Shown here one piece after another: positions 1 through 64,000 of a stretch of DNA of 64,000 nt. The notes below the pieces were generated by a model. It had not been told where the DNA came from. It saw nothing but the letters and a program-made list of their open reading frames with translations, and searched no databases. The number at the start of each line of letters is the position of its first letter. Positions within the stretch are counted from its first letter, which is position 1. Origin of the DNA: an uncultured Rhodospirillales bacterium (GTDB lineage: Bacteria; Pseudomonadota; Alphaproteobacteria; Azospirillales; Azospirillaceae); assembly GCA_903856295.1 (NCBI GenBank), contig CAIOBP010000097.1, positions 540 to 64,539 on the forward strand, written 5' to 3'. Both the position numbers and the translations under genes were made by a program.

Positions 1-1622
1 TGATCAAGTCGGCCGATCAGCTTCAGGGCATCCAGCGTGTGCTCGAGCTGCTGGGCTCGTTCGATTCGCGCTTCGACCAGTCGGTGGCGCTCTACAAGAA
101 GAAGGTCGCGCTGCTGAAGGAGGCCAGCGAGTTCGGCTCCAAAAGCCGGATCGCCCTCGACGAGTTCGCCCGGGCCAACCATGCCGAGGCGGCGGTGATG
201 CAACCCCTGCAAACCCTGATGCGCTCGCGCCTCGACATGGCGGAGGTCACGGCCGAGTTCAATGAGGAAACCGCCCGGCACGCGGCCGAACTCGCCCGGA
301 CCTACAGTGCCGAACTCAAGGAGATGACCGCCGGACAACCGGCCGAGCGCCGGGCGAAACTCGCCGAACTCGCCACCCTCGCCGAAGGGTTCACGACCGC
401 CCTGGAAAGTACCATGGCGGTGTCGCTGGACTTGTACAAGCTGACCGAGCAGGCGATGGATACCATCGGCAAGGAAATCTACACCACCTCGCTGGCCTTG
501 CGCGACCTCCAGGTCAAGCGCCAGACGGCGCTGGAAGAGGCGGCCGGCAACTACGTTCTCAACGCCAAGATCACCATCGGCACCCTGACCCTGATCGCCA
601 TCGGCATCGCCATTCTGTGCGCCATCCTGATCAGCGCCGTCGTTTCGCGGCCAATCGCCGCCATGGCCGTCGCCGCCCGGGTCGCCGAGGAGATCGGCGA
701 ACTGATCAAGATGGCCGCCCATGACGGCGACTTCCGCAACCGCGCCCCCACCGAGGGCCGCACCGGGTTCGTGGCCACCATCAGCGATGCCGTCAACCGG
801 CTGTTCGATTCGATGTGCGAGGCCTTCACCGGCATCAGCCGCGACGCCAACACCGTGGCCCTCGCCGCCAGCGATTGCAGCAGCGCCGTGCTCGAGGTCA
901 ATGCCGGCGCCGCCGAGCAGGCGCGCTCGCTGGAGCAGGTGCGCGAGGCCATCCGCACCTCGGCCGAAGCGATCACCAAGGTCAGCGGCAACGCCAAGAC
1001 CGCCAGCTCCGCCGCCGAACAGGCGACCGCCCTGGTCAATCGCGGCCAGGTCGCCATCGTCGGCATGACCGATCTGATGGAAACCATGGCCCGCAATGGC
1101 CGCGAGATCGCCCTCGCCACCCAGGCGCTGGCCCAGATCGCCACCAAAACCGATATCCTCGCCACCAATGCCGCCATCGAGGCCGCCGGGCTCGGCGGCG
1201 ACCAGGGCCGGCGCTTCGCCGTCATCGGCCAGCAGATCGGCAACCTCTCCGAGCTGTCCAGCTCGTTTTCGACCAAGATCGCCCAGCTGGTCGAGACCGC
1301 GAACCGGGACCTGCAAACCGGCCTGCAAGCCGCCAGCGGCGCCCGGCAGATCATCGAGGACATTCAGCGTCAGGTCGCCGACACCGACGGCATGATTCAC
1401 CAGATCGCCGAGGCCATGATGTCGCAGCAGTCGGCGATCATCGAAATCGACGCCACCGCCAACAGTCTGGCCGAGATCGGCGAGCACAATGTCGAGTCCG
1501 GTGAACAGATTTCCCGGCGGTTGGTGCAGTTGCGCGACCTTTCGGATGCCACCAAGGAAGCCGTCGGCAAATTCAAGATCGAGAGGGCGGGTGAGGCGCG
1601 GGCGCCGCGTCCTGCCGCGTGA
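1..1622 (+). CDS. methyl-accepting chemotaxis protein, N-terminus probably cut by window edge
   Basis: ORF track 39..1622, but the same frame stays open back to base 3. TM stretch LTLIAIGIAILCAILISAVV, a HAMP-like segment, then the MCP signalling-hairpin motif TDILATNAAIEAAGLGGDQGRRFAVIGQQIGNLSE. Confidence 0.85.
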   Translation, partial: IKSADQLQGIQRVLELLGSFDSRFDQSVALYKKKVALLKEASEFGSKSRIALDEFARANHAEAAVMQPLQTLMRSRLDMAEVTAEFNEETARHAAELARTYSAELKEMTAGQPAERRAKLAELATLAEGFTTALESTMAVSLDLYKLTEQAMDTIGKEIYTTSLALRDLQVKRQTALEEAAGNYVLNAKITIGTLTLIAIGIAILCAILISAVVSRPIAAMAVAARVAEEIGELIKMAAHDGDFRNRAPTEGRTGFVATISDAVNRLFDSMCEAFTGISRDANTVALAASDCSSAVLEVNAGAAEQARSLEQVREAIRTSAEAITKVSGNAKTASSAAEQATALVNRGQVAIVGMTDLMETMARNGREIALATQALAQIATKTDILATNAAIEAAGLGGDQGRRFAVIGQQIGNLSELSSSFSTKIAQLVETANRDLQTGLQAASGARQIIEDIQRQVADTDGMIHQIAEAMMSQQSAIIEIDATANSLAEIGEHNVESGEQISRRLVQLRDLSDATKEAVGKFKIERAGEARAPRPAA

Positions 1623-1874
1623 GGCCGGCGCGAATCGCCTGAAGCCCGAATCGGAGTGTTCCCCACGGTTCGAAGACCGGGCAATAGTCGGTTGCTGCCC
1701 GATCTATAGGCTATTGCTTTCCCGGCAGCGGGGATTTGCACAAAACAGCGCCAGCTTTTTGCTCATTTTCTGCCCACTTAAATGCCGCGTCTTGAGCCTT
1801 GTTGCGCGGTTTGATAGCAGGCGTCCAGTCACGGCGATCGACAGCGCCGGCCAACCGACGAGACGAGGGGTTCT

Positions 1875-3110
1875 ATGGACGCGACAAAAACGGGCGGCGA
1901 CGTCCTTTTCATTCTGATGGGCGCCATCATGGTGCTTGCAATGCATAGCGGTTTCGCCTTCCTCGAGGTTGGCACGGTCCGGAAGAAGAATCAGGTCAAC
2001 GCCCTGGTCAAAATTCTGACCGATTTCGCGGTGTCGACGATTGCCTATTTTTTCGTCGGGTACAGCATTGCCTACGGTGTCGATTTTTTCGTCAACGCCA
2101 AGGTGCTGACCGGCGAGATTGCCATGCCCGGCCACAGCTTCGCGCCGCACGGCTATGATCTGGTCAAATTCTTCTTCCTCGCCACCTTCGCGGCGGCAGT
2201 GCCGGCGATCGTGTCCGGCGGTATCGCCGAGCGCGCGCGCTTCATGCCGCAGGTTGTCGCCACCGCGATCCTGGTCGGGCTGGTTTACCCGACCTTCGAA
2301 GCCTTCGTCTGGGGCGAGCGCTTCGGCATCCAGACCTGGTTCGCGACCAGCTTGGGCTTCAAGTTCCATGATTTCGCCGGCTCGGTGGTGGTTCACGCGG
2401 TCGGCGGCTGGATCGCCCTCGGCGCGGTGCTGATGCTGGGCAACCGCATCGGCCGCTATCGCCGCGACGGCTCGCTGATCGCCATGCCGCCCTCGAACAT
2501 TCCGTTCCTGGCGCTCGGCGCCTGGGTGCTCTCGGTCGGCTGGTTCGGCTTCAACGTCATGAGCGCCCAGACCCTCGACACCGCCTCGGGTCTGGTCGGG
2601 CTGAACTCGCTGATGGCCATGGTCGGCGGCATCCTCAGCGCCCTGGTGGTCAGCCGCACCGACCCCGGCTATGTCCATAACGGCGCGCTGGCCGGGTTGG
2701 TCGCGGTGTGCGCCGGCTCCGACGTCATGCATCCGATCGGCGCCCTGGCCACCGGCGCCATCGCTGGCGCCCTCTTCGTCTGGGCCTTCGACCGGTGCCA
2801 GTACGACTGGAAGCTCGACGACGTGCTCGGCGTCTGGGCGCTCCACGGCTTGTGCGGCGCCACCGGCGGCATCCTGTGCGGCGTCTTCGGCCAAACCGCG
2901 CTGGGCGGCATCGGCGGCGTCGGGTTGCTCTCGCAGGTGGTCGGCACCCTGAGCGGCATGGTCTTCGCGCTGACCGCCGGACTGCTGGTTTACGGCGGCC
3001 TGAAGAAGACCATCGGCATCCGGCTCGAGCCCGAAAAGGAACAGCGGGGCGCCGATCTGTCGATCCACCGCATCACCGCCTATCCCGAAGACGACGCCTC
3101 CAAGCACTAA
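1875..3110 (+). CDS. amtB: ammonium transporter (Amt/MEP family)
   Basis: 411 aa polytopic membrane protein with Amt-type motifs ([42 protein letters not shown]). GAGGGG lies a few nt upstream of ATG 1875. Confidence 0.9.
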
Positions 3111-3229
3111 AGGGGTCTGGGGCCGTCGGCCCCAGTGGGGGGCCAAGGGGCAAGGCCCCTTGGTCGCCGAAGAGGCCAGGGGCTCTGCCCCTGGACCCCG
3201 CCAAAGGCCGGCGGCCTTTGGAAACCGGG
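3111..3229. repeat. REP-like multi-hairpin intergenic element, copy A
   Basis: Four consecutive short palindromes (ggggccg-t-cggcccc, ccaaggggc-aa-gccccttgg, ccaggggc-tct-gcccctgg, ccaaaggccg-gcggcctttgg) fill the amtB-msrA gap. A reverse-complement copy with only scattered differences sits at 11881..12000. Confidence 0.75.
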
Positions 3230-3799
3230 ATGGGGTTCATGCGCATGCATCTGGTTCTTGGGGCGACGCTGACGCCGCCTTTTCCTGAACACTTGGAAAG
3301 CGCGGTGGTTGGCATGGGCTGTTTCTGGGGCGCCGAACGGCTGTTCTGGCGCCAGCCCGGCGTTTTCACCACCGCGGCCGGCTATGCCGGCGGCCACACC
3401 CCCAGCCCGAGCTACGAAGAGGTGTGCACGGGCCGCAGCGGTCACGCCGAGGTGGTTCTGGTGGTGTTCGACCCGCAAACGACCAGCTATGGCGCGCTGC
3501 TGACGCTGTTCTGGGAAAGCCACGATCCGACCCAGGGCATGCGCCAGGGCAACGATATCGGCAGCCAATACCGTTCCTGTCTTTATCCGCGCACGCCCGG
3601 CCAGTGGACGGCGGCGCTCGAGACCCGCGACCGCTACGACAAAATTCTGGGCCGGGCCGGCTTCGAGCCGATCACCACCGAAATCGCCGAAGCGCCAGCC
3701 TTCCACTACGCCGAAGCCTATCACCAGCAGTATCTGGCCCGGAATCCCGGCGGATATTGCGGTCTCGCCGGCACCGGCGTCCGCTGTCCCGGGGCGTGA
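3230..3799 (+). CDS. msrA: peptide-methionine (S)-S-oxide reductase
   Basis: C-terminal part of ORF 2708..3799. MsrA motif GMGCFWGAE and [19 protein letters not shown]. The upstream part of the ORF is Arg/Pro-rich shadow overlapping amtB. First in-frame ATG after amtB is at 3230 (alternatives 3239, 3245). Confidence 0.9.
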
Positions 3800-3816
3800 C
3801 CGCCCGGAAAACCGGC

Positions 3817-3861
3817 AAAAAAACACCGCCGGCCAGGAGGTCCCGGCCGGCGGTTCGTTTT
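3817..3861. terminator. bidirectional rho-independent terminator between convergent msrA and XRE genes
   Basis: A-run 3817-3823, 10-bp GC stem accgccggcc (3825-3834) / ggccggcggt (3845-3854), then tcgtttt. Confidence 0.7.
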
Positions 3862-3872
3862 CAAGCCTTACC

Positions 3873-4358
3873 TTACTCGGCCGGCGTGTTGTCGCCCGCT
3901 CCGGCGGCGGCCTTGGTCAACTCGAACAAGCGGCGGCGCACCAGCGGATCCGCAATTTTGTAGTAGGCGCGCACCAGCTCGAGAGTCTCGCGCTTGGCCA
4001 TCGGATCCAGGGCCAGACTGTCAACGCTCGGCGACTCACCACCCAGCGACACCGGCACCTTGCCGTCCTCGTCAACCCCGAGGTCGTCGAAGAAGTAGGA
4101 CACAGGCACATCGAGCACGTTCGACAGCTTCCAGAGCTTCGAGGCGCTGATGCGGTTCATGCCGCGCTCGTATTTCTGAACCTGCTGGAAGGTCAAGCCG
4201 ATCGCCTCGCCCAGTTTCTCCTGGCTCATGCCGAGCAGGGTCCGGCGCAGACGCACGCGAGAACCGACATGAACGTCGATCGGGCTCGGCCCGTCCTTGG
4301 CGATGGAGCGCTTGGCCTTGCGGCCCGGCTTGGCCTTTTCTTCCACCTTCTTAATCAT
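3873..4358 (-). CDS. XRE-family helix-turn-helix transcriptional regulator
   Basis: HTH_XRE-like core VGSRVRLRRTLLGMSQEKLGEAIGLTFQQVQKYERGMNRISASKL. Start taken at MIKKVEEK (ATG 4358) with GGGGG upstream. ORF track extends to 4406. Confidence 0.8.
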   Translation of the reverse strand: MIKKVEEKAKPGRKAKRSIAKDGPSPIDVHVGSRVRLRRTLLGMSQEKLGEAIGLTFQQVQKYERGMNRISASKLWKLSNVLDVPVSYFFDDLGVDEDGKVPVSLGGESPSVDSLALDPMAKRETLELVRAYYKIADPLVRRRLFELTKAAAGAGDNTPAE

Positions 4359-4825
4359 ATAACCCCCGTGTCTGCATGGCGCTGGCGATGGCCGGAGACC
4401 CTGCACCGCCTCGCCGTACGCGATTCATAGATATGCTAATACCACAAAAAGCAATGAATGCGCGTTTTAATTTTGCCCTATCGCCCTCTGCTAGCGTGAA
4501 CCGCGACTAAGCCTATCTTTCGGATATGGCCAAATAATCGATCGGCTATTTCGCCAGCAGACTCAACCCAAGGCAGGGTCAAGCTTATCCCACGCAACAG
4601 CCGGCCCGGCACCAGCCAAGCAGCTATGTTACGCGATGGAGTGGACTTGTGCAACAGGAGTGGTCAATTAGAATTGATATAAACTGGAGGCCGTCGGAGT
4701 CCCCCCGACAATCCGCACCAGTCGACACGCAATAACCGGCCAGAACATCTGCCGGCCGATCCATGGCGCGGCAACGACTTGTCCAGTGCCGCCACAGGAT
4801 TTTCAATGGATTGCCCGAACGCCCG

Positions 4826-5944
4826 CTACGGCTCGATGATCCGTGAGCGCGAAACCTGCTCGGCGCCGCTCGGCAGCCTCGCCGCCGGATCGCGCAGCCA
4901 GGACAATATGTCGCCGATCACCACGCCGCCGCGCCGGTCGCGCAGCAGCATGTGCCAGCCATCCTGGTAAATGGCCAGCCGCTGACGCCCCTTGGGCAGG
5001 CCGGCCAGCAGGCGATTGATGGCGCCGAAGGGCAGCACCTGCTCATGGACGCCATACAGCACCAGCCCCGGCGTGAGATACCGGGGCGCTGCCGCCAGCG
5101 CCTCGCCCATCAACTCAACCAAACCGTTTATGGTGTCGGCTCGAGTCGCCTTGATCACCAGCGGATCGCGGCTCAGCGCCTTCATCATGTCCACATTGTC
5201 CGAGGGCCGGATTTTCAGGGTTTTGGGCGCGGTCATGGCAAGGCCGGGCACCAGGGCGTTGGTCAGCCACAGCGCCGCCCGGGGCACCGCCCCCATGGCC
5301 TCGCGCCCCCAGACCGCCGGCGCCACCAGAATCGCCCCCGCCACGGCGGCCAGCGGCGAACCGGCCGGCGGCGGTGCCGCCAGCGCGCTCATCACCACCG
5401 CCCCGCCCATGGACTCGCCGAGCAGATAAACCGGCACGCCGGGATGACGCGCGCACACCAGCGCGACCACGGTGGTCAGATCGGCGATCATGGTCGCGGC
5501 GCCTGGCCAGACGCCCCGGCGCATGGTGGCGCCGAAGCCGCGCTGGTCGTAGGCGTAGGTGGCCACACCATCGGCGGCAAACAGCGGACCGACTCCGGAA
5601 AAGGCGTTGGAATAGTCGTTGAAGCCGTGCAGGGCGACAATCACCGCCCGCGTCGCCCCCTCGGGGCGCCAGGCCCGCATGGGCAGATAGTAGCTGTCGG
5701 CGGTGATGGCGTAACCGTCAATCAGGGTTGGCGCCAGCCGCGCCGGTCCCATCGGCTGGGTCGCCGAGGCGCAGCCGGCGACCGCCAGCAGGCCGAGCCA
5801 CCAGCCGACGGCCAGCGGCGGCCGGCGACGATGGTGATCATGGCCGGTGGGTCTGGCCGCCTCCGGCGCTCCCCCCCAGACCCGGCGCACCAGACGCCGG
5901 CGTGTCGAGGGGTGATCCGCCGCTTCCTTCCCGGTCTTCGCCAT
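4826..5944 (-). CDS. alpha/beta hydrolase lipoprotein (lysophospholipase / monoacylglycerol lipase-like)
   Basis: Lipobox LLAVAGCAS, HGFNDYS, nucleophile elbow GESMGG. Start uncertain because the first ~100 nt overlap the upstream ABC gene. Confidence 0.75.
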   Translation of the reverse strand: MAKTGKEAADHPSTRRRLVRRVWGGAPEAARPTGHDHHRRRPPLAVGWWLGLLAVAGCASATQPMGPARLAPTLIDGYAITADSYYLPMRAWRPEGATRAVIVALHGFNDYSNAFSGVGPLFAADGVATYAYDQRGFGATMRRGVWPGAATMIADLTTVVALVCARHPGVPVYLLGESMGGAVVMSALAAPPPAGSPLAAVAGAILVAPAVWGREAMGAVPRAALWLTNALVPGLAMTAPKTLKIRPSDNVDMMKALSRDPLVIKATRADTINGLVELMGEALAAAPRYLTPGLVLYGVHEQVLPFGAINRLLAGLPKGRQRLAIYQDGWHMLLRDRRGGVVIGDILSWLRDPAARLPSGAEQVSRSRIIEP

Positions 5945-6959
5945 CGCTGCCTCTGGTCAGGGTGAGGAAGATATCCTCGAGGTCGGCCTCCTCGGTGGTG
6001 AGATCGAGGATGCCCAGGCCGGCCGCCTGCACCGCCGCGAGAATGGTGTCGATTCGCACCCGACTCGGACGGTAGCGTACAACCAGCCGGCGGCCGATTT
6101 CCAGCTTAACCGCCTCCTCGACCGCCAGCGCCGCCAGCGCCGCCGGAACCTCGGTCAAATCCCGGTCGACGACGATCGCCAGCTCCTTGCTGTCGAGCTG
6201 CCCGAGCAGCGACCGGGTCGACTCGCAGGCCACCACCTGCCCGTGATTGATGATCGCGATGGTGTCGCAGAGCTGCTCGGCCTCCTCCAGATAGTGGGTC
6301 GTGAGCAGAACCGTGGTGCCCCGGCGGTTCAGCTCGCGAACATGGTCCCAGAGCTGGCGGCGCAGTTCGACGTCGACTCCGGCGGTCGGCTCGTCGAGCA
6401 CCAGCACCGGCGGCGCGTGAACCATCGCCTTGGCCACCATCAGCCGCCGCCGCATGCCGCCCGAGAGGGTGCGGGCGTAGGCGTTGGCGTGGCTGCTCAG
6501 CCCGACCGCCTCGAGCAATTCGGCGGTGCGGCGCCGGCCGGCGGGCACGCCATAGAAGCCGGCCTGGAGGTCCAGCAGCTCGCGCGGGGTGAAAAAGGGG
6601 TCGATGTTCAGTTCCTGGGGCACGACGCCGATCGAGGAACGGGCGTGGCGAGTCTGACGGTCGATGTCGAACCCCCAGATCGCCGCCTCGCCCGCGGTCT
6701 TGTTGACCAGCCCGGCCAGGATGTTGATCAGGGTCGATTTGCCGGCGCCGTTGGGGCCGAGCAAACCGAACAGCGAACCGCGCGGAATCGCGAGATCGAT
6801 CGCCTTCAACGCCTCGCGCGACGGCGACTGGCCCGACGCCGCGTAGACCTTGGTCAGGCCGCGCACCGCAACGGCATGGACGGGCGGAACCAGTGTGGAC
6901 ACGGCGACTCCTCCGGCAACACGGGCAATGGTGTAAAACAATTGATCGCCCCGCGCCAT
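5838..6959 (-). CDS. ABC transporter ATP-binding protein (no adjacent permease)
   Basis: Walker A GPNGAGKST, signature LSGGMRRR, Walker B VLVLDEPTAGVD. Gly/Ser-rich C-terminal tail overlaps the hydrolase start. Confidence 0.8.
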   Translation of the reverse strand: MARGDQLFYTIARVAGGVAVSTLVPPVHAVAVRGLTKVYAASGQSPSREALKAIDLAIPRGSLFGLLGPNGAGKSTLINILAGLVNKTAGEAAIWGFDIDRQTRHARSSIGVVPQELNIDPFFTPRELLDLQAGFYGVPAGRRRTAELLEAVGLSSHANAYARTLSGGMRRRLMVAKAMVHAPPVLVLDEPTAGVDVELRRQLWDHVRELNRRGTTVLLTTHYLEEAEQLCDTIAIINHGQVVACESTRSLLGQLDSKELAIVVDRDLTEVPAALAALAVEEAVKLEIGRRLVVRYRPSRVRIDTILAAVQAAGLGILDLTTEEADLEDIFLTLTRGSDGEDREGSGGSPLDTPASGAPGLGGSAGGGQTHRP

Positions 6960-7026
6960 TCGGTATCATCTCGCACGCCCGCCGGTCAAACCGGCGCGAC
7001 GCCGACCTCAGCAACGGAGCCATGCG

Positions 7027-7203
7027 ATGCAGCAGACCGAGACCCTAACCGTCGATAAGGCAAGCGTCACCTGCGACGGCGGCGGCGGACCGCTCGGCCA
7101 CCCCAGGGTCACGCTCTCGCTCGCCGACGGGCGCAACACCTGCCCCTATTGCAGCCGGAGCTTCGTGCTGCGCGCCGGCGCCAAGACCGGTCACGGCCAC
7201 TAA
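7027..7203 (+). CDS. zinc-finger (zf-CHCC / NDUFS6-like) small protein, 58 aa
   Basis: Not in ORF track (under 60 aa). My translation: MQQTETLTVDKASVTCDGGGGPLGHPRVTLSLADGRNTCPYCSRSFVLRAGAKTGHGH. The C..GHP...CPYC pattern is typical of this family. Confidence 0.6.
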   Translation: MQQTETLTVDKASVTCDGGGGPLGHPRVTLSLADGRNTCPYCSRSFVLRAGAKTGHGH

Positions 7204-7240
7204 CGCCCCCCCTTTTTTCTCTCCGACCATTGGATACCGA

Positions 7241-8227
7241 ATGTCGACCTTGATTACCGGCGCAGCGGGCTTCATCGGCTCCCATGTCGCTCATCGTTTG
7301 CTGGCGCGCGGCGATACCGTCGTGGGCATCGACAATCTCAACAGCTATTACGATGTCCGGCTGAAGGAGGCGCGACTCGCGCGCCTGCTCGAGCATCCGA
7401 ATTTCTCCTTCCACAAGCTCGACATTTCGGACCGCGAGGGCATCAACGGCACCCTGGCCAAGGTCGGCAAGGACATCGACGGCGTCGTCCACCTCGCGGC
7501 CCAGGCCGGGGTGCGCCACTCCATCGAGCATCCTTTCGATTACATCAGCGCCAATATCGTCGGACATCTGGTGATGCTGGAATGGTGCCGCCACCAGCCC
7601 GGCCTGAAGCACATGGTTTACGCCAGCTCCAGCTCGGTCTATGGCGGCAACACCACGCTGCCGTTCTCGGTCGAGGACCGGGTCGACCACCCGATCTCGC
7701 TCTACGCCGCGACCAAGAAGGCCGACGAGCTGATGAGCCACACCTACGCCCATCTCTACCGGATTCCCCTCACCGGCATGCGCTTCTTCACGGTCTACGG
7801 GCCATGGGGACGGCCCGACATGGCGCTGTTCAAGTTCTGCAAGTCGATCCTCGAGGGCCAGCCGATCACCATCTACAACAATGGCGAGATGTGGCGGGAC
7901 TTCACCTATGTCGACGATATCGTCACCGGCGTCGTCGCCGCCCTCGACCGCCCGCCCGCGCCCCAGGGGCCGACCGGGGCGCCGCACACCGTGTTCAACA
8001 TCGGCAACCACCGCTCGGAGCCGCTGATGAAGCTGGTCGGGCTGCTGGAAACCGCGCTGGGCAAGGAAGCGATCAAGATCTACGACGGCATGCAGCCCGG
8101 CGACGTGCAGCAGACCTACGCCGACATCGAGGCCACCCGCGATCTGCTCGGCTACGAACCCACCACCCCGATCGACATCGGCGTGCCGAAGTTCGTCGAG
8201 TGGTACCGGGGGCATTACGGGGTGTGA
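7241..8227 (+). CDS. NAD-dependent epimerase/dehydratase (UDP-glucuronate 4-epimerase-like)
   Basis: N-terminal Rossmann motif TGAAGFIGSH, catalytic YAATKKADE, SDR-extended layout, 328 aa. Confidence 0.85.
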   Translation: MSTLITGAAGFIGSHVAHRLLARGDTVVGIDNLNSYYDVRLKEARLARLLEHPNFSFHKLDISDREGINGTLAKVGKDIDGVVHLAAQAGVRHSIEHPFDYISANIVGHLVMLEWCRHQPGLKHMVYASSSSVYGGNTTLPFSVEDRVDHPISLYAATKKADELMSHTYAHLYRIPLTGMRFFTVYGPWGRPDMALFKFCKSILEGQPITIYNNGEMWRDFTYVDDIVTGVVAALDRPPAPQGPTGAPHTVFNIGNHRSEPLMKLVGLLETALGKEAIKIYDGMQPGDVQQTYADIEATRDLLGYEPTTPIDIGVPKFVEWYRGHYGV

Positions 8228-8280
8228 ACCGGCGGGCAGCCGATTCGAACGAGGGCGCTCTGGATGAGAGGAAAACCGCC

Positions 8281-8631
8281 ATGCTGCGAGGTCTGTGTCT
8301 GAGCCTGATCATCCTGACCGCCGGGGCCGTCCGGGCGCAGGAGAGCCACCAGTTCCTGCACAACGCCAATCCATCCAGTCCGCTGTTCGAGTGCAACCAG
8401 AAGACCATCGGCCAGACCGCCTGTCAGGCCGCGCACCGCTGCAAATGCACCTACAACGCCTTCGGCAGCGCCATGCAGGGGCTGCCACCCGGCTATCGCT
8501 GGGATTGCGGGTTGGAGCAGGGCACCTGCACCATCGACATTCCCGCCACCACCAGCGGCAATTACGGCAATTCGCAGGCCCCGTCGTCGGTGCCGACGCC
8601 CCAGGTGGTCGTGCCGTATCAACTCAAATAG
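8281..8631 (+). CDS. small secreted Cys-rich hypothetical protein
   Basis: In-frame ATG within ORF 7582..8631. Signal peptide MLRGLCLSLIILTAGAVRAQE, then 6 Cys in the mature part. No family recognised. Confidence 0.5.
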   Translation: MLRGLCLSLIILTAGAVRAQESHQFLHNANPSSPLFECNQKTIGQTACQAAHRCKCTYNAFGSAMQGLPPGYRWDCGLEQGTCTIDIPATTSGNYGNSQAPSSVPTPQVVVPYQLK

Positions 8632-8665
8632 GGCTGAAACCGGCTCAAAACGCGGCGGCCGGCGG

Positions 8666-9997
8666 TCAGCGGCCCTGGGCATCGTCCTGGCAGGCCTTGA
8701 CCGACAGCCGCCGCGCCGCCGGCAGCAGCAGGGCGGCGTAGCCGGCGATCCAGGCCAGCGCCAGGGTGGCGGTGGCGCCGAGCATGCCGTAGCTCTGGCA
8801 CATCAGGACATTGAGCGGCAGCAGCAGCACGCCCTGCACCAGGGTGATGCGGAAATTATACCAGTAGAGTTCCAGCGCCAGCACGATCGGCCGCACCCAG
8901 AACACCATGGTCACGAAGCCGCTGGCCACCAGCAGCAACTGGAACGGCAGCACGCTGGGCTCGAAGGCGGCGCCGAACACCAGCACCAGCACCGGCCGGG
9001 CGAGCAGAATGCCGACCAGCGTGCCGGCCGCGACCAGCGGCAGCCAGGTGCGGCACAGCACCAGCACCCGGCGGCGAACCTCGGCGAGATCGCGCCGGAC
9101 CACCAGCTCGCTGAAATCCTGGTAGATCACCTGGGACAGCATCTCGCCGACCCGCATCACGGTGGCGGCCAAGCTCTTGGCGAGGCGATACCAGCCGACC
9201 TCCTCGGCCGAGCGGAAGAAGCCGAGCACCAGGGTGTCGGCCTCCTTGATCGCCGAGGAGCAGATGCTCCACAGGAAGGTCGCGCCCATGAAGCCCCAGA
9301 AGCCCGAAAGCTCGCGCCGCCGCCGGAAAACCCGTGAGCCCGCCAGCCCGCCGAGACGGACGCCATAACCCTCGGCCATGGCGCCGAACAGATAGCCGCC
9401 GGTCAGGATCGCCTGGAGCGCCCCGGTGATGGCCATCAGCCAGCCGGCGCTGGCCAAGCCGAGCTGTCCCGCCGCCAGCAGCACCCCCAGCCCGCCGACC
9501 CGCATCAGCGGAAAGACGGTGTTGAGCGCCGCGATGGCGCGGTAGCGTCCGAGGTCCCGGGCGACGCTGAACCAGACCTGATCGAACACCGCGCACACCT
9601 GCATGGTACCGATCAGCAGATAGAGCGGAATCGCGGCGGTGCCGCCGGGCAGATCGCCGGCCAGCCAGGGCACGCTGGCGGCGATCACCACCAACGCCAG
9701 CACCCGGGTTACGATCTCGATGGCCAGGGCCGAGCCGAGCAGCAATTCCATCAGGTCCTGGGCGTTGCGCTCGCGGAACTCCACGAGATAGCGCGTCACC
9801 GGCTCCGAGGTGCGGAAGGTGCACAGCGAGTAGGCGACCAGCACATAGGCCTGAACGCCGCTCCAGATGCCGAAATCCGCCGGCCCCAGCGTCCGGGCCA
9901 GAATCAGGGTCTGGAGCAGGGCAAGCGCCATCGCCGCGGCGCTGCCGCCGAAGAGATAGCTGCCATTGGTGAACAGGCGGCGCAGCGAGGGCTTCAC
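8666..9997 (-). CDS. polysaccharide biosynthesis / oligosaccharide flippase-like membrane protein (MOP/Wzx-like)
   Basis: About 12 predicted TM segments and a typical N-terminus SLRRLFTNGSYLFGGSAAAMALALLQTLILARTLGPADFG. GTG 9997 chosen as start; the upstream part of the ORF is Arg/Pro-rich. Confidence 0.65.
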   Translation of the reverse strand: MKPSLRRLFTNGSYLFGGSAAAMALALLQTLILARTLGPADFGIWSGVQAYVLVAYSLCTFRTSEPVTRYLVEFRERNAQDLMELLLGSALAIEIVTRVLALVVIAASVPWLAGDLPGGTAAIPLYLLIGTMQVCAVFDQVWFSVARDLGRYRAIAALNTVFPLMRVGGLGVLLAAGQLGLASAGWLMAITGALQAILTGGYLFGAMAEGYGVRLGGLAGSRVFRRRRELSGFWGFMGATFLWSICSSAIKEADTLVLGFFRSAEEVGWYRLAKSLAATVMRVGEMLSQVIYQDFSELVVRRDLAEVRRRVLVLCRTWLPLVAAGTLVGILLARPVLVLVFGAAFEPSVLPFQLLLVASGFVTMVFWVRPIVLALELYWYNFRITLVQGVLLLPLNVLMCQSYGMLGATATLALAWIAGYAALLLPAARRLSVKACQDDAQGR

Positions 9998-10193
9998 CGG
10001 TTCGACTTTCGCTTGGAGTCGGCATGGAATCGCAGGCGCACACCCCGGTCCGCGCTCACAGACGCGGCCCGGAGTGTGCGCCCGCGAAGCCTTAACCGTC
10101 CGCCCCGAACGACGCAAGCACCGTGGTGGCGATAGGTGGTTTTTCGTAGTCCCGCGGTCGGCAGGTCCCCGAAGTCCGGCAGGCCGGCGCCCG

Positions 10194-12017
10194 CTATTCT
10201 CCCACCGCCGCCCCTTCGCGCCGGGGGTCGGCGCCACCGGCCAAGTGGCCCTCGCCCAGCTGGATGCCGGTCAGGCCGCTGGTCATCTCGGTCAAGGAAA
10301 TGGTGTGACCGAGAGCCTCGAGGGCCGGTTTGAGCGCGGCCAGCACCGTTCCCTGCTCCAGCTCGGTGGCGCCGTTGCGGTTGGCCACGTGGGGCAGGTT
10401 GATCGCGGTCTGGACATCCAGGCCCCAGTCGAGCACCCCGACCAGCGTCTCGGCGACATAATCGATGATCCGCGGGCCGCCGGGGGAGCCGAGCGCCAGC
10501 ACCGGCTTGTTGGCCTCGTCGAGCACGATGGTCGGCGACATCGCCGAGCGCGGCCGTTTGCCCGGCTCGGCGCGGTTGGCCACCGGACGGCCGTTGATCT
10601 CGGGACGGAGCGAAAAGTCTGTCAACTCATTGTTGAGTAGAAAACCATCGACCATCAACCTTGAGCCGAAAGCATCCTCGATCGAGGTGGTGGCCGACAC
10701 GATGTTTCCGGCCTTGTCGACCACCACGAAATGGCTGGTCGAGGGGTATTCGTAGGACTCGCCCGGCGGTGCGGCGCGGGCATCGCGCCAGGGCGGATTG
10801 CCGGCCCGCACCGGCGCCGGCAGCGCGTGGTCGCGATCGATCAATTGCGCCCGCACCAGCAGATAGAGCGGGTCCGCCAACCCGGCGGCCGGCACCGGGG
10901 TCAGTTCGGGGTCGGCGAGGTAGGCGTCGCGGTCGGCATAGGTCAGCTTGCTCGCCTCGGCCAACAAATGCACGGCGGACAGGGACAAAGGCTTGATGTG
11001 TTCGACATCGAAATGGCTGAGCAGCCCGAGTATTTCGGCGACGCTGGCGCCACCGGCCGGCGGTGGCGGACCGCACACCAGGAAGGTGCGATAGGGCGCA
11101 CAGGCCGGTTCGCGCGGCAGGGCGGCATAGCTTTTGAGGTCGTCCTCGGTCATGGCGCCGTGGCTGGCGCCGGAGCCGTTGACCTTGGCCGCGATCTCCT
11201 TGGCGATCGGTCCGGTATAAAAAGCATCGGCGCCGCCTGCGGCGATTTTCCGCAGCGTCTCGGCGAAGGCCGGGTTCTTGAGCTTGGTTCCGGCGGCGCG
11301 CGGACTGCCGTCGGCATTGAGGAAATAGGCCCGCGCGGTGGGATCGCGGGCCAGCCGCTCGCGGTCATGGGCGATCTCCATGGCCAGACGCGGCGAAATC
11401 TCGAAGCCCTGCTCGGCGAGATCGATGGCCGGTTGGAACAGCTTGGCCCAGGGCAGCTTGCCCGCCCGCTGATGCGCGGCCTGCCACAGCCGCAGCGCGC
11501 CCGGCACCCCGACCGAGCGGCCGCCGATCACCGCGTCGTAGAAGGCCAGTGGCTGACCGGCGCCATCGAGGAACAGGTCGGGGCGGGTGGCGGCCGGCGC
11601 GGTTTCCCGGCCGTCGAAGGCGTAGAGTTCGCCGGCGGCGCGGTCATAGCCGATCAGGAAGGCGCCGCCGCCGATGCCCGAGGATTGCGGCTCGACCAGA
11701 TTGAGCACCATCTGAACCGTCACCGCCGCGTCGACGGCGCTGCCGCCCTCGCGGATGATCTGGGCGCCGGCCCGGGCCGCGACCGGGCTGGCCGCCACCA
11801 CCATGAACGATTTGGCATCGGCCGCCGCCCGAACCTCGGCCCGTGCGCTCCCGGCGGTCAGTAAGATCGCCACTGCCAAGGCAAGGGTTCCAAGGGCCCC
11901 CGGCCTTTGGCGGGTCCAGGGCAGCGCCCTGGCCTGGCCTTCGGCGACCAAGGGGCTTTGCCCCTGGCCCCCCCTGGAGCCGGCGGCCCCAGACCCCGGT
12001 AGATAGAGTTTAGCCAT
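10194..12017 (-). CDS. ggt: gamma-glutamyltransferase
   Basis: GGT motifs GGSAVDAAV, SSGIGGGAF, autoprocessing site PSTSHFVVVDKAGNIVSATTSIEDAFGS, SPGGPRII. ATG 12017 is the first Met after flhB. The true start may lie near 11870 because residues 5-45 are encoded by the REP-like element. Confidence 0.85.
   Translation of the reverse strand: MAKLYLPGSGAAGSRGGQGQSPLVAEGQARALPWTRQRPGALGTLALAVAILLTAGSARAEVRAAADAKSFMVVAASPVAARAGAQIIREGGSAVDAAVTVQMVLNLVEPQSSGIGGGAFLIGYDRAAGELYAFDGRETAPAATRPDLFLDGAGQPLAFYDAVIGGRSVGVPGALRLWQAAHQRAGKLPWAKLFQPAIDLAEQGFEISPRLAMEIAHDRERLARDPTARAYFLNADGSPRAAGTKLKNPAFAETLRKIAAGGADAFYTGPIAKEIAAKVNGSGASHGAMTEDDLKSYAALPREPACAPYRTFLVCGPPPPAGGASVAEILGLLSHFDVEHIKPLSLSAVHLLAEASKLTYADRDAYLADPELTPVPAAGLADPLYLLVRAQLIDRDHALPAPVRAGNPPWRDARAAPPGESYEYPSTSHFVVVDKAGNIVSATTSIEDAFGSRLMVDGFLLNNELTDFSLRPEINGRPVANRAEPGKRPRSAMSPTIVLDEANKPVLALGSPGGPRIIDYVAETLVGVLDWGLDVQTAINLPHVANRNGATELEQGTVLAALKPALEALGHTISLTEMTSGLTGIQLGEGHLAGGADPRREGAAVGE
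11881..12000. repeat. REP-like multi-hairpin element, copy B (inverted relative to copy A)
   Basis: Its reverse complement aligns along its whole length with 3111..3229, with a few substitutions and 1-nt indels. Confidence 0.75.
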
Positions 12018-13089
12018 TGAGCTTGCGCCCCTTGAGTTTGTAAACGAAGCTGATGACCTCGGCGACCGCGCGGTATTGTTCGGCGGGAATTTCCTGGTCG
12101 ATGTCGACGGTGTCGTAAAGCGCCCGCGCCAGCGGCGGATTCTGCACGATGGGAATATCGTGCTCCTCGGCGACTTTGCGAATGGTGGCGGCGATGAAAT
12201 CGGCACCCTTGGCCACCACCACCGGCGCCCGGCCGCTGGCGGCATCGTATTTCATGGCCACGGCGAAATGGGTCGGGTTGGTGACCACGACGTCGGCCTG
12301 GGGCACCGCCGCCATCATGCGCTGCCGGGCCTTTTGCACGCGCATCGCCCGGATCTTGCTCTTGACCAGCGGATCGCCTTCGGTCTGCTTGTATTCGTCC
12401 TTCACCTCCTGCTTGGTCATGCGCATCTTCTTGGCGAAGGTGAAGCGCTGATAGGCGAAGTCGGCGGCGGTGATGATCAGCACCACCATCACGATCCAGA
12501 CCATCATTCTGTAGGAGGTCGAGCGAACCTCCCAGAGCATCGACGAAAAATCCATGCCGATGAAATGCTCGAACCCCATGACCACCGGTTTGAGCACCAG
12601 AAAGACCACGAATCCGATCGCGAACAGCTTGAGAAGGTTCTTGCCCATGTCCAGCGCCTGCTGGCTGAGCTTGAACATCCGTTGCAGACCGGCGATCGGA
12701 TTGAGCTTGTTGAAGTCGATCTTCAGGCTGGCCCAGGTGAACTTGAAACCGATCTGCAAGACGGTCGACAGGATGCCCAGCACCATCAGCAGCGCCAGCG
12801 GCAAGCCGGTATAATAGATCACGTCGAGCAGAGCCCGCCCGACCATCAGGCGAATCGCCTCGGCATCGGTGGGAAATTGATAGGTTTCGGTGAGCAGCCG
12901 CGCCAGCTCGTCCTTGATGTGGCCGACGATCGGCGGCGCGATCCAGGCGACGATGATCAGGATGCCGATCATCGCCATCAGGTTGTTGACCTCGCGGCTG
13001 ATCGCGAACTGGCCTTCTTCGTGGGCCTTGTCGAGCTTGCGACTGCTGGCTTCTTCTGTTTTTGATGATTCGTCCTCATCTTCCGCCAT
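12010..13089 (-). CDS. flhB: flagellar biosynthesis protein FlhB
   Basis: 359 aa. N-terminal MAEDEDESSKTEEASSRKLDKAHEEGQFAISREV and the autocleavage motif NPTHFAVA. Confidence 0.9.
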   Translation of the reverse strand: MAEDEDESSKTEEASSRKLDKAHEEGQFAISREVNNLMAMIGILIIVAWIAPPIVGHIKDELARLLTETYQFPTDAEAIRLMVGRALLDVIYYTGLPLALLMVLGILSTVLQIGFKFTWASLKIDFNKLNPIAGLQRMFKLSQQALDMGKNLLKLFAIGFVVFLVLKPVVMGFEHFIGMDFSSMLWEVRSTSYRMMVWIVMVVLIITAADFAYQRFTFAKKMRMTKQEVKDEYKQTEGDPLVKSKIRAMRVQKARQRMMAAVPQADVVVTNPTHFAVAMKYDAASGRAPVVVAKGADFIAATIRKVAEEHDIPIVQNPPLARALYDTVDIDQEIPAEQYRAVAEVISFVYKLKGRKLNG

Positions 13090-13095
13090 CGCTGA

Positions 13096-13866
13096 TCACT
13101 CCGGCGCGAGAAACTGGACGAGCGTACCCTCGAAGTGACGCAGCCAGAACATCATCATCGCCGACACCGTGATGGCGAACAGGAACAGGCCATAGGCGAT
13201 CTGGGCCGACATGAAGACGAAAAACACCTGCATCTGGGGCGCGAGCCGCGCCATGATCCCGAGCGCCAGCGCGAACACCAGACCGGTGGCCAGGAACGGC
13301 GCCGACATCTGGACGCCGATGGTGAAACTGTCGGCGACCAGCCGGGTCACCGTCTGGGTGAAATCGCCCACCGGCAACGGCGCCCCCGGCTGAAACATCT
13401 CATAACTGTGCACGATGGCGCTCAGCAGCAGATGATGAAGATTGGTGATCAGGATCAGCAGCAGCGCCAGCCACGATAGCAGCGAGCCCGGCAGCGAGCC
13501 CTGGGTGGCCAGCGACGGATTGAACACGAAGGCGTTGGACAGGCCGGTCTGCATGGCGATGATCATGCCCGCGACCTCGAGGGCGCCGAACATCAGCCGC
13601 CCCAGCGAGCCGATGAACACGCCGATCAGCAGTTCCCCGCCCAGCAGCAGAAACAGCCCCAGCACCGAGGCCGGCTCCCGGGGCAGCTCCGGCAGGAGCA
13701 CCGGGGTCACGACCAAGCTGATCGCGAGGGCGAGCAGCAGCCGGACCTGAGTCGGCACGAACTGATCGCCGAACACCGGCATCACCATCATCGCCGCGCC
13801 GACCCGCGTGAACACCAGCAGCCACGCGAAGAGATTGCCGGCGATCAGGGTCTGGAGCGCGGCCAC
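13096..13866 (-). CDS. fliR: flagellar biosynthetic protein FliR
   Basis: 256 aa polytopic protein between fliQ and flhB with FliR-like sequence. Confidence 0.9.
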   Translation of the reverse strand: MAALQTLIAGNLFAWLLVFTRVGAAMMVMPVFGDQFVPTQVRLLLALAISLVVTPVLLPELPREPASVLGLFLLLGGELLIGVFIGSLGRLMFGALEVAGMIIAMQTGLSNAFVFNPSLATQGSLPGSLLSWLALLLILITNLHHLLLSAIVHSYEMFQPGAPLPVGDFTQTVTRLVADSFTIGVQMSAPFLATGLVFALALGIMARLAPQMQVFFVFMSAQIAYGLFLFAITVSAMMMFWLRHFEGTLVQFLAPE

Positions 13867-13877
13867 CGGTCAGCCGC

Positions 13878-14150
13878 TCACGGCACGCCGACGGCGACGA
13901 TGCGGTCGGCGATGTGCAGGGTGAAGGTGGTGAGATGCGAGAGCATGAATGGCGCCAGGAAAATCGCGGTGGCGAACCCCAGCAGCATCTTGGGCACGAA
14001 GGTCAGGGTCTGTTCCTGAATCTGGGTCAGGGCCTGGAACAGCGAGATGATCACGCCGACGACCAGCATCACGATCATGATCGGGCCGGAGATGACGATC
14101 ATGGCCATGATCGCCTCGCGGCAAATGTCGATGGCGTCGGTTTCCGTCAT
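13878..14150 (-). CDS. fliQ: flagellar biosynthetic protein FliQ
   Basis: 90 aa, two TM segments, motif SLFQALTQIQEQTLTFVPK. Confidence 0.9.
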   Translation of the reverse strand: MTETDAIDICREAIMAMIVISGPIMIVMLVVGVIISLFQALTQIQEQTLTFVPKMLLGFATAIFLAPFMLSHLTTFTLHIADRIVAVGVP

Positions 14151-14177
14151 GGGCTGGCGACCTCGCCTCGCTGTGCC

Positions 14178-14489
14178 TCAGATCGGCATGCGCAAAATTT
14201 CCTGATAGGCGTTGACCACCTTGTCGCGCACCGCGGTCACGGTCTGCAAGGTCATTTCAGCGTTGGTCACCGCGGTCACGACGTCGTTGAGGTCGGCCTT
14301 GCCCACGGCGGCCTTGGCGGTCATCTGTTCGCCGGCCTTGAGGCTGCCGATGGCGCCGTGCGCCGCCTGTTCGAGCACGGCTCCGAAGCTCAGCCCGTGA
14401 GCGTCCTCGGTTTCGTCGCCGCCCGGCTGCACCGCCCGCGAGGCGGCGCTGGCGTAGGCATTAAGCGCGGCGCTGACATTGGCGACCAT
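14178..14489 (-). CDS. fliE: flagellar hook-basal body complex protein FliE
   Basis: 103 aa, C-terminal RDKVVNAYQEILRMPI typical of FliE. Confidence 0.8.
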   Translation of the reverse strand: MVANVSAALNAYASAASRAVQPGGDETEDAHGLSFGAVLEQAAHGAIGSLKAGEQMTAKAAVGKADLNDVVTAVTNAEMTLQTVTAVRDKVVNAYQEILRMPI

Positions 14490-14521
14490 GGGCGGGCTCC
14501 TCCGGTAAAACGAAAAGGGGA

Positions 14522-14929
14522 TCAGCGCAGCAGTTCGACGGTGCGGGACAGCATGGTCTTGGCGGCGTCGATCACGGACAGGTTGGCATCGTAGGACCGC
14601 TGGGCCTCCTGAAGGTCCATGGTCTCGACCAGGCTGTTGACGTTGGGCATCATGACATAGCCATCCTGGTCGGCGACCGGGCTGCCGGGATCGTACTTGC
14701 GGGTGAAGTCGCTGCGGTCGACCCCGACCGCGGCGACCCGCACCTTGTTGACCCCGGCCTGCCGGTCGAGTTCGTTCTTGAAGGTCACGACCTTGCGCCG
14801 GTAGGGCAGGTCGCCGGGCGCTTCGGCGGTGGAGTCGGCGTTGGCCAGATTTTCCGCAATCACCTTGATGCGCGAACTCTGGGCCTTCATGCCGGCGGCC
14901 GAAACCTCCATCGCCTTGGTGATATCCAT
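14522..14929 (-). CDS. flgC: flagellar basal-body rod protein FlgC
   Basis: N-terminal AMEVSAAGMKAQSSRIKVIAENLANADST; 135 aa. Confidence 0.9.
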   Translation of the reverse strand: MDITKAMEVSAAGMKAQSSRIKVIAENLANADSTAEAPGDLPYRRKVVTFKNELDRQAGVNKVRVAAVGVDRSDFTRKYDPGSPVADQDGYVMMPNVNSLVETMDLQEAQRSYDANLSVIDAAKTMLSRTVELLR

Positions 14930-14970
14930 CGCCTCGATCCTCTTTCCTGAAGTCTAGAGCGCGCCGCCGT

Positions 14971-15375
14971 TCAGCTGCCGCGCTGGAGCACCTGTTTGAT
15001 CATGCCGACGTTCTTGCGGTAGAGGCTGGTCACCATGTTGTAATCCTGGGAGGTCTGGGACAGCTTCATCATCTGTTCCTCGATATCCACCGCATTGCCG
15101 TCGGGTTTGGTTTCGTAGGTCTTGCGGTCCTTGCGCACCGTGCCGGGGCCGTCGGCGGCGTGGGCGAGATGCTGGTGAGCGGGATTGGTCATCGCTGGTT
15201 CGAGATGGTGGCCCTCCTGGAGAGCGGTGCGGAAGGTGAAGGGGGTGACGTCCTCGGGCTTGAATTTCGGCGTGTCGACGTTGGCGACGTTCTGGGCCAG
15301 CACGGTCTGGCGCTGGCTCAACCAGTCCATCTTCTTGGCCATCAGCTTGAAGACGCCGATCGAAGAGAGGTCCAT
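14971..15375 (-). CDS. flgB: flagellar basal-body rod protein FlgB
   Basis: Start at MDLSSIGVFKLMAKKMDWLSQRQTVLAQNVANVDTP (ATG 15375). The ORF-track extension to 15480 is Gly/Ala-rich and covers the promoter. Confidence 0.85.
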   Translation of the reverse strand: MDLSSIGVFKLMAKKMDWLSQRQTVLAQNVANVDTPKFKPEDVTPFTFRTALQEGHHLEPAMTNPAHQHLAHAADGPGTVRKDRKTYETKPDGNAVDIEEQMMKLSQTSQDYNMVTSLYRKNVGMIKQVLQRGS

Positions 15376-15440
15376 GATCCCGATCCCTGCCTGTGGCCGC
15401 CGTGCGGCCGCCCTGCCCCACTGTCCCGTCCCACCGTCCC

Positions 15441-15457
15441 ATGCAACCGCGATGCCA
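15441..15457 (-). promoter_or_regulatory. sigma-54 (-24/-12) promoter for the flgB operon
   Basis: The minus strand reads TGGCAT-cgcgg-TTGCAT, matching TGGCAC-N5-TTGCA, about 65 nt upstream of the flgB ATG. Confidence 0.55.
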
Positions 15458-15526
15458 GCGCCGCCGGTCGCGACGGTCAAGTATTCGGCGGCGACAGGGG
15501 AAGTATACGCCCGGGAAGACCAAGCC

Positions 15527-16402
15527 TCAAGGCCGCTTGCCGGCCAACGCCGGCCCGATCACGGTAACCGCCAGCCCGGTCATCACCAGAGCGGCCCCGG
15601 CAAGTTTTGCCGGGGAGATGGTTTCCCCCAGCAGCAGCGCCGTCGAACTCATGCCGAACACCGGTACCAGCAGCGAAAATGGCGCCACCAGACTGGCCGG
15701 ATAGCGAACGAGCAGCACGCTCCAGGCGCCGAAAGCGGCCAGGGTGGCGACGAGGCTTTGGAACACCACCGCGCCCGCCCCCAGCCAGCTCATGCCCAGC
15801 AGCGCCGACACCATGCGGTCGCCGCCTTCGAAGGCCCAGGACAGCAGCAGCAGCGGAACCACCGCCACCGCGCTCATCCAGATCATCAGTCCGAGCGGAT
15901 CGCGGGCGCCGGCCTGCTTGGTCAGGATGTTGGCCACCGCCCAGGCCAGCGCCGCTCCGAGCACCAGCACCAGACCGAGCAGGCTGCCGCCATCGCCGAT
16001 GTCGCCGGCGATGACCAGAATGCCGGCCGCGGCCAGAGCCATGCCCGCCAGCTGACGCCGGGACGGCCGGTCGCCGAGCAGCAGCGCCGCCAGCAGCGCC
16101 GTGAAAAACGCCTGGGTCTGGGCGACCAGGGAGGCCAGCCCGGCGGGCAGCCCGACATCGATGCCGATGAACAGCAAGCTGAACATCGCCACCCCCAGCG
16201 CCAGTCCGATGCCGAGGATGAAACGCAGGGGTGCCGGCGGTCCCGCGCGCCACAGCCACAGCAGCGGCAGCGCGGCCACGGCGAAGCGCAGCGCCGAGAA
16301 CAGCAGCGGCGGAAAATCCCGCAGTCCGATCTTGATCACCACGAAAGTGAAACCCCAGGCGGCGGCGACCAGCACCGCCACCAGCACATCCCGCGCCTGC
16401 AT
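15527..16402 (-). CDS. EamA/DMT-family transporter
   Basis: 10-TM protein starting MQARDVLVAVLVAAAWGFTFVVIKIGL (ATG 16402), with two EamA-like halves. Confidence 0.8.
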   Translation of the reverse strand: MQARDVLVAVLVAAAWGFTFVVIKIGLRDFPPLLFSALRFAVAALPLLWLWRAGPPAPLRFILGIGLALGVAMFSLLFIGIDVGLPAGLASLVAQTQAFFTALLAALLLGDRPSRRQLAGMALAAAGILVIAGDIGDGGSLLGLVLVLGAALAWAVANILTKQAGARDPLGLMIWMSAVAVVPLLLLSWAFEGGDRMVSALLGMSWLGAGAVVFQSLVATLAAFGAWSVLLVRYPASLVAPFSLLVPVFGMSSTALLLGETISPAKLAGAALVMTGLAVTVIGPALAGKRP

Positions 16403-16457
16403 ACCGTTTTCCGCCGAAGCCGCTTTGTCCAACCGATGTTGGTAGCCGGTCCGCCGG

Positions 16458-17213
16458 TCAGGAGATGACGCCGTTGCGCACCCCGGCCATGCTCTTGCGC
16501 ACCGCGTCCCGCAACGAGGCCGCCTCGGCGCGGCCGTCGCCATCACCGCCCCAGCGGTCGAAGTGCAGCAGGTCTTCGAGGGGCAGGCGGGCGCGCCAGC
16601 CGGCGGTCTCGAGATCGGGTTTGGTGTTGAAGTGGCTGACATAGCCGAGGCAAAGATAGGCGACCGGCACCACCCGTTCGGGAATCTCCAGCACGTCGCG
16701 CAGCCGGTCGGGATGGAGAATGCTCACCCAGCCCACGCCCAGCCCTTCGGCCCGCGCCGCCAGCCACAGATTCTGCACCGCGCACACCGTGCTGTAGAGG
16801 TCCATGGTCGGCATGTGGGTGCGGCCGAGCACCACCGGCCCGGCCCGGTCGCGGTCGCAGGTGACACAGAGATTGAGCGGCGCCTCGCGGATGCCCTCGA
16901 GTTTGAGCCGGCGGTAGGTCGCCTGACGGTCATCCTCGAACATCGCCGCCGCCTCGGCGTTGGCGGCGGTGAAATCCTCATGCACCCGCGCCTTGACCGC
17001 GGGATCGCTGATCAGCAGAAAGCTCCAGGGCTGCATGAAGCCGACCGAAGGCGCGAAATGGGCGGCGGTCAGCACCCGCGCCAGCACCGCGTCGGGCACC
17101 GGGTCCGCAACGAACTGGCCGCGCACATCCCGGCGATTGACGATCGCATGGTACAGCCCGGCCCGCTGTTCCTCGGAGAAATCGGTCTCCTCCCGAACTG
17201 ACTGGCTTGTCAT
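16458..17213 (-). CDS. bluB: 5,6-dimethylbenzimidazole synthase (nitroreductase fold)
   Basis: FSEEQRAGLYHAIVNRRDVRGQF, HFAPSVGFMQPW, GLGVGWVSIL. Start at MTSQ (ATG 17213). Confidence 0.85.
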   Translation of the reverse strand: MTSQSVREETDFSEEQRAGLYHAIVNRRDVRGQFVADPVPDAVLARVLTAAHFAPSVGFMQPWSFLLISDPAVKARVHEDFTAANAEAAAMFEDDRQATYRRLKLEGIREAPLNLCVTCDRDRAGPVVLGRTHMPTMDLYSTVCAVQNLWLAARAEGLGVGWVSILHPDRLRDVLEIPERVVPVAYLCLGYVSHFNTKPDLETAGWRARLPLEDLLHFDRWGGDGDGRAEAASLRDAVRKSMAGVRNGVIS

Positions 17214-17214
17214 C

Positions 17215-17697
17215 CTACTCCCTCTCCGCCGCCGTCCGGCACCGGCCATACTCCGCCAGTTCCAGCACCACCCCGTCCGGGTCGCTGATGTAGGCCATGC
17301 GCTTGCCGGCGGGCAGGATCGACAACGGCACCTGCACCGGCTCGACCCCCTCAGCGTAGCCCAGTGAGCGGGCGAGGGCGAGCGCCGCGTCGATGTCCGC
17401 CACCCGCACCGCGAAATGCCGCAGCCCTTCGGTGACCAGACGGCGGGTGGCCGGCTCGGTCCGGCCGGGCGGCGAGAGGTAGCGCAACAGCTCGATGCGG
17501 AACCCCGGATCGGCAGCGCCGAGAATCACGCACCGGGCGCGGGCGCCCGGATAGCCGGTCACCGCCTCGAACCACGGACCCGAGAGATCGCAATCAAGGG
17601 CGACGCTCATGCCGAACAGAGCACGATAGAACCGGGTCGACTCCGCCATGTCGGAGACGACGATGTTGAGATGGTCGAAACGGGGGAGAATGGTCAT
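17215..17697 (-). CDS. VOC (glyoxalase/bleomycin-resistance/dioxygenase) family protein
   Basis: FDHLNIVVSDMAESTRFYRALFGM ... GLRHFAVRVADIDAA ... YISDPDGVVLELAEY. Start could also be 17724. Its stop abuts the bluB start. Confidence 0.7.
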   Translation of the reverse strand: MTILPRFDHLNIVVSDMAESTRFYRALFGMSVALDCDLSGPWFEAVTGYPGARARCVILGAADPGFRIELLRYLSPPGRTEPATRRLVTEGLRHFAVRVADIDAALALARSLGYAEGVEPVQVPLSILPAGKRMAYISDPDGVVLELAEYGRCRTAAERE

Positions 17698-17850
17698 CGG
17701 CGGGCTCACGGCAAGCGGTGCCATCGCTTGGCGCCTCCGGCCGCCGCTGTCAACCGTCTTGAGCGCAAGTCCGGCCTTGCCGATTGACGGGACCGGCGCG
17801 ATATGAAAGACAAGTGCTGACTCAAGGATCGCCACGGGACTCCGGTATTC

Positions 17851-18111
17851 ATGGAAGACTCCGGCACACCGGCCGCCATTCAGGACGCCCCCGTCGAGAT
17901 GCGGGTGGTGCTGGGAACGGCGTTGCTCCGCGTTCGCGACCTGCTGAAACTCGGCCGCGGCGCGGTGGTCGAGCTCGACCGCAAGATCAACGCCCCCTCC
18001 GACGTCTATGTCGCCGGCATCCTGGTGGCGCGCGGCGAGGTGACCATCGTCGAGGACCGGCTGGCGGTGACCATCTCCGACTTCATCAAAACCGGCGCCC
18101 AGCGGCGATGA
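17851..18111 (+). CDS. fliN: flagellar motor switch protein FliN (SpoA domain)
   Basis: 86 aa: VEMRVVLGTALLRVRDLLKLGRGAVVELDRKINAPSDVYVAGILVARGEVTIVEDRLAVTI. Confidence 0.8.
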   Translation: MEDSGTPAAIQDAPVEMRVVLGTALLRVRDLLKLGRGAVVELDRKINAPSDVYVAGILVARGEVTIVEDRLAVTISDFIKTGAQRR

Positions 18112-18240
18112 CGCAGCCCCTCCTGTGACTCCAATGCCATAGGTCGGGACCCTCTTGCAGTAAGATAGAAAAGCCCCCTAACGCCCTGAAGAGTCTTCGT
18201 GCTAGCCTCCCCGTTCCTCGTGATTCACGGGAGGTGGCAG

Positions 18241-18807
18241 ATGGTTCGGCACGAGTCCGGTTCGTCCTTATTCCGGTTCTGGCGGCGTCTGGCGCCGCTG
18301 CTGCTGGTCGGGTTGCTCGCGGCCTGCGCCTCTCCGGTGCCCATGCCCGAGGGCCGCAGCATCGTGCTGCGCCACAGCTCGAGCGGCGAGGAGCTGGCCA
18401 CCACCTATTTCCAGAACGGCGTCTACGACCACAAGGCGATGTTCGATATCTCGATGCTGCTGCGTGACCGCCATACCAATCAGATCACCGAGATGGACCC
18501 GCGGCTGATCGATCTGCTGCACGACCTGCCGCTCAGCCTGGGCCTGCCCGAGACGACGCCGATCGAGATCACCAGCGGCTATCGCTCGGAACTGACCAAC
18601 GCCTCGCTCGCCCGCACCAATCCCAACGTCGCCGAGCGCAGCTACCATATCCGAGGGCAGGCCGCCGACATTCACATCGCCGGGGTCGCCCCCCAGGCGC
18701 TCGCCCGCGCCGCCGCCGCTCTGCACCGGGGCGGCTATGCGTGGTACCCCCGCACCGGTCACGTCCATGTCGATGTCGGGCCGGTGCGCACCTGGCGGAC
18801 GGACTGA
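18241..18807 (+). CDS. DUF882 / peptidase M15A-like lipoprotein (YcbK-like)
   Basis: Lipobox LLAACAS. SGYRS...SYHIRGQAADIH...GGYAWYPRTGHVHVDVG. Confidence 0.75.
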   Translation: MVRHESGSSLFRFWRRLAPLLLVGLLAACASPVPMPEGRSIVLRHSSSGEELATTYFQNGVYDHKAMFDISMLLRDRHTNQITEMDPRLIDLLHDLPLSLGLPETTPIEITSGYRSELTNASLARTNPNVAERSYHIRGQAADIHIAGVAPQALARAAAALHRGGYAWYPRTGHVHVDVGPVRTWRTD

Positions 18808-19403
18808 TGCCGGACAGCCGCGACAATCCCTGGACCACCCTCGAAGCCGAGGTCAAATACGACAATCCGTGGATCCGGGTGGTCGAGCATCAGGTCCTGA
18901 CCCCGAAGAAGGCACCGGGCATCTATGGCACCGTGCACTTCAAGCATCTCGCGACCGGGGTGATTCCGATCGATGCCGAGGGCCAGACCTATCTGGTCGG
19001 CCAGTACCGTTTCGCCCTCGGCGCCTACAGCTGGGAGATTCCCGAGGGCGGCGGCACAGCAAGCGAAACACCGCTCGAGTCGGTGCAGCGTGAACTGCTG
19101 GAGGAAACCGGGCTGACCGCCGCCGGCTGGCAGGAGTTGCTGCGCCTGCACCTCTCCAACAGCGTGTGCGACGAGGCCGGCATCTGCTACGTCGCCTGGG
19201 ATCTGAGCGCCGGCCAGTCCTGCCCCGAGGATGTCGAGCAACTGGTGATCCGGCGCCTGCCGTTCCGCGAGGCCGTCGCCATGGTCTGGGCCGGCGAGAT
19301 CACCGACGCCATGAGCGTCGCCGCGATTCAGCGCCTCGAGCTGATGCTCCGGCGCGGCGTCGCCCCGGCCGCGGTGGCCGGCGCGGTCGGCGCCCTGGAG
19401 TGA
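18807..19403 (+). CDS. NUDIX hydrolase
   Basis: Nudix box GGGTASETPLESVQRELLEETGL. The ATG overlaps the upstream TGA (cTGATGc). Confidence 0.8.
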   Translation: MPDSRDNPWTTLEAEVKYDNPWIRVVEHQVLTPKKAPGIYGTVHFKHLATGVIPIDAEGQTYLVGQYRFALGAYSWEIPEGGGTASETPLESVQRELLEETGLTAAGWQELLRLHLSNSVCDEAGICYVAWDLSAGQSCPEDVEQLVIRRLPFREAVAMVWAGEITDAMSVAAIQRLELMLRRGVAPAAVAGAVGALE

Positions 19404-19413
19404 GCGCCCGCCG

Positions 19414-19671
19414 ATGTCCGAGCCCATCTCCCCCGAGCCCGTCTCCCCCGAGCCCGGCCCCACCGTGATCGAGCAACTGACCGCCGCACTGAAGGCGACC
19501 ATGCCCTATGCCCTGGAAAGCGCCCGCAGGCACGAGCGGATGGGGCTGGTCGAAGAGGCCGCCGCCGCCCGCGACGCCCACCGAAGAGCGCAATGGGCCT
19601 TGCGCGCCGCCGGTTTCGGCCAGCCCGAGCCGCTGTTCGGGATTGCCGGCGCCCGCGACTATGAGGATTGA
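19414..19671 (+). CDS. hypothetical protein
   Basis: 85 aa ORF 10 nt after the NUDIX gene. N-terminal ISPEPVSPEP comes from a 15-bp tandem duplication. No family recognised. Confidence 0.4.
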   Translation: MSEPISPEPVSPEPGPTVIEQLTAALKATMPYALESARRHERMGLVEEAAAARDAHRRAQWALRAAGFGQPEPLFGIAGARDYED

Positions 19672-19746
19672 GGCCGGCGTGGACAACACCGCCGCGCGGG
19701 ATTAGACTCGCGAGTCGGGTGCCACGTCCCGAGGGAGAAGCCCGCG

Positions 19747-20175
19747 ATGCACGGAAACCTGACCAGGATGGTGATTTTGGCCGCCGCGCTCTGGAGCCCG
19801 GGGGCGCTCGCCGACACCTACTATATTTCCCCCTTCGCGCCGCCCGGGATGGTGGCGCCGGTGGTGTCCACCAGTTCGGCCATGGGGACGGCCTGGGCGC
19901 CGCTCCCGATCACCGCCGTGCCGGCGCCGGCGGTGCCCGGAGCCTCGGTCATGCCCGAAGGACCGCCGCCGCCGGTCTATCCGGTGATGGCGGTTGAGTC
20001 GCTGCCGCCGGCCCAGGGGGTTTACACGGTTCAGGTCGGCGCGCATCTGTCGGCGGTGGCCCGTCGCACCCGCACCAAGCTCGTGGATCTGGTCCGGCTC
20101 AATCCCGGCCTGAAACCCGAAGCGCTGCTGCCGGCGGGTACGCGGGTCAAGCTGCCGATCCGGGGGTCGTGGTGA
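19747..20175 (+). CDS. secreted LysM domain protein
   Basis: Signal peptide ...WSPGALA, Pro-rich linker, C-terminal LysM-like YTVQVGAHLSAVARRTRTKLVDLVRLNPGLKPEALLPAGTRVKLP. Confidence 0.6.
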   Translation: MHGNLTRMVILAAALWSPGALADTYYISPFAPPGMVAPVVSTSSAMGTAWAPLPITAVPAPAVPGASVMPEGPPPPVYPVMAVESLPPAQGVYTVQVGAHLSAVARRTRTKLVDLVRLNPGLKPEALLPAGTRVKLPIRGSW

Positions 20176-20507
20176 CCGCGCTGCCGCGCCCGGCGGCGCT
20201 GGCGCTGGCGCTGGTCTCGGCGCTTCCGGGGCTGGCCGGCTGCGATGGCGGCGATTTCGGCTCGCGCGGGGTTTCCCGCGCGCCGGTGGTTCAGATCGTG
20301 CCCGGAGTTTCGGCGCCGTCGGCCCCGGTGGTGACGGTGCTGCGCACCAAGCGGGTCAATCCCCCGCTGCCGGAGAACCTGCCCATGGACATGGACGAGC
20401 CCGCTCCGGCGATGGTGCCGCCCGTTCTGGCGGGGGCGGGGGCGGGGACACGGCCGCCGCCGGCAGCGGCGCCCGGCGGGGCCGGTCCGATCCGGCTGAC
20501 GCCCTGA
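20169..20507 (+). CDS. hypothetical lipoprotein
   Basis: GTG start overlaps the LysM gene stop (GTGGTGA). Lipobox LPGLAGC. Pro/Ala-rich. Confidence 0.45.
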   Translation: MVTALPRPAALALALVSALPGLAGCDGGDFGSRGVSRAPVVQIVPGVSAPSAPVVTVLRTKRVNPPLPENLPMDMDEPAPAMVPPVLAGAGAGTRPPPAAAPGGAGPIRLTP

Positions 20508-20591
20508 GCGGGGCTAAGGCGACGCTTTCCCGCGCATTTTGTATGTCGTATTCTCCCCGACTTAAAAGCGGGACGATGTGCGCGTCCCGCG

Positions 20592-21719
20592 ATGGGGAGG
20601 ACCGGCATGATCAGAGCGCTCATCACCCTCGCGCTGTCGGGCAGTATCGGCTACGGCGCGTTGGCGGCCTCGCCGGCCGGGGCGGACGACGTTCCGGCCG
20701 AACTGGTGCAGGACGGGCTGCCGGGCGGCAAGGTCGCCCGGTCGCGCATCATCGTCACCGGTTCGGAGACGATGACGCCGTTCACCACCCGGATATTTCA
20801 AGCCCTGAACCCCGGACTGCACATCCCCGCTCCCGAGAGTCAGCCGGCCGGAACTCATGCCGGGTTCCTCAAGTTCTGCACCGGCATCGGTGCCGAGTTT
20901 CCCGACATCGTGGCGGCGACCCGGCGGATGCGCCAGAGCGAGTTGGACACCTGCATCACCCACGCCATCGCCGACATCATCGAGATTCCGATCGGCTACA
21001 GCGCCCTCGTCTTCGTCGCGCGCCGGGAGGACGCCCCGGTCAAGCTGACGCCCAAGACGCTCTATCAGGCGATCGCCGCCGAGCTTCCGGTCGGTCAGGA
21101 AATGGTGACCAATCCCTATCGGAGCTGGGACCAGATCGACGGCAAGCTGCCCAAGGCGGAGATACGGGTGATCCTGCCCGGCAGCGCCGCCGGAACCCGG
21201 AACTTCTTCGACGACATGTTCATGCAGGGCGGCTGCCGCAAGTTCGCCATGATCCGAAGCATCTATGACGACGTCGACCGGGTCAGGATGTGCGTGACCG
21301 CGCGCAAGGACGGCCGGCTGGTCGAAATGCCGGTGAACTACGACGAAACGCTGCCCGAGACGCTGTTGCAAAGCCCGCCGGGGACCATCGGCATTCTGCC
21401 CTATTTCGTGGCGATCGCCCACCTTGACACCTTGCAGATGCTGCCGGTCAACGGTGTCATGCCCACTCCGGCAACCATGACCGACGACAGCTACGAGGGC
21501 GTGCACACCCTCTATTACTACGTCAAGCGCGCCCACATGCGCGATGCCCATGGCAACGGCGTGGTGCGCGGTTTGCGGCAGTTCATCGTCGAGACCACCA
21601 GCGACGCCGCGCGCGGACCCGGCGGTTATCTCGCCGGATTCGGTGTGGTGCCGTTGCCGGCCGGCCTGCGCGCCAGCGAACGCCGCTCCGCCCTGCGCCT
21701 GGAGCGCTTCACCCGATGA
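20592..21719 (+). CDS. PstS-like periplasmic substrate-binding domain protein
   Basis: Signal peptide, then a PBP-like layout (IIVTGSETMTPF ... VILPGSAAGTRNFF). Family call is tentative. Confidence 0.55.
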   Translation: MGRTGMIRALITLALSGSIGYGALAASPAGADDVPAELVQDGLPGGKVARSRIIVTGSETMTPFTTRIFQALNPGLHIPAPESQPAGTHAGFLKFCTGIGAEFPDIVAATRRMRQSELDTCITHAIADIIEIPIGYSALVFVARREDAPVKLTPKTLYQAIAAELPVGQEMVTNPYRSWDQIDGKLPKAEIRVILPGSAAGTRNFFDDMFMQGGCRKFAMIRSIYDDVDRVRMCVTARKDGRLVEMPVNYDETLPETLLQSPPGTIGILPYFVAIAHLDTLQMLPVNGVMPTPATMTDDSYEGVHTLYYYVKRAHMRDAHGNGVVRGLRQFIVETTSDAARGPGGYLAGFGVVPLPAGLRASERRSALRLERFTR

Positions 21720-22495
21720 TCCCGGCCACAGGAGCACAGCCCATGCCCCGCACGACCCGCCCATCACGGACACTCCGGCGCGTCCGCAGCCTGCTCGCAG
21801 CAGCGTTGCTCGGGCTGGCCGCCCCGGCCTGGGGGCAAAACCAGCCGGCGGCGCCCTCGGTCAACCAGTCCGGCTTGGCGATGATGTTTGCGGCCGTTCC
21901 CGCGGTGCCGGCCCCGGTCGCCGCCTGCGACATCGACGCCGACGATCCCATCGACGACCGGACGGTCTTCGAGCAGGCTGCCGGCGCCGCCGCCGATCTC
22001 TGGAGCGCGGTCTCTTTCAGTCTCGGTTCGATGTTCTCGGCGGTCACGCCCCCGACTCCGGCGGCGATGGTCAAGAATTGGCAGGATGACAACGAGAAAT
22101 CGACCTTCTTCCAGCTGATCGGCGACGCCGGCTACAAGATCAAGGAAATCGAGAACGGCGTCGGTTTGCCGCCGGCCGTCACCATCAAGTTCGGTCGCAT
22201 CCGCAATCTGTCCGATGCCGATATCGACTACATGGAGCGGGAAATCGAGCGCTGGTCGAAGACGGAACCGGGACTGATCGGCGACGCCCAGCGGGCGGCG
22301 ATCGGCACGCTGGTGGCCATCAATCAGAGCGACGCCTTTGTCGTCGATGCCGTGAGCATGCGGGTTCTGCCCCTGCCCCAGTTCAAGTTCTCCCTGGCTC
22401 CGACCCTGGGCGGGCTGGGCTGGGAAGGCAGCCAGCTGATGCGGGCGATCCAGCGCCTGGATCGCCGGGTGGCGGAGGTGCAGAAGAAGGGGTGA
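21716..22495 (+). CDS. hypothetical secreted protein
   Basis: ATGA overlap with the preceding gene. Signal-like RRVRSLLAAALLGLAAPAWG. No family recognised. Confidence 0.5.
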   Translation: MIPATGAQPMPRTTRPSRTLRRVRSLLAAALLGLAAPAWGQNQPAAPSVNQSGLAMMFAAVPAVPAPVAACDIDADDPIDDRTVFEQAAGAAADLWSAVSFSLGSMFSAVTPPTPAAMVKNWQDDNEKSTFFQLIGDAGYKIKEIENGVGLPPAVTIKFGRIRNLSDADIDYMEREIERWSKTEPGLIGDAQRAAIGTLVAINQSDAFVVDAVSMRVLPLPQFKFSLAPTLGGLGWEGSQLMRAIQRLDRRVAEVQKKG

Positions 22496-22521
22496 TTTTC
22501 GGGCGCGCTTGATCGCGCCGC

Positions 22522-22656
22522 CTAGCCGCCCGACATCCGAATGACGGTGATCGCGAACATGAGAGCGGCCAGCCCGAGCAGGACAAGCGCGACGGCCCGG
22601 TTCTTGGAGGCCAGCCGCCGCTGATCATCCGGCTGAAGAGTGGAGTCGCCTGCCAC
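22522..22656 (-). CDS. possible 44-aa single-TM protein in the coxF position after ctaB
   Basis: Not in ORF track. GTG start 17 nt after the ctaB stop with GAGG upstream. My translation: (V/M)AGDSTLQPDDQRRLASKNRAVALVLLGLAALMFAITVIRMSGG. Confidence 0.35.
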   Translation of the reverse strand: MAGDSTLQPDDQRRLASKNRAVALVLLGLAALMFAITVIRMSGG

Positions 22657-22672
22657 GGTTTTGTGCCTCGGG

Positions 22673-23566
22673 TCAGTGTGTGCCGACGCGATCGGCGATC
22701 AGCGTCAGGAATAGTGCGAACAGATACAGCAGGGAAAAGCGGAACATATGCCGGGCAGCGCGGTCGCTGTCGTCGAACCAGACCCGAACCGCGGCAACCA
22801 GGAACCACGCCCCCAGCCCGAGGGCGACGGCAAGGTAAACCAGCCCGCTCAGACCGATGCTGTAGGGCACGACCGACAGGGGCAGCAGCAGCACCGTGTA
22901 GATGATCATCTGGCGCTTGGTTTCCCGCGCGCCCGCGACCACGGGCAGCATCGGCACCCCGGCCCGCTGATAGTCGTCATTGCAAAACAGCGCCAGCGCC
23001 CAGAAGTGCGGCGGCGTCCACATGAAAATCAGCATGAACAGCACGACTGAGGCCAGCGAGACATCGCCAGTCACCGCCGCCCAGCCGATCATCGGCGGAA
23101 ACGCCCCCGAGGCGCCGCCGATGACGATGTTGTAGGGCGTGCGACGCTTCAGCCAGATGGTATAGACGAAGACATAAAACGCCGAGGCCAGAAACAGCAG
23201 CCCGGCCGCGACGAAGTTGGTGGCAAGCCCCATGACCATGACCGCGCCCAGGGTCAGGATGACGCCAAAACCGAGGGCGTCGCCGGGCGCCATCTTGCCC
23301 GCCGGCAGCGGCCGCGTCCGCGTCCGCCGCATCACCTCGTCGATATCGCGGTCATACCACATATTGATGGCGCCGGCGGCGCCGGCGGCGATCGCGATGC
23401 ACAGGACGGCGGTCGCGGCCAGGACCGGATGCAGGTGTCCGGGGGCGAGGCACAGCCCGGAAAAGCCGGAGAACACCACCAGCAGCATGACGCGCGGCTT
23501 CAGCAGCGCGACAAAATCTCCGATATCGGTCCCAATGCTCATCTTCTGAATGGTGGTATCGGTCAT
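22673..23566 (-). CDS. ctaB: heme O synthase (protoheme IX farnesyltransferase)
   Basis: UbiA-fold protein with ALLKPRVMLLVVFS, NMWYDRDIDEVMRRTRTRPLPAG, PPHFWALA. Confidence 0.9.
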   Translation of the reverse strand: MTDTTIQKMSIGTDIGDFVALLKPRVMLLVVFSGFSGLCLAPGHLHPVLAATAVLCIAIAAGAAGAINMWYDRDIDEVMRRTRTRPLPAGKMAPGDALGFGVILTLGAVMVMGLATNFVAAGLLFLASAFYVFVYTIWLKRRTPYNIVIGGASGAFPPMIGWAAVTGDVSLASVVLFMLIFMWTPPHFWALALFCNDDYQRAGVPMLPVVAGARETKRQMIIYTVLLLPLSVVPYSIGLSGLVYLAVALGLGAWFLVAAVRVWFDDSDRAARHMFRFSLLYLFALFLTLIADRVGTH

Positions 23567-23586
23567 GCCGGCCTCATCTGGGCTCT

Positions 23587-23620
23587 AAAGGTGACAAATC
23601 GAAAAAGGTGACAAATCGAA
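23587..23620. repeat. perfect 17-bp tandem direct repeat in the coxI-like/ctaB intergenic gap
   Basis: aaaggtgacaaatcgaa occurs twice back to back (23587-23603, 23604-23620). Confidence 0.9.
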
Positions 23621-23651
23621 CAACGCGCGCTCGTGTCCCGCAGTTTTGTCG

Positions 23652-25205
23652 TCATGAGCGAGCATCCGCCCGCTCGCCCCAATAATCATCCCCGACTCTT
23701 GAGCCCTTTATCAGAGTGTAGAGTGCGATGCCACAGAAAATCATCCCGGAGGCGAATCCAGTATAAGCGCCAATCGAGGAAATGAAGTTCAAACCGGCAA
23801 AGCTGTCGGGATAATCGGGCGTATGGCGGGGCATGCCGTCCAGCCCCAAGACGTATTGAGGGATCATGGTCAGGTTGACACCGACGAACATCGTCCAGAA
23901 TTGAATCTTGCCCCAGAGTTCGGGATATTGCCGACCGGACATCGCGCCGATCCAATAATACCAGCCGCCGAGCGCCGCGAAAACCGCGCCAAGGCTCAAA
24001 ACCAAATGGAAATGGGCGACGACGAAATAGGTGGCGTGAACCGAGACGTCCGGGGAGCCGCTCCTCATGATCGCGCCGGCCGCGCCGCCGAAAATAAAGA
24101 TCACCATGAACCCGATGGCGTAGAGCATCGGGGTTTTGAGGGCCGGCGCGCGGCGCCACATGGTCGCGATCCAAGACAAGAGGATGATGGCGGTGGGAAT
24201 CGAGATGATCAGGATCGCGATGCCGAAGTAGGAATCGGTCTTGAAGCTCATGCCGGACGTATACATCTGCTGCGCCCAGACCACGAAGCCGATCAGGCCG
24301 ATCGCGCACATGGCGTAGACCATGCCCAGGTACCCGACAACCGGCCTTCTGGCAAAGGTCGCGATAATATGACTGACGATGCCGAAAGACGGCACGATCA
24401 TGATGTAGGCCTCGGGGTGACCGAAGAACCAGAGCACGCGCTGAAACAGCAGCGGATCGCCGCCACTCCCGGACTGGAAGAGCGCGCCGCCGGGGGTGCC
24501 GCCCATGACCAGCAGAGTGATGGCGCCGGCCAGCACCGGAACGGTCAGCACCAGCAAAAACGCGGTCACCAGCACCGCCCAAACGAACAGGGGCAGCTTA
24601 TGAAAGGTCATGCCCGGCGCGCGCATGTTGAAAATGGTGGCGATGAAGTTGATCGCCCCGGTCACCAGCGAGGTGCCGGCGAGCAGCAGCGCCAAAATCG
24701 CCAGATCGAGCGAAAGACCGGGCGCGCGCGCCGTGCCGGGCAGCGGCAGCCCCTCCGTCCGCCCCTCGCCGGTGTTCATGCCGACCAAGGTCGAGCCGAG
24801 CAGCAGCGCCAGCGAGGGAATCATCAGCCAGAAGCCGAGCATGTTCAGCCGCGGAAAGGCCATGCCGGAGGCGCCGATCATGGTCGGCACGAGCCAGTTG
24901 CCGAAGCCGCCGATCAGGGCCGGCATGACCATGAAGAACACCATGATCAGACCATGGGCGGTCATTACCAGGTTCCAAGTCTGCCCATCGGGAAACAGCT
25001 GCAGACCGGGCGCCTGCAATTCAAAGCGCATCAGCACGGAAAACAGCGCGCCGACGATGCCGGAGACGACGGACAGGCACAAATACAGTGTCCCGATATC
25101 CGTGTGATGGGTCGAGCACAGCCGGCGACGGAACGACCCTGAGCTGCGACTGTGATGATCGCGGCCAGACGGCGATGCCTCAGCTCCGGGAAATTGATCG
25201 CTCAT
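23652..25205 (-). CDS. A-family heme-copper oxidase subunit I homolog lacking the helix-VII CuB histidines
   Basis: 517 aa with CoxI motifs STHHTDIGTLY, TAHGLIMVFFMVMPALIGGFGNW, WFFGHPEAYIMIVPSFGIVSHIIATF, VVAHFHLVLS. WAQQMYT replaces WAHHMYT (CAG CAG at 24267..24272). Confidence 0.9.
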   Translation of the reverse strand: MSDQFPGAEASPSGRDHHSRSSGSFRRRLCSTHHTDIGTLYLCLSVVSGIVGALFSVLMRFELQAPGLQLFPDGQTWNLVMTAHGLIMVFFMVMPALIGGFGNWLVPTMIGASGMAFPRLNMLGFWLMIPSLALLLGSTLVGMNTGEGRTEGLPLPGTARAPGLSLDLAILALLLAGTSLVTGAINFIATIFNMRAPGMTFHKLPLFVWAVLVTAFLLVLTVPVLAGAITLLVMGGTPGGALFQSGSGGDPLLFQRVLWFFGHPEAYIMIVPSFGIVSHIIATFARRPVVGYLGMVYAMCAIGLIGFVVWAQQMYTSGMSFKTDSYFGIAILIISIPTAIILLSWIATMWRRAPALKTPMLYAIGFMVIFIFGGAAGAIMRSGSPDVSVHATYFVVAHFHLVLSLGAVFAALGGWYYWIGAMSGRQYPELWGKIQFWTMFVGVNLTMIPQYVLGLDGMPRHTPDYPDSFAGLNFISSIGAYTGFASGMIFCGIALYTLIKGSRVGDDYWGERADARS

Positions 25206-25250
25206 AAGCCGTCCTTGATTGCGAACCGGTATCCAGACTTCAACGATGGA

Positions 25251-25817
25251 CTATTTCTTGCCGATGACGTCGGTGATCTGCCGCCGCACCGCCGGATTGT
25301 CCCAATCGGTGCCGCCGAGCAGGCGGGCGACCTCGCGGCCGTCGCGCCCGATCAGCACCGAAGTCGGCAGCCCGCGGACGCCGAGAACACTGTTCGTGGC
25401 CCCGGTGGGGTCGAGATAGGGCGCCAGCGCTTTCACCCTCTGTTTTTCCAGGAAGGGCAGCACCACCGCCGCGCCGCCGCGATCCTCGGCCAGGGCCAGC
25501 ACCTGAAAGCCCGGGCCGCCCAACTCGGATTGCAACCGGTCGAGGGAGGGCATTTCCTTGACGCACGGCGCGCACCACGTCGCCCACAGGTTCAGCAACA
25601 ACACCTTGCCGGCGAAATCGGCGAGCCGTAGCGGCGCGCCCGCGCCGTCGGTGAACGCGAAATCGGCGACCGGGCGCTCCGCCGCCTGGAAGTGTCCAGC
25701 CGGTGCCGATTCCGGTCCGCCGGGCGGGTGCAGCATCAGCGCGGCGGACAGCGCCGCCATGCCGAAGCCGGTGACCGCGCCGGCCAGGGCCAGTTTGCGG
25801 ATCGTCTCCGGGCTCAT
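25251..25817 (-). CDS. TlpA/ResA-like periplasmic thiol:disulfide oxidoreductase
   Basis: TM anchor plus thioredoxin fold with WATWCAPC. Three in-frame ATGs (25877, 25847, 25817) are created by the 30-bp repeat; the innermost is listed. Confidence 0.8.
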   Translation of the reverse strand: MSPETIRKLALAGAVTGFGMAALSAALMLHPPGGPESAPAGHFQAAERPVADFAFTDGAGAPLRLADFAGKVLLLNLWATWCAPCVKEMPSLDRLQSELGGPGFQVLALAEDRGGAAVVLPFLEKQRVKALAPYLDPTGATNSVLGVRGLPTSVLIGRDGREVARLLGGTDWDNPAVRRQITDVIGKK

Positions 25818-25900
25818 GCCGCCGCCTGCTCGCCGCTCCGGGCTCATGCCGCCGCCTGTTCGCCGCTCCGGGCTCATGCCGCCGCCTGCTCGCCGCGCGA
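25811..25900. repeat. 30-bp tandem repeat x3 spanning the ABC-exporter stop / tlpA start junction
   Basis: ggctcatgccgccgcctgctcgccgctccg, ggctcatgccgccgcctgttcgccgctccg, and ggctcatgccgccgcctgctcgccgcgcga. Confidence 0.9.
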
Positions 25901-27730
25901 ATCGAGCCCCGGATCGAGATTAAACTGCAAGGCCGCCAACCGGGCATAGAGCCCGCCCTGGCGGCTGAGATCGGCGTGGGTGCCGCAGGCCACCACCGCG
26001 CCACCCTCCATCACCACGATGCGGTCGGCATTCATCACGGTGGCGAGGCGGTGGGCGATGATCAGGGTGGTGCGGCCTTTCATCAGTTCGTCCAGCGCCT
26101 CCTGGACCGCGCGCTCGCTTTCGGCGTCGAGGGCGCTGGTCGCCTCGTCGAGCAGCAGCACCGGCGGATTGCGCAGAATCGCGCGGGCGATGGCCACCCG
26201 CTGGCGCTGCCCGCCCGAAAGCTGCACGCCCTTTTCGCCGAGGAAGGTGTCGAAGCCCTGGGGCAGCTTTTCCAGGAACTCCAGGGCGTGGGCGGCCTCG
26301 GCGGCGGCGCGCACCTCGGCGTCGCTGGCCTCGGGCCGGCCGTAGCGGATGTTCTCCCAGGCGTTGCCCGAGAAGATCACCGGCGCCTGGGGCACCAATC
26401 CGAGCCGGCGGCGCACCGCGGCGGGATCGGCGGCCCGGACATCGACGCCATCGAGCAGCACCGCACCCGACTGAACATCGTAGAAGCGCAGCAGCAACTG
26501 GAACACCGTCGACTTGCCGGCGCCGCTCGGCCCGACCAGCGCCACGGTTTCGCCCGCCGCCACCTCGAGGGAGAAGCCGCTCAGCGCCGGATGCTCGGGC
26601 CGGGCGGGGTAATGGAAGCCGACGCTGTCGAAGGTCACCGTGCTGCGCGGCGTCTCGGGCAATGGCTGGGGATTGGCCGGCGCCACGATGTCGGGCTCGG
26701 TGGTCAGCAGCTCGAACAACCGCTCGGTGGCCCCGGCGGCGCGCTGCAAATCGCCGTAAACCTCGGAAATCGAGCCCGAGGAGCCGGCGACCACCGCCGC
26801 GTAGATCACGAAGGCCGACAGCTGCCCGGCGGTCAGGGTGCCGGCGATGACGTCGTGGCCGCCGATCCACAGCACGACGCCGATGGCGCCGAACACCAGC
26901 ACGATCACCGTGGTCGCGGTCACCGAGCGGATGCGCACCCGGCTCATGGCGGTGTTCAGGGCGTCTTCGACCCGGTCGACAAAGCCGCGATGGTCGATGC
27001 TCTCGTGATTGAAGGCCTGGACGATGCGAATCGCCGACAGCGTTTCCTCCAGGTGCGAGCCGACGTCGCCGACCCGCTCCTGGCTGGCCCGCGACAGCCG
27101 CCGCTCCATGCGCCCGAGCATCACGATCGGCGCCACCACCAGCGGCAGAGCCAGAAACACCAGCCCGGTCAGCTTGGCGCTGGTGATCAGCAGCATGGTC
27201 AGGCCGCCGATCAGCATCAGGCCGTTGCGCAGGGCGATGGAGACCGAGGAGCCGATCACCACCTGCAACAGCGTGGTGTCGGTGGTCAGCACCGAGAGAA
27301 TGTCGCCGACCCGCTTGTGTTCGAACCAGGCCGGGCTGAGCCGCAGCACGTGGGCATGGGCGGCCCGGCGCAAATCCGCCACCACCCGCTCGCCGACCCA
27401 GCTGACCAGAAAGAAGCGGCCAAAGGCGGCGGCGCCGAGCAGCACCGTCACCACCAGCATCACCAGTAAGACCTGATCGAGCATGCCGGGATCGCCGGCC
27501 CCGAAGCCCTTGTCGATCATCACCCGCAAGCCCTGGCCGAGACCGAGGGTGGTCGCCGCCGAGACGGTCAACGCCAGCATCGCTCCGGCGATCTGCCAGC
27601 GATAGGGCGCGAGATAGGGCAGCAGGCGCCGCAACGGCTTGAGGTCGCGCCGCCGGACCGCGTCGGCGGCGGCGGCCGCCTCGGCCGGCTTCAGGGTGCT
27701 TTCGACATAGTTCGATTTGCTGTGAAACAT
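25874..27730 (-). CDS. fused TMD-NBD ABC exporter (MsbA/ABCB-like)
   Basis: 618 aa with six N-terminal TM segments, Walker A GPSGAGKST, signature LSGGQRQR, Walker B LLLDEATSALD. Confidence 0.85.
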   Translation of the reverse strand: MFHSKSNYVESTLKPAEAAAAADAVRRRDLKPLRRLLPYLAPYRWQIAGAMLALTVSAATTLGLGQGLRVMIDKGFGAGDPGMLDQVLLVMLVVTVLLGAAAFGRFFLVSWVGERVVADLRRAAHAHVLRLSPAWFEHKRVGDILSVLTTDTTLLQVVIGSSVSIALRNGLMLIGGLTMLLITSAKLTGLVFLALPLVVAPIVMLGRMERRLSRASQERVGDVGSHLEETLSAIRIVQAFNHESIDHRGFVDRVEDALNTAMSRVRIRSVTATTVIVLVFGAIGVVLWIGGHDVIAGTLTAGQLSAFVIYAAVVAGSSGSISEVYGDLQRAAGATERLFELLTTEPDIVAPANPQPLPETPRSTVTFDSVGFHYPARPEHPALSGFSLEVAAGETVALVGPSGAGKSTVFQLLLRFYDVQSGAVLLDGVDVRAADPAAVRRRLGLVPQAPVIFSGNAWENIRYGRPEASDAEVRAAAEAAHALEFLEKLPQGFDTFLGEKGVQLSGGQRQRVAIARAILRNPPVLLLDEATSALDAESERAVQEALDELMKGRTTLIIAHRLATVMNADRIVVMEGGAVVACGTHADLSRQGGLYARLAALQFNLDPGLDSRGEQAAA

Positions 27731-27836
27731 CTCAATCCGGGCCTTTGCAGTGCTTAGAGCGGGTCACGCAGGGGGAGTATCCACTCTAAAACGGTAATCC
27801 AGAGCATGGTGCGCCGCCATATGATCGCATTGGGCT

Positions 27837-28439
27837 CTAGCGTTTCAAGACCTGCCGAATGCCCTCGGCCATCTGCTCCGGGGTGGTCTCGTGGCCGAAC
27901 AGCTTGAGCACGGTGCCGCGATCACCGGTCAGAAAGGTGAAGGCCGAGTGATCCATGGTGTACCCGTCGGGGGTGGAGCCCGGAACCTTGCGGTAATACA
28001 CCCGGAAGCTCTTGGCGGCGGCGGCGACCTGCTCGGGCGTGCCGGTCAGGCCGATCAGGCGCGGGCTGAACTGGGCGACATAGGGGGCCAGCCCCTCCTT
28101 GGAATCGCGCTCGGGATCGATGGTGACGAACAGCTGCTGCACCCGGCCGGCATCCTGGCCCAGCAGCTCGAGGGCGCTGGCGCCGGCCTGGAGATTGGTC
28201 GGGCAGACGTCGGGGCAGAAGCGGTAACCGAAGCTGATCAGCAACAGCTTGCCCGGCCAGCTGTTTTCGGTCACCGCGCGGCCGTCGTGGGCGGTCAGCG
28301 CGAACGGGCCGCCGAGTTCGAATTGGGGCGCCGAGCTTTGCCCGGAGTCCCGTTGCAATCCCTGCTTGAGCCACAGCGCCCCGGCGCTGAGCGCCACCAC
28401 GGCGATCAGGAACAAGCCATTGCGGCGCAGCCAGCTCAT
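27837..28439 (-). CDS. SCO1/SenC copper chaperone
   Basis: Start at MSWLRRNGLFLIAVVAL (ATG 28439). CxxxC motif FGYRFCPDVCP and the distal His in YTMDHSAFTFL. Confidence 0.85.
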   Translation of the reverse strand: MSWLRRNGLFLIAVVALSAGALWLKQGLQRDSGQSSAPQFELGGPFALTAHDGRAVTENSWPGKLLLISFGYRFCPDVCPTNLQAGASALELLGQDAGRVQQLFVTIDPERDSKEGLAPYVAQFSPRLIGLTGTPEQVAAAAKSFRVYYRKVPGSTPDGYTMDHSAFTFLTGDRGTVLKLFGHETTPEQMAEGIRQVLKR

Positions 28440-28465
28440 GGACGGTCCTCCGGAGATGAACAGAC

Positions 28466-29620
28466 CTACCGCCGTCGCAGATCGTGCAACGCCAACAGGA
28501 TCAACGACAGCAGCACGAAAGCGCCCGCCTGATGAGTCACCGCCGTCACCACCGGAACAGACAGCACAAGTGTGGTAATTCCAAGGCTGATCTGAACCAC
28601 CACCCAGACGCCGAGCACGAAGCCGAGGCGGCGGGTCGCCGGCGCCAGCGTCTCGAGCGAGGCGACGCGCCAGCCGTAATACAGCGTTACCAGACCGGTG
28701 GTGATGGCCAGCCAGCGGTGGCAGAACTGTACCGCCGGGGCATTCTCGAAGAGGTTGAGCCATCTCGGCTCGAGCGCCCACGCCTCGCTGGCGATGACCT
28801 CGCCGTTCATCAAGGGGAAGGTGTTGTAGATCAGCCCGGCATGCAGCCCCGCGACCATCGCGCCCCAGATCAGCGTCGTCACCGCCAGCAGCAGCGCCAG
28901 CCGGAGATGCATGCGCAGGGACCAGCCCTTGTTGCGGGCGACCAGCGCCGAGCGCGGCTCGGGGCGCAGCAGGGTCAGCGCCTGCCACAGGATGAAGCTG
29001 AAGATCAGCATCGCCATGGTTAGATGGGTGGCGAGCCGGTAATGGCTGACCGATGGCCGGTCGACCAGCCCGCTAGCCACCATCAGCCAGCCGACCACGC
29101 CCTGAAGGGCGCCGAGCAGGAAGATGTTGACGAGATTGGTCATCAGCCCGGGACGGATTTTCTTGGTCGCCCAGAAATAGAGGAAGGGCAGCAGAAATAC
29201 GAAGCCGATCAGGTGCGCGAACAGGCGATGGAACCACTCCCACCAGAAGATTTCCTTGAAGGCGTCAAGGGTCATGCCATGATTGACTTGTAGATACTCG
29301 GGCGTGAGCTGGTAAAGACCGAACACCCGCTGCCACTCGAGTTCGTTCAAGGGCGGCAGCACGCCGACCAGCGGCTTCCACTCGACCATCGAGAGGCCGG
29401 AATGGGTCAGCCGGGTGATGCCGCCGATGATCACGATGGAAAACACCATGGCCGCGCAGGCCAACAACCAGACACCGATCGCCTTGTCGGCGCCGGGGCC
29501 GGGGGGCGGCGCAGCCGGTTTGCTCGCGGCCGGCTTGCTCGCAGGCGGGGGGGCGGGCGCGGCGGTGGACTCGGGAGCCGGCACGGACTCGGAATCGGTG
29601 GTCATGGAGCGTTCCGTCAC
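28466..29620 (-). CDS. ctaA: heme A synthase (COX15/CtaA)
   Basis: IIGGITRLTHSGLSMVEWKP, EFKEIFWWEWFHR-like segment, 8 TM, second His-containing half. Confidence 0.85.
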   Translation of the reverse strand: MTERSMTTDSESVPAPESTAAPAPPPASKPAASKPAAPPPGPGADKAIGVWLLACAAMVFSIVIIGGITRLTHSGLSMVEWKPLVGVLPPLNELEWQRVFGLYQLTPEYLQVNHGMTLDAFKEIFWWEWFHRLFAHLIGFVFLLPFLYFWATKKIRPGLMTNLVNIFLLGALQGVVGWLMVASGLVDRPSVSHYRLATHLTMAMLIFSFILWQALTLLRPEPRSALVARNKGWSLRMHLRLALLLAVTTLIWGAMVAGLHAGLIYNTFPLMNGEVIASEAWALEPRWLNLFENAPAVQFCHRWLAITTGLVTLYYGWRVASLETLAPATRRLGFVLGVWVVVQISLGITTLVLSVPVVTAVTHQAGAFVLLSLILLALHDLRRR

Positions 29621-29639
29621 TCTCGTTGGGGGTGGGTGA

Positions 29640-30131
29640 TCACGGCGCGGCGATCACGGTCACCCAGTGGCGCATCTTGTTGTGTTCGAGACCGCAATAT
29701 TCGCTGCACACCATCGAGACCTTGCCGGGTTCGGCGGTGGTCACCGGCATGATCGCCGCCCGGCCGGGGACCAGCAGCGCCTCTTTGCCGCCGATGACCA
29801 CGCCGTGCAGACTATCCTCGCTGGCCACGTGGAAACGATAGCTCTGATGGGGCTGAAGTTCCAGCACCGGCAGGAAGCGCCAGCGGCCGGCGGCGACATA
29901 GACATCGCCCGGCGGCGGCCGCACCACCGGCACCCCCTCCTCGTCGCCGACCTTGTAGCGGGCGGTTTGCGCCGCGAGTTTGGCCTCGAACTCGGCGGCG
30001 GCGATGGCGTAGGTCTGAATCTCGGTCGCCCGCGCCAGCCCGCGCCACGCCGGCTGGGCCAGAAACAGCAGCGCCAGCAGCGCGCCGACGCCGAGCAGCA
30101 GCTTGCGTTCGCCGGGAGAATGCTCACACAT
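29640..30131 (-). CDS. small single-TM CuA (cupredoxin) oxidase subunit II-like protein
   Basis: 163 aa with one N-terminal TM. Complete CuA ligand set: H (SLHGV), then C-S-E-Y-C-G-L-E-H-N-K-M. Confidence 0.75.
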   Translation of the reverse strand: MCEHSPGERKLLLGVGALLALLFLAQPAWRGLARATEIQTYAIAAAEFEAKLAAQTARYKVGDEEGVPVVRPPPGDVYVAAGRWRFLPVLELQPHQSYRFHVASEDSLHGVVIGGKEALLVPGRAAIMPVTTAEPGKVSMVCSEYCGLEHNKMRHWVTVIAAP

Positions 30132-31491
30132 GGTCGGTCTCCGTGCGCGCCAGCAGACGGTTGATCATCAGCCAGATGAACAGGACGCCGCCCAGCACCG
30201 CCAGCGCGCCGCCCAGGCCGTAAACGCCCATCGCGACCTTCTTGAGCGTGCTGTCGAGCCCCTGAGCGGCGGCGCCCATGGTCTTGCGCGGCACCCCGGC
30301 GGCGCCGGCCACGAACATGCCGATCGAGAACACCATCTGGCCCCAGCCATAGGAGTGGAACAGCCCGGTCACCAGCCGGCGCGATTTGACCGCCCGCCCG
30401 AGCGCCGGCAGCACCACCGCGATGAACAGCCCCATGAAGGCGAGGTTCACGCCGCCGATCGCCGAATGATAGTGCGAGGGCGTGCGGGCGTCCGAGGCGC
30501 CGAGAAAGAAGCCCATGGCGCCGCCGACCAGAAACACCGCCAGCGAAATCCCAAGCGCCAGTTCGGCCGCGCCCCAGCTGAGTCCGGCCCGCCGCCGCCA
30601 GAGCAGGGCGACCAGCCCGGCCCCGACCACCACCGGCGGCACGGTCAGCCCGTACCACAGCAGATCGGTGAAGGCAAGGCGGTGCTGGAGGCTCAGAATG
30701 TCGTACATCCCGTAAAAGGCGAAGCCCGGCAAAACGAACACCACCATCGAGCCCAGCACCAGTTTGAACAGCGACGGCGGCACCGGCTCCTCGCCGAACG
30801 CGGTCTGGGCCAGGATCACCCAGGCGGTGAGCATCAGCGCCGTGTTGACGAATTGCAGGACATGGCCGCCGCCCCAGAACAGGCGCTCGTTGAAGGTCTG
30901 GAGATCGAGCCCGGCCGGCAGCACCGCCCAGGCGATGGCGATCAGCAGCAGCGCGATCAGGTACAGCACCCCCGAGACCGCGACGCCGAAGCCGACGCTG
31001 CCCCGGATCGCCGCCGGATTGGCCAGCAGCCGCACCACCGGCAGCGCCACGCCGCCGCCGACCAGCGCCAGCCCGAGATAGTAGAGCGGATGCACCACGA
31101 TCGGCACGTAATTGTTGAGGCAGGGCTCGCCCTCATTGAGAAAGGCGGGAATGGCCAGCAGCACCGTGCCCAGCGCTCCGGCCCAAACCCCGGCCGGCCC
31201 CAGCGCCGCGAGCCGGACGGCCCCGGCGCCGGCCAGCGGCAGCACCGCCAGCACGCCCAGCACCGCCAGGAACCAGACCACGAACGACAGAATGACGTGG
31301 GTCACCAGGGCGGTGTAGAAGAAGCTCTGCCACGACCAGGGCAGCAGCACCTGAGTCGCGGGCACCCGCGACAGCACCAGCAGCAAAGCCAGCGCCCCGG
31401 CCACCGCCAGCGACCCCGCCGCGATCCACGACCAGCCCGCGACCTCGCGGCGCAAGGCGGCCGGCAGCGTCATTCCCGGCGCTTCAGTCAT
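30124..31491 (-). CDS. divergent heme-copper oxidase superfamily subunit I-like protein (455 aa)
   Basis: About 12 TM. By-eye motif placement: helix II VTHVILSF, helix VI LFWGGGHVLQF, helix X PSHYHSAIGG. No HH pair anywhere. 8-nt overlap with the subunit II gene. Confidence 0.55.
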   Translation of the reverse strand: MTEAPGMTLPAALRREVAGWSWIAAGSLAVAGALALLLVLSRVPATQVLLPWSWQSFFYTALVTHVILSFVVWFLAVLGVLAVLPLAGAGAVRLAALGPAGVWAGALGTVLLAIPAFLNEGEPCLNNYVPIVVHPLYYLGLALVGGGVALPVVRLLANPAAIRGSVGFGVAVSGVLYLIALLLIAIAWAVLPAGLDLQTFNERLFWGGGHVLQFVNTALMLTAWVILAQTAFGEEPVPPSLFKLVLGSMVVFVLPGFAFYGMYDILSLQHRLAFTDLLWYGLTVPPVVVGAGLVALLWRRRAGLSWGAAELALGISLAVFLVGGAMGFFLGASDARTPSHYHSAIGGVNLAFMGLFIAVVLPALGRAVKSRRLVTGLFHSYGWGQMVFSIGMFVAGAAGVPRKTMGAAAQGLDSTLKKVAMGVYGLGGALAVLGGVLFIWLMINRLLARTETDHV

Positions 31492-31627
31492 GGCCCCGGC
31501 CCACCGACACGATCACTCGCGCGCACAATCCCCGCACGGCGGCATCCTCCCTTTTCGGAACGCTGCCACCATAACCAAGATTGATCGCAGTTCAAGCTGT
31601 AACAAGGAACAGCCTGGGGCCGGGGAC

Positions 31628-31945
31628 CTACCGCCCCGACTTGGTCCGCTCATGCTCCATGTAAGCGCGGAGCACGGCGTTGATCCTGGTCTGGTAAGGC
31701 TCGCCGGAACTGCGGAACCACTCCAGCACGTCGCGGTCGATGCGGATGCTGATCGGCTCCTTGCCCGGCGGCATGACGACGCGGGCCGTCTTGAACCAGT
31801 TGTCGTCCAAGATCGGCGCGGCGTCGGGATCGTCCCGGATCGCCGCCTCGATGTCTTCGTCAGTGAGGGCGTCCACTCGGGCCCAGTCCGTTTGTCCCCG
31901 GCCGGCGGTCTCGAGCGTAACTCTCGTGATAGCCTCTTTGCTCAT
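31628..31945 (-). CDS. brnA: BrnA-family antitoxin
   Basis: 105 aa: DWARVDALTDEDIEAAIRDDPDAAPI ... ISIRIDRDVLEWFRSSGEPYQTRINAVLRAYM (RHH-type C-terminus). Confidence 0.75.
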   Translation of the reverse strand: MSKEAITRVTLETAGRGQTDWARVDALTDEDIEAAIRDDPDAAPILDDNWFKTARVVMPPGKEPISIRIDRDVLEWFRSSGEPYQTRINAVLRAYMEHERTKSGR

Positions 31946-32180
31946 GCTTGCGTGCCTTTCGTGCCGAGATCAGCCGCCGAGTCTCACCGCGCCATGTGTA
32001 AACGACGGTTATTATACTGCCATCGACGATTCCTTGGGCGATGAACCGCATTTCGCCAAAATCACGAACGGCGGGCTGTTCCACAACGTGACGCGCCCAA
32101 ATCTGAACAGCATCCCGGAAATCGATCCCGTGTTTCTCAAGATTGCTCAGTCGCTTGCCCTCATCCCACTCAAACTCCAC
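31860..32180 (-). CDS. brnT: BrnT-family (DUF497) toxin
   Basis: Tail of ORF 31860..34139. GTG 32180 is preceded by AGGAGG. VEFEWDEGKRLSNLEKHGIDFRDA ... VVYTWRGETRRLISARKARKHEQRGY. About 25 aa tail overlaps brnA. Confidence 0.7.
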   Translation of the reverse strand: MEFEWDEGKRLSNLEKHGIDFRDAVQIWARHVVEQPAVRDFGEMRFIAQGIVDGSIITVVYTWRGETRRLISARKARKHEQRGYHESYARDRRPGTNGLGPSGRPH

Positions 32181-32423
32181 CCCGAAGCCTCCTCTTGGAT
32201 CGAGCCTTCGATCCGCTTGCCGGTATCGCGGGGTCTCGGCCAAGCATATGCACCTGTATATACACTGCGCGGCCACCACGGCAAGCCCCCTCCAAAAAAT
32301 CATACGATCGCTTGCGATTTGGCGCCACAGGCATCCGGAATGCAGAGCGCAACCCCACCATTGGCCAATCGATAAAAATCCTGCTATCTCTCCCGCTTCA
32401 CAGTTCCAGGCGCATCCCTCCCC

Positions 32424-34028
32424 ATGCTTGATGAAATTTCCCGCCGTCGCACCTTTGCGATCATCGCCCATCCCGACGCCGGCAAGACGACGCTGACCGA
32501 GAAGCTGCTGCTGTTCGGCGGCGCGATTCAGATGGCGGGGGCGGTCAAGGCGCGGGGCGAGCAGCGGCGGGCGCGGTCGGACTGGATGAAGGTCGAGCGC
32601 GAGCGCGGCATCTCGGTCACCGCCTCGGTGATGACCTTCGAGTACGAGAATCGCTGTTTCAATCTGCTCGACACGCCGGGCCACGAGGATTTCTCCGAGG
32701 ATACCTACCGCACCCTCACCGCCGTCGACAGCGCGGTGATGGTGATCGACGGCGCCAAGGGCATCGAGACCCAGACCCGCAAGCTGTTCGAGGTCTGCCG
32801 GCTGCGCGACGTGCCGATCATCACCTTCGTCAACAAGATGGACCGCGAGGCCCGCGACCCCTTCGATCTGATGAGCGAGATCGAGGACGGGTTGCAAATC
32901 CACGTCACCCCGGGCAGTTGGCCGATCGGCATGGGCCGCGACTTTCTCGGCTGCTACGATCTGATCAACGACCGGCTGGTGCTGATGGACCGCACCCTGG
33001 GCGACGTCGCCTCCGAGGGCCTGGAGTGTAAAGGGCTCGACGATCCCCGGCTCGATCAGCTGTTGCCCGCCCACGCCGCGGCCAAGCTGCGCGAAGATGT
33101 CGAGATGGCGCGCGGCCTGATGCCGCCCTTCGATCTCGAGACCTACCGCGCCGGCCACATGACGCCAGTGTTTTTCGGCAGCGCCATCAACAATTTCGGC
33201 GTCCAGGAGCTGCTGCACGGGCTGGCCGCCTACGCCCCGCCGCCCCGGCCGCAGCCTGCCGACGGCCGGCTGGTCGATCCGACCGAGGAGAAGGTCAGCG
33301 GCTTTGTGTTCAAGGTCCAGGCCAACATGGACCCCAACCACCGCGACCGTATCGCCTTCTTCCGCCTGTGTTCCGGCCATTTCCGCCGCGGCGTCAAGCT
33401 CAAGCACAGCCGCTCGGGCAAGAGTCTCGCGGTCAACAATGCCGTGCTGTTCATGGCCCGCGACCGCGAACTGGCCGAAGACGCGTGGCCGGGCGACATC
33501 ATCGGCATTCCCAATCACGGCAGCTTGCGCATCGGCGACACCCTGGTCGAGGGCAACGAGGAGTTGCGCTATACCGGCGTGCCCAGCTTCGCCCCGGAAA
33601 TGCTGCAACGGGTGCGGCTCGACGATCCGATGCGGGTCAAGCATCTGCGCAAGGCCCTGGAACATTTCGCCGAGGAGGGCGCGAGCCAAGTCTTCAAGCC
33701 GCTCTCGGGCGCCGACTGGGTGGTGGGCGTGGTCGGGCAGTTGCAGTTCGAGGTGCTGGCGGCGCGGATCGAGGCGGAATACAGCCTGTCGGCCCGGTTC
33801 GAAGGCGCCGGAGTCGATGCCGCGCGCTGGATCGAGTGCGATGATCCGGTGGTGCTGAAAACCTTCATCGACAGCAACCGCTCGGCGCTGGCCGAGGACC
33901 ATGACGGCGCGCTGGTTTTCCTGGCGCGCAACGCTTGGCACCTCAACCGCACCCAGGAGGATTTTCCGGCGCTGCGTTTCTTGAAGACCCGCGAACAGAA
34001 CCGTAAAGTCGAAACCACCGCGGCATGA
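32424..34028 (+). CDS. prfC: peptide chain release factor 3
   Basis: RRRTFAIIAHPDAGKTTLTEKLLLFGGAIQ, DTPGHEDF, NKMDRE; 534 aa. Confidence 0.95.
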   Translation: MLDEISRRRTFAIIAHPDAGKTTLTEKLLLFGGAIQMAGAVKARGEQRRARSDWMKVERERGISVTASVMTFEYENRCFNLLDTPGHEDFSEDTYRTLTAVDSAVMVIDGAKGIETQTRKLFEVCRLRDVPIITFVNKMDREARDPFDLMSEIEDGLQIHVTPGSWPIGMGRDFLGCYDLINDRLVLMDRTLGDVASEGLECKGLDDPRLDQLLPAHAAAKLREDVEMARGLMPPFDLETYRAGHMTPVFFGSAINNFGVQELLHGLAAYAPPPRPQPADGRLVDPTEEKVSGFVFKVQANMDPNHRDRIAFFRLCSGHFRRGVKLKHSRSGKSLAVNNAVLFMARDRELAEDAWPGDIIGIPNHGSLRIGDTLVEGNEELRYTGVPSFAPEMLQRVRLDDPMRVKHLRKALEHFAEEGASQVFKPLSGADWVVGVVGQLQFEVLAARIEAEYSLSARFEGAGVDAARWIECDDPVVLKTFIDSNRSALAEDHDGALVFLARNAWHLNRTQEDFPALRFLKTREQNRKVETTAA

Positions 34029-34057
34029 TGTGATGAGCAGAAGCGGATATTCTCGCA

Positions 34058-34459
34058 ATGTCGATTGACTGGGACGAGTCGCTGAACACCGGAGTTGAGG
34101 AGATGGACGCCGATCATCGCGGCCTGATCTCCTTGGCAAATAGCGTCCAGGCGGCGGGGCAAGCCGGGAATCAGGAAGATGTCTTGCGGTTGGCGCTGGA
34201 ATTTTCCAGTTACTGTGACGATCATTTCGTGATGGAAGAGGAGTTCATGAGGGATATCGGCTATCCCCAGCGGATGAGCCACAAAAGCGATCACGACCAG
34301 ATGCTGGCCGATCTGGACAAGATCATCGGCCATGTTCATTCGAATATCGAGGCCAGCACGGTAATGGCCGACTTCATTTACCGCTGGACAGCGAACCATA
34401 TGCAGGTGTTCGAGCGCCAACTCGCCGAGTTCGTCTGCGCTCGCGGCGATGGCGGCTGA
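34058..34459 (+). CDS. bacteriohemerythrin
   Basis: 133 aa starting IDWDESLNTGVEEMDADHRGLI, with His/Glu/Asp iron-ligand spacing typical of hemerythrins. Confidence 0.8.
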   Translation: MSIDWDESLNTGVEEMDADHRGLISLANSVQAAGQAGNQEDVLRLALEFSSYCDDHFVMEEEFMRDIGYPQRMSHKSDHDQMLADLDKIIGHVHSNIEASTVMADFIYRWTANHMQVFERQLAEFVCARGDGG

Positions 34460-34488
34460 AAGCTCCGGCACCGACACGGACGATTGCG

Positions 34489-35919
34489 ATGACCTCACGC
34501 CGCCTGAAACCCTACCGACGCCTGATCTGGCCCGCCGCGCTCTGGCTGCTGGCGACGCTGCTGCCCGCGTCTTCAGTTTTGACCGAGCCGCAAGGCTCCT
34601 GGTTTGGCCATGCCGGCGCCCATGAGACCATGCAGGAGCTGCTGGCGACCCTGGCTTGGCTGTCGGCCGCCTGGTTCTGCGCCCGATTGTTCCGGGTGGT
34701 GGTCAGCGGCGGCGAGCGTCCGGTGCCGCGCCTGCTCAGCGACATGGTCGGCATTCTGCTGTTTGTCCTGGCCATCATCCTTGTGCTCGGCAGCGTGTTC
34801 CACCAGCCGGTCGAAGCGCTGGTCACCACCTCGAGCGTCGTGGTCGCGGTGCTCGGCTTCGCCCTGCGCGAGCTGATCGGCGACATCTTCGCGGGCATCT
34901 GCATCAACATGGAGCGTCCCTACGCGCTCGGCGACTGGATCGAGATGCCGCCGCATCAGGGAGTCGGCAAGGTGGTGGAGATCAACTGGCGCGCCACCCG
35001 GCTGGTCACGCTCAACGGCACCACCGTGGTCATGCCCAACGGCATGATGGCCCGCAACCGCTTCATCAATTACAGCACGCCCCGGCGCTCGTTCCGCATC
35101 CAGATTCCGGTGGTGCTGGGCTTCGATGTCGCGATTCCGCGCGCCTCGAAGCTCCTGTGCGCCGCCATGCGCAAGTCGCCGCAGGTGCTGCCCCATCCCC
35201 AGCCCGACGTGATCGTCGACGGGTTCGCCGAAACCGGCGTCCGTTATATGCTGCGGCTGTGGGTGGCGGATTACGAGCCGATGCACATGGTGCGCAACAC
35301 GGTTCTGAGCAACGTCCACAACCACCTGCGACTCGGCGGCATCGTCCAGCACCACGCCCGGCACGACCTGACGCTGGCCCGGGCGGCGGGATCGCCGTTC
35401 GACCAGATCGGGCCGGCCGAGGAGCTTGACGGCCGGCGGGTCGGCGTGCTGCGGCAGGTCACCCTGTTCCGGGCGCTCACCACCGGCGATCTTGAGGAGT
35501 TGGCCCAGGCTCTCGACGTCCGGCAAGTCGGAGCCGAGACGGTGGTGGTCGAGGCCGGCGCGTCCGGGCGTTCGCTGTTCGTGATCGTCGAGGGCTTGCT
35601 CGAAGTGCGCGACGCCTCGGGGGTGCTGGCGACCCTGGGGGCCGGCGACGTCTTCGGCGAAATGTCGCTGCTGACCGGCGCGCCGCGCAGCGCCACCGTC
35701 GCCGCCGCCACCGACGCCGTGCTGTTCGAGATTTCCGACCACCACATCCGGCCGATCCTGCAACGCCGGCCGTCACTGGCCGATGAATTGGGCAGCATTA
35801 TCGGTCAGCGCCAGAACGCGAACCGCAAGCGCGTCGAAGACGACGTGGAAACCGGCCAGGACGCCCATGGCTCCCACCTGCTCGACCGGATTCGAGACTT
35901 CTTCGGGCTGGTCCGGTAG
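34489..35919 (+). CDS. MscS-family mechanosensitive channel with C-terminal cyclic-nucleotide-binding domain
   Basis: MscS core GDIFAGICINMERPYALGDWIEM. cNMP domain VVVEAGASGRSLFVIVEGLLEV ... GDVFGEMSLLTGAPRSATV. Confidence 0.8.
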   Translation: MTSRRLKPYRRLIWPAALWLLATLLPASSVLTEPQGSWFGHAGAHETMQELLATLAWLSAAWFCARLFRVVVSGGERPVPRLLSDMVGILLFVLAIILVLGSVFHQPVEALVTTSSVVVAVLGFALRELIGDIFAGICINMERPYALGDWIEMPPHQGVGKVVEINWRATRLVTLNGTTVVMPNGMMARNRFINYSTPRRSFRIQIPVVLGFDVAIPRASKLLCAAMRKSPQVLPHPQPDVIVDGFAETGVRYMLRLWVADYEPMHMVRNTVLSNVHNHLRLGGIVQHHARHDLTLARAAGSPFDQIGPAEELDGRRVGVLRQVTLFRALTTGDLEELAQALDVRQVGAETVVVEAGASGRSLFVIVEGLLEVRDASGVLATLGAGDVFGEMSLLTGAPRSATVAAATDAVLFEISDHHIRPILQRRPSLADELGSIIGQRQNANRKRVEDDVETGQDAHGSHLLDRIRDFFGLVR

Positions 35920-35975
35920 GTTTCGGATAACGACCGCCACCCTCGCCCGAAACGGCGGGAGGGGTCGTCTCCGGC

Positions 35976-37460
35976 TCACTTCTTCCGGTATTTCACCGGC
36001 AGCAGGGCGTTAAGATAGTCCTTCAGGTCGTCTTCCAGGGAGACGAAGCGGAAGGAGATGGTGCTGCGCTGGGGCTGAATCGCGGTGGCGATCAAGGAAA
36101 CCCGGCACGGCCGGCTCACCGTTCCTTCGGCGGCGAGCACGACGGTGATGGTGTCGCCGCGCTTGGGCGCCGACACGCTCTCGGGCCAGTGCAGGCAGAC
36201 GCCGCCGAAGCTCCAGTCGAAGCATCTGAACGCCCCGGCCGCCGTCATCGCGCAAATCGCCGGGGTCGTGTGCCGGCGCATGCGCCGCCGCTCCCTGGGA
36301 CCGTGACCGCCCGCGCCCGGAGTCGAGCGCTTGACCGCGCCGAGATCGACGCCGCGCAGGGTGGTGCCCTGGATGATCGCGCCGCCGACATCGGCGTTGA
36401 GCATCACCGCCGCGACGAACGAGGCATTGGTCAGATCGGTGTCGTGGAGCAGCGCGCCCTCGAAATTGGCCGGCCATTTCCGGTCGCCGTCCAGGGGCAT
36501 GGCGTCGCAGCAGGCTCCGGCCATATACGCCCGGCCGAGATTGGCGCGGCGGAAGGTGGTGCCCCGGAACGAGCCGTCTTCCAGCACGCTCTCGCGCAGA
36601 TCGCAGTAGGACAGATCCGCCATGTTCATCTGCACGCCGGTCATGTTGACGCCCCTGAGGGTGCAGCGGCGCAAGCGCGCCCCGGAAAGATCGCGGCCCG
36701 AGAACGCCGCGCCGGTGATCCGCACCGCTTCCAGGTCCAGGCGCTTGCCCGAGCGGCCGCCGCTCTCGATCCAGCGCGCGTGGGCCTCGACGGCCGCGAG
36801 AATCTGGGCCGTGGACAGCGCGGCATGCTCCCGTTCCACCACCCCGCCCTTGGCGCTGGCCTGGGCCAGTTGCGCCGTCGACAGCCGCGACAACTCGACC
36901 ACCGTGCCGCCGAATTTGGCATTGTCGAAATTGACGCCATGGAGATCGGCGCCGATCAGCACGGCGTTGCTGAGGTCCGCGCCCTTGAAATCCGCCTCGG
37001 CGAGATCGGAGCCCGACATATCGCAACCGCTGAGGTTGGCCTCGCACATCACGGCGTGGTTGAGCTTGGCCTCGGTGAGGCGGGTGCCGCCCTCCTGGCC
37101 CGGCTGAAGCCGGCCGACCCGGAAATCGGCGCCGCGCAGGGTGCAATGGGACAGCGTCGCCTGATGCAGGTTGGCGCCCCGGAAGTCGGCGCCGGTCAGA
37201 TCGGCCGCTGTGAGGTCGGCGCCCTCGAGGTCGGCCCCGAAGAAGTCGGCGCCGGTCAGGTCGCTGCCGGTGAAGTTGGCCTTGGACAGATTGGCGCCGG
37301 TCAGCTTGCAGCCGCTCAGCTTCAGTTTTTTCAGCGGCAGCCCCGCGAGATTGCGGAAGGAGAAATCGGCGCGCCGGCCCCCGGTCTTGCGGACCCACTT
37401 GCCATGCAGCGCCAGTTCTTCCCTTATGGTGGCGATTTCTTCATCCGTTTGTTCGACCAT
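35976..37460 (-). CDS. pentapeptide-repeat protein with C-terminal PilZ domain
   Basis: Long A(D/N)LxG/F-type repeats (ANLSKANFTGSDLTGADFFGADLEGADLTAADLTGADFRGANL...). The C-terminus has the PilZ motifs RRRMR and DWSFGG. Start at MVEQTDEE (ATG 37460). Confidence 0.7.
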   Translation of the reverse strand: MVEQTDEEIATIREELALHGKWVRKTGGRRADFSFRNLAGLPLKKLKLSGCKLTGANLSKANFTGSDLTGADFFGADLEGADLTAADLTGADFRGANLHQATLSHCTLRGADFRVGRLQPGQEGGTRLTEAKLNHAVMCEANLSGCDMSGSDLAEADFKGADLSNAVLIGADLHGVNFDNAKFGGTVVELSRLSTAQLAQASAKGGVVEREHAALSTAQILAAVEAHARWIESGGRSGKRLDLEAVRITGAAFSGRDLSGARLRRCTLRGVNMTGVQMNMADLSYCDLRESVLEDGSFRGTTFRRANLGRAYMAGACCDAMPLDGDRKWPANFEGALLHDTDLTNASFVAAVMLNADVGGAIIQGTTLRGVDLGAVKRSTPGAGGHGPRERRRMRRHTTPAICAMTAAGAFRCFDWSFGGVCLHWPESVSAPKRGDTITVVLAAEGTVSRPCRVSLIATAIQPQRSTISFRFVSLEDDLKDYLNALLPVKYRKK

Positions 37461-37562
37461 GGGGGAGGAGTCCGGCAGCGCGGGCGCCGGTAGGCCGCCC
37501 GCGACGTTAACGACGGCCGAGTATATCGGCCTGAATCTTCCAATGCAAGCGAGGCAAACTCT

Positions 37563-38102
37563 ATGAAAATGCTCTACTTGCTGCGGCACGCCAAGTCGTC
37601 CTGGGAAAATCCCGGACTTGCCGACCGCGAAAGACCGCTGGCGCCGCGCGGCCGCAAGGCGGCGCGGGCGATCGGACGTCATCTTGCTTGCGTCGATGCC
37701 CGGCCGGAGCTTGTATTGTGCTCACCGGCCTTGCGCGCCATTCAGACGCTGGAGCGACTTCTTGCCGGCTTCGCAGGCGGCGTGGCTCCGGCGATCGAGG
37801 TTCGCGACGCGTTGTATCCGGGGTGCCGGGAGGCCCTGCTCAAGACGGTGAGGGCGTTGCCGGTGTCGGCCGAGCGGGTTTTGCTGATTTCCCACGATCC
37901 TGGCCTGCACGCGCTGGCGGTGCTGCTGGCCGCCGAGGGCGAACCCGCCCGGCTCGCCGCCCTGCGCGCGAAGTTTCCCACCGCCGCCCTGGCCGTGCTC
38001 ACTCTCGGCGATTGGGTCGAGGCCGGCGCCGGCACGGCGCGCCTCGAGGAGTTCGTGCGGCCACGCGGCGAGGAATTTGTGCGGCCGCGAGATTTGTCTT
38101 AG
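37563..38102 (+). CDS. histidine phosphatase family protein (SixA-like)
   Basis: LYLLRHAKSSW ... RPLAPRGRKAA ... ISHDPG. Confidence 0.75.
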   Translation: MKMLYLLRHAKSSWENPGLADRERPLAPRGRKAARAIGRHLACVDARPELVLCSPALRAIQTLERLLAGFAGGVAPAIEVRDALYPGCREALLKTVRALPVSAERVLLISHDPGLHALAVLLAAEGEPARLAALRAKFPTAALAVLTLGDWVEAGAGTARLEEFVRPRGEEFVRPRDLS

Positions 38103-38162
38103 TCCCGCAGGCGAGAATCGGCTATTCAGGCGCAGTTATGCCAACAGCGACGACCGAAAGGC

Positions 38163-39755
38163 TTGCCCGCCGTGGCCACCGAATCCGCATCGCTCCACGC
38201 CGCCGGGGTCACCGGCCGCGAGATCGAGCTGAAGCTCCATGCCGAACCGCAATATCTCCACCGGCTGGCCGAGCATCCGGCGCTGACCGCCGCAGCCATC
38301 GGCCCGGCGGTGGTGCGGCGCCAGACCACCACCTATTACGACACGCCCGACCTGAGGCTGGCGGCCCGGGGCGTCGCCCTGCGGGTCCGGGTCGAGGATG
38401 ACGGCCGGATCACCCAGGCGGTCAAGACCCTCAACTGCATGGCCGCCGGCGACACCGCCGCGGTGGCTATCCGGCGCGAGTGGGAATGGCCGCTGTCCGA
38501 GGACGAGCCCAATCTCGCCCTACTGAGCCGCGACGGGGTCGACCAGCTGGTGCCGCCCGACCTGCTGCCGCTGCTCGTGCCGCTGTTCGCCACCGAGATT
38601 CGCCGCACCGTGCTGGTGATCCGCCCCGACGCCCTGACCACCGTTGAAGCGGCGTTCGACATCGGCGTCGTCCGGGCCGGGGCCAAGCAAGTGCCGATCA
38701 GCGAGATCGAGCTGGAATTGCGCTGCGGCAAGGTCGGGCATTTGTTCGATCTCGCCCTGGAGCTGGCGGCCATCGTGCCCTTGCGCATCGCCGGGGAAAG
38801 CAAGGCCGAGGCCGGCTACCGGCTGGTCACCGGCAAGCCGCCGGCGCCCTTCCAGTCCGAGCCGGCGTCGCTGTCTCCCGCCACCTCTGCCGCCGAGGCG
38901 TTCCGCCACATCCTGCGCCACGGCCTGCGTCAGCTGCTGCACAACGAGGATTGCGCCCTGCTGGCGCTCGGCGAAACGCCGGGGGCCGCCGACCTGACCG
39001 CGGTGCGCAACATGCGCCACGCCCTGCGCCGGCTGCGCCATGGCATCATGCTGTTCAAGCCGGTGATCTCGGCTGCCGCCGCCGCGCGGGCCGAGGGATT
39101 TTCCGACCAGTGCCGCGCGCTCGGCCGGCGGCTCGGCCCGGCCAGCAACTGGTCGATCGTCGAGCCGGTCTTGCGGGTGGCCGGGGTCGAACTGCCGGCG
39201 GGGGTTCCGGCGCCCGGCACCGGCTGCGCCGCCGCCGCCGAGGCCAACGAGGTGGCGCGGGTGGCCATCCTCGCGCCCGAATTCACCGCCCTGGTGCTGA
39301 GCTGCGGCGGGTGGCTGGAGCAGGACCGCTGGTGCGAGGAAGCCGACGAGGCGCAGCGCCGCCTGCTCGACCAGCCGATCGCCGGGGTCGTCTCGCCCTG
39401 GCTGGAGGAGCTGCACAAAAAGCTGCGCAAAAACGGCTACGACAAGGGCGACGACGAGGAGTTGAAGCGCCTGCGCCGCCGTCTGCGCCGGCTGTTCGAT
39501 GCCGCCGACGGCTTCCGGGGCCTGTTCCCGCCCTCGCTGGCCCGGCCGTTCATGGCCGCGCTCGGGGCGCTGCGCGGCGTGCTCGACGAGGTTGACGATC
39601 TGCGTCAGACCCGCGATCTGCTGCGCGCCCCCGGCATCCGCGCCGACGCCACCCGCTCGGCCCAGCTGGAACGCCGGATCGCCGAGGGCCTGGCCCAGCT
39701 GCCCGAAGCCTGGAAGCGCTTCCGGCAGGTTGAACCGTTCTGGAAACGGAGCTGA
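38163..39755 (+). CDS. CYTH and CHAD domain-containing protein
   Basis: N-terminal ExExK (REIELKL) CYTH fold, then a helical His/Arg-rich CHAD region. TTG start as in the ORF track; start uncertain. Confidence 0.8.
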
Positions 39756-39760
39756 CCGCC

Positions 39761-40369
39761 ATGATCATCGCCGCACCGCGCCGTTTTTCCGGCGACACCC
39801 TGGTAATCGCCAGCCACAATGCGGGCAAGGTCGGTGAAATCGCCGAACTGCTGCGCCCCTACGCCCGCACCTTCCGCTCGGCGGGTGACCTCGGCCTGCC
39901 CGAGCCCGAGGAAACCGGCCAGACCTTCGCCGCCAACGCCGAACTCAAGGCCCGCGCCATCGCCCTGGCCAGCGGCAGCGTCGCCCTCGCCGACGACAGC
40001 GGCCTCGCGGTGGCGGCCCTGGACGGACAGCCCGGCATCTATTCGGCGCGCTGGGGCGGTCCCGGCCGCGACTTCCTGCTGGCCATGACCCGGGTCAACG
40101 ACGAGTTGGGCGACAGCGCCGACCGCTCGGCCGCTTTCATCTGCGCGCTGGCGCTGGCTTGGCCCGACGGCCATTGCGAAACCGTCGTCGGCCGGGTCGC
40201 GGGGGCCCTGGTCTGGCCGCCGCGCGGCAGCAACGGCTTCGGCTACGATCCGATGTTCGTGCCCTGTGGTCACGACCAGACCTTCGGAGAACTGTCCGCC
40301 GCGACCAAGCACGCCCTCAGTCACCGCGCCGACGCCTTCCGTCAGCTGGTGGCGCGGTGCTTCGGGTGA
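39761..40369 (+). CDS. rdgB: non-canonical purine NTP pyrophosphatase (RdgB/HAM1)
   Basis: [42 protein letters not shown]. Confidence 0.9.
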
Positions 40370-40400
40370 GGTGACGCTGGTGGCGTCGCCTTAGGAGTCG

Positions 40401-41204
40401 TTAAACCCCCAGCGCTTCCAGAGTCCCGGCGTCGGCGACGCCGGTGTCGGGCAGCTCCTTGCTGGCCACCTGATACTTCCAGACCGCGAGCATGGTGCCG
40501 GAGCCGAAGCTGCCGTCGGCACCGACCTTGAGCGCCTTCTGCATCCCGGCGATCCGGGAGGTCTTGTCGCCCTTGTCGCCCTTGATCAGGGCGCCGGGCA
40601 GCTTGCCGACCTCGCGCATGCCGCGGGCATAGAGCGAGGCTTCGGCCAGCCGGCGGCCGGGCAGATTGCTGGCGGTGGGAATGCCATCGTTCCAGTAGAC
40701 CACCATCTTGGCGATTTCCAAAATGACGTTGGTCCAGTGATCGGGGCCGGCGGCGAGGGCGGCCTTGATGTTGGCCATCTCGCCGCGCTTGGTGCCGGTG
40801 GTGCTGCCGCCGCGATTGAACACCAGCGAGACCAGGGCGCCGAAGCTGTCGGCGGGCAGGGCGTCGGCGCCGGGAAACGCCTTGACGGTGGCGGCGATGA
40901 AGCGGGGCAAGGTGAAAGTGGTGAACACCGCCAGGGCGTCGGTTTCGGTGAGCGTGATGTCCGAGAGCGAGGCCGCCAGCGGCTTGGCCGCCTCGCCGGT
41001 GACGCCCTTGGTCTTGGCCAGCCGGGCGAAAGCGTCGGACGAGAGATACGGCTTCCAGGCCTCGAGCCCGGCCGGGTCGGCGCCGATATCGACGCCATAG
41101 CCGAGCGTGACGCCACTGGAGAAGCCCGGCCATTCCGGACGCAGCGAGCAGCCTTCGAAGCTTTTGATCAACGCGATGGCGTCGGGGGATAACGTGTCGG
41201 ACAT
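40401..41204 (-). CDS. lysozyme-like muramidase with C-terminal peptidoglycan-binding domain
   Basis: N-terminus AIALIKSFEGCSL...GVTLGYG (phage/pesticin-type lysozyme pattern). The C-terminus IAGMQKALKVGADGSFGSGTMLAVWKYQ is PG_binding_1-like. Confidence 0.65.
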   Translation of the reverse strand: MSDTLSPDAIALIKSFEGCSLRPEWPGFSSGVTLGYGVDIGADPAGLEAWKPYLSSDAFARLAKTKGVTGEAAKPLAASLSDITLTETDALAVFTTFTLPRFIAATVKAFPGADALPADSFGALVSLVFNRGGSTTGTKRGEMANIKAALAAGPDHWTNVILEIAKMVVYWNDGIPTASNLPGRRLAEASLYARGMREVGKLPGALIKGDKGDKTSRIAGMQKALKVGADGSFGSGTMLAVWKYQVASKELPDTGVADAGTLEALGV

Positions 41205-41326
41205 GGTGGCTCCTGATCAGTTCGAGCGTGAGCGATCAGAGGTAAATCTCCCTATGACCAGACGCAAGTCCGAAGAGTCGCCCAAACAGCAAATATTGAT
41301 AGGACACCATGCGCATGCATGCGGTA

Positions 41327-43540
41327 TCATCCCTCGCTCTCCAGCACCAACACCGCCAGAGGCGGCAGAGTGAGCACCAGCGACCAAGGGTTGTCGTGCC
41401 AGGGCACCGGTTCGGCCGTGACCCCTCCGGCATTGCCGATGTTGGCGCCGCCGTAGCAGGCCGAGTCGGTGTTGAGCCGTTCGGAGTAGAAGCCGGGGCC
41501 GGGCACGCCGAGACGGTAGCCCTCGCGCGGGGTCGGGGTGAAGTTGCCGACGCAGACCAGGGTTTTGCCCTGGTTTTCCGGCGAGCGGCGCAGGAAGGCG
41601 AGCACGCTGTTGGTGCTGTCGTTGGCTTCCAGCCAGCGGAAACCGGCGGGGTCGCAATCACCCCGGTGCAGTGCCGGCTGTTCGCGGTACAGATGGTTGA
41701 GATCGCGCACCAGATCGCGGATGCCCTGGTGCTCGGGCTGGGCCAGCAGATGCCAGTCCAGGCTGGTGTTGTGATTCCACTCGCCGGGCTGACCGAATTC
41801 GCAGCCCATGAACAGCAGCTTCTTGCCGGGATGGCAGAACATGTAGCCGAGGAAGGCGCGCAGATTGGCGAACTTCTGCCACGCGTCTCCGGGCATGCGG
41901 CCGAGCAGCGAGCCCTTGCCGTGAACCACCTCGTCGTGGCTGATCGGCAGCAGGAAGTTTTCCGAATACTGGTAGAGCAGGGCGAAGGTCAGGTCGTTGT
42001 GGTGCCAGGCGCGGAACAGCGGATCGCGGGCGAAATAGGCCAGGGAGTCGTGCATCCAGCCCATGTTCCACTTGAAACCGAAGCCGAGCCCGCCGAGCCA
42101 GACCGGCCGCGAGACCCCGGGCCAAGCGGTGGATTCCTCGGCCACGGTCATGATGCCGGGATGGCGGGAATAGGCCAGCTCGTTGAAGCGCCTGAGGAAA
42201 TCGATCGCTTCCAGATTCTCCTTGCCACCGTAGCGGTTGGGAATCCATGCACCGTCCTGGCGGCTGTAGTCGAGATAGAGCATCGAGGCCACGGCATCGA
42301 CGCGCACGCCGTCGAGATGGTAGTGGTCGAGCCAGAACAGCGCCGAGCCGAGCAGGAAATTCGCGACCTCGCGCCGGCCGAAATTATAGACCAGGGTGTT
42401 CCAGTCGGGCTGATAGCCCTGGCGCGGGTCGGCGTGTTCGTACAGGTGCGTGCCGTCGAAGCCGCCCAGGCCGTGGGGGTCGGTGGGAAAGTGCCCCGGC
42501 ACCCAGTCGAGCAGCACGCCGATGCCGGCCCGGTGGCAGCTATCGACGAAGTGGCGGAAATCGTCGGGCGAGCCGTGACGGCTGGTCGGGGCATAGAGCC
42601 CGATCGGCTGATAGCCCCAGGAGCCGTCGAAGGGAAACTCGGTGATCGGCAACAGCTCGATGTGGCTGAAGCCCATCTCCACCACATAAGGCACCAGCCG
42701 CTCGGCCAGTTCGCGGTAGGTCAGGTAACGGCCGCCCTCCTCGGGCACCCGCTGCCACGAGCCGAGATGGACCTCGTAGATCGAGATCGGCGCCTTGTGG
42801 CCGTTGGCCTCGGCGCGCCGGGTCATCCAGTCGCCGTCGCGCCAGCGGTGCAGTTCGGGCGGCGCCACCACCGAGGCGGTGCGCGGCGGATGCTCGGCGG
42901 CGCGGGCGCAGGGGTCGGCCTTGAGCGGCAGCAGCGCCCCCGACGCGGCCTTGATCTCGAATTTGTAGCGCGAGCCCGCCCCGACTCCGGGCACGAACAA
43001 TTCCCAGACCCCGCAGCCGTGCCGCTTGCGCATCGGCAGGCGCCGGCCGTCCCATTCGCAGAAATCGCCGACGACGCTGACCCGGCGGGCATTGGGCGCC
43101 CAGACCGCGAAGGCGGTGCCCCGGATGCCCGCGATCTCGCGGACATGGGCGCCGAGCCGTTCGTAGGCTTCGAGATGGCTGCCCTCGGCGAGCAAATGGA
43201 CGTCCAACTCGCCCAGCACCGGCGGAAAGCGGTAGGTGTCCTCGAACTCGTGGCAGGCGCCGCTCTCGAAATTCGCCCACAGCCGGTAGGCGAAGGGCTC
43301 GAAGCGGCCGGGAACCTCGCCCTCGAACACGCCCTCGGGATGGATGCGCTCCAGCGTCGCGACAATCGCGCCCTTGTCGACCACCTTGACCTCGCGGGCG
43401 TGGGGCAGAAACGCCCGGATCACCAGCGGCCGGCCGGACTCCTGACGGTGCGGGCCGAGCAGCGCGAAGGGGTCGCCATGTTCGGCGCGCACCAGAGCCT
43501 CGAGGGCGGCGGCCTGGGAGGAGGTGGGAGGCAAGGTCAT
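41327..43540 (-). CDS. glgB: 1,4-alpha-glucan branching enzyme
   Basis: 737 aa, GH13 motifs ([32 protein letters not shown]). Confidence 0.95.
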
Positions 43541-43724
43541 GGCGGGCTCTCGGAGCAGGAGACGGGTGAGGCTGACTTGCAGGATACATCGATATCGCGC
43601 CCGCGCACCATCGGCAACGGTGTTTGGCTATTTATTGATGGTGCCGGGTTTCATAATCTTTTCACGAGGCGGTCTTGACCCAACCTTGTTACTATAGGGG
43701 AGCGTACGGAGGGGAGGCGCGCAA

Positions 43725-44714
43725 GTGGACGCCCTGATCTTGCTCAAGATAACCGTGGCGGCGATTGCCTCGGGGGCGCTGTTCGCGGCGCTCGGCGTCG
43801 TGGCGCCGCCGCGTCCGCCCGAAGCCTTCACGATCCAGCTGTCCGACTGGCCCGGGGACCAGCTGTTCGCGCTGATCGAGCCGTTGGGGCTGGCGCCCGA
43901 GGCGCAGCACGTGCATCTCGAGATCCGGCGGTCGGTGACGGCGGCGGATGATCCGATCAAGGCCTTCCGTAGCGGGCTGGCCGACGCGGTGCTGATCGGC
44001 CTGGAGCGCCTGCCCGAACTGCTCTCCGACGAAATCCGGCTGATTTACGTCTATGACGAGGTGGTTGGCGGCGGGGCGCTGGTCGCGGCGCCCGGTGTGA
44101 TGCGGGCCGGCGACATCGGCTCCCGCCCGGTCGGCATCACGTTCGGCGGCGCCGGCAATCCCCTGGTCGCCACCCTGCTGAGCCGCGCCGGTCTTGACGC
44201 CGGCTCGGCACCGCTGGTGACCCTGGCGCCCGAGGCGGCCGAGGCGGCGTTGCGGGCCGGGCAGGTGGCGGCGGTGGCGGTGCTCTCGCCCGAGCGGGCG
44301 CGGAGTCTGAGCGCGGCGCTGAACAGCCCGGTGCTGGCGTCGACCGAAGACTTCGCCGGGCTTTCGAGCCATGTCCTGGTGGTCAAGGAGGGACGGATTC
44401 CCGACCGGCGCGAGGCGCTGGTGATGGTGCTGCGCGCGCTGTCCCAAACGGCGCACAGCTGCCGGGCCGGCAGGGATCACTGCATGGAGCTGCTGGCTTC
44501 GGCCACCGGCCGCCCGGCCGTCGAGTGGCGCCGCGACTTCGAGGCGCTGCACCTGCTCGAGGCCGCCGACAACGCCACCCTGCTGGGCGGCGGCAACGAG
44601 GCGCCGCTGGCCCGCAGGCTCTCCGCTTTGCCGGGGGCGGCTAGTGCCCCGGTCCCGCGGCCGGCCATGGAGTGGCTCGATCCATCGCTCGCGGCGGAAG
44701 CGGCGCGGCCATGA
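43725..44714 (+). CDS. hypothetical membrane-anchored protein, possibly SsuA/NMT1-like binding fold
   Basis: GTG start, N-terminal TM, alternating alpha/beta-like sequence. Assignment is weak. Confidence 0.4.
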   Translation: MDALILLKITVAAIASGALFAALGVVAPPRPPEAFTIQLSDWPGDQLFALIEPLGLAPEAQHVHLEIRRSVTAADDPIKAFRSGLADAVLIGLERLPELLSDEIRLIYVYDEVVGGGALVAAPGVMRAGDIGSRPVGITFGGAGNPLVATLLSRAGLDAGSAPLVTLAPEAAEAALRAGQVAAVAVLSPERARSLSAALNSPVLASTEDFAGLSSHVLVVKEGRIPDRREALVMVLRALSQTAHSCRAGRDHCMELLASATGRPAVEWRRDFEALHLLEAADNATLLGGGNEAPLARRLSALPGAASAPVPRPAMEWLDPSLAAEAARP

Positions 44715-45150
44715 GCCGCCGCCTCGTCACGTGCTGATCCTGTGACTTCGGCGGCTTGAGCCAGCGCGTCATCAGGGACGCCGAAGCCCGGCACAGATTG
44801 CCGGCGATTTCCCGCGCCCGGCCCAGCTGGTTCCGCTTGACCACGAAGATCTCCGAGGTTCCCCTGTCGGTGGCGATCATGAACACGTACCGCCAGACAT
44901 AGCGCGTCCAGGCATGGGGAAAGGTCTGGGAGACCGCGACGACGCAGCGGGGATGGTCGTGGGCGCTCCGCTGTAAAGCGGTCCTGAGGGTGTCGAGGCG
45001 CGAGTGCTTGCGAGCCAGGCCAATGGCTTCGAATTTTACCGGACAGCGGGCGCAATTATATTCGCACTTGATGCTGAAATGATTGACCCAGAACAGCTGC
45101 GCCACGGCTTCCCGGCCATTTGCCAATTGTGTCCCGGCCTCTGAATCCAT
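44641..45150 (-). CDS. hypothetical protein (possible C-terminal HTH)
   Basis: 169 aa. The 5' half is lower in GC. GRAREIAGNLCRASASLMTRWL looks HTH-like. No family recognised. The 3' end overlaps the convergent gene by 74 nt. Confidence 0.4.
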   Translation of the reverse strand: MDSEAGTQLANGREAVAQLFWVNHFSIKCEYNCARCPVKFEAIGLARKHSRLDTLRTALQRSAHDHPRCVVAVSQTFPHAWTRYVWRYVFMIATDRGTSEIFVVKRNQLGRAREIAGNLCRASASLMTRWLKPPKSQDQHVTRRRLMAAPLPPRAMDRATPWPAAGPGH

Positions 45151-45516
45151 GGCTGCCTCCCTATGGTCGCAGTCGTGATTTTTCCGCGTTAACTAACGGA
45201 ATGAGGCAATTGTAATCTGGCGGAAAGCCAAGCCTCATGGGGTGCGTATTGTGGAGTATGCAATAAATATTGGCTGTGCGCAACCAAATTAGTAGGTAAT
45301 ACTACATAATTAATCAAATTTTAGGTAATTAGGTCTTGGCGCGTTAATGATATTGTTGATAAATAATGGTTAACGCCATTTTTCTCTGCGGCGACGCACA
45401 ATAACCAGCATATCTGCTCGAGTGTCCGGCTTTTCAAAAGCCCACAGATTAACGCTCCCAAAGGACTGCGTCCCTTGGAACCCCTTGGGGCCGTGCGCCC
45501 CGGACCCCAGGAGTTT

Positions 45517-46956
45517 TTAGCCGTCGACCCAGGCGATGCGCAGCATGTTGGTGCTGCCGGGGGTGCCGAAGGGAACGCCGGCGGTGATCACCAGCCGCTG
45601 GCCAGGCTCGGCGAAACCATCAAGATAGGCGGTGCGGCAGGCTTTCTGGACCATTTCGGCGACGTTGGCCACGTCGGTGGTGTGAACGGTGTGGGTGGCG
45701 TAGGCCAGCACCAGCCGGCGCGCGGTTTCCATTTTCGAGGTCAGGCAGAGGATCGGCACTTCCGGCCGTTCGCGGGCGGCGCGCAGCGTCGTCGAGCCCG
45801 AGGTGGTGTAGGTGACGATGGCGGCGGCGCCGATGGTGTGGGCGACCTGATGGGCGGCGGCGGTGATGGCGTCGGCGGCGGTCTGGCGCGGATCGGGGTG
45901 GCGGGCATCCATGATCGTGCGATACATCGGGTCCTTCTCGACCCGGCTGACGATCCGGCTCATCATCGACACCGCTTCCAGCGGATAGCTGCCCGAGGCG
46001 GTCTCGGCCGAGAGCATCACGGCGTCGGCGCCGTCATAGACCGCGGTGGCCACGTCCGAGGCTTCGGCGCGGGTGGGCGTCGGGGAGGAGATCATCGATT
46101 CGAGCATCTGGGTGGCCACGATCACCGGCTTGCCGGCCTTGCGCGCCTCGCGGATGATCCGCTTCTGCATGCTCGGCACGTCCTCGGCCGGCACCTCGAC
46201 CCCGAGATCGCCGCGCGCGACCATCAGGCCGTCGGACAGTTCGATGATTCCCTCAAGATACTGGATCGCCGACGGCTTTTCGAGCTTGGACAGCAGGGCC
46301 GCCCGGCCGGCGATCAGCCGCCGCGCCTCGGCGACGTCTTCGGGCCGCTGCACGAAGGACAGCGCCACCCAGTCGACGCCGTGATTGAGCGCGAAGGCGA
46401 GATCGGCCTGATCCTTGGCGGTCAGCGGCGACAGCGGCAGCACCACGCCGGGAACGTTGACGCCCTTGCGGTTGGAGAGCTTGTCGCCGGCGATGACGGT
46501 GGTTTCGGCGAAATCGGCGCCGCAGCGCTCGACCCGCAACCGCACCTTGCCGTCGTCGAGCAGCAGGTCGGTACCGGCCTCGAGGGCCGCGAAAATCTCG
46601 GGATGGGGCAGGCCGACTCGGGTGGCGTCGCCGGGCTCGGTCGAGAGATCGAGCCGGAAGCTCTGCCCGGCCGCCAGGGTCACCGGACCATTGGCGAAGG
46701 TGGCGAGTCGCAGTTTCGGCCCCTGGAGATCGGCCATGATCGCGATCGGCCGGCCGGTCTCGTCCTCAAGGGCACGGATGGCGGCGATGCGCCAGGCGTG
46801 ATCCTCGTGGCTGCCATGGCTGAAATTGAGCCGGAAGACGTCGACCCCGGCCTCGAACAGCGAATGGATCATCTCGGGCGACGAACTCGCCGGCCCGAGG
46901 GTGGCCACGACCTTGGTCAGCCGGAAGCGGCGAAACGGATTGTAGCTCGGCTTCAT
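45517..46956 (-). CDS. pyk: pyruvate kinase
   Basis: TKVVATLGPAS, FRLNFSHG, MVARGDLGVE, ATQMLESM; 479 aa. Confidence 0.95.
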   Translation of the reverse strand: MKPSYNPFRRFRLTKVVATLGPASSSPEMIHSLFEAGVDVFRLNFSHGSHEDHAWRIAAIRALEDETGRPIAIMADLQGPKLRLATFANGPVTLAAGQSFRLDLSTEPGDATRVGLPHPEIFAALEAGTDLLLDDGKVRLRVERCGADFAETTVIAGDKLSNRKGVNVPGVVLPLSPLTAKDQADLAFALNHGVDWVALSFVQRPEDVAEARRLIAGRAALLSKLEKPSAIQYLEGIIELSDGLMVARGDLGVEVPAEDVPSMQKRIIREARKAGKPVIVATQMLESMISSPTPTRAEASDVATAVYDGADAVMLSAETASGSYPLEAVSMMSRIVSRVEKDPMYRTIMDARHPDPRQTAADAITAAAHQVAHTIGAAAIVTYTTSGSTTLRAARERPEVPILCLTSKMETARRLVLAYATHTVHTTDVANVAEMVQKACRTAYLDGFAEPGQRLVITAGVPFGTPGSTNMLRIAWVDG

Positions 46957-46959
46957 GGG

Positions 46960-48270
46960 TTATCTTCCGCGTCCGTCCTGGGTCACCACCCGGCCCTCAG
47001 GGTCGATGATGATCGCCCGAAAATCATTGACGTTGGTCAGGGTTGGGCCGGTCATGACCAGATCGTCGAGACGGCCGAAAAAACCAGCGGCGTCATTGTT
47101 CACCAGATGGGCCTTGCCGTCCAGTCCGAGCGCGGCGGCGCGGGGCAGGGTTTCGGGAAACACCAGGACTCCGGCCTCATCGCCGCCGCCGTCGAAGCCG
47201 TCGGTGTCGCAGGCCAGCGCCCAGACCCCGGGGGCGCCCTCAAGCGCCAGGGCCAGCGCCAGCCCGAACTCGGAATTGCGCCCGCCGCGTCCTTGGCCGC
47301 GCACGGTCACCGTGGTCTCGCCGCCCGAGAGAATGACGCAGGGCGGCGGCAACGGCTGGCCGTGTCGCAGCACCTGCCGGACGATGGCGGCGTGAACCTT
47401 GGCCACCTCGCGCGATTCGCCCTCCAGGCAGTCGCTGAGAATCAGCGGCGCCAGACCAAGGGCGCGGGCGCGGCCGGCGGCGGCCTCAAGGGCGTCCTGG
47501 GCGGCGGCGACCACCCGGATTTCCGAGGCGGCCAGCGCCGGGTCGCCCGGTTTCGGCGTCTCGGAACCGGGGCGCATCAGATGCAGGGCCACGGGCAGCG
47601 GCGGCGTCACGTGATAGCGCGAGAGCACCGCCATGGCTTCGTCGTGGGTGGTCGGATCGGCGAGGGTCGGACCCGAGGCGATCACCGACGGATCGTCGCC
47701 GGGCACGTCGGAGACCAGCAGCGTCACCACCCGCGCCGGAGCGGCCATCGCCGCCAGCCGGCCGCCCTTGATCGCCGACAGGTGTTTGCGCACGCAATTG
47801 ATTTCGGAGATCGAGGCGCCGCAGGCCAGCAGCGAGCCGGTCACCGCCCGCTTGTCGGCCAGGGTCAGGCCCGGGGCCGGCAAGGTCAGCAACGCCGAGC
47901 CGCCGCCGGAAATCAGGCAGAGCAGCAGATCGTCCGGCCCGAGCTCGCCGGCAAGATCGAGAATCCGCCGGGCCGCCGCCTCGCCCTGTTCGTCGGGCAG
48001 GGGGTGGCTGGCCTCGATGACCGTGATCCGGCCGGTGGTGCTCATGCCCGCGGGCACATGCCCGTAGCGGGTCACCACCAGCCCGGAGAGCGGTCCCGGC
48101 CAGTTGTCTTCGACCACCCGCGCCATTGCCGCCGCCGCCTTGCCGGCGCCGATCACCACGGTTCGCCCCCGGGGCGGCGCGGGCAGATGGGCGGCAAGCC
48201 GGTGCTCGACCGCCACCGCGGTCAAGGCCTCGTCCAGCAATCCGCGCAAGATGTCCCTGGCGCCGGCCAT
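46960..48270 (-). CDS. glycerate 2-kinase / hydroxypyruvate reductase family (DUF4147 + MOFRL)
   Basis: VVIGAGKAAAAMA ... LISGGGSALL ... SGGETTVTVRG.GRGGRNSEF ... TDGFDG. Confidence 0.85.
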   Translation of the reverse strand: MAGARDILRGLLDEALTAVAVEHRLAAHLPAPPRGRTVVIGAGKAAAAMARVVEDNWPGPLSGLVVTRYGHVPAGMSTTGRITVIEASHPLPDEQGEAAARRILDLAGELGPDDLLLCLISGGGSALLTLPAPGLTLADKRAVTGSLLACGASISEINCVRKHLSAIKGGRLAAMAAPARVVTLLVSDVPGDDPSVIASGPTLADPTTHDEAMAVLSRYHVTPPLPVALHLMRPGSETPKPGDPALAASEIRVVAAAQDALEAAAGRARALGLAPLILSDCLEGESREVAKVHAAIVRQVLRHGQPLPPPCVILSGGETTVTVRGQGRGGRNSEFGLALALALEGAPGVWALACDTDGFDGGGDEAGVLVFPETLPRAAALGLDGKAHLVNNDAAGFFGRLDDLVMTGPTLTNVNDFRAIIIDPEGRVVTQDGRGR

Positions 48271-48523
48271 GGGTTAACCCTCCCGGTAATTGCCGTCAGT
48301 ATGGCGGCCAGCGCGAGCGGAGGCGAGAGATATTAAAGGATCATTCCGTCGCAGCGACGTCGCCGCACGCGCACGGATCACCTTGCGGCAACGCCAGTTC
48401 CGGCGGCCACATCGGGCAGGGTCGCACCGGCTGGTCCCAGGATTCGGAACCGCCTTTGGATTCGGGCACACGAAACGCCTCCCCGTCAGCGGTGGGCTCA
48501 CCGCCGGGAGAGGGTTTCGCAAG

Positions 48524-48540
48524 GGATGGCCCGGCCATCC
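48524..48540 (-). terminator. possible rpmJ terminator hairpin (no U-tract)
   Basis: Perfect palindrome ggatggcc-c-ggccatcc 10 nt past the rpmJ stop. Confidence 0.3.
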
Positions 48541-48549
48541 GCGCCGCTC

Positions 48550-48675
48550 TCAGCCCTGGCGGGCCTTGAAACGCGGATTGGTCTTGTTGATGACGTACAC
48601 CCGGCCCTTACGGCGGATGATGCGGCAATCCTTGTGCCGGGCCTTCATCGACTTGAGAGAGTTGACGATCTTCAT
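48550..48675 (-). CDS. rpmJ: 50S ribosomal protein L36
   Basis: [41 protein letters not shown], embedded in the longer ORF 48550..48864. Confidence 0.9.
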
Positions 48676-48857
48676 GATCCTGGTCCTAATACCGGGGCCG
48701 CGAGGAACAGCGGCCCATGAAAGCGGCGGACCATATGGGCGGAAACCGCCGCTGTCAACAGTCGCGAGACAGAGCGGGCGGTCGGGGGGCTCAGAAAATC
48801 GCACAAAGACGACCGCGACACCCTTTGACCTCGAGGCTTGAACATACTTGGGACGTA

Positions 48858-49081
48858 ATACCAAATCCCGATGATCTCAACTCATCGGGATTTGGTATCG
48901 GCGGCGACTGCCGCCGCACCGCCCATGCGGCGGAGCCAAGCCGGCGGATGCCGGCGCCGGCAAGTGAGGTTTCGCTGATGGGTTCTCATCAGCGAAAAAT
49001 GGTATAAGTGCCGCCCCCCGGTCCGAGCCCTGACGCCTTATGCCAGTTCAACTCCCGATGGGGCGGGCTCATCGGGAGTTG
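48858..49081. repeat. three strong stem-loops sharing a (C/T)GATG...CATC(G/A) apical stem
   Basis: 48858-48898 (17-bp stem), 48971-48996 (10-bp stem) and 49049-49081 (12-bp stem that straddles the cheB stop codon). Confidence 0.8.
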
Positions 49082-49647
49082 GCATTAGCCAGCAGAAACC
49101 CGGCGATGGCACTCGGCGCCAGCACGTGGTCCACGACGCCCGCATCGATGGCGCTGCGCGGCATGGTCTCGGCAACCGCGGTGTCGGGGTCCTGGGCGAT
49201 GGTGAGGCCGCCGAGCGCCTTGATCGACGCCAGACCGGCGCGGCCGTCCTCATTGGCACCGGTGAGCAGCACCCCGATCAACCGGCCGGAGAACGCTTCA
49301 GCGGCGGACACGAACAAGACGTCGATCGCCGGACGAACATTGCATACCTTGGCATCGAGACTGAGCGCGAAGGTCAAATCCCGCTCGATCAGCAGGTGAT
49401 AGCCGGGAGGAGCGACATGAATGGCGCCACCGTTCATCGGTGCCTTGTCCTCAGCGACCGCAACCGGCAGGGCGCAGCAGTGATCGAGCAATTCGGCCAG
49501 CAGATTCCCGGTATCCGCACTGGTGTGGGCCACCACCACCACCGGCAACGGGAAGCCGGTTGGCAAACGGGGCAGGATCGCGCGCAAAACCTCGAGGCCG
49601 CCGGCCGAGCAGCCCATGACCACGGCATCCCACGGTCCGCCGGTCAT
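49069..49647 (-). CDS. cheB: CheB-type protein-glutamate methylesterase, catalytic domain only (no receiver)
   Basis: VVMGCSAGG (Ser), VVAHT (His), LTGANEDG (Asp). 192 aa. Confidence 0.85.
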   Translation of the reverse strand: MTGGPWDAVVMGCSAGGLEVLRAILPRLPTGFPLPVVVVAHTSADTGNLLAELLDHCCALPVAVAEDKAPMNGGAIHVAPPGYHLLIERDLTFALSLDAKVCNVRPAIDVLFVSAAEAFSGRLIGVLLTGANEDGRAGLASIKALGGLTIAQDPDTAVAETMPRSAIDAGVVDHVLAPSAIAGFLLANANSR

Positions 49648-50486
49648 GGCGTGGGCTCGCCGAGCAGGCGTTTCCGGAAGATGCGATGCTCATGGTCCGT
49701 GACGGCGAAATCTTCGACCACCTCGGAGAACTGCAGGCTTTCACGGTTGCCCAGACACATAAAGCCCTGACGGACCAGGCTGTCATGGAACAAACGCAGC
49801 GCGCGGTTCTGCAAGACATGGTCGAAGTAGATCAAGACGTTGCGGCAGAGAATCAGGTGGGCTTCGCAGAACACGCCGTCGGAGGCCAGGTTATGGCGGG
49901 CGAAGGTGATGTTCTCCCGCAACGATGGGTCCAGCCGGGCATGGTCATACTGGGCATGATAGTAATGCGACAGCGAATGCTGCCCGCCCGCCTTGAGATA
50001 GTTGGTGGAGAAATCCTTGAGCAGGCGTAGCGGAAACACCCCCTCCTCGGCCCGCGCCAAGGCCACGTCGTTGATGTCGGTGGCGTAGATGTGGGCGCGC
50101 TCGGACAACCCCTCTTCCCTCAGCAGAATGGCCAGCGAATAGACCTCCTCGCCACTGGCGCAGCCGGCCTGCCAGATGTTGAGGCGCGGGTAGGAGGCCA
50201 GCAGCGGCAGCACCCGCCGCCGCAAACTCAGGAATACCGGAGGATCGCGGAACATGTCGGTCACCGGCACGGAGAGTTTGGGGACGATTTGCCGGCCGAG
50301 TTCGGGATCATGCAGCACGCGGGGGATCAACTCGGAAACAGTGGCGCAGCCGAAGGCCGGGGCGAGATCGGCGACCCGGCGCTTGAGGGAAGCGCGGGCG
50401 TAATTGCGAAAATCGTAACCATGCCGGCGATAGAGCGCTTCCACCAGCAGGTCGACCTCGATGTCCTGAATTTCGAAGTCCTTCAT
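49644..50486 (-). CDS. cheR: CheR-type protein-glutamate O-methyltransferase
   Basis: TDMFRDP, IWQAGCASGEEVYSLAILL, LILCRNVLIYF. 4-nt overlap with cheB. Confidence 0.9.
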   Translation of the reverse strand: MKDFEIQDIEVDLLVEALYRRHGYDFRNYARASLKRRVADLAPAFGCATVSELIPRVLHDPELGRQIVPKLSVPVTDMFRDPPVFLSLRRRVLPLLASYPRLNIWQAGCASGEEVYSLAILLREEGLSERAHIYATDINDVALARAEEGVFPLRLLKDFSTNYLKAGGQHSLSHYYHAQYDHARLDPSLRENITFARHNLASDGVFCEAHLILCRNVLIYFDHVLQNRALRLFHDSLVRQGFMCLGNRESLQFSEVVEDFAVTDHEHRIFRKRLLGEPTP

Positions 50487-50501
50487 GACGCGCGCGTCTT
50501 T

Positions 50502-53500
50502 CTAGCGATGCAGCCACACCCGCATCAGGGACAGCAGGCGATCGATGTCGATCGGTTTGGTCGTGTAGTCGTTGGCGCCGGCCTCCAGGCACTTTTCACG
50601 ATCCTCGGCCATCGCCTTGGCGGTGAGCGCCAGAATCGGCAGGGTGCGGAAGCGCGGTTGCTGGCGGATCGCGCGCATGGTCTCGTAGCCGTCCATGTCC
50701 GGCATCATGATGTCCATCAGCACGATGTCGATGTCGGACTTGTCTTCCAGGTGCTTCAGCGCCTTGCGGCCGTCGGCCGCCATTTGTACGGTCAGACCCC
50801 GCCCGTGCAGCACCCGCGACAGCGCGAAGGCGTTGCGCATGTCGTCCTCGACCAGCAGCACGGTCTTGCCGACGAAGCAGCGCTCGGGATCGTGCAGCCG
50901 CTGGAGCATGCGCCGGCCCTCCTCGGGCAGGCTCGACTGCACGCTGTGCAGGAACAGCGTGACCTCGTCGAGCAGGCGTTCGGGCGAGCGGGCGCCCTTG
51001 ATGACAATGCTGTCGGTGTAGCGGCGCAGCTCCTGGGTTTCCTCGGCGCTCAGCTCCTTGGCCGAGTAGATCACCACCGGCGGCATGGTCAGGCCGGGAT
51101 CGGCGGCGACCTCGGCCAGCAGCTGGGTGCCGGTGAGATCGGGCAGGCCGAGATCGAGCACGACGCAGTCGAAGGTCTCGCGCCGCAGCAGCTCCAGCGC
51201 CGCCCGGCCGGTGTCGGCGGTGGTGATGGACACCGCGTCGGTGCCGACCAGGGCGGTGATCGCCCGGCGCGACCCGGGATCGTCGTCGACCACCAGCAGC
51301 CGGCGCGGCTCGGGCGGCGAGAAGTGGCCGATGCGGTCGAGCGCGCTCTCGATCTGCTCGCGGGTCACCGGCTTGGTCAGGTAGCCGACCGCCCCCATGC
51401 CCAGGCCGCGCGGCCGGCCGTCGGTGGCCGACATGAAATGAACCGGGATGTGCCGGGTGGCGGTATTCTCTTTCAGCTTGTCCATCACCGACCAGCCATC
51501 GATGTCGGGCAGGCCGACGTCGAGAATGATCCCGATCGGCAGATGATCCTGCGCGAGTTTCAGGCCGATGGCGCCGTTCAGCGCCACCAGACAGCGGAAA
51601 CCGCGCCGCCGGGCGGTATCGGCCAGGATGCGGGCGAAGGAGATGTCGTCCTCGACCACCAGGACCACCGGTTCGCCCGCGGCCAGCGTCGCCGGATCGT
51701 CGCCGAGCGGCCGTCCGGCGGCGAGCGCAACCGGGGCCACCACAGTGGCCGGCATGCCGGTGGCGGCCGGAGCCGGGACGAGCGCGGCCGCCACCGGCCG
51801 GCCTTGCTGCGACGACTGGGCGGGAATGGTCAGGGTGAAGGTGCTGCCCTCGCCGGGGCGGCTGGCCACCGTGATGTCGCCGCCGAGCAGGCGCGCCAGT
51901 TTCTGCGAGATCGCGAGACCGAGGCCGGTGCCGCCATAACGGCGGCTGGTGGTGCCGTCGACCTGTTCGAAGGGCAGGAAGATGTGCTCCCGTTTGTCGT
52001 CGGGAATACCGATGCCCGTGTCGGTGATGGTGAGCGTGAGGGCGCCCTGCCGGGCCGGGGCGAAACGGATGGTGATGCCCCCGGTCTCGGTGAACTTGAC
52101 GGCGTTCGAAATCAGGTTGGCGGCGATCTGCTCGAACTTGCCGATGTCGGTTGAAATGCGCTCGGGCAAGGTCGGCGCCAGTTCGAGCGTCAGGCCGAGT
52201 CCCTTCGCCTCGGCCATCGGGCGCAGCCGGCGCTCGATGGGCTCGATCAGCGCCGTCGGCGCCACCGTCTCCACCGTCAGCTCGACCCGGCCGGACTCGA
52301 TCTTGGAGAGGTCGAGGATGTCGTTGATCAGGCGCAGCAACTGGCTGCCGCTGTCGTAGATGACCTGGGCCGACTCCACCTGATCGGGGGTGAGGGTGGC
52401 CTCCCGGTTGTCGGCCAGGGTGCGCGACAGGATCAGCAGACTGTTGAGCGGCGTCCGCAGCTCATGGGACATGTTGGCCAGGAATTCCGACTTGTAGCGG
52501 CTGGCCTGTCCGAGCTGGTGGGCGCGGGTTTCGGATTCGACGCGCGCCGCCTCCAGCGCCCGGCCCTTTTCGGTCAGCTCCTCGTTGGTCGCCTGCAACT
52601 CCTCGCGCTGGGCGCGCAGCTCCTCCTCGGAGGCGCGCAGTTCGGCGGCCTGCTGGGTCAGGAGCACCGTCTTTTCCTGGAGTTCCTCGTTGCCGGCCCG
52701 CAGCTCCTCGCTCTGGGCCTGCAACTCCTCCTCCGAGGCGCGCAAATCCTCGGCCTGACGCTGGGTGCGTTCCAGCAGCTCCTGCATCTGGCGCCGCCGC
52801 TCCAGAATCTCGATGTGCATGGCGATCGCCGGCAGCACCTCTTCCAGCAAGGCCCGCTGAGCCTCGGTGAAGGCTTTGAAGGTGGCGATCTCGATCACCC
52901 CGACCACCGTCCGGCCATTGAGAACCGGCACGGCGGCAATCGTCGCTGGCGGAGCCTGTCCCAGGGCCGAGCCGATGCGGACATAATCGGGGGGCACCTC
53001 GGTCAGGATGATCGGGGTGCGCTCGATCACGCACTGACCGGTCAGCCCCTCGCCGAAGGCCACCACATCGCCCAAGCGCTTGCGCTCGGTGAAGGCGTAG
53101 CTCGCCAGCAGCTCCAGCCGCTGCTTGCCCTGGTCGGCGAGGTAGAACACCCCGTGGCCGCCGCCGAGCAACGGTGTCAGCCCCCGAATCACCTCATGCC
53201 CGAGGTCGCGCACCGAAGTGACGGAGAGGCAGCGCTGGGTGATGTCGGCGGCATTCGACTTCACCCAGCTGCGGTCGGCCATGCGTTGGGTCGTGACCTT
53301 GAAGACCTCGAGCGCCCGCGCCATGGCGCCGATTTCGCTCCTCGCCTCGAGATACGGTACCTCGATGGCCAGCTCGCCCTCGGCCAGACGGCCCATGCGG
53401 TTCCGAAGCTGGCTGAGCGGCTCGTTGATGCTGTGGGTGATCAGGAAGGCGATCAGCGCCGACAGCACGACCACGCCGGCGACGACCAGCAGAATTCCGG

Positions 53501-54065
53501 TCAGGGTGGAGTCGCGCTTGGCCTCGGCCGCCGCGATGAATTCCGTGGCCTTGTTGCGGGCGAACTCGATCACCTTGCCGATCGCCTCCCGAACCTCGGC
53601 GGTCTGGCGGGCACCGCCGCCCCGGACGATCACCTCGGCCTCGGCCCGTTTGCCGGTTCGCGCCAGCCGGGCGACCTCCTCCCGGACCGCAGCCCAGCGC
53701 TTGAGCGCCCGGCTGACTTCGAACAGATCCTCGCGCGGCCCCAGATAGCGCTCCCGCAAGACCTCCAGGTGCCGGCCAATGCTGGCATCCAGGTCCGCGA
53801 CCGTTTTCATGTAGCCGTCGATCTTTTCGGGCGCATCGGCGACCACCACCTCCAGCATGGTCTCGCGGATGCCGACGATGTCGGTCTCGGCGGCCAACGC
53901 CGCGTTGGTAACCGCCATCGGATGCTGGGCCAGTTCGGAGGTGATCGCCGACAAAGAGCCGGCGGCGTGGTAAGCGAGCACGCCCAGCGTCACCGACAAC
54001 GCCACGACCAGGGAAAAACCCACCGCCAGCCGGGTCATGATCGGAAAATTCTGGAGCAGCTTCAT
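50502..54065 (-). CDS. hybrid sensor histidine kinase: 4HB-MCP-like sensor, HAMP, GAF, coiled coil, HisKA/HATPase, three receiver domains
   Basis: 1187 aa. FLANMSHELRTPLN (H-box), GGTGLGLAIS (G2), three DD...D...K receiver patterns. Confidence 0.9.
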   Translation of the reverse strand: MKLLQNFPIMTRLAVGFSLVVALSVTLGVLAYHAAGSLSAITSELAQHPMAVTNAALAAETDIVGIRETMLEVVVADAPEKIDGYMKTVADLDASIGRHLEVLRERYLGPREDLFEVSRALKRWAAVREEVARLARTGKRAEAEVIVRGGGARQTAEVREAIGKVIEFARNKATEFIAAAEAKRDSTLTGILLVVAGVVVLSALIAFLITHSINEPLSQLRNRMGRLAEGELAIEVPYLEARSEIGAMARALEVFKVTTQRMADRSWVKSNAADITQRCLSVTSVRDLGHEVIRGLTPLLGGGHGVFYLADQGKQRLELLASYAFTERKRLGDVVAFGEGLTGQCVIERTPIILTEVPPDYVRIGSALGQAPPATIAAVPVLNGRTVVGVIEIATFKAFTEAQRALLEEVLPAIAMHIEILERRRQMQELLERTQRQAEDLRASEEELQAQSEELRAGNEELQEKTVLLTQQAAELRASEEELRAQREELQATNEELTEKGRALEAARVESETRAHQLGQASRYKSEFLANMSHELRTPLNSLLILSRTLADNREATLTPDQVESAQVIYDSGSQLLRLINDILDLSKIESGRVELTVETVAPTALIEPIERRLRPMAEAKGLGLTLELAPTLPERISTDIGKFEQIAANLISNAVKFTETGGITIRFAPARQGALTLTITDTGIGIPDDKREHIFLPFEQVDGTTSRRYGGTGLGLAISQKLARLLGGDITVASRPGEGSTFTLTIPAQSSQQGRPVAAALVPAPAATGMPATVVAPVALAAGRPLGDDPATLAAGEPVVLVVEDDISFARILADTARRRGFRCLVALNGAIGLKLAQDHLPIGIILDVGLPDIDGWSVMDKLKENTATRHIPVHFMSATDGRPRGLGMGAVGYLTKPVTREQIESALDRIGHFSPPEPRRLLVVDDDPGSRRAITALVGTDAVSITTADTGRAALELLRRETFDCVVLDLGLPDLTGTQLLAEVAADPGLTMPPVVIYSAKELSAEETQELRRYTDSIVIKGARSPERLLDEVTLFLHSVQSSLPEEGRRMLQRLHDPERCFVGKTVLLVEDDMRNAFALSRVLHGRGLTVQMAADGRKALKHLEDKSDIDIVLMDIMMPDMDGYETMRAIRQQPRFRTLPILALTAKAMAEDREKCLEAGANDYTTKPIDIDRLLSLMRVWLHR

Positions 54066-54074
54066 GGCGCGGCC

Positions 54075-55991
54075 TTACGTCGGTTTGGGGCTGGTCAGCA
54101 TGCGTGTGATGGTCCGGATCAGAGTCTGGGGCGAATAGGGCTTGTGCATGATCGCGCAGCCTTCCCGCCGGGCCTCCTCGGCAATGGTGGCTTGAGTATC
54201 TCCGGTGATCACGATCGCCGGAGTCGAACGCCCCAGGGTCTGGCGCAGCTTCCTGATCAGAGCGACCCCGGATACGCCCGCGGGCAGCCGATAGTCCGAC
54301 AGCAGCAGATCGGGAGCGACCGTGGCGATCAGGGACAGGGCCCGGGCGGCATCCGGTGCCGTGGCGACCTCGAACCCGGCATCCTGGAGCGCCAGAGACA
54401 GGCCCATGGCCTGGAGCTGATCGTCTTCCACCAGGAGGATGCGGCCAGAAGCCGGGGCGGCGGCTATGACGTCCGGCCGTTTCGGGTCATCGGCGAGCGA
54501 CTGGAGGCACAGGTAGGGCACGGCGATCGAGAACACGGAGCCCCGGCCCTCGCGCGACCGCAACGTCAGGCGATGGCCGAGCAGATCGGCGGTTCGGGCG
54601 ACGATGGCGAGGCCAAGCCCGATCCCCTTGTCGCGGTCGCGCTCCGGGTTGCCCAACTGGCGATATTCCTCGAACACCACCGTTTGCAGACTTGGCGCGA
54701 TGCCGGTCCCGGTATCGTGAACTTCCAGGACCGCCGCATCCCCTCTTCGGCGCAAACCAACCAGCACGCCGCCCCGCTCCGTGTAGCGGATGGCATTCGA
54801 CACCAGATTGCGCAATATCCGTTCCATCAGCACCGGGTCGGACTCGGTCTGGCAGGGCGGCACCCTGGCGTTCAGCCGCAGTCCCTTGGCCACCGCCTGG
54901 GGCTCGACCTCGGCGACGATCCGGCGGACCATGTCGTCCAACCGAAAGCTCTCGCGGGTGACCGTGACCCGGCCGCTTTCCAGGGCGGCGAACTCCATCA
55001 GCTTGCCCAGCATGCCCTCGGTCGAATCGAGAGCCGTGCCCATGGTGTCAACCAGCTGAATCGCGGAGGGCTCGCCAACCCGGATGCGGAGCAGCCCGAG
55101 CAGCAACCGCAACGCCTGGATTGGCTGGCGCAGATCATGGCTGGCGGCGGCGAGGAAGCGCGTCTTGGCATCGTTGGCCCGTTCCGCCTCCCTCTGCGCC
55201 CGCACCCGGGCGGTGATCTCGTAGGCGGCGCAGGCCAACTCCTCGACCTCGCCGCGCGGGGTGAGCATCGGTTCGACCAGCAGATCAAAATACTGCTCTT
55301 CGGCGGCGTGGTGTTTGCGGATGGTGACGTCGCTGCGCTCGCCCGTCGCGGTCGTCCACACCCGCCGATAGATCGCGATCAGATGCTCCGCGGTTTCGGT
55401 ATCGAATAAGGCGTCCGGCGATAGTCCGATCATCGGCGCGAGGCCGGACTCGATCTGGCCGCCATGGGCCCAGGTACAGCGGAAATCCCAGTCGAGGCGG
55501 AAGGCGACGGTCTGACCGACGCTCATGGCCACGCGGAGATTGAGTTCGCTCTCGCGCACCGCCTGCTCGGCGAGCGCGGCGGTCACCCGCTGGAGCTGAC
55601 GGCGATGAAGATAGAGATCCAGGAATATCCGCACCTTGGTGTGCAGGATCAGCGGCTCGATCGGCTTCTCGATGTAATCGACGGCGCCCGCCTGATAGCC
55701 GCGCAAACGATGGGCCTCGTCGGCGTAAGCGGCGGTGAGGAAGATCACCGGAATGGTGCGGGTGTGCGGATCCCCTTGCAACAGTTCAACAATTTCGTAT
55801 CCACTCATCTCCGGCATATTGACGTCGATCAGCGCCAGCGCAAACTCGTGGTCGAGGGTAAGGGCCAGCGCCTCATTGCCGGATTCCGCCGCGATCACCT
55901 CGGCGTCGCAGTCGCCAAGGAGCTGCCGCAGAGCGACCAGATTGGCGCGCTGATCGTCAACGATCAGGATTTTCGCAACGGGGGCAGTCAT
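54075..55991 (-). CDS. hybrid histidine kinase with N- and C-terminal receiver domains and a PAS-like middle
   Basis: ILIVDDQ...DVNMPEMSG; FLAAASHDLRQPIQAL; HDTGTGI, GIGLGLAIV; RILLVEDD...SDYRLP. Confidence 0.85.
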   Translation of the reverse strand: MTAPVAKILIVDDQRANLVALRQLLGDCDAEVIAAESGNEALALTLDHEFALALIDVNMPEMSGYEIVELLQGDPHTRTIPVIFLTAAYADEAHRLRGYQAGAVDYIEKPIEPLILHTKVRIFLDLYLHRRQLQRVTAALAEQAVRESELNLRVAMSVGQTVAFRLDWDFRCTWAHGGQIESGLAPMIGLSPDALFDTETAEHLIAIYRRVWTTATGERSDVTIRKHHAAEEQYFDLLVEPMLTPRGEVEELACAAYEITARVRAQREAERANDAKTRFLAAASHDLRQPIQALRLLLGLLRIRVGEPSAIQLVDTMGTALDSTEGMLGKLMEFAALESGRVTVTRESFRLDDMVRRIVAEVEPQAVAKGLRLNARVPPCQTESDPVLMERILRNLVSNAIRYTERGGVLVGLRRRGDAAVLEVHDTGTGIAPSLQTVVFEEYRQLGNPERDRDKGIGLGLAIVARTADLLGHRLTLRSREGRGSVFSIAVPYLCLQSLADDPKRPDVIAAAPASGRILLVEDDQLQAMGLSLALQDAGFEVATAPDAARALSLIATVAPDLLLSDYRLPAGVSGVALIRKLRQTLGRSTPAIVITGDTQATIAEEARREGCAIMHKPYSPQTLIRTITRMLTSPKPT

Positions 55992-56201
55992 CGGGACGTC
56001 TGGGTGTGCGACGCCCCGGTTGCCGGCACGCAGCCTTCTACCGAGGAGGGCATGGAAACGTTAATGTACATGACGAGAAATATTCCATACCCCGAAGTTG
56101 GAAACAAGCGTGAGCATGGTCGCCGGCGCCCACCCTCTCAAAAAAATTCAGCCGCGAAAGCGGGCCGGGGCCGACCCAAGCCTGGCGCGATGGGACGAGG
56201 A

Positions 56202-56948
56202 TCAGCGGGCGATCTGGATGGCGGCTGCCGCGCCGTTGACTGCCGCGCCGTTGACTGGGGCCAGCGGGCGCTTGCCGCACGCGGCCTCGCGGGCCGCGAG
56301 ATAGCGTTCCTTGTCGAGACGGTAGGTTTCCTCGAGGCGCGAGGCTTCGTCGGTGCCGCTCTTGCCCGGACCATCGGGAACAGTCATGGTCGCGGCGACC
56401 TTGCTGCTGGCCCGATAGACCCAGTAGGCCTCGCCCAGCGCCACATAGCCGGCGAGCACCGGCAGGGCCGAGCCGAACAAATCTCCCACCGTCGACGGCC
56501 CATAAAAGGGCAGCACGAGATAGGGTCCGTCGGGGATGCCGCTCGAGCAGACCGCCTGCCCCATATCGCGGGGCATGCTCTTGACCCCGATCTCGGTGGC
56601 GCGGTCAAAGACGCCGCCATAGCCATAAACGAGGTTATAAACGAAGCGATGGGCGGCTATGCCGGCATTGTCCATGTCTCCAAGGGCGAGGCTGCTGACC
56701 GCGATCACCGGCTCACCAAGATTGGAGAAGAAATTGCTCACGCCCTGACGCACGCCGTCGGGCACCGCCTGAAAAAAGAACTGGGAGGCGCTGTTCTCGG
56801 AGCTGGTAATATACTTCTGATTGAAGTCGTAAACAGCCTTATTCACTTGCTCAAGCTGGTTCTCCTCGGCAAGCGCGCGTGCCGGGGACAGCGGGAGCAG
56901 CAGCAACACGAAAACCGTCAGCATGAGCGCCATGGGACGCCGCACCAT
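56202..56948 (-). CDS. mlaA: MlaA/VacJ family lipoprotein
   Basis: SNFFSNLGEPV, NLVYGYGGVFD, GPYLVLPFYGPSTVGD. Start at MVRRPMALML (56948; alternative 56933). Confidence 0.8.
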   Translation of the reverse strand: MVRRPMALMLTVFVLLLLPLSPARALAEENQLEQVNKAVYDFNQKYITSSENSASQFFFQAVPDGVRQGVSNFFSNLGEPVIAVSSLALGDMDNAGIAAHRFVYNLVYGYGGVFDRATEIGVKSMPRDMGQAVCSSGIPDGPYLVLPFYGPSTVGDLFGSALPVLAGYVALGEAYWVYRASSKVAATMTVPDGPGKSGTDEASRLEETYRLDKERYLAAREAACGKRPLAPVNGAAVNGAAAAIQIAR

Positions 56949-57307
56949 CGTCAACAAACGCCCCTTGGCTGGAGACCATTCCCAGTGACGGCCGCATTCC
57001 AGCACAAGCCGGGCGACAGCCTCGAACATCTGGGAAAGTGTAACTCTCTCAGGGAGTTCTGTCAAATGCCCCGTTAAAGTCGGGGCTCCGGACAAACAGC
57101 CCGGCGCCGCCGGAGCACAAGCGCCGCGCCTTTCCGCTCCGGGCATGTAATTCGTGATGAAGGTCAAACGTTGCGCGACGCAGCACTTTCCGAATATCCG
57201 CAGAACCGTGGTTCCGCCAGGATCTGCCTTGAAAGTCTCGAGGTTCCACTGATTGCCACGAGCGGGGAAAGGGCGTAAATCTGCGGCATTCAGAAGGAGC
57301 GAAACCG

Positions 57308-58897
57308 ATGTTGAAGACGACCTACGCGCGGCGGGGCATGGTGGTGGCTCCCCACCATCTGGCGGCTCAGGCGGGGCTCGCGGTGCTGCGCGAGGGTGGC
57401 GACGCCATCGAGGCGATGGTCGCGACCTCGGCGGCCTGCGCGGTGGTGGCGCCGCACCTCAACGGGTTGGGCGGCGATGCCTGCTGGCTGATCTACGAGC
57501 CGGGCAAGCCGCCCATGGCCATCGAGGCCACCGGGAGCGCCGGGCGGGCGGTCTCCCCCGACCTCTATCGCGGCCAGCGGATGAGCGAGATTCCGCCGCG
57601 CGGGCCGCTGGCCGCCAATACCGTTGCCGGCCTGGTCTCGGGCTGGTCGTCGGCGCTGGCCATCAGCCGCGGCTGGGGCGGACGCCTGCCGTTGGCCCGG
57701 TTGCTCGAGGAGGCGGTCGGCCATGCCCGCGACGGCGTGCCGGTGAGCGCCGGGCAGGCGGCGCTGCTCGCCCAGGACGCCAGAGAGCTGCTGCCCCAGC
57801 CCGGTTTCGGCCGCATTCACCTGCCCGGCGGTCAGCCGCCCCGGCCCGGAACGCTGATGATTCAGACCGCGCTGGCCAAGACGCTGGACCGTTTGGCCGC
57901 GGCGGGCTGTGATGATTTTTACCGGGGTGAACTCGCGATTTCGCTCGCGGCCGGACTCTCGGCATCGGGCAGCCCGCTTACCCGCGAGGATCTGGCCGAC
58001 CATTGGGCGCGCTTGGTCGAGCCGTTGTCGGTCAAGCTGGCCGATGCCATGCTCTATAACCTGCCACCGCCGAGTCAAGGGCTGGCGGCCCTGATGATTC
58101 CCGGCATCTTCGATCGTCTCAAGGTTGGCGAGGCCGACAGCGCCCAGCATATTCACGCGTTGGTCGAGGCGTCGAAGCACGCCTGCCGGGTGCGCGACCT
58201 CTATGTCACCGATCCGTTTTACATGAGCGTCGACGCCAAGGATTTCGTGCTGCCCGAAGTGCTCGACGAAGTCGCGGCGGTGCTCGATTCCGAACAGGCC
58301 CAGCCCTGGTCGGATGCCGGCGGCCATGGCGAGTGTGCGTGGCTGGGGGTGATCGACGGCGCCGGCCGCGTCGTCAGTTGCATGCAAAGTCTGCATTGGG
58401 GCTTTGGGTCCGGCGTCACGCTGGGGCGCACCGGTGTGGTCTGGAACAATTGCGGCGTCGGCTTCAGCCTTCAGCCGGGCGCGGTCAATCACCTGATCAG
58501 CGGCCGCAAACCCTGTCACACCCTGTGCCCGGCGCTGGCGGTGTTCGACGACGGCCGGGCGCTGGGCTTCGGCGGCATGAGCGGCGAAAACCAGCCCCAG
58601 AGCCAGGCCGCTTTCTTCAGCCGCTACGCACGGCTCGGTCAGGGGTTGCAGGCGGCCGTCAGCGCGCCGCGCTGGTTCCTCGGCCGGCGTCATGGCGTCG
58701 GCGCCGCGTCCCTCAAGATCGAAAACCGTCTCGCCCCCGAGGTGCTCGAAATCCTGCGCCAAAACGGTCACCAGCTGGAACTGGTCGAACCGTTCTCAGA
58801 CCGCATGGGCCATGCCGGCGCCGTGCTCTACACCCCCGATACCGCCCTCGAAGGCGCCAGCGACCCCCGCTCGGACGGCGCCGTCGCCGCTTGGTGA
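57308..58897 (+). CDS. gamma-glutamyltransferase family protein with Cys at the nucleophile position
   Basis: GMVVAPHHLAAQAG, GLGGDACW, and ...GECAWLGVIDGAGRVVSCMQSLHWGFGSG aligning with TSHFVVVD... of the ggt gene in this window. Confidence 0.85.
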   Translation: MLKTTYARRGMVVAPHHLAAQAGLAVLREGGDAIEAMVATSAACAVVAPHLNGLGGDACWLIYEPGKPPMAIEATGSAGRAVSPDLYRGQRMSEIPPRGPLAANTVAGLVSGWSSALAISRGWGGRLPLARLLEEAVGHARDGVPVSAGQAALLAQDARELLPQPGFGRIHLPGGQPPRPGTLMIQTALAKTLDRLAAAGCDDFYRGELAISLAAGLSASGSPLTREDLADHWARLVEPLSVKLADAMLYNLPPPSQGLAALMIPGIFDRLKVGEADSAQHIHALVEASKHACRVRDLYVTDPFYMSVDAKDFVLPEVLDEVAAVLDSEQAQPWSDAGGHGECAWLGVIDGAGRVVSCMQSLHWGFGSGVTLGRTGVVWNNCGVGFSLQPGAVNHLISGRKPCHTLCPALAVFDDGRALGFGGMSGENQPQSQAAFFSRYARLGQGLQAAVSAPRWFLGRRHGVGAASLKIENRLAPEVLEILRQNGHQLELVEPFSDRMGHAGAVLYTPDTALEGASDPRSDGAVAAW

Positions 58898-59031
58898 CAC
58901 CCCGGGCGGACCGCTGAGGTATTTTTCACTCAGGCCAATTGTGGGGGTTGCCAAGCCGCCCAGACTTGGCTAGTGTCCGCCCCGTGCTTCCGACGGGCTC
59001 CCGTCTCGCCGGACAGCCTTTGTATGGCAAT

Positions 59032-59108
59032 GCGCCCGTAGCTCAACTGGATAGAGCATCTGACTACGGATCAGAAGGCTGGGAGTTCGAATCTCTCCGG
59101 GCGCGCCA
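59032..59108 (+). tRNA. tRNA-Arg (anticodon ACG)
   Basis: Hand-folded cloverleaf. Acceptor GCGCCCG/CGGGCGC. D arm GCTC-AACTGGATA-GAGC. Anticodon arm TCTGA-CTACGGA-TCAGA. T arm GGGAG-TTCGAAT-CTCTC. Encoded GCCA end. Confidence 0.9.
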
Positions 59109-59288
59109 GTTTTCCCCCAAGTTTCAATAAGTTAGAAGCACAACCCGACAATATCGGGCGTTGCTACTATTGCGTGTTTTGCAATTCTCTCCCTTGATTT
59201 CACACGCTTTTTGTGCTCTCGTCACAGATACGACACAGGCAATTTTTGCTCGATTGGTCACAGATCCATCACGCGAGGGTCTTCCACC

Positions 59289-60596
59289 ATGGGCTCATTT
59301 ATCCAGAACGAACGCAAATTATGCGGCGGCCGTGTGATGCTGTATCAACGGACCGATGTCAAAAACGCCGTTTGGCAATGCCGGGTCAGTTTCCCAAAAC
59401 AACCCGCCATTCGCCACAGCCTCTCGACCACCGATGAACGAGAAGCCGAACAGGCCGCCAAGAAACTCTACGACGACTACAAATACCGCTTCGACCGTGG
59501 CTTGGCCCTTCGTCGCAAAAAGTTCGAAGAGGTTCTGGACGAGTATCTGCTCTATCTCGCACAGGAAGTCGAGAGTGGTGTCGCCAAACCCAAGAAGTTG
59601 GCCGATCATCGCGCAATGAGCCGATATAGCCTTGAATATTTCAAGGGCAAAAACATCGACGCCATCACGACCGGCGATGTAAACAAATTCAGGGAATGGC
59701 GTCGTAAATATTGGATCACAGGCCCCGGCAGCAAGGAGGAAACCTACACCTATCAACGTGAGGGTAAGACTGTCGTATCTCAGAAGCGTGAAGCCAAGGA
59801 ACCTGCCTTGAGCACCCAGAACAGCGAGAATGTCCTGCTTCGCGCCGTATTTCATTATGCCGCCACCAATGACTGGATCACCAAGGCACAGGTTCCAGTC
59901 ATCGAACTCAAGATACCGCACGCCAAGAAAGGGCGAGATGCCCACCGCCGTCCTGGACTTGATAAGAAGGAGGTAACGAAACTTATTGATCTTGCTCGTA
60001 TTAAGTTTGCGGATACCACAGACCCACGTCTCAGGCACCAGCGGTTCATGCTCTATACTTTTGTTGGAATGATGGCCTGCACTGGTATGCGGCCATTCGA
60101 GTGCATGAAGTTAAGAATGAAAGATATTGATGTCACTTCAGGGCCGCTAATGGATAGCTATACCAAGGTTTATGCGAGCGGCAAAAGCAAGTGTCGATGG
60201 CTTATCCCATTAGACGAGTTTGGAAACGCCACATGGTTTTTAATCAATTCCACAATACAGCTTTGGAAAAGGCTTGAGCCTAAAATTAATGTGCGAACTG
60301 AGCTTGGCGATAAAATGATATTTTGTGATTATGACGGAACTCCGATAAAGAGTTTAAACAGAGGATTTGCCGGTCTTTTGAAAGAGGCAAAACTGCACAT
60401 CGACCCGGAGACAGGAAAGCAGCGTGACGCATACTGTTTGAGGCATTATTATGCCACTGAACGGCTCATTGCTGGTGTATCCGTTTACACCCTGGCCGAG
60501 AATATGGGAACTTCGGTTCAGATGATTGAGCGCCATTATGGGCACTTGAAGCCGGAGATGGCTGCGGAGGAACTCACGAAGAAGGGCAAGGGGTGA
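59289..60596 (+). CDS. tyrosine-type site-specific integrase
   Basis: C-terminal catalytic pattern CLRHYYATERL ... MGTSVQMIERHYGHL. ATG 59289 (MGSFIQNE) chosen over the ORF-track start 59211. Confidence 0.85.
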   Translation: MGSFIQNERKLCGGRVMLYQRTDVKNAVWQCRVSFPKQPAIRHSLSTTDEREAEQAAKKLYDDYKYRFDRGLALRRKKFEEVLDEYLLYLAQEVESGVAKPKKLADHRAMSRYSLEYFKGKNIDAITTGDVNKFREWRRKYWITGPGSKEETYTYQREGKTVVSQKREAKEPALSTQNSENVLLRAVFHYAATNDWITKAQVPVIELKIPHAKKGRDAHRRPGLDKKEVTKLIDLARIKFADTTDPRLRHQRFMLYTFVGMMACTGMRPFECMKLRMKDIDVTSGPLMDSYTKVYASGKSKCRWLIPLDEFGNATWFLINSTIQLWKRLEPKINVRTELGDKMIFCDYDGTPIKSLNRGFAGLLKEAKLHIDPETGKQRDAYCLRHYYATERLIAGVSVYTLAENMGTSVQMIERHYGHLKPEMAAEELTKKGKG

Positions 60597-60685
60597 TGCC
60601 AGCATTACGGCTGTTGGCTCAATCATTCGTGATCATAGTTGCACATTAAGGTTTTCCAAAAACTCAAGCGCATGAGGGAAAGTAA

Positions 60686-61144
60686 ATGACCGAGACGCTG
60701 TATGAGAGAGATGGATTAATGATTACAGATAGATTTATTAAAATAAGTGACGGCCATGGGAAGTGCATGGTCGATATGGCGGAGGTCGCAGAGGTATCAC
60801 TTGGCCCGCCAGAAGTTAAGCATATAGACACATACGCCATGATATCGTTTCAGGCTGTTGGGTTTGGGGCCGTCCTTTACGATACAGGCTTTGTTGGGAT
60901 ATGCTTTCTTGCGATTGCCGTTATTTCATTGATAGTCGTTCTGTTGAAAATGGCCGTCAAGTCTGGAATGGATGTTGTGACGATTACCCTTTCAGCAGGA
61001 GTAAGGCGGCCACTAACAAATATTGGAGCGCCGATTGAAACCCTCAATGCGATTTATGAGGCAATATCTAAAGCCATTGAATTGAACCAATGGGACGATG
61101 AGTATGAAGATAATCTCGAAGATGACGGAGATTTGCCATTTTAA
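60686..61144 (+). CDS. hypothetical membrane protein
   Basis: 152 aa, AT-rich. Two central hydrophobic segments and an acidic C-terminus. No family recognised. Confidence 0.45.
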   Translation: MTETLYERDGLMITDRFIKISDGHGKCMVDMAEVAEVSLGPPEVKHIDTYAMISFQAVGFGAVLYDTGFVGICFLAIAVISLIVVLLKMAVKSGMDVVTITLSAGVRRPLTNIGAPIETLNAIYEAISKAIELNQWDDEYEDNLEDDGDLPF

Positions 61145-61147
61145 TAC

Positions 61148-61177
61148 GATGGCCGGCGATCATTGCCGCCGGCCATC
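61148..61177. terminator. GC-rich hairpin between convergent island genes
   Basis: gatggccggcg-atcattgc-cgccggccatc, an 11-bp stem. Flanking A/T tracts are weak. Confidence 0.45.
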
Positions 61178-61188
61178 AGGTTCCAGGA

Positions 61189-61656
61189 TCACTTCGCGGG
61201 CTTGCTCGGAGTCGCCTTCTTGAACGCTTTCTTGCGGCTCTCAACCACACCCTGGAGCACGGCGTCGAGTTCACCCGCCGCCACCGCCTTCTTGACGGTC
61301 TGGAGGGTGGGAACCAACTTGTCGAGGGTGCCGACGACGACGCTGGACTTGCCGCCGACCTGCACCGCCTTGTTGGCGAATCGGAGTTCCAGGAGAATCC
61401 GACCACCGGCATCGCTGAACCACATCTTGCGAATCGGATGTTGGACCTTCACCCGCTCCTTCCGGCCAGTGGCTTCGTCCACCAGTTGCCACTTTTCGGT
61501 ATAGGTGAAGTACGGCTGGTTCTGCTGGTCGGCGTTGAAGGCGGCTATCTGGTGGTCCAGTGCCGCCAGCATCTTGTTGCGAAGGTTGGTGACCGGATCG
61601 GCGGAAACCGCACGCTTGGCGGTATCGGACAACGTGAGCGAGGAAAGGATGGACAT
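61189..61656 (-). CDS. hypothetical protein
   Basis: Start at MSILSSL (ATG 61656) with GGAG 9 nt upstream. Lys-rich tail. No family recognised. Confidence 0.5.
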   Translation of the reverse strand: MSILSSLTLSDTAKRAVSADPVTNLRNKMLAALDHQIAAFNADQQNQPYFTYTEKWQLVDEATGRKERVKVQHPIRKMWFSDAGGRILLELRFANKAVQVGGKSSVVVGTLDKLVPTLQTVKKAVAAGELDAVLQGVVESRKKAFKKATPSKPAK

Positions 61657-61827
61657 GGGGAAGTTCTCCATAAGTTCTGATGCCTGAGCCTATGGATTGG
61701 TAGATAGCGGTCACCTTAAGATTGACTGATCTGGTCAGAATTCTGACGTGCAGTTTATCCCACCTCGAAAAGCCCGGCAGCCACTGAAGCTGCCGGGCAT
61801 CTCAAGCCTAGAAAGCGTGATCGGGGA

Positions 61828-62229
61828 TCAGTCTTTGGGCCGCCGACCGAGGCCAAGCTGCAGGGCCAGATCGGAACGAGCCTTGGCGTAGTTGGGGGCG
61901 ACCATCGGGTAATCGGTAGGCAGGCCCCACTTGGCGCGGTACTCATCGGGGGTCATGTTGTAGGAGGTGTTGAGATGCCGCTTGAGCATCTTCAGCTTCT
62001 TCCCGTCCTCAAGGCAGACGATGTAGTCGGGCGTGACGGACTTCTTGACCGGCACGGCGGGCTTGAGATCGGCCGCAGTTTCAACCACTGCCGGCGGATT
62101 GACCAGCCCTTTTAACGCCTGCTGGACGGTGGAGATCACGCCGGGGAGATCGTTGACGGTGACGTTGTTTCGGGAGACAAAGGCCGCCACTATCTGGGCC
62201 GTCAGTTGAGGGATCAGGGCTTCGCTCAT
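61828..62229 (-). CDS. MucR/Ros family zinc-finger transcriptional regulator
   Basis: VTPDYIVCLEDGKKLKMLKRHLNTSYNMTPDEYRAKWGLPTDYPMVAPNYAKARS. Start at MSEALIPQ (ATG 62229). Confidence 0.85.
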   Translation of the reverse strand: MSEALIPQLTAQIVAAFVSRNNVTVNDLPGVISTVQQALKGLVNPPAVVETAADLKPAVPVKKSVTPDYIVCLEDGKKLKMLKRHLNTSYNMTPDEYRAKWGLPTDYPMVAPNYAKARSDLALQLGLGRRPKD

Positions 62230-62370
62230 CACGCTCTCCAGGGATGGGGCTATCTTAAACAGCGGCGTACCACCAATTGTCATTGCCATCAAGGTTGGGA
62301 TCATGGCAGCAAACAGGCCGCCCAAACTTTTGGGCGGCCATGTTTCTGAGAAGCAACATCAACAGAATGT

Positions 62371-63018
62371 CTAACGGCCTTCATTCCGGTTCAATGCTGC
62401 CAGAACACCTCGATGGAGAGATGTCATTGTGGCATCAATCCCAAAGTGCCCATATAATAGTCCTGTTGCTTCACTCAAAATATTACGAATGCCAATCAAT
62501 TCCATTGACCTCGGAATACCAGCATCAGGATTTCCAACGCCAAGCATGCACTTTTTGACGTTTAGGCTGTTATATAGCCGGCAAGCAAGCGGCCTACATT
62601 TATATATCATGCATTTTTTTGTATCCGCAAGAAAGGCGCATTTTGTTTTGCGCTTAATATATTCATCGATGCCATTGTTCTCAAGTTCAGAGTTTTGCTG
62701 TATCCGCTGCCTCACCGCCTCAAAATCCTTGTTCGGCATAGCCTTCATATTAGCAGCTATCAAGTTCGCCTCACCGGAAAATACATCAACATAAAGAGTG
62801 CAGCAAAATGAACACCCGGCCTTGCATGAGCTGTTCGCGAATGCCTTTGATACCCGACACACCTCATCGCAGCACCGGTTTATATGTTTTCCGATGCAAG
62901 CCTCGATGTTTCTCGAAGCGTTCTTTTCAATGTCCGCGCACACATCAACAAATACCTCTGCCGCCGTGATATGCGCTGGGTCTTCCTCCATATGCTCACT
63001 ATAATCAGTATCATTCAT
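62371..63018 (-). CDS. YkgJ-like cysteine-cluster (CxxCxxCC) protein
   Basis: CKAGCSFCC plus KCAFL...KCMIYKCRPLACRLY. AT-rich gene. Confidence 0.6.
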   Translation of the reverse strand: MNDTDYSEHMEEDPAHITAAEVFVDVCADIEKNASRNIEACIGKHINRCCDEVCRVSKAFANSSCKAGCSFCCTLYVDVFSGEANLIAANMKAMPNKDFEAVRQRIQQNSELENNGIDEYIKRKTKCAFLADTKKCMIYKCRPLACRLYNSLNVKKCMLGVGNPDAGIPRSMELIGIRNILSEATGLLYGHFGIDATMTSLHRGVLAALNRNEGR

Positions 63019-63059
63019 ATTCTAAATTCCTTCTTTCAAAATTTATGTGGAGCCAATTA

Positions 63060-63494
63060 TTAGTATTTTAGCATTGCGGCAATGACAGTTTTGATAAATG
63101 CGTTTGGGCGAACATTTAGATTTGTGATTTCCAATGTCCCTGTAATATCGTGCTGACCTTGACAGAGAGACATGTCAAACTTACCGTGAGTGATGGAATC
63201 AAATATTTCCATCTCAAATACCCTGTATTCAAAGTCACCCTTGCAAGATACTTCAAATTTCACAAACAACTCAAAATCGGCGATTTTTACCGTTATGTCT
63301 TCCTCGCAATCAGAGAGGCGTGGAAAATTCCATATATCCGGCGGCACTCTATGATGTAGGGTATGGTTCCATTCCGTTATAATGAATGCGGCGACCGAAA
63401 GTGCTTCGAAGTCAGTCAGGTCTCTGAAGCCCTCTTCATTTCTCTCAGGAATATTTTGTTCGTATTTTTTAGTTGGTTTAAATATTTTGCTCAT
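63060..63494 (-). CDS. hypothetical protein
   Basis: ATG 63494 (MSKIFKPTKK) with AAGGA upstream. The ORF track starts at an upstream TTG (63509). No family recognised. Confidence 0.45.
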   Translation of the reverse strand: MSKIFKPTKKYEQNIPERNEEGFRDLTDFEALSVAAFIITEWNHTLHHRVPPDIWNFPRLSDCEEDITVKIADFELFVKFEVSCKGDFEYRVFEMEIFDSITHGKFDMSLCQGQHDITGTLEITNLNVRPNAFIKTVIAAMLKY

Positions 63495-63507
63495 AACTCT
63501 ATCCTTC

Positions 63508-63550
63508 AAAAAAAATCCCGAGCCTATTGAATGGAAGTCTGGCTCGGGAT
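63508..63550 (-). terminator. rho-independent terminator (minus strand)
   Basis: 10-bp stem atcccgagcc / ggctcgggat with a 16-nt loop, followed on the minus strand by TTTTTTTT. Confidence 0.6.
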
Positions 63551-64000
63551 ACTGGTTGGTTTTGAGAGATTATGTATTGGGCATTATATTTGGATACCAC
63601 AAGTCGGCCTGCCCATACCGACTTGAAACTCTTTTAACAAATCTCTCAAATTATTGATGAACAAGACTTCCGATTTTGCCCTTCAACAACCTTAATATAC
63701 AAAACCATGATTTGAACTTCATTATTAATCTTCTCCAAAATAGAATTATCTTTATCAAACCACTTTAGATCGTTTCAATCGTGACGCCCTTCACCAATGC
63801 GCCTCTTTAAACCGGCGCATCGGTTCGGCTTTGTTTACGCAAGACGATCACCGACGATCTCATGAAGGGCTTGTCGGCCAGTGCCCTGGGATGTCAGGGT
63901 GGTGCGGTAAACGAGGAAGGGGCAATGCGGGTAGCGCCCAGTGGTTCCGGTGATGGGGTGACACCTCACAGGGCAAACTCGCCCTGCCGGGCATCGCCAT

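Follow-up and report, generated by a model that had tools for sequence, protein, structure and literature searches.

Among described enzymes, ba3 of Thermus thermophilus combines a subunit I of 12-13 helices with a small CuA subunit II carrying one TM helix. The eNOR family (Rhodothermus marinus; the 'cytochrome a1-like' hemoprotein of Magnetospirillum; Murali et al. 2024, PMC11214002) is B-family-related; its members are without the Tyr, possess a CuA subunit and are linked to ctaB and ctaA. sNOR, encoded by norSY-senC in ammonia oxidisers, is also B-related; it has a CuA subunit, a SCO/SenC gene lies next to it, and all three active-site His are retained (PMC11214002). As norSY was formerly named coxB2A2 (bioRxiv 10.1101/765727), its order is subunit II (norS) followed by subunit I (norY). 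The first family in which even one active-site His was found replaced is gNOR (PMC11214002), where one His is changed to Asp and subunit II is without CuA ligands. Two arrangements around an A-type CoxI were also compared. The classical A1 operon of the Azospirillum MAG L086 has the order coxB-coxA-ctaB-(small ORF)-ctaG-coxC-DUF983-SURF1. In the passage of PMC10715153 that cites Matsutani et al., Acetobacter is described as retaining a deranged COX1-like gene with ctaB, i.e. a dead A-type CoxI kept with a heme O synthase after the rest of the operon was lost.

When the window (the whole 64-kb stretch of DNA that was analysed for this genome) was examined by ORF translation and family scans, nine minus-strand ORFs were present with the overlaps and gaps that the earlier note had described. 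The note had taken them as one dedicated module. By gene content, ligand patterns, conservation and synteny, however, the run is a composite of two units. We consider it fairly probable that the first unit is a conserved HCOx module, whose HCOx protein would be an uncharacterised oxidase-like enzyme with hemes and a CuA partner and without the usual copper site, and that the second is the remnant of a decayed A1 cox operon. The features are as follows.

31628..32159, minus strand: BrnT/BrnA toxin-antitoxin pair, upstream boundary of the cluster (Pfam BrnT_toxin 73 bits, BrnA_antitoxin 63 bits)
30124..31491, minus strand: HCOx, HCO subunit-I-like protein, 455 aa (Pfam COX1 36.8 bits, cutoff 34.8)
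29640..30131, minus strand: SubII', CuA subunit-II-like cupredoxin, 163 aa, one TM helix (Pfam COX2 21.3 bits, cutoff 22)
28466..29605, minus strand: ctaA, heme A synthase (Pfam COX15-CtaA 348 bits)
27837..28439, minus strand: SCO1/SenC copper chaperone with CPDVCP (Pfam SCO1-SenC 152 bits)
25874..27730, minus strand: MsbA-related ABC exporter (NCBIfam TIGR02204 849 bits, cutoff 780)
25251..25877, minus strand: TlpA-like periplasmic thioredoxin with WCAPC (Pfam Redoxin; NCBIfam TlpA 125.6 bits, cutoff 230)
23652..25205, minus strand: coxA', degenerate A1-type CoxI, 517 aa (TIGR02891 539 bits, cutoff 670.75)
22673..23566, minus strand: ctaB, heme O synthase of the classical alphaproteobacterial type (TIGR01473 338 bits, cutoff 210)
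22522..22656, minus strand: small coxF-like ORF, 44 aa, single TM, GTG start (position and homology to the L086 ORF)

The junctions were read in the sequence. HCOx and SubII' overlap by 8 nt (ATGTGTGA), the ABC exporter/TlpA junction is ATGA, and the gap from SCO1 to the ABC exporter is 106 nt. A promoter-like site was observed in this gap (27848-27821). A 30-bp triplication has given the TlpA gene three in-frame ATG starts, of which the gene caller chose 25847; the tandem repeat spans 25806-25896. An independent metagenome contig carries the same cluster with 1 mismatch over 21 kb, so the cluster is not an assembly artefact. Queries for Cox11, CoxIII and DUF420 gave no tblastn match anywhere in the window, in agreement with the absence of Cox11 and subunit III reported before; further oxidases and ctaB copies may lie elsewhere in the genome, outside the 64 kb.

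HCOx gave no match to NCBIfam. The alignment shows that H65 and H342 (low-spin heme ligands), H340 (high-spin heme ligand), the distal His H210, Q213, W206 and R402/K403 are retained, and that the helix-VII His-His pair of CuB and the cross-link Tyr are missing. Among 137 cluster representatives, H65, W206, G209, H210, Q213, H340, Y341, H342, R402 and K403 are 99-100 % conserved, and the columns aligned with the His-His pair are occupied by L/I/F and Y/A/F. The earlier claim that CuB ligands were lost in both oxidase homologues is thus correct for the helix-VII pair but not for the first CuB histidine (helix VI), which is still present in both HCOx and the CoxI homologue. The CuA motif of SubII' is complete (H...CSEYCGLEHNKM; pattern H...CxExCxxxHxxM).

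Among solved structures, the HCOx family profile matches only T. thermophilus ba3, and the AF2 model (pLDDT 88.5) has a Foldseek TM of about 0.77 to ba3; as modelled, the fold is B-family-like and nearest to ba3. Apart from the fold, the two share the low- and high-spin heme His, the Trp before the helix-VI His, the heme-propionate R-R/K pair and the small one-TM CuA subunit II. HCOx differs in lacking the His-His pair (ba3 H282/H283) and the cross-linked Tyr237, and hence a CuB site, in its gene order (I then II), in being about 100 residues shorter and in an identity of 21-23 %. With eNOR it shares the B-family relationship, the missing Tyr, the CuA subunit, the linkage to ctaB and ctaA and a Gln three residues past the helix-VI His (GHSSQQ in eNOR, GHVLQF in HCOx). 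An eNOR-like protein is encoded in the HCOx cluster in Magnetospirillum and some Deltaproteobacteria. These eNOR-like proteins, however, retain the HH pair, are about 100 aa longer and are 25-28 % identical to HCOx; when HCOx was compared with them using hhalign (probability 99.96, 25 % identity), HH was placed opposite F259/Y260. We infer the eNOR identity of these three-His neighbours from the statement on M. magnetotacticum in PMC11214002 and from their subII-subI-ctaB order. HCOx was also considered as an sNOR, since the earlier note had seen a norSY-senC-like gene order here, and this was rejected because sNOR has three active-site His and the opposite subunit order. gNOR is the sole described family with a replaced active-site His, but in HCOx two His are gone and CuA is retained.

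HCOx relatives are encoded in 154 species genomes, and the family comprises at least 630 clusters at 50 % identity (E<=1e-30). Two HCOx motifs served as seeds for a scan, and the neighbourhood counts that follow come from its best 80 loci, with ORFs of at least 90 aa considered. SCO genes were found at 23/81 loci, and TlpA also recurs beside HCOx, with TlpA-like genes heading the Magnetospirillum-type clusters. Cox11 occurs in 15 HCOx loci, all of which are among the 15 that hold an A1 CoxI. It is therefore tied to A1-type oxidases and not to HCOx, which is in line with the earlier suggestion that a missing Cox11 fits an altered CuB site. The ABC exporter, which had been counted as a module member, is near HCOx at 3/81 loci, all in the closest relatives, and probably reflects local synteny and is not part of the conserved HCOx module.

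In the closest relatives (83-88 %), the order HCOx-subII-ctaA-SCO1-ABC-TlpA is shared, with ctaA adjoining HCOx-SubII', and the CoxI-ctaB part is missing. In L003, L004 and L006 the shared block stops at TlpA, and neither the upstream nor the downstream flank is alike among these three relatives. Neighbourhood conservation, proposed earlier as a check, thus holds for the HCOx block, in which the expected heme/CuA enzyme with an altered active site and its accessory genes were recovered, but the relatives share the first six genes only and not the nine.

The first unit (30124-31491 and downstream) would encode a two-subunit redox enzyme of the heme-copper oxidase superfamily together with its maturation genes. 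We infer its electron path, heme type and substrate, as well as the role of coxA' considered below, from sequence. Electrons from a periplasmic donor would reduce CuA in SubII', move on to a bis-His low-spin heme with H65/H342 as ligands and from there reach another heme, whose ligand is H340. On its distal side this other heme would be lined by H210, the invariant Q213, W206 and usually E202, with no CuB/FeB site. Heme A would come from ctaA, and CuA would be loaded by SCO1 and TlpA. The likeliest substrate class would be a small oxidant at a single heme (NO, peroxide or O2-derived species). In other lineages a cytochrome b/4Fe-4S/FlpD fusion may serve HCOx, replacing the CuA subunit or alongside it, and in some lineages HCOx may be under Crp/FNR-type control. 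Alternatively, HCOx could do no more than carry electrons, if its distal His were itself a ligand of the heme iron.

It is unlikely, but worth weighing, that HCOx is not a terminal enzyme but a scaffold for maturation or heme handling that works with CtaB, CtaA and CtaM/DUF420, and that takes, holds or passes heme O/A to true oxidases or supplies or removes CtaA electrons. The commonest neighbours of HCOx are ctaB (42/81 loci), DUF420 (CtaM; immediately upstream at 32-38 of 81) and ctaA (25/81). Complete oxidases of three unrelated types (eNOR-like, A1 and A2) lie beside it at 34/81 loci; the CuA subunit is not adjacent at about half of the loci, many of which consist of DUF420-HCOx-ctaB without it. 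HCOx is fused to CtaB in P0284 and to TPR in P0349 and P0380, other fusions being with COX2 (P0059, P0248) and Cytochrome_B. In addition, PMC10715153, in the part concerned with Acetobacter, gives the COX1-like protein as a proposed CtaB stabiliser. The patchy CuA adjacency, the varied oxidase neighbours, the ctaB/DUF420 linkage and the CtaB/TPR fusions suit maturation or heme handling equally well. However, operons of true oxidases also routinely include ctaB, ctaA and SCO genes. The CuA motif is strictly retained in the partner subunit downstream of HCOx at 34/35 loci, no variation is seen at either heme site or in the R/K pair that binds the propionates, and a cytochrome b/Fe-S/FlpD protein adjoins HCOx at 17/81 loci, conserved across three phyla (Alphaproteobacteria, Nitrospinota and Deltaproteobacteria). 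A chaperone role is less expected because these are costly electron-transfer features.

Under the preferred two-unit reading, the second unit (22522-25205), coxA-ctaB-small ORF, would be the central part left of a classical A1-type cox operon after the loss of coxB upstream and ctaG-coxC-SURF1 downstream. It has the order and orientation of the L086 operon, with 71 % (ctaB) and 49 % (small ORF) identity, but coxB, ctaG/Cox11, coxC, DUF983 and SURF1 are gone and coxA is without catalytic residues. The coxA' motif is WAQQMY where the canonical one is WAHHMY (HH to QQ); the heme ligands, H262 and Y266 are retained. In addition, the K-channel Lys is changed to Ile, the Asp of the HD (Mg-site) motif to Ala and MPRR to MPRH, the GTGWTxYPPL motif is lacking and the C-terminus is truncated. 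With the residues for oxygen reduction and the proton channel lost, coxA' cannot be an oxidase, although its product is probably still made as the reading frame is still open.

When 5.8 billion proteins were searched with coxA', only identical copies were found, one of them (L001) identical at the DNA level, and the next matches were about 60 % identical. Its identity to canonical CoxI is 58-62 % (canonical sequences among themselves, 76-100 %), and 86/291 near-invariant columns are changed. Identity to relatives was 60 % for coxA' and 69-71 % for the adjacent CtaB, with controls at 84 % and 74 %. Judged by its sequence, coxA' appears to be a singleton, a fast-evolving and strain-specific remnant of an A1 operon, and not the second conserved, working catalytic subunit that had been supposed. 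Its best analogue, likened by description, may be the Acetobacter gene as presented in PMC10715153, and by this analogy the coxA' product may be a structural partner of CtaB. That relic, as described there, is without all metal-binding residues, whereas coxA' keeps the heme ligands and one CuB His; the lineage also differs, the coxA' host being Rhodospirillales-like. ctaB itself may have been retained because heme A is made from heme O and because the ctaB upstream of HCOx in relatives, where acnB-(A2 oxidase operon)-ctaB is found, is here replaced by the BrnT/BrnA pair.

We think it improbable that coxA' is a plain untranslated pseudogene, open by chance and persisting between a promoter and a needed ctaB. 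The many catalytic and near-invariant residues lost, the lowest GC3 of the cluster (0.807), the lack of conserved orthologues and the low number of chance stop codons in high-GC genomes would agree with it. However, coxA' has kept about 70 % of the near-invariant positions and each of the four heme/helix-VI ligands, and its only indels are short. In a crude neutral simulation of point substitutions, only 1-6 % of replicates were stop-free at 15-25 % extra amino-acid divergence, even without indels. An open upstream gene (at least 130 aa), whose end lies 76 nt before ctaB, is also present on the contigs with an 85 % ctaB relative.

That all nine genes are one co-evolved sNOR-like (norSY-senC) NO reductase module, with both subunits I catalytic and sharing one CuA subunit, is very improbable and already largely refuted by synteny and the active-site test: the common strand, short gaps and two overlaps, the heme ligands and first CuB His kept and the HH pair lost in both homologues, and SCO1 and TlpA present with Cox11 absent would suit it, but the QQ CoxI-ctaB part is missing from the 83-88 % relatives, the nearest relatives of the QQ CoxI are ordinary CoxI, sNOR differs in its His and subunit order, no ammonia oxidisers are among the top 80 genome loci or the 10 cluster representatives looked up for HCOx, and Magnetospirillum has a three-His, Tyr-less enzyme (about 27 % identity) beside HCOx.

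Unlike coxA', ctaB and the small ORF show normal conservation. For ctaB, identities to the Azospirillum and Skermanella genes are 65-73 %. The 44-aa ORF gave no Pfam match in a direct scan, and the gene caller leaves it uncalled on the identical contig L001. It shares 49 % identity over 41 aa with an uncalled L086 ORF that ends 1 nt before ctaG. On this sequence match, we regard it as the counterpart, by homology and position, of the small ORF that separates ctaB from ctaG, which upholds its earlier description as coxF-like. On the contigs with the 85 % ctaB relative, a 44-aa gene with a weak Pfam YCO2 match is called at the same place.

The open reading frames, their translations and the Pfam and NCBIfam matches reproduced the gene list that the earlier note had placed on the minus strand at 22522-31491. 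The genes are as follows:

22522-22656, minus strand: small ORF of 44 aa (no Pfam match on direct scan)
22673-23566, minus strand: ctaB, heme O synthase (TIGR01473, 338, over the cutoff of 210)
23652-25205, minus strand: coxA', a CoxI of 517 aa with WAQQMY for WAHHMY (COX1, 420 bits; CtaD equivalog TIGR02891, 539, under the cutoff of 670.75)
25251-25877, minus strand: TlpA-like thioredoxin (Redoxin fold, WCAPC; NF047696, 125.6 against a cutoff of 230)
25874-27730, minus strand: ABC exporter, MsbA-related (TIGR02204, 849 bits)
27837-28439, minus strand: SCO1 (SCO1-SenC PF02630, 152 bits)
28466-29605, minus strand: ctaA (COX15-CtaA PF02628, 348 bits)
29640-30131, minus strand: SubII', a CuA subunit of 163 aa (Pfam COX2, 21.3 bits, just under the cutoff of 22; full CuA motif H...CSEYCGLEHNKM)
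30124-31491, minus strand: HCOx, a subunit-I-like protein of 455 aa (Pfam COX1 PF00115, 36.8 bits, borderline against the cutoff of 34.8)

On direct reading of the sequence, the 8-nt overlap of HCOx and SubII' (ATGTGTGA), the ATGA junction and the 106-nt gap described previously were all found, and the CuA ligand motif of SubII' (H-x(n)-C-x-E-x-C-x3-H-x2-M) was complete within a cupredoxin domain. The same cluster is present in an independent metagenome contig (L001) with 1 mismatch in 21 kb. No NCBIfam family was matched by HCOx in the curated-family scan, and the ctaA was considered divergent as it scored 303 against the alphaproteobacterial CtaA equivalog (cutoff 550). Homologues of Cox11, subunit III and DUF420 were found nowhere in the 64 kb, so that the proposed absence of the first two holds throughout; the genes in the remainder of the window are unrelated and include no further oxidase genes. 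The terminator scan returned no convincing intergenic terminators, and Rfam returned nothing on 21.5-32.5 kb beyond one sub-threshold sRNA match. A 30-bp unit repeated three times (96 % match; window 25806-25896) spans the ABC exporter stop and the TlpA start and duplicates that junction. Through the triplication, TlpA has three ATG starts in frame (MSPERRTGGG-MSPERRAGGG-MSPETIRK), the third of which was the choice of the gene caller on the identical contig L001. At the right end of the window (58000-64000), GC drops from about 0.66 to 0.46-0.59, and this part may be foreign or mobile DNA.

When a profile of 24 HCOx members was compared with solved structures, Thermus ba3 was the sole match. 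It was also the best Foldseek match (TM 0.72-0.79, about 0.77) of the HCOx AlphaFold (AF2) model (pLDDT 88.5, pTM 0.90). H65, H340 and H342 of HCOx (numbered from Met1) align with the ba3 heme ligands H72, H384 and H386; with the helix II His and the helix X HxH in place, the ligands of a bis-His low-spin heme and of a His-ligated high-spin heme are present, and R402-K403 aligns with the propionate-binding RR of ba3. Of the three His forming the CuB/FeB set (one in helix VI and a pair in helix VII), H210 alone is kept, which lies within FWGGGH and aligns with the ba3 CuB ligand H233. The ba3 residues H282/H283 and Y237 have no HCOx counterpart in the profile alignment. The column of Y237, the cross-linked Tyr of ba3, is F, V or I in HCOx, and this hallmark of the oxygen-reducing A, B and C families is absent.

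Relatives of HCOx number in the hundreds, carry generic names only and come from Paramagnetospirillum, Telmatospirillum, Terasakiella and many MAGs; an exhaustive profile search (E ≤ 1e-30) recovered 630 clusters at 50 % identity. Among 137 full-length representatives, conservation is 99-100 % at H65, Y128, P130, W206, G209, H210, Q213, H340, Y341, H342, R402 and K403, and 91 % at E202. When the family was aligned to three-His relatives using hhalign, L/I/F/A/V and Y/A/F/T stood in the columns opposite the HH pair, and 6 of the 137 representatives had His there. Because of these near-invariant residues and the non-His HH columns, the HCOx family is, as judged from its sequences, under constraint and differs in its active site; it is not a set of decaying copies.

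In close relatives, the cluster is conserved as far as TlpA. Loci at 88 % (L003) and 83 % (L004) identity contain HCOx-SubII'-ctaA-SCO1-ABC-TlpA followed by unrelated genes that differ between the two, and a further locus at 88 % (L006) has the identical six-gene run on a contig that ends shortly after TlpA. Relatives at 67-71 % identity have HCOx-SubII'-ctaA in common and a variable SCO1, and share nothing more. Thus, the comparison of neighbourhoods suggested earlier bore out the HCOx block, and the genes after TlpA in L003 and L004 did not follow it. What stands of the dedicated nine-gene heme/CuA module is a non-canonical heme/CuA module of four to six genes, and the coxA' side is a remnant outside it. 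The two halves may be separate transcripts, since one weak promoter-like site was observed in the SCO1-ABC gap. Upstream of HCOx, L006 carries acnB-coxC-sco-coxB-coxA-ctaB (coxA of type A2, YSHPAVY, HH intact), an operon at L006 4646-9808 immediately before HCOx, and L004 carries acnB-ctaB only, with no A2 operon. In the window, this place directly before HCOx is taken by a BrnT/BrnA toxin-antitoxin pair (31628-32159, same strand as HCOx), a difference that points to a rearrangement breakpoint.

When one genome per species was scanned, an HCOx relative turned up in 154 genomes. The best 80 loci were kept and, together with the metagenome contig L004, gave 81 distinct loci; the neighbourhood counts rest on these motif-seeded loci. 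A subunit-II-like gene follows HCOx in 35 of the 81, and 34 of these 35 genes encode the full CuA motif. A DUF420/CtaM gene lies immediately upstream of HCOx in 32-38 loci, and ctaB (42/81), ctaA (25/81), SCO genes (23/81) and TlpA-like genes (8-14/81) were also present. As an ABC exporter was found near HCOx in the three closest relatives only, it was rejected as a conserved member of the module. Each of the 15 loci with Cox11 contains an A1-type CoxI as well. Complete oxidase-type subunits I are co-located with HCOx in 34 of the 81 loci, and all 34 keep the HH pair; they are of type A1 (GHPEVY; n = 15), type A2 (YSHPAVY; n = 7) or a Tyr-less three-His type (GH[SP]SQQ...HH; n = 11-12).

In 17 of the 81 loci, from three phyla, HCOx is adjoined by a conserved membrane protein in which a bc1-type cytochrome b N-domain is fused to two 4Fe-4S motifs and an FlpD/MvhD-like domain (L022 7838-9912; L058 1994-4135; L061 1612-3726; L083 7069-9102). 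The order in Paramagnetospirillum is tlpA-ctaA-subII-subI(three His)-ctaB-sco, followed by the cytochrome b/2x4Fe-4S/FlpD fusion and orf167-HCOx-SubII'. Here orf167 is a 167-aa domain, which is separate in Magnetospirillum and fused to the C-terminus of the cytochrome b/Fe-S/FlpD protein in Nitrospinota and Deltaproteobacteria. The cytochrome b/Fe-S/FlpD gene comes directly after HCOx in Nitrospinota, and no CuA subunit was found in these loci. Natural fusions of HCOx with COX2, Cytochrome_B, CtaB and TPR were also observed (P0284, P0298, P0059, P0248, P0349 and P0380). Three deltaproteobacterial loci have a Crp/FNR regulator gene just upstream of HCOx (L061 3742-4482, L064 5110-5847 and L083 9273-9962); in several Magnetospirillum-related loci, Crp-like genes are located farther off, downstream of HCOx. 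In an Azospirillaceae relative, a class I c-type cytochrome gene (CGMCH; L007 13389-13799) was observed between ctaA and SCO1, and its product could be the electron donor of the CuA subunit.

HCOx was compared with the B-related families without Tyr, namely eNOR, bNOR, sNOR, nNOR and gNOR (Murali et al. 2024, PMC11214002). The active-site His are conserved in all families but gNOR, which that 2024 survey presents as the first family to have had any of them replaced (PMC11214002). By the published descriptions of the families, HCOx fits none of these, because two His are missing and CuA is kept. In the case of eNOR, the 'cytochrome a1-like' hemoprotein of M. magnetotacticum has been assigned to it (PMC11214002), and the three-His protein adjoining HCOx in the order subII-subI-ctaB is most likely this eNOR. 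This eNOR-like neighbour is 25-28 % identical to HCOx, and eNOR membership of HCOx itself was considered and rejected as two His are missing. In the case of gNOR, one His is replaced by Asp and subunit II is without CuA ligands, whereas HCOx lacks two His, has no conserved Asp at those columns and has an intact CuA in 34/35 partners; membership was rejected on the His pattern and the intact CuA partner. The likeness to sNOR (norSY-senC) drawn in the earlier note also failed. By their published description, the sNOR enzymes keep the three active-site His, two of which HCOx lacks. Their genes norSY were formerly named coxB2A2, i.e. subunit II then subunit I (bioRxiv 10.1101/765727), and the sNOR order is norS (II)-norY (I)-senC, whereas in the window subunit I comes first, subunit II second and ctaA third, ahead of SCO1. 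With two His missing and the gene order reversed, sNOR membership was rejected, and no ammonia oxidisers were among the HCOx relatives listed (best 80 loci and the cluster representatives looked up). For Magnetospirilli, merely a 'degenerate B family oxidase' has been mentioned (Degli Esposti et al. 2019), and our search of the full-text literature found no description of an HCO family without the His pair, which is absence of evidence within that scope. The HCOx module belongs to a large and apparently undescribed branch of the superfamily.

Since both heme sites, CuA and a second electron-transfer partner are strictly conserved, we commit to HCOx-SubII' as a putative redox enzyme. Electrons would enter via CuA, or in other lineages via the cytochrome b/Fe-S module, and would reach a heme having a distal His, Gln, Trp and Glu pocket and no second metal. 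Tentatively, and with rather more doubt than conviction, we propose as one joint claim that HCOx is the core of an undescribed HCO branch with a copper-free single-heme site (His/Gln/Trp/Glu), fed by CuA or by cytochrome b-Fe-S/FlpD and performing a respiratory or detoxifying reaction, or acting as a transmembrane relay, in a way not seen in any characterised member of the superfamily. In the relay version, electrons would pass across the membrane between periplasmic cytochromes and cytoplasmic Fe-S carriers. HCOx occurs widely among Rhodospirillales, Nitrospinota and Deltaproteobacteria of microaerophilic and denitrifying habit.

The main rival to this redox enzyme is a maturation or heme-handling factor. 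It would account for ctaB, DUF420 and ctaA being the prevailing neighbours of HCOx, for the HCOx-CtaB and HCOx-TPR fusions and for the co-location of HCOx with three different oxidase types; the conserved heme sites and electron-input partners are the features that argue for catalysis. In a variant of this rival, should H210 bind the heme iron, HCOx would do no more than relay electrons.

The three active-site His are usually treated as a near-universal signature of the heme-copper oxidoreductase superfamily, and the HCOx family, whose hemes are intact and which has a CuA partner and a further conserved partner for electron input, has one of them left. If true, HCOx as a redox enzyme would widen the known active-site repertoire of the superfamily and magnetotactic bacteria, like other microaerophilic or denitrifying ones, would have one more, so far unassigned, enzyme in their respiratory inventories. 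The current annotation label 'cbb3-type cytochrome c oxidase subunit I' would inflate the inferred aerobic capacity. HCOx is directly testable because cultivated hosts exist (Paramagnetospirillum, Terasakiella, Telmatospirillum and Roseospira).

The ctaB of the window is of the classical type, being 65-73 % identical to the ctaB of Azospirillum and Skermanella and 37-38 % identical to the relatives' ctaB upstream of HCOx. In an Azospirillum MAG (L086), the orthologous ctaB is found in the context coxB-coxA-ctaB-[uncalled small ORF]-ctaG-coxC-DUF983-SURF1, and this small ORF (...RNLAVAGVLLALVVLFYVITLVRMGGG) shares 49 % identity over 41 residues with the 44-aa ORF of the window. At the same place beside a ctaB relative of 85 % identity, a 44-aa gene with a weak Pfam YCO2 match was called. 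No homologues of the 44-aa ORF were found among the HCOx loci, and ctaG is absent from the window. From the correspondence of ctaB and the small ORF with L086, the stretch 22522-25205 represents the central portion of an A1 operon that is cut off at both ends. In the simplest reading, the upstream ctaB would have been lost in this genome, with or without an A2 oxidase, and the ctaB of the A1 remnant would then supply heme O, which ctaA would turn into heme A.

The coxA' product had been regarded as a second catalytic subunit; it is a lineage-specific remnant instead. Among 5.8 billion proteins only identical copies were found, the next matches being ordinary alphaproteobacterial CoxI at about 60 % identity. 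It is 58-62 % identical to 118 canonical CoxI, themselves 76-100 % mutually identical (median 83 %), and of the 291 columns with a conservation of 98 % or more it departs from them in 86. Among these substitutions are H312Q and H313Q (the CuB His pair), K341I within PTG(I/V)K, D391A within HD and R461H within MPRR, with 81 others at such near-invariant columns; GTGWTxYPPL and the C-terminal ~30 residues are gone, and the heme ligands, H262, E264 and Y266 are kept. From knowledge of the R. sphaeroides and bovine enzymes, we take K341 to be the K-channel lysine, D391 the Mg-site Asp and R461 part of the propionate Arg pair. In the control pair, the Azospirillum MAG and Skermanella, CoxI is 84 % and CtaB 74 % identical, and the corresponding values between the window and these two are 60 % and 69-71 %, so that the acceleration is specific to coxA. 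The GC3 of coxA' (0.807) is the lowest in the cluster (others 0.85-0.91).

No other QQ-type CoxI was found when 241 million JGI metagenome records were searched with the degenerate pattern V-W-A-Q-Q-M-Y-T; the single match was due to chance, inside an unrelated ORF. P0122 was rejected as a close QQ relative, as it is an ordinary CoxI (663 aa) with about 130 residues duplicated internally, and probably represents a misassembled metagenomic gene.

The coxA' frame is open over 517 codons, and the L001 copy used for polymorphism comparison is identical to that of the window. In a crude neutral simulation, 1-6 % of the replicates were stop-free at 15-25 % extra divergence, and the contigs with the 85 % ctaB relative contain an open gene ending 76 nt before ctaB. 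Taken together, the open frame, the simulation and the open gene in this relative suggest that the coxA' protein is still made. We take coxA' to be a catalytically dead relic that is probably still translated; a silent pseudogene is the rival reading. A parallel to coxA'-ctaB is found in Acetobacter, where a deranged COX1-like gene has been retained beside ctaB (PMC10715153); coxA' beside ctaB would be a second, independent case of this pattern, and a caution that a full-length CoxI need not be an oxidase. The 85 nt separating coxA' from ctaB include a perfect direct repeat of 17 bp (window 23587-23620; AAAGGTGACAAATCGAA x2, + strand), which might bind a regulator or be the scar of a duplication.

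Follow-up and report, generated by a model that had tools for sequence, protein, structure and literature searches.

An oxidase-like subunit I without the helix VII histidine pair: a putative sister family of the eNOR nitric oxide reductases

Heme-copper oxidases (HCO) and their relatives reduce either O2 or NO, in both cases by a chemistry that uses two metals, and a trio of histidines at the binuclear centre is regarded as the signature of the whole superfamily. Among the described systems closest to the locus reported here, the eNOR enzymes are defined by NO reductase activity and by heme As in both sites, with a large subunit of ca. 560 amino acids that carries GH[SG]SQQ in helix VI (120/120 sequences) and HHxxx[ED] in helix VII (114/120). 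The ba3 oxidase of Thermus thermophilus (PDB 1EHK/3S8F) is likewise composed of a subunit I and a single transmembrane (TM) CuA subunit II. In cNOR, qNOR and nNOR the second metal, FeB, is bound by three His and a Glu (PMC11214002). The most recent survey of the superfamily describes gNOR, a proposed quinol NO reductase in which one active-site His is replaced by Asp and whose subunit II lacks the CuA ligands, as the first exception to the three-His signature (PMC11214002).

The window, which here denotes the whole 64-kb stretch of Rhodospirillales DNA that was analysed, contains a same-strand gene cluster that resembles these systems in layout while departing from all of them in its active site. 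Its features are as follows.

30124..31491, minus strand: HCO subunit I-like protein, 455 aa, an open reading frame with 12 predicted TM helices, assigned to the putative eNOR-sister family without the helix VII His pair
30124..30131, minus strand: 8-nt overlap ATGTGTGA, read from the sequence, the subunit II gene beginning before the subunit I gene has ended
29640..30131, minus strand: subunit II, 163 aa, one N-terminal TM helix and a cupredoxin domain (PF00116, E = 2.7e-4; TIGR02866, E = 2.6e-7)
28466..29620, minus strand: heme A synthase (CtaA/COX15), following subunit II after 19 nt (PF02628, E = 5e-104; NF045570, E = 3e-90)
27837..28418, minus strand: SCO1/SenC copper chaperone (PF02630, E = 5.8e-44, residues 226-359 of a long ORF), the true start probably being MSWLRRNG
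25874..27730, minus strand: MsbA-related fused ABC exporter (TIGR02204, 849 bits)
25251..25877, minus strand: TlpA-like periplasmic thiol:disulfide reductase (PF08534; NF047696, E = 2.4e-36)
23652..25205, minus strand: A-type CoxI paralog with QQ in place of the helix VII HH (WAQQMY; PF00115, 420 bits; motif checks)
22673..23566, minus strand: heme O synthase (CtaB/CyoE), last gene of the cluster (PF01040; TIGR01473, 338 bits, cut-off 210)

The first-pass annotation of this DNA had placed an oxidase-superfamily subunit I of 455 aa at 30124-31491, and the reading frame is confirmed, on the minus strand, with a translation beginning MTEAPGMTLP. The assignment to the superfamily is supported from several directions. 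The PF00115 match is real, if marginal (36.8 bits, cut-off 34.8), and a profile built from the family finds ba3 as its only PDB match (E = 1e-7). The AF2 model of the protein (pLDDT 90.1, pTM 0.91) has 12 long helices and, by Foldseek, its best match is Thermus ba3 subunit I (TM 0.78), with further matches to the subunit I of aa3, bo3 and NOR; all of these, ba3 included, are at probability 1.00. A single-sequence search of PDB sequences and an NCBIfam scan with the 455-aa protein each returned no match, so that it is recognised by profiles and predicted fold only. The combination of a 12-helix subunit I fold with a significant profile match, by which membership was judged, is thus present, and on the predicted model the protein is a genuine HCO-superfamily subunit I.

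The second gene of the cluster encodes a complete CuA set (H109, C142, C146, H150 and M153) in a protein 34% identical to eNOR subunit II (E = 3e-27). The stop of subunit I, ending ...CATGTGTGA, overlaps the start of subunit II by 8 nt, and the same overlap recurs in most of the related loci that have a subunit II. Such a gene lies downstream in 40/82 family loci, about half, and in all 40 the C-x3-C-x3-H-x2-M motif is intact. The translationally coupled, single-TM subunit II with a full CuA motif, in a B-family-like layout, was therefore correctly described at the outset.

Conservation within the family was counted over 142 representatives. The residues on which the comparison turns are the following, numbered on the 455-aa protein.

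31297..31299, minus strand: codon of H65, in helix II, a predicted axial ligand to the low-spin heme, aligning to ba3 H72 and eNOR H69
30886..30888, minus strand: codon of E202, eight residues before H210 and near the periplasmic end of helix VI (Glu in 129/142)
30853..30864, minus strand: H210-V-L-Q213 in helix VI, aligning to ba3 H233 and eNOR GHSSQQ
30712..30717, minus strand: F259-Y260 at the canonical helix VII His-His positions, paired by hhalign with eNOR H280/H281
30682..30684, minus strand: codon of H270 (LQHR), not a ligand position
30466..30474, minus strand: H340-Y341-H342 in helix X, aligning to ba3 H384/H386 and eNOR H385/H387
30283..30288, minus strand: R402-K403, which corresponds to the Arg-Arg pair following helix XI and aligns to ba3 'PRRAY' and eNOR R448/R449

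Eight His residues are present (65, 134, 210, 270, 340, 342, 379 and 454), with no HH pair, and the motifs that had been singled out by eye, VTHVILSF, LFWGGGHVLQF, LQHR and SHYHS, were all found around H65, H210, H270 and H340/H342, respectively. Four of these His were rightly taken as canonical, each being kept in at least 140 of the representatives. H65 is His in 140/142 with a gap in the remaining two, while H340, Y341 and H342 are conserved in 141, 140 and 140. From the alignment, H340 is assigned as the ligand of the high-spin heme and H342 as a ligand of the low-spin heme, so that a bis-His low-spin site and the proximal His of a high-spin heme are predicted at the level of ligand residues. 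The near-invariant Tyr341 occupies a position where oxidases carry Phe. In oxidases the Arg-Arg pair after helix XI holds the heme propionates; its counterparts here, R402 and K403, are found in 140/142 and 141/142 representatives. Within helix VI (residues 197-232 of the AF2 model), H210 is invariant (142/142), Q213 at H+3 is present in 140/142 and F214 at H+4 in 102/142. The reported absence of the cross-link Tyr, with Phe at H+4, holds for the window protein and extends well beyond it, Tyr occurring at that position in only 7/142 representatives.

Helix VII is where the protein parts from its relatives and also from its first description. The initial count had been five of the six canonical His, with H270 of LQHR taken to be the helix VII ligand that survives and Gln in place of its partner. 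The count becomes four of six because F259 and Y260 are what stands at the helix VII ligand positions. Both residues are confidently modelled (pLDDT 96-97), and the spacing of 49/50 residues from the helix VI His to these ligands in ba3 and eNOR, taken from H210, falls on F259/Y260. Across the 142 representatives position 259 is hydrophobic, while position 260 is Tyr in 66, His in 6 and another residue, such as Ala, Phe or Thr, in 70; Tyr260 is conserved within the window gene's own clade. One representative (P0131) still has HH at 259/260 and five others have a single His at 260.

H270 itself is ruled out as a ligand by conservation, register and helix position: it is His in 37/142 representatives, lies opposite eNOR F292 and ca. 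10 residues past the ligand positions in the profile alignment, and sits at the start of model helix VIII rather than the end of helix VII. What had been read as one active-site His exchanged for Gln is instead the loss of both helix VII His, replaced by F259/Y260. Nor is it the same replacement as in the neighbouring CoxI paralog, which has QQ exactly at the HH position and so differs from Q269-H270. A model with five His thus keeps only a very slight probability; the loose likeness of LQHR (residues 268-271) to a degenerate HH speaks for it, and the variability of H270, its alignment with F292 and not with H280/H281, its place in helix VIII and the 49/50-residue spacing all speak against it. 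The alignment was also searched for a full His set at other positions, and none was found: only H65, H210, H340 and H342 are conserved, with no further column of at least 60% His among the 142 representatives. Of the three His that hold the second active-site metal, H210 alone would survive as a CuB/FeB-site ligand. As judged from the alignment, the loss of two of the three second-metal His and of the cross-link Tyr is family-wide.

The comparison with candidate NO-reductase families made at the outset is supported, in that the closest characterised relatives are the eNORs (hhalign probability 99.7, E = 6.4e-26 over 443 columns, at an identity of only 26-27%). Both share the (S/T)R-x-P...LLP loop, the helix VI W-x-x-G-H-x-x-Q motif and the same small single-TM CuA subunit II. 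Both are associated with heme A and heme O synthases and the two are physically adjacent in several genomes. The window protein, at 455 aa against ca. 560, is the shorter of the two. The second Gln of the helix VI motif is Phe (GHVLQF), the helix VII motif gives way to F259, Y260 and Y263 (FYGMY), polar residues of eNOR helix VI (Q235, H241 and Y246) become F214, M220 and V225, and the eNOR consensus has K223 where E202 stands. The hint at heme a or o in the window comes from CtaA and CtaB only. With ba3, the best match of solved structure, the protein shares the two-subunit layout, the heme ligands and the Arg pair, in spite of weak sequence similarity (33 bits); ba3 H282/H283 have no equivalent, and the place of the cross-link Tyr is taken by F214 (H+4) or, in the register given by HMMER, by Q213.

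The likeness to other NO reductases is more limited. Like the window family, gNOR is an HCO that derives from the B family and whose second-metal ligands are altered (PMC11214002). It loses one His and gains a carboxylate, while the window family loses two with no conserved Asp or other replacement and retains an intact CuA site. The single-His exchange of candidate NOR families, to which the locus had first been compared, is hence not what is found here, and no published HCO family with two of the three second-metal ligands lost was found in the literature. cNOR, qNOR and nNOR have in common with the window family the superfamily fold, the missing cross-link Tyr and, as we infer, proton supply from the periplasmic side. 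Their three-His and Glu set is absent from the window protein, which has one His and a Glu at H-8 (E202), not H+4; electrons enter them through cytochrome c and not CuA, and they are more distant as structural matches.

The family without the helix VII pair is extensive and under selection. It is present in 543 species genomes, and 1,567 clusters at 50% identity match it at E < 1e-3. The window gene is under purifying selection relative to its two nearest relatives (dN/dS 0.07-0.17). The family HMM gives members 250-850 bits, eNORs 98-122, ba3 33 and A-type CoxI ca. 0, and this gap between members and eNORs suggests a clade separate from eNOR. Searches of the literature on an HCO family without CuB ligands, on the Magnetospirillum accessions and on DUF420/CtaB-linked COX1-like genes turned up nothing relevant. 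A decaying paralog without function is very improbable in view of the dN/dS values, the many columns invariant across hundreds of divergent sequences and the conservation of operon structure and 8-nt overlap, even though the catalytic ligands are lost, the neighbouring CoxI paralog also lacks its HH pair and the annotation of M. magneticum AMB-1 splits its copy into two fragments.

Our preferred reading, held tentatively and at slightly under an even chance, is that the family stands beside the eNOR NO reductases within the HCO superfamily as a separate sister family not named before, and that the large subunit of a membrane redox enzyme is the product of the window gene. This enzyme would have two subunits and two hemes, be fed by CuA and carry a mononuclear, heme-only active site. 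Electrons would pass from a periplasmic donor to CuA, then to the low-spin heme and on to the high-spin heme, which is probably of a or o type. The distal pocket of the latter would contain no second metal, only the His210/Gln213 pair, joined by Tyr260 in the window clade, and the chemistry is placed at a mononuclear heme because the pocket appears to lack that metal. A small gas ligand could react there, NO and/or O2 being the likeliest, and the substrate is probably one of these two; such a site might, for example, dioxygenate NO, reduce peroxide or slowly reduce NO at its single heme. Protons would probably be supplied from the periplasmic side, a channel on the cytoplasmic side seeming to be missing, since the polar residues that eNOR has on the cytoplasmic side of helix VI are hydrophobic here and the conserved E202 stands at its periplasmic end. 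The arrangement of H210, Q213, Y260 and E202 around the heme is drawn from sequence comparison.

Several observations from related loci are in keeping with such an enzyme. A redox role is suggested by the CuA subunit, by a fusion of cytochrome b to the subunit I-like protein (P0177) and by the cytochrome b/Fe-S protein that adjoins the subunit I/II pair in Magnetospirillum loci. The use of heme a or o is suggested by nearby synthase genes: of ca. 80 family loci, 58-62 have heme O synthase within 8 kb and 22-23 have heme A synthase. A link to NO is suggested by the kinship with eNOR, by the position of the pair, which in 11 Magnetospirillum-type loci closes the eNOR cluster and in one further locus (L088) lies inside it, and by nirS directly downstream of the fusion in another (L087). 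Against the NO link, nirS occurs at that one locus among all loci, and the 64-kb window contains no nitrogen-oxide genes. An FNR/NnrR-like palindrome, TTGAACTGCGATCAA, ca. 110 nt upstream of the start, was rejected as a candidate regulatory site, its spacing being wrong and the element being absent upstream of 20 related genes.

A heme-only site has to be weighed against what is known of the superfamily. The two-metal chemistry of its characterised members counts against it and, to our knowledge, CuB-free oxidases, engineered or natural, are inactive. A metal might also be held in the pocket by unconventional ligands. That the protein is still a binuclear NO reductase, a further eNOR- or gNOR-type variant with FeB or another metal on H210 plus Y260, E202, Q213 or a residue of subunit II, is nevertheless quite improbable in our estimation. 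The gNOR precedent, with one His swapped for a carboxylate (PMC11214002), favours it, as do the strong conservation of E202 and Q213 and, in the window clade, of Y260; the representatives with HH, or with a single His at 260, place the site evolutionarily close to a metal site. Positions 259/260 are variable all the same (A, F, T, L and others), with no conserved alternative ligand set there, and one His with a Gln amide makes a poor site for a redox metal. E202 is unlikely to reach it, because it lies two helical turns to the periplasmic side of H210 and is Lys in eNOR.

The reading that the protein is a heme-handling scaffold or assembly factor is somewhat unlikely. Such a protein might take heme O from the adjacent, sometimes fused, heme O synthase, keep it bound while it is converted to heme A, or afterwards, and pass it to the true oxidase or eNOR subunits, in which case loss of the CuB site would be expected. 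The heme O synthase gene lies directly downstream of the subunit I-like gene in most loci and is fused to it in one (P0164), and in 54-57 of 80 the gene immediately upstream is DUF420/CtaM. CtaM is described as an assembly factor that active aa3 oxidase requires and heme A synthesis does not (PMC8239418). Around one half of the family lacks its own CuA subunit; in these members the order is DUF420(CtaM), subunit I-like gene, heme O synthase, which resembles an assembly operon and also counts against a redox enzyme. The gene is nearly always found alongside another HCO operon, either eNOR, as in Magnetospirillum and the locus with the internal pair, or, in the clade without the cupredoxin, a divergent coxB-coxA-ctaG-coxC operon, and in the window the same-strand cluster includes CtaA, SCO1, TlpA and CtaB. 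NifEN, the scaffold paralog of the nitrogenase NifDK, offers an analogy: the window protein too would be a paralog of a catalytic subunit that retains fold and cofactor pockets without the catalytic ligands, beside genes of cofactor synthesis, although the proteins are unrelated and the parallel is drawn from gene neighbourhood. This neighbourhood is in itself non-discriminating, since ctaB and ctaA are found in the operons of ordinary oxidases as well. The coupled, intact CuA subunit in 40 loci and the cytochrome b fusion suggest electron transfer rather than storage. With each of them kept in at least 140/142 representatives, the bis-His site of the low-spin heme, the Arg/Lys pair and H210/Q213 also seem to exceed what a carrier requires.

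Whether as the CuA-fed enzyme preferred here or as a scaffold, a family that appears to keep two heme sites, a CuA subunit and genes for heme A/O synthesis but lacks two ligands amounts to a natural experiment, posing the question of what role the oxidase scaffold has without its second metal. We give an even chance to the broader proposal that this is the first natural HCO clade with a lone-heme active site (no CuB/FeB), selected in hundreds of species either for new CuA-fed chemistry at a His/Gln(/Tyr) pocket or as a NifEN-like heme A scaffold for eNOR and aa3. If catalytic, the family would broaden the chemistry of the HCO fold and may add an uncounted NO- or O2-handling enzyme in the Rhodospirillales, including magnetotactic bacteria and aquatic denitrifiers. 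If a scaffold, it would supply a component so far missing from the heme A delivery step of oxidase assembly. Automatic annotation at present labels its genes 'cbb3-type cytochrome c oxidase subunit I', a name that is wrong and would inflate the counts of oxidase and NOR genes in metagenome surveys.

Two other members of the window cluster differ in how widely they are shared. The MsbA-related exporter is common to the closest relatives only (L005 and L006). The A-type CoxI paralog, which has no CoxII or CoxIII partner nearby, has QQ at the HH position as 1 of 120 listed sequences (its own entry, P0267), with HH in the other 119, and exactly the same protein was found on 9 contigs.

The 455-aa reading frame at 30124..31491 on the minus strand is present as the first-pass annotation described it, and all the motifs quoted there are found in the sequence, with eight histidines in total (65, 134, 210, 270, 340, 342, 379 and 454) and no HH pair. 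Its 3' end shares 8 nt with the start of the next gene (...CATGTGTGA), whose 163-aa product likewise carries the features ascribed to it, a single N-terminal hydrophobic helix and the full CuA set H109/C142/C146/H150/M153. Compared with the two nearest relatives, dN/dS is 0.07–0.17 for the target and 0.16–0.38 for subunit II. The spread of the family over many species, its conserved residues and the low dN/dS establish that the target gene is no pseudogene.

Of about 185,600 species genomes, 543 contain relatives bearing the signature peptides of the family, the carriers being mostly Rhodospirillales (Paramagnetospirillum, Phaeospirillum, Telmatospirillum, Caenispirillum, Terasakiella and many aquatic MAGs), and an exhaustive profile search returned 1,567 clusters (50% identity) at E < 1e-3 and 661 at E < 1e-30. 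In Paramagnetospirillum magneticum AMB-1 the annotation splits the copy into a 348-aa and a 123-aa ORF (BAE51031.1, WP_148207395.1), a sign that the gene may be frameshifted or a pseudogene there.

The proposed relationship to the heme-copper oxidase (HCO) superfamily is borne out by profile and predicted structure. The Pfam COX1 match clears its significance cut-off of 34.8 bits only narrowly, at 36.8 bits, and neither the NCBIfam scan nor a single-sequence PDB search gave a match. An AlphaFold2 model computed from 37 homologues (pLDDT 90.1, pTM 0.91, residues 200–270 at 96–98) contains twelve long helices, and its best solved match is Thermus thermophilus ba3 subunit I (TM 0.78), with further oxidases and NO reductases ranking behind it; ba3 is also the sole match of the target-family profile among PDB sequences (E about 1e-7). 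By sequence comparison the closest characterised family is eNOR rather than ba3. BLASTP aligns the target with subunit I of the Magnetospirillum magnetotacticum MS-1 eNOR at 27% identity (E = 5e-16), profile-profile alignment (hhalign) of the family with 20 eNORs gives a probability of 99.7 over 443 columns (E = 6.4e-26), and under the family HMM eNORs reach 98–122 bits, against 33 bits for ba3 and about 0 for A-type CoxI. Subunit II, in turn, shares 34% identity with eNOR subunit II (E = 3e-27). The eNOR family has been verified by experiment as an NO reductase and carries a modified heme a (PMC11214002).

Only H65, H210, H340 and H342 are near-invariant, both among 37 close homologues and among 142 representatives of the wider family, H134 being the sole other column with His in more than half (78/142). 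Alignment to ba3 and eNOR identifies H65 as the helix II heme ligand, H210 as the helix VI CuB/FeB ligand, and H340 and H342 as the helix X ligands. In ba3 and eNOR the helix VII pair follows the helix VI His by 49/50 residues, a distance which in the target leads to F259/Y260, and hhalign, gap-free after H210, places eNOR H280/H281 opposite these same residues. Position 259 is hydrophobic throughout the family; at position 260, 66 of the 142 have Tyr, 6 have His and 70 have another residue. H270, within LQHR, had been put forward as the helix VII ligand; it is His in 37/142, lies opposite eNOR F292 and begins model helix VIII. Spacing, register and the variability of H270 therefore leave four of the six canonical histidines, not five: the original observation was real, its count was not, and the error makes the target more unusual than was claimed. 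The cross-link Tyr is indeed missing, with F214 at H+4. Q213 at H+3 is Gln in 140/142 and matches the first Gln of eNOR GHSSQQ. Where eNOR has the acidic residue of HHxxx[E/D], the target has Y263.

A single representative of the 142, P0131 (GCA_041442895.1; locus order DUF420, target, 154-aa gene), keeps the helix VII His-His (APFHHLLHP), and five others have a single His at the canonical position, a distribution that would fit an origin from a normal eNOR-like ancestor. Also kept in at least 85–99% of representatives are R42, N127, Y128, P130, E202, W206, G209, Q213, W224, T275, S316, Y341, Q385, R402 and K403, of which R402/K403 line up with the Arg pair that follows helix XI in the ba3 and eNOR alignment. 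In oxidases this pair binds heme propionates.

The family thus has the fold and heme ligands of HCOs and, in the window clade, CuA; it lacks the three-His set, and the defining motifs of eNOR, the B family, gNOR and cNOR/qNOR/nNOR are all absent. According to the most recent survey, the active-site His are fully conserved across HCO families, gNOR excepted, where one His is replaced by Asp (PMC11214002). The target family should be filed as a separate HCO family outside all named ones, apparently either a sister of eNOR or a descendant of it. Public names for its members are "cbb3-type cytochrome c oxidase subunit I", "B(O/a)3-type chain I", "putative permease" and "hypothetical protein". No published description was found in a search thin on subscription journals, an absence that is not proof. 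The question is now well framed, namely the metal content and substrate of a CuA-fed, seemingly heme-only HCO.

The target opens a tight same-strand cluster in the window, in the following order:

Minus strand, target subunit I, first gene
Minus strand, CuA subunit II, 8-nt overlap with the target
Minus strand, heme A synthase CtaA, 19-nt gap after subunit II
Minus strand, SCO1, short gap after CtaA
Minus strand, MsbA-like ABC exporter, short gap after SCO1
Minus strand, TlpA, 4-nt overlap with the ABC exporter gene
23652-25205, minus strand, A-type CoxI paralog with WAQQMY, short gap after TlpA
Minus strand, heme O synthase, short gap after the CoxI paralog

The CoxI paralog (517 aa) retains GHPEAY and the helix X His pair and has WAQQMY in place of the oxidase WAHHM[YF]. 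Because 9 contigs drawn from several samples encode the identical protein, the motif is not a sequencing error; HH is found in 119 of the best 120 matches listed, the 120th being the paralog itself, and in all 30 CoxI genes of related loci. Placed between TlpA and heme O synthase, it is adjoined by neither CoxII nor CoxIII. The remainder of the 64-kb window consists of housekeeping genes, with no nitrogen-oxide genes.

Heme O synthase lies within 8 kb of the target-family gene in 58–62 of about 80 related loci, usually directly downstream; heme A synthase occurs in 22–23 of these loci and A-type cox operon genes in about 25–31. A 4-TM DUF420/CtaM gene, absent from the window, is directly upstream in 54–57 of 80 (for example L069:7387-7851, L076:2710-3144 and L043:7473-7895). 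The loci fall into two architectures. One, seen in 40 loci, places a 147–186-aa cupredoxin after the target, mostly with an 8-nt overlap, and C-x3-C-x3-H-x2-M is intact in 40/40; the other, in about 40 loci, has no cupredoxin and reads DUF420-target-heme O synthase, beside a divergently oriented coxB-coxA-ctaG-coxC operon. Eleven Magnetospirillum-type loci carry the series eNOR II, eNOR I, heme O synthase, SCO, cytochrome b/Fe-S fusion, 167 aa, with the pair at its end. This fusion, 524 aa in Paramagnetospirillum magnetotacticum MS-1 (L001:5797-7371), joins a cytochrome b N-terminal domain to 4Fe-4S ferredoxin and FlpD/MvhD-like domains. It separates the target pair there from the eNOR genes and is conserved in 13 loci. 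Target-family proteins are fused to heme O synthase in P0164 (748 aa, single ORF), within an eNOR operon (L088:419-4875; eNOR subunit II, subunit I, a 48-aa piece, P0164, SCO-like gene), and to a cytochrome b N-terminal domain in P0177 (761 aa, L087:2-2287, metagenomic contig), directly downstream of which lies nirS, the cytochrome cd1 nitrite reductase gene (L087:2396-3889). A third fusion type is target::TPR.

What the analysis shows is an HCO fold that keeps the ligands of two hemes, and a CuA partner with an intact motif whose gene is translationally coupled to the target. Genes for cofactor synthesis and CuA assembly belong to the same cluster, and two of the three second-metal ligands are missing, as is the Tyr cofactor. 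Tentatively, and at slightly less than an even chance, we read the target as a CuA-fed redox enzyme with a mononuclear heme site. Electrons would pass from a periplasmic donor through CuA and the low-spin heme to the high-spin heme, whose distal side would present H210 and Q213, plus Y260 in the window clade, in place of a metal, hence a mononuclear site. Such a His/Gln(/Tyr) pocket resembles that of NO-dioxygenating globins. NO and/or O2 would be the likely substrates, because eNOR is nearest, eNOR genes are repeatedly adjacent and nirS lies by one fused member. The polar residues on the cytoplasmic side of eNOR helix VI (Q235, H241, Y246) are replaced by F214, M220 and V225, and the conserved E202 lies near the periplasmic end of helix VI; for these reasons protons may be expected from the periplasm, without pumping.

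The DUF420-target-ctaB operons, the target::ctaB fusion and another HCO operon constantly alongside could also point to a heme o/a scaffold or assembly factor serving other HCOs, which we regard as unlikely, though a serious contender, given the conserved CuA subunit, the cytochrome b fusion and the near-invariant distal His/Gln. An enzyme still binuclear, its second metal on unconventional ligands, is improbable: positions 259/260 are variable and E202 is two turns off in the periplasmic direction, although gNOR provides a precedent, E202, Q213 and Y260 are conserved and P0131 retains HH. LQHR loosely resembles a degenerate HH, but the conservation, register and helix position of H270 rule out a five-histidine site to near certainty. 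Equally implausible is a decaying paralog, which the lost ligands and the neighbouring CoxI, likewise without HH, might suggest, and which dN/dS, residue conservation and wide spread rule out.

Immediately upstream of the target lies a BrnA antitoxin gene (31628-31945, minus strand), preceded by a reading frame containing FEWDEGKRLSNLEKHGIDF (about 31940-32200, minus strand), presumably its BrnT toxin partner. An imperfect palindrome, TTGAACTGCGATCAA (about 31578-31592, minus strand), some 110 nt upstream of the target start, was rejected as an FNR/DNR box, its spacing being one base too long and the element not being found upstream of 20 related genes. The 64-kb window also holds two gamma-glutamyltranspeptidase genes, at 10194-12245 (minus strand) and 57308-58897 (plus strand).
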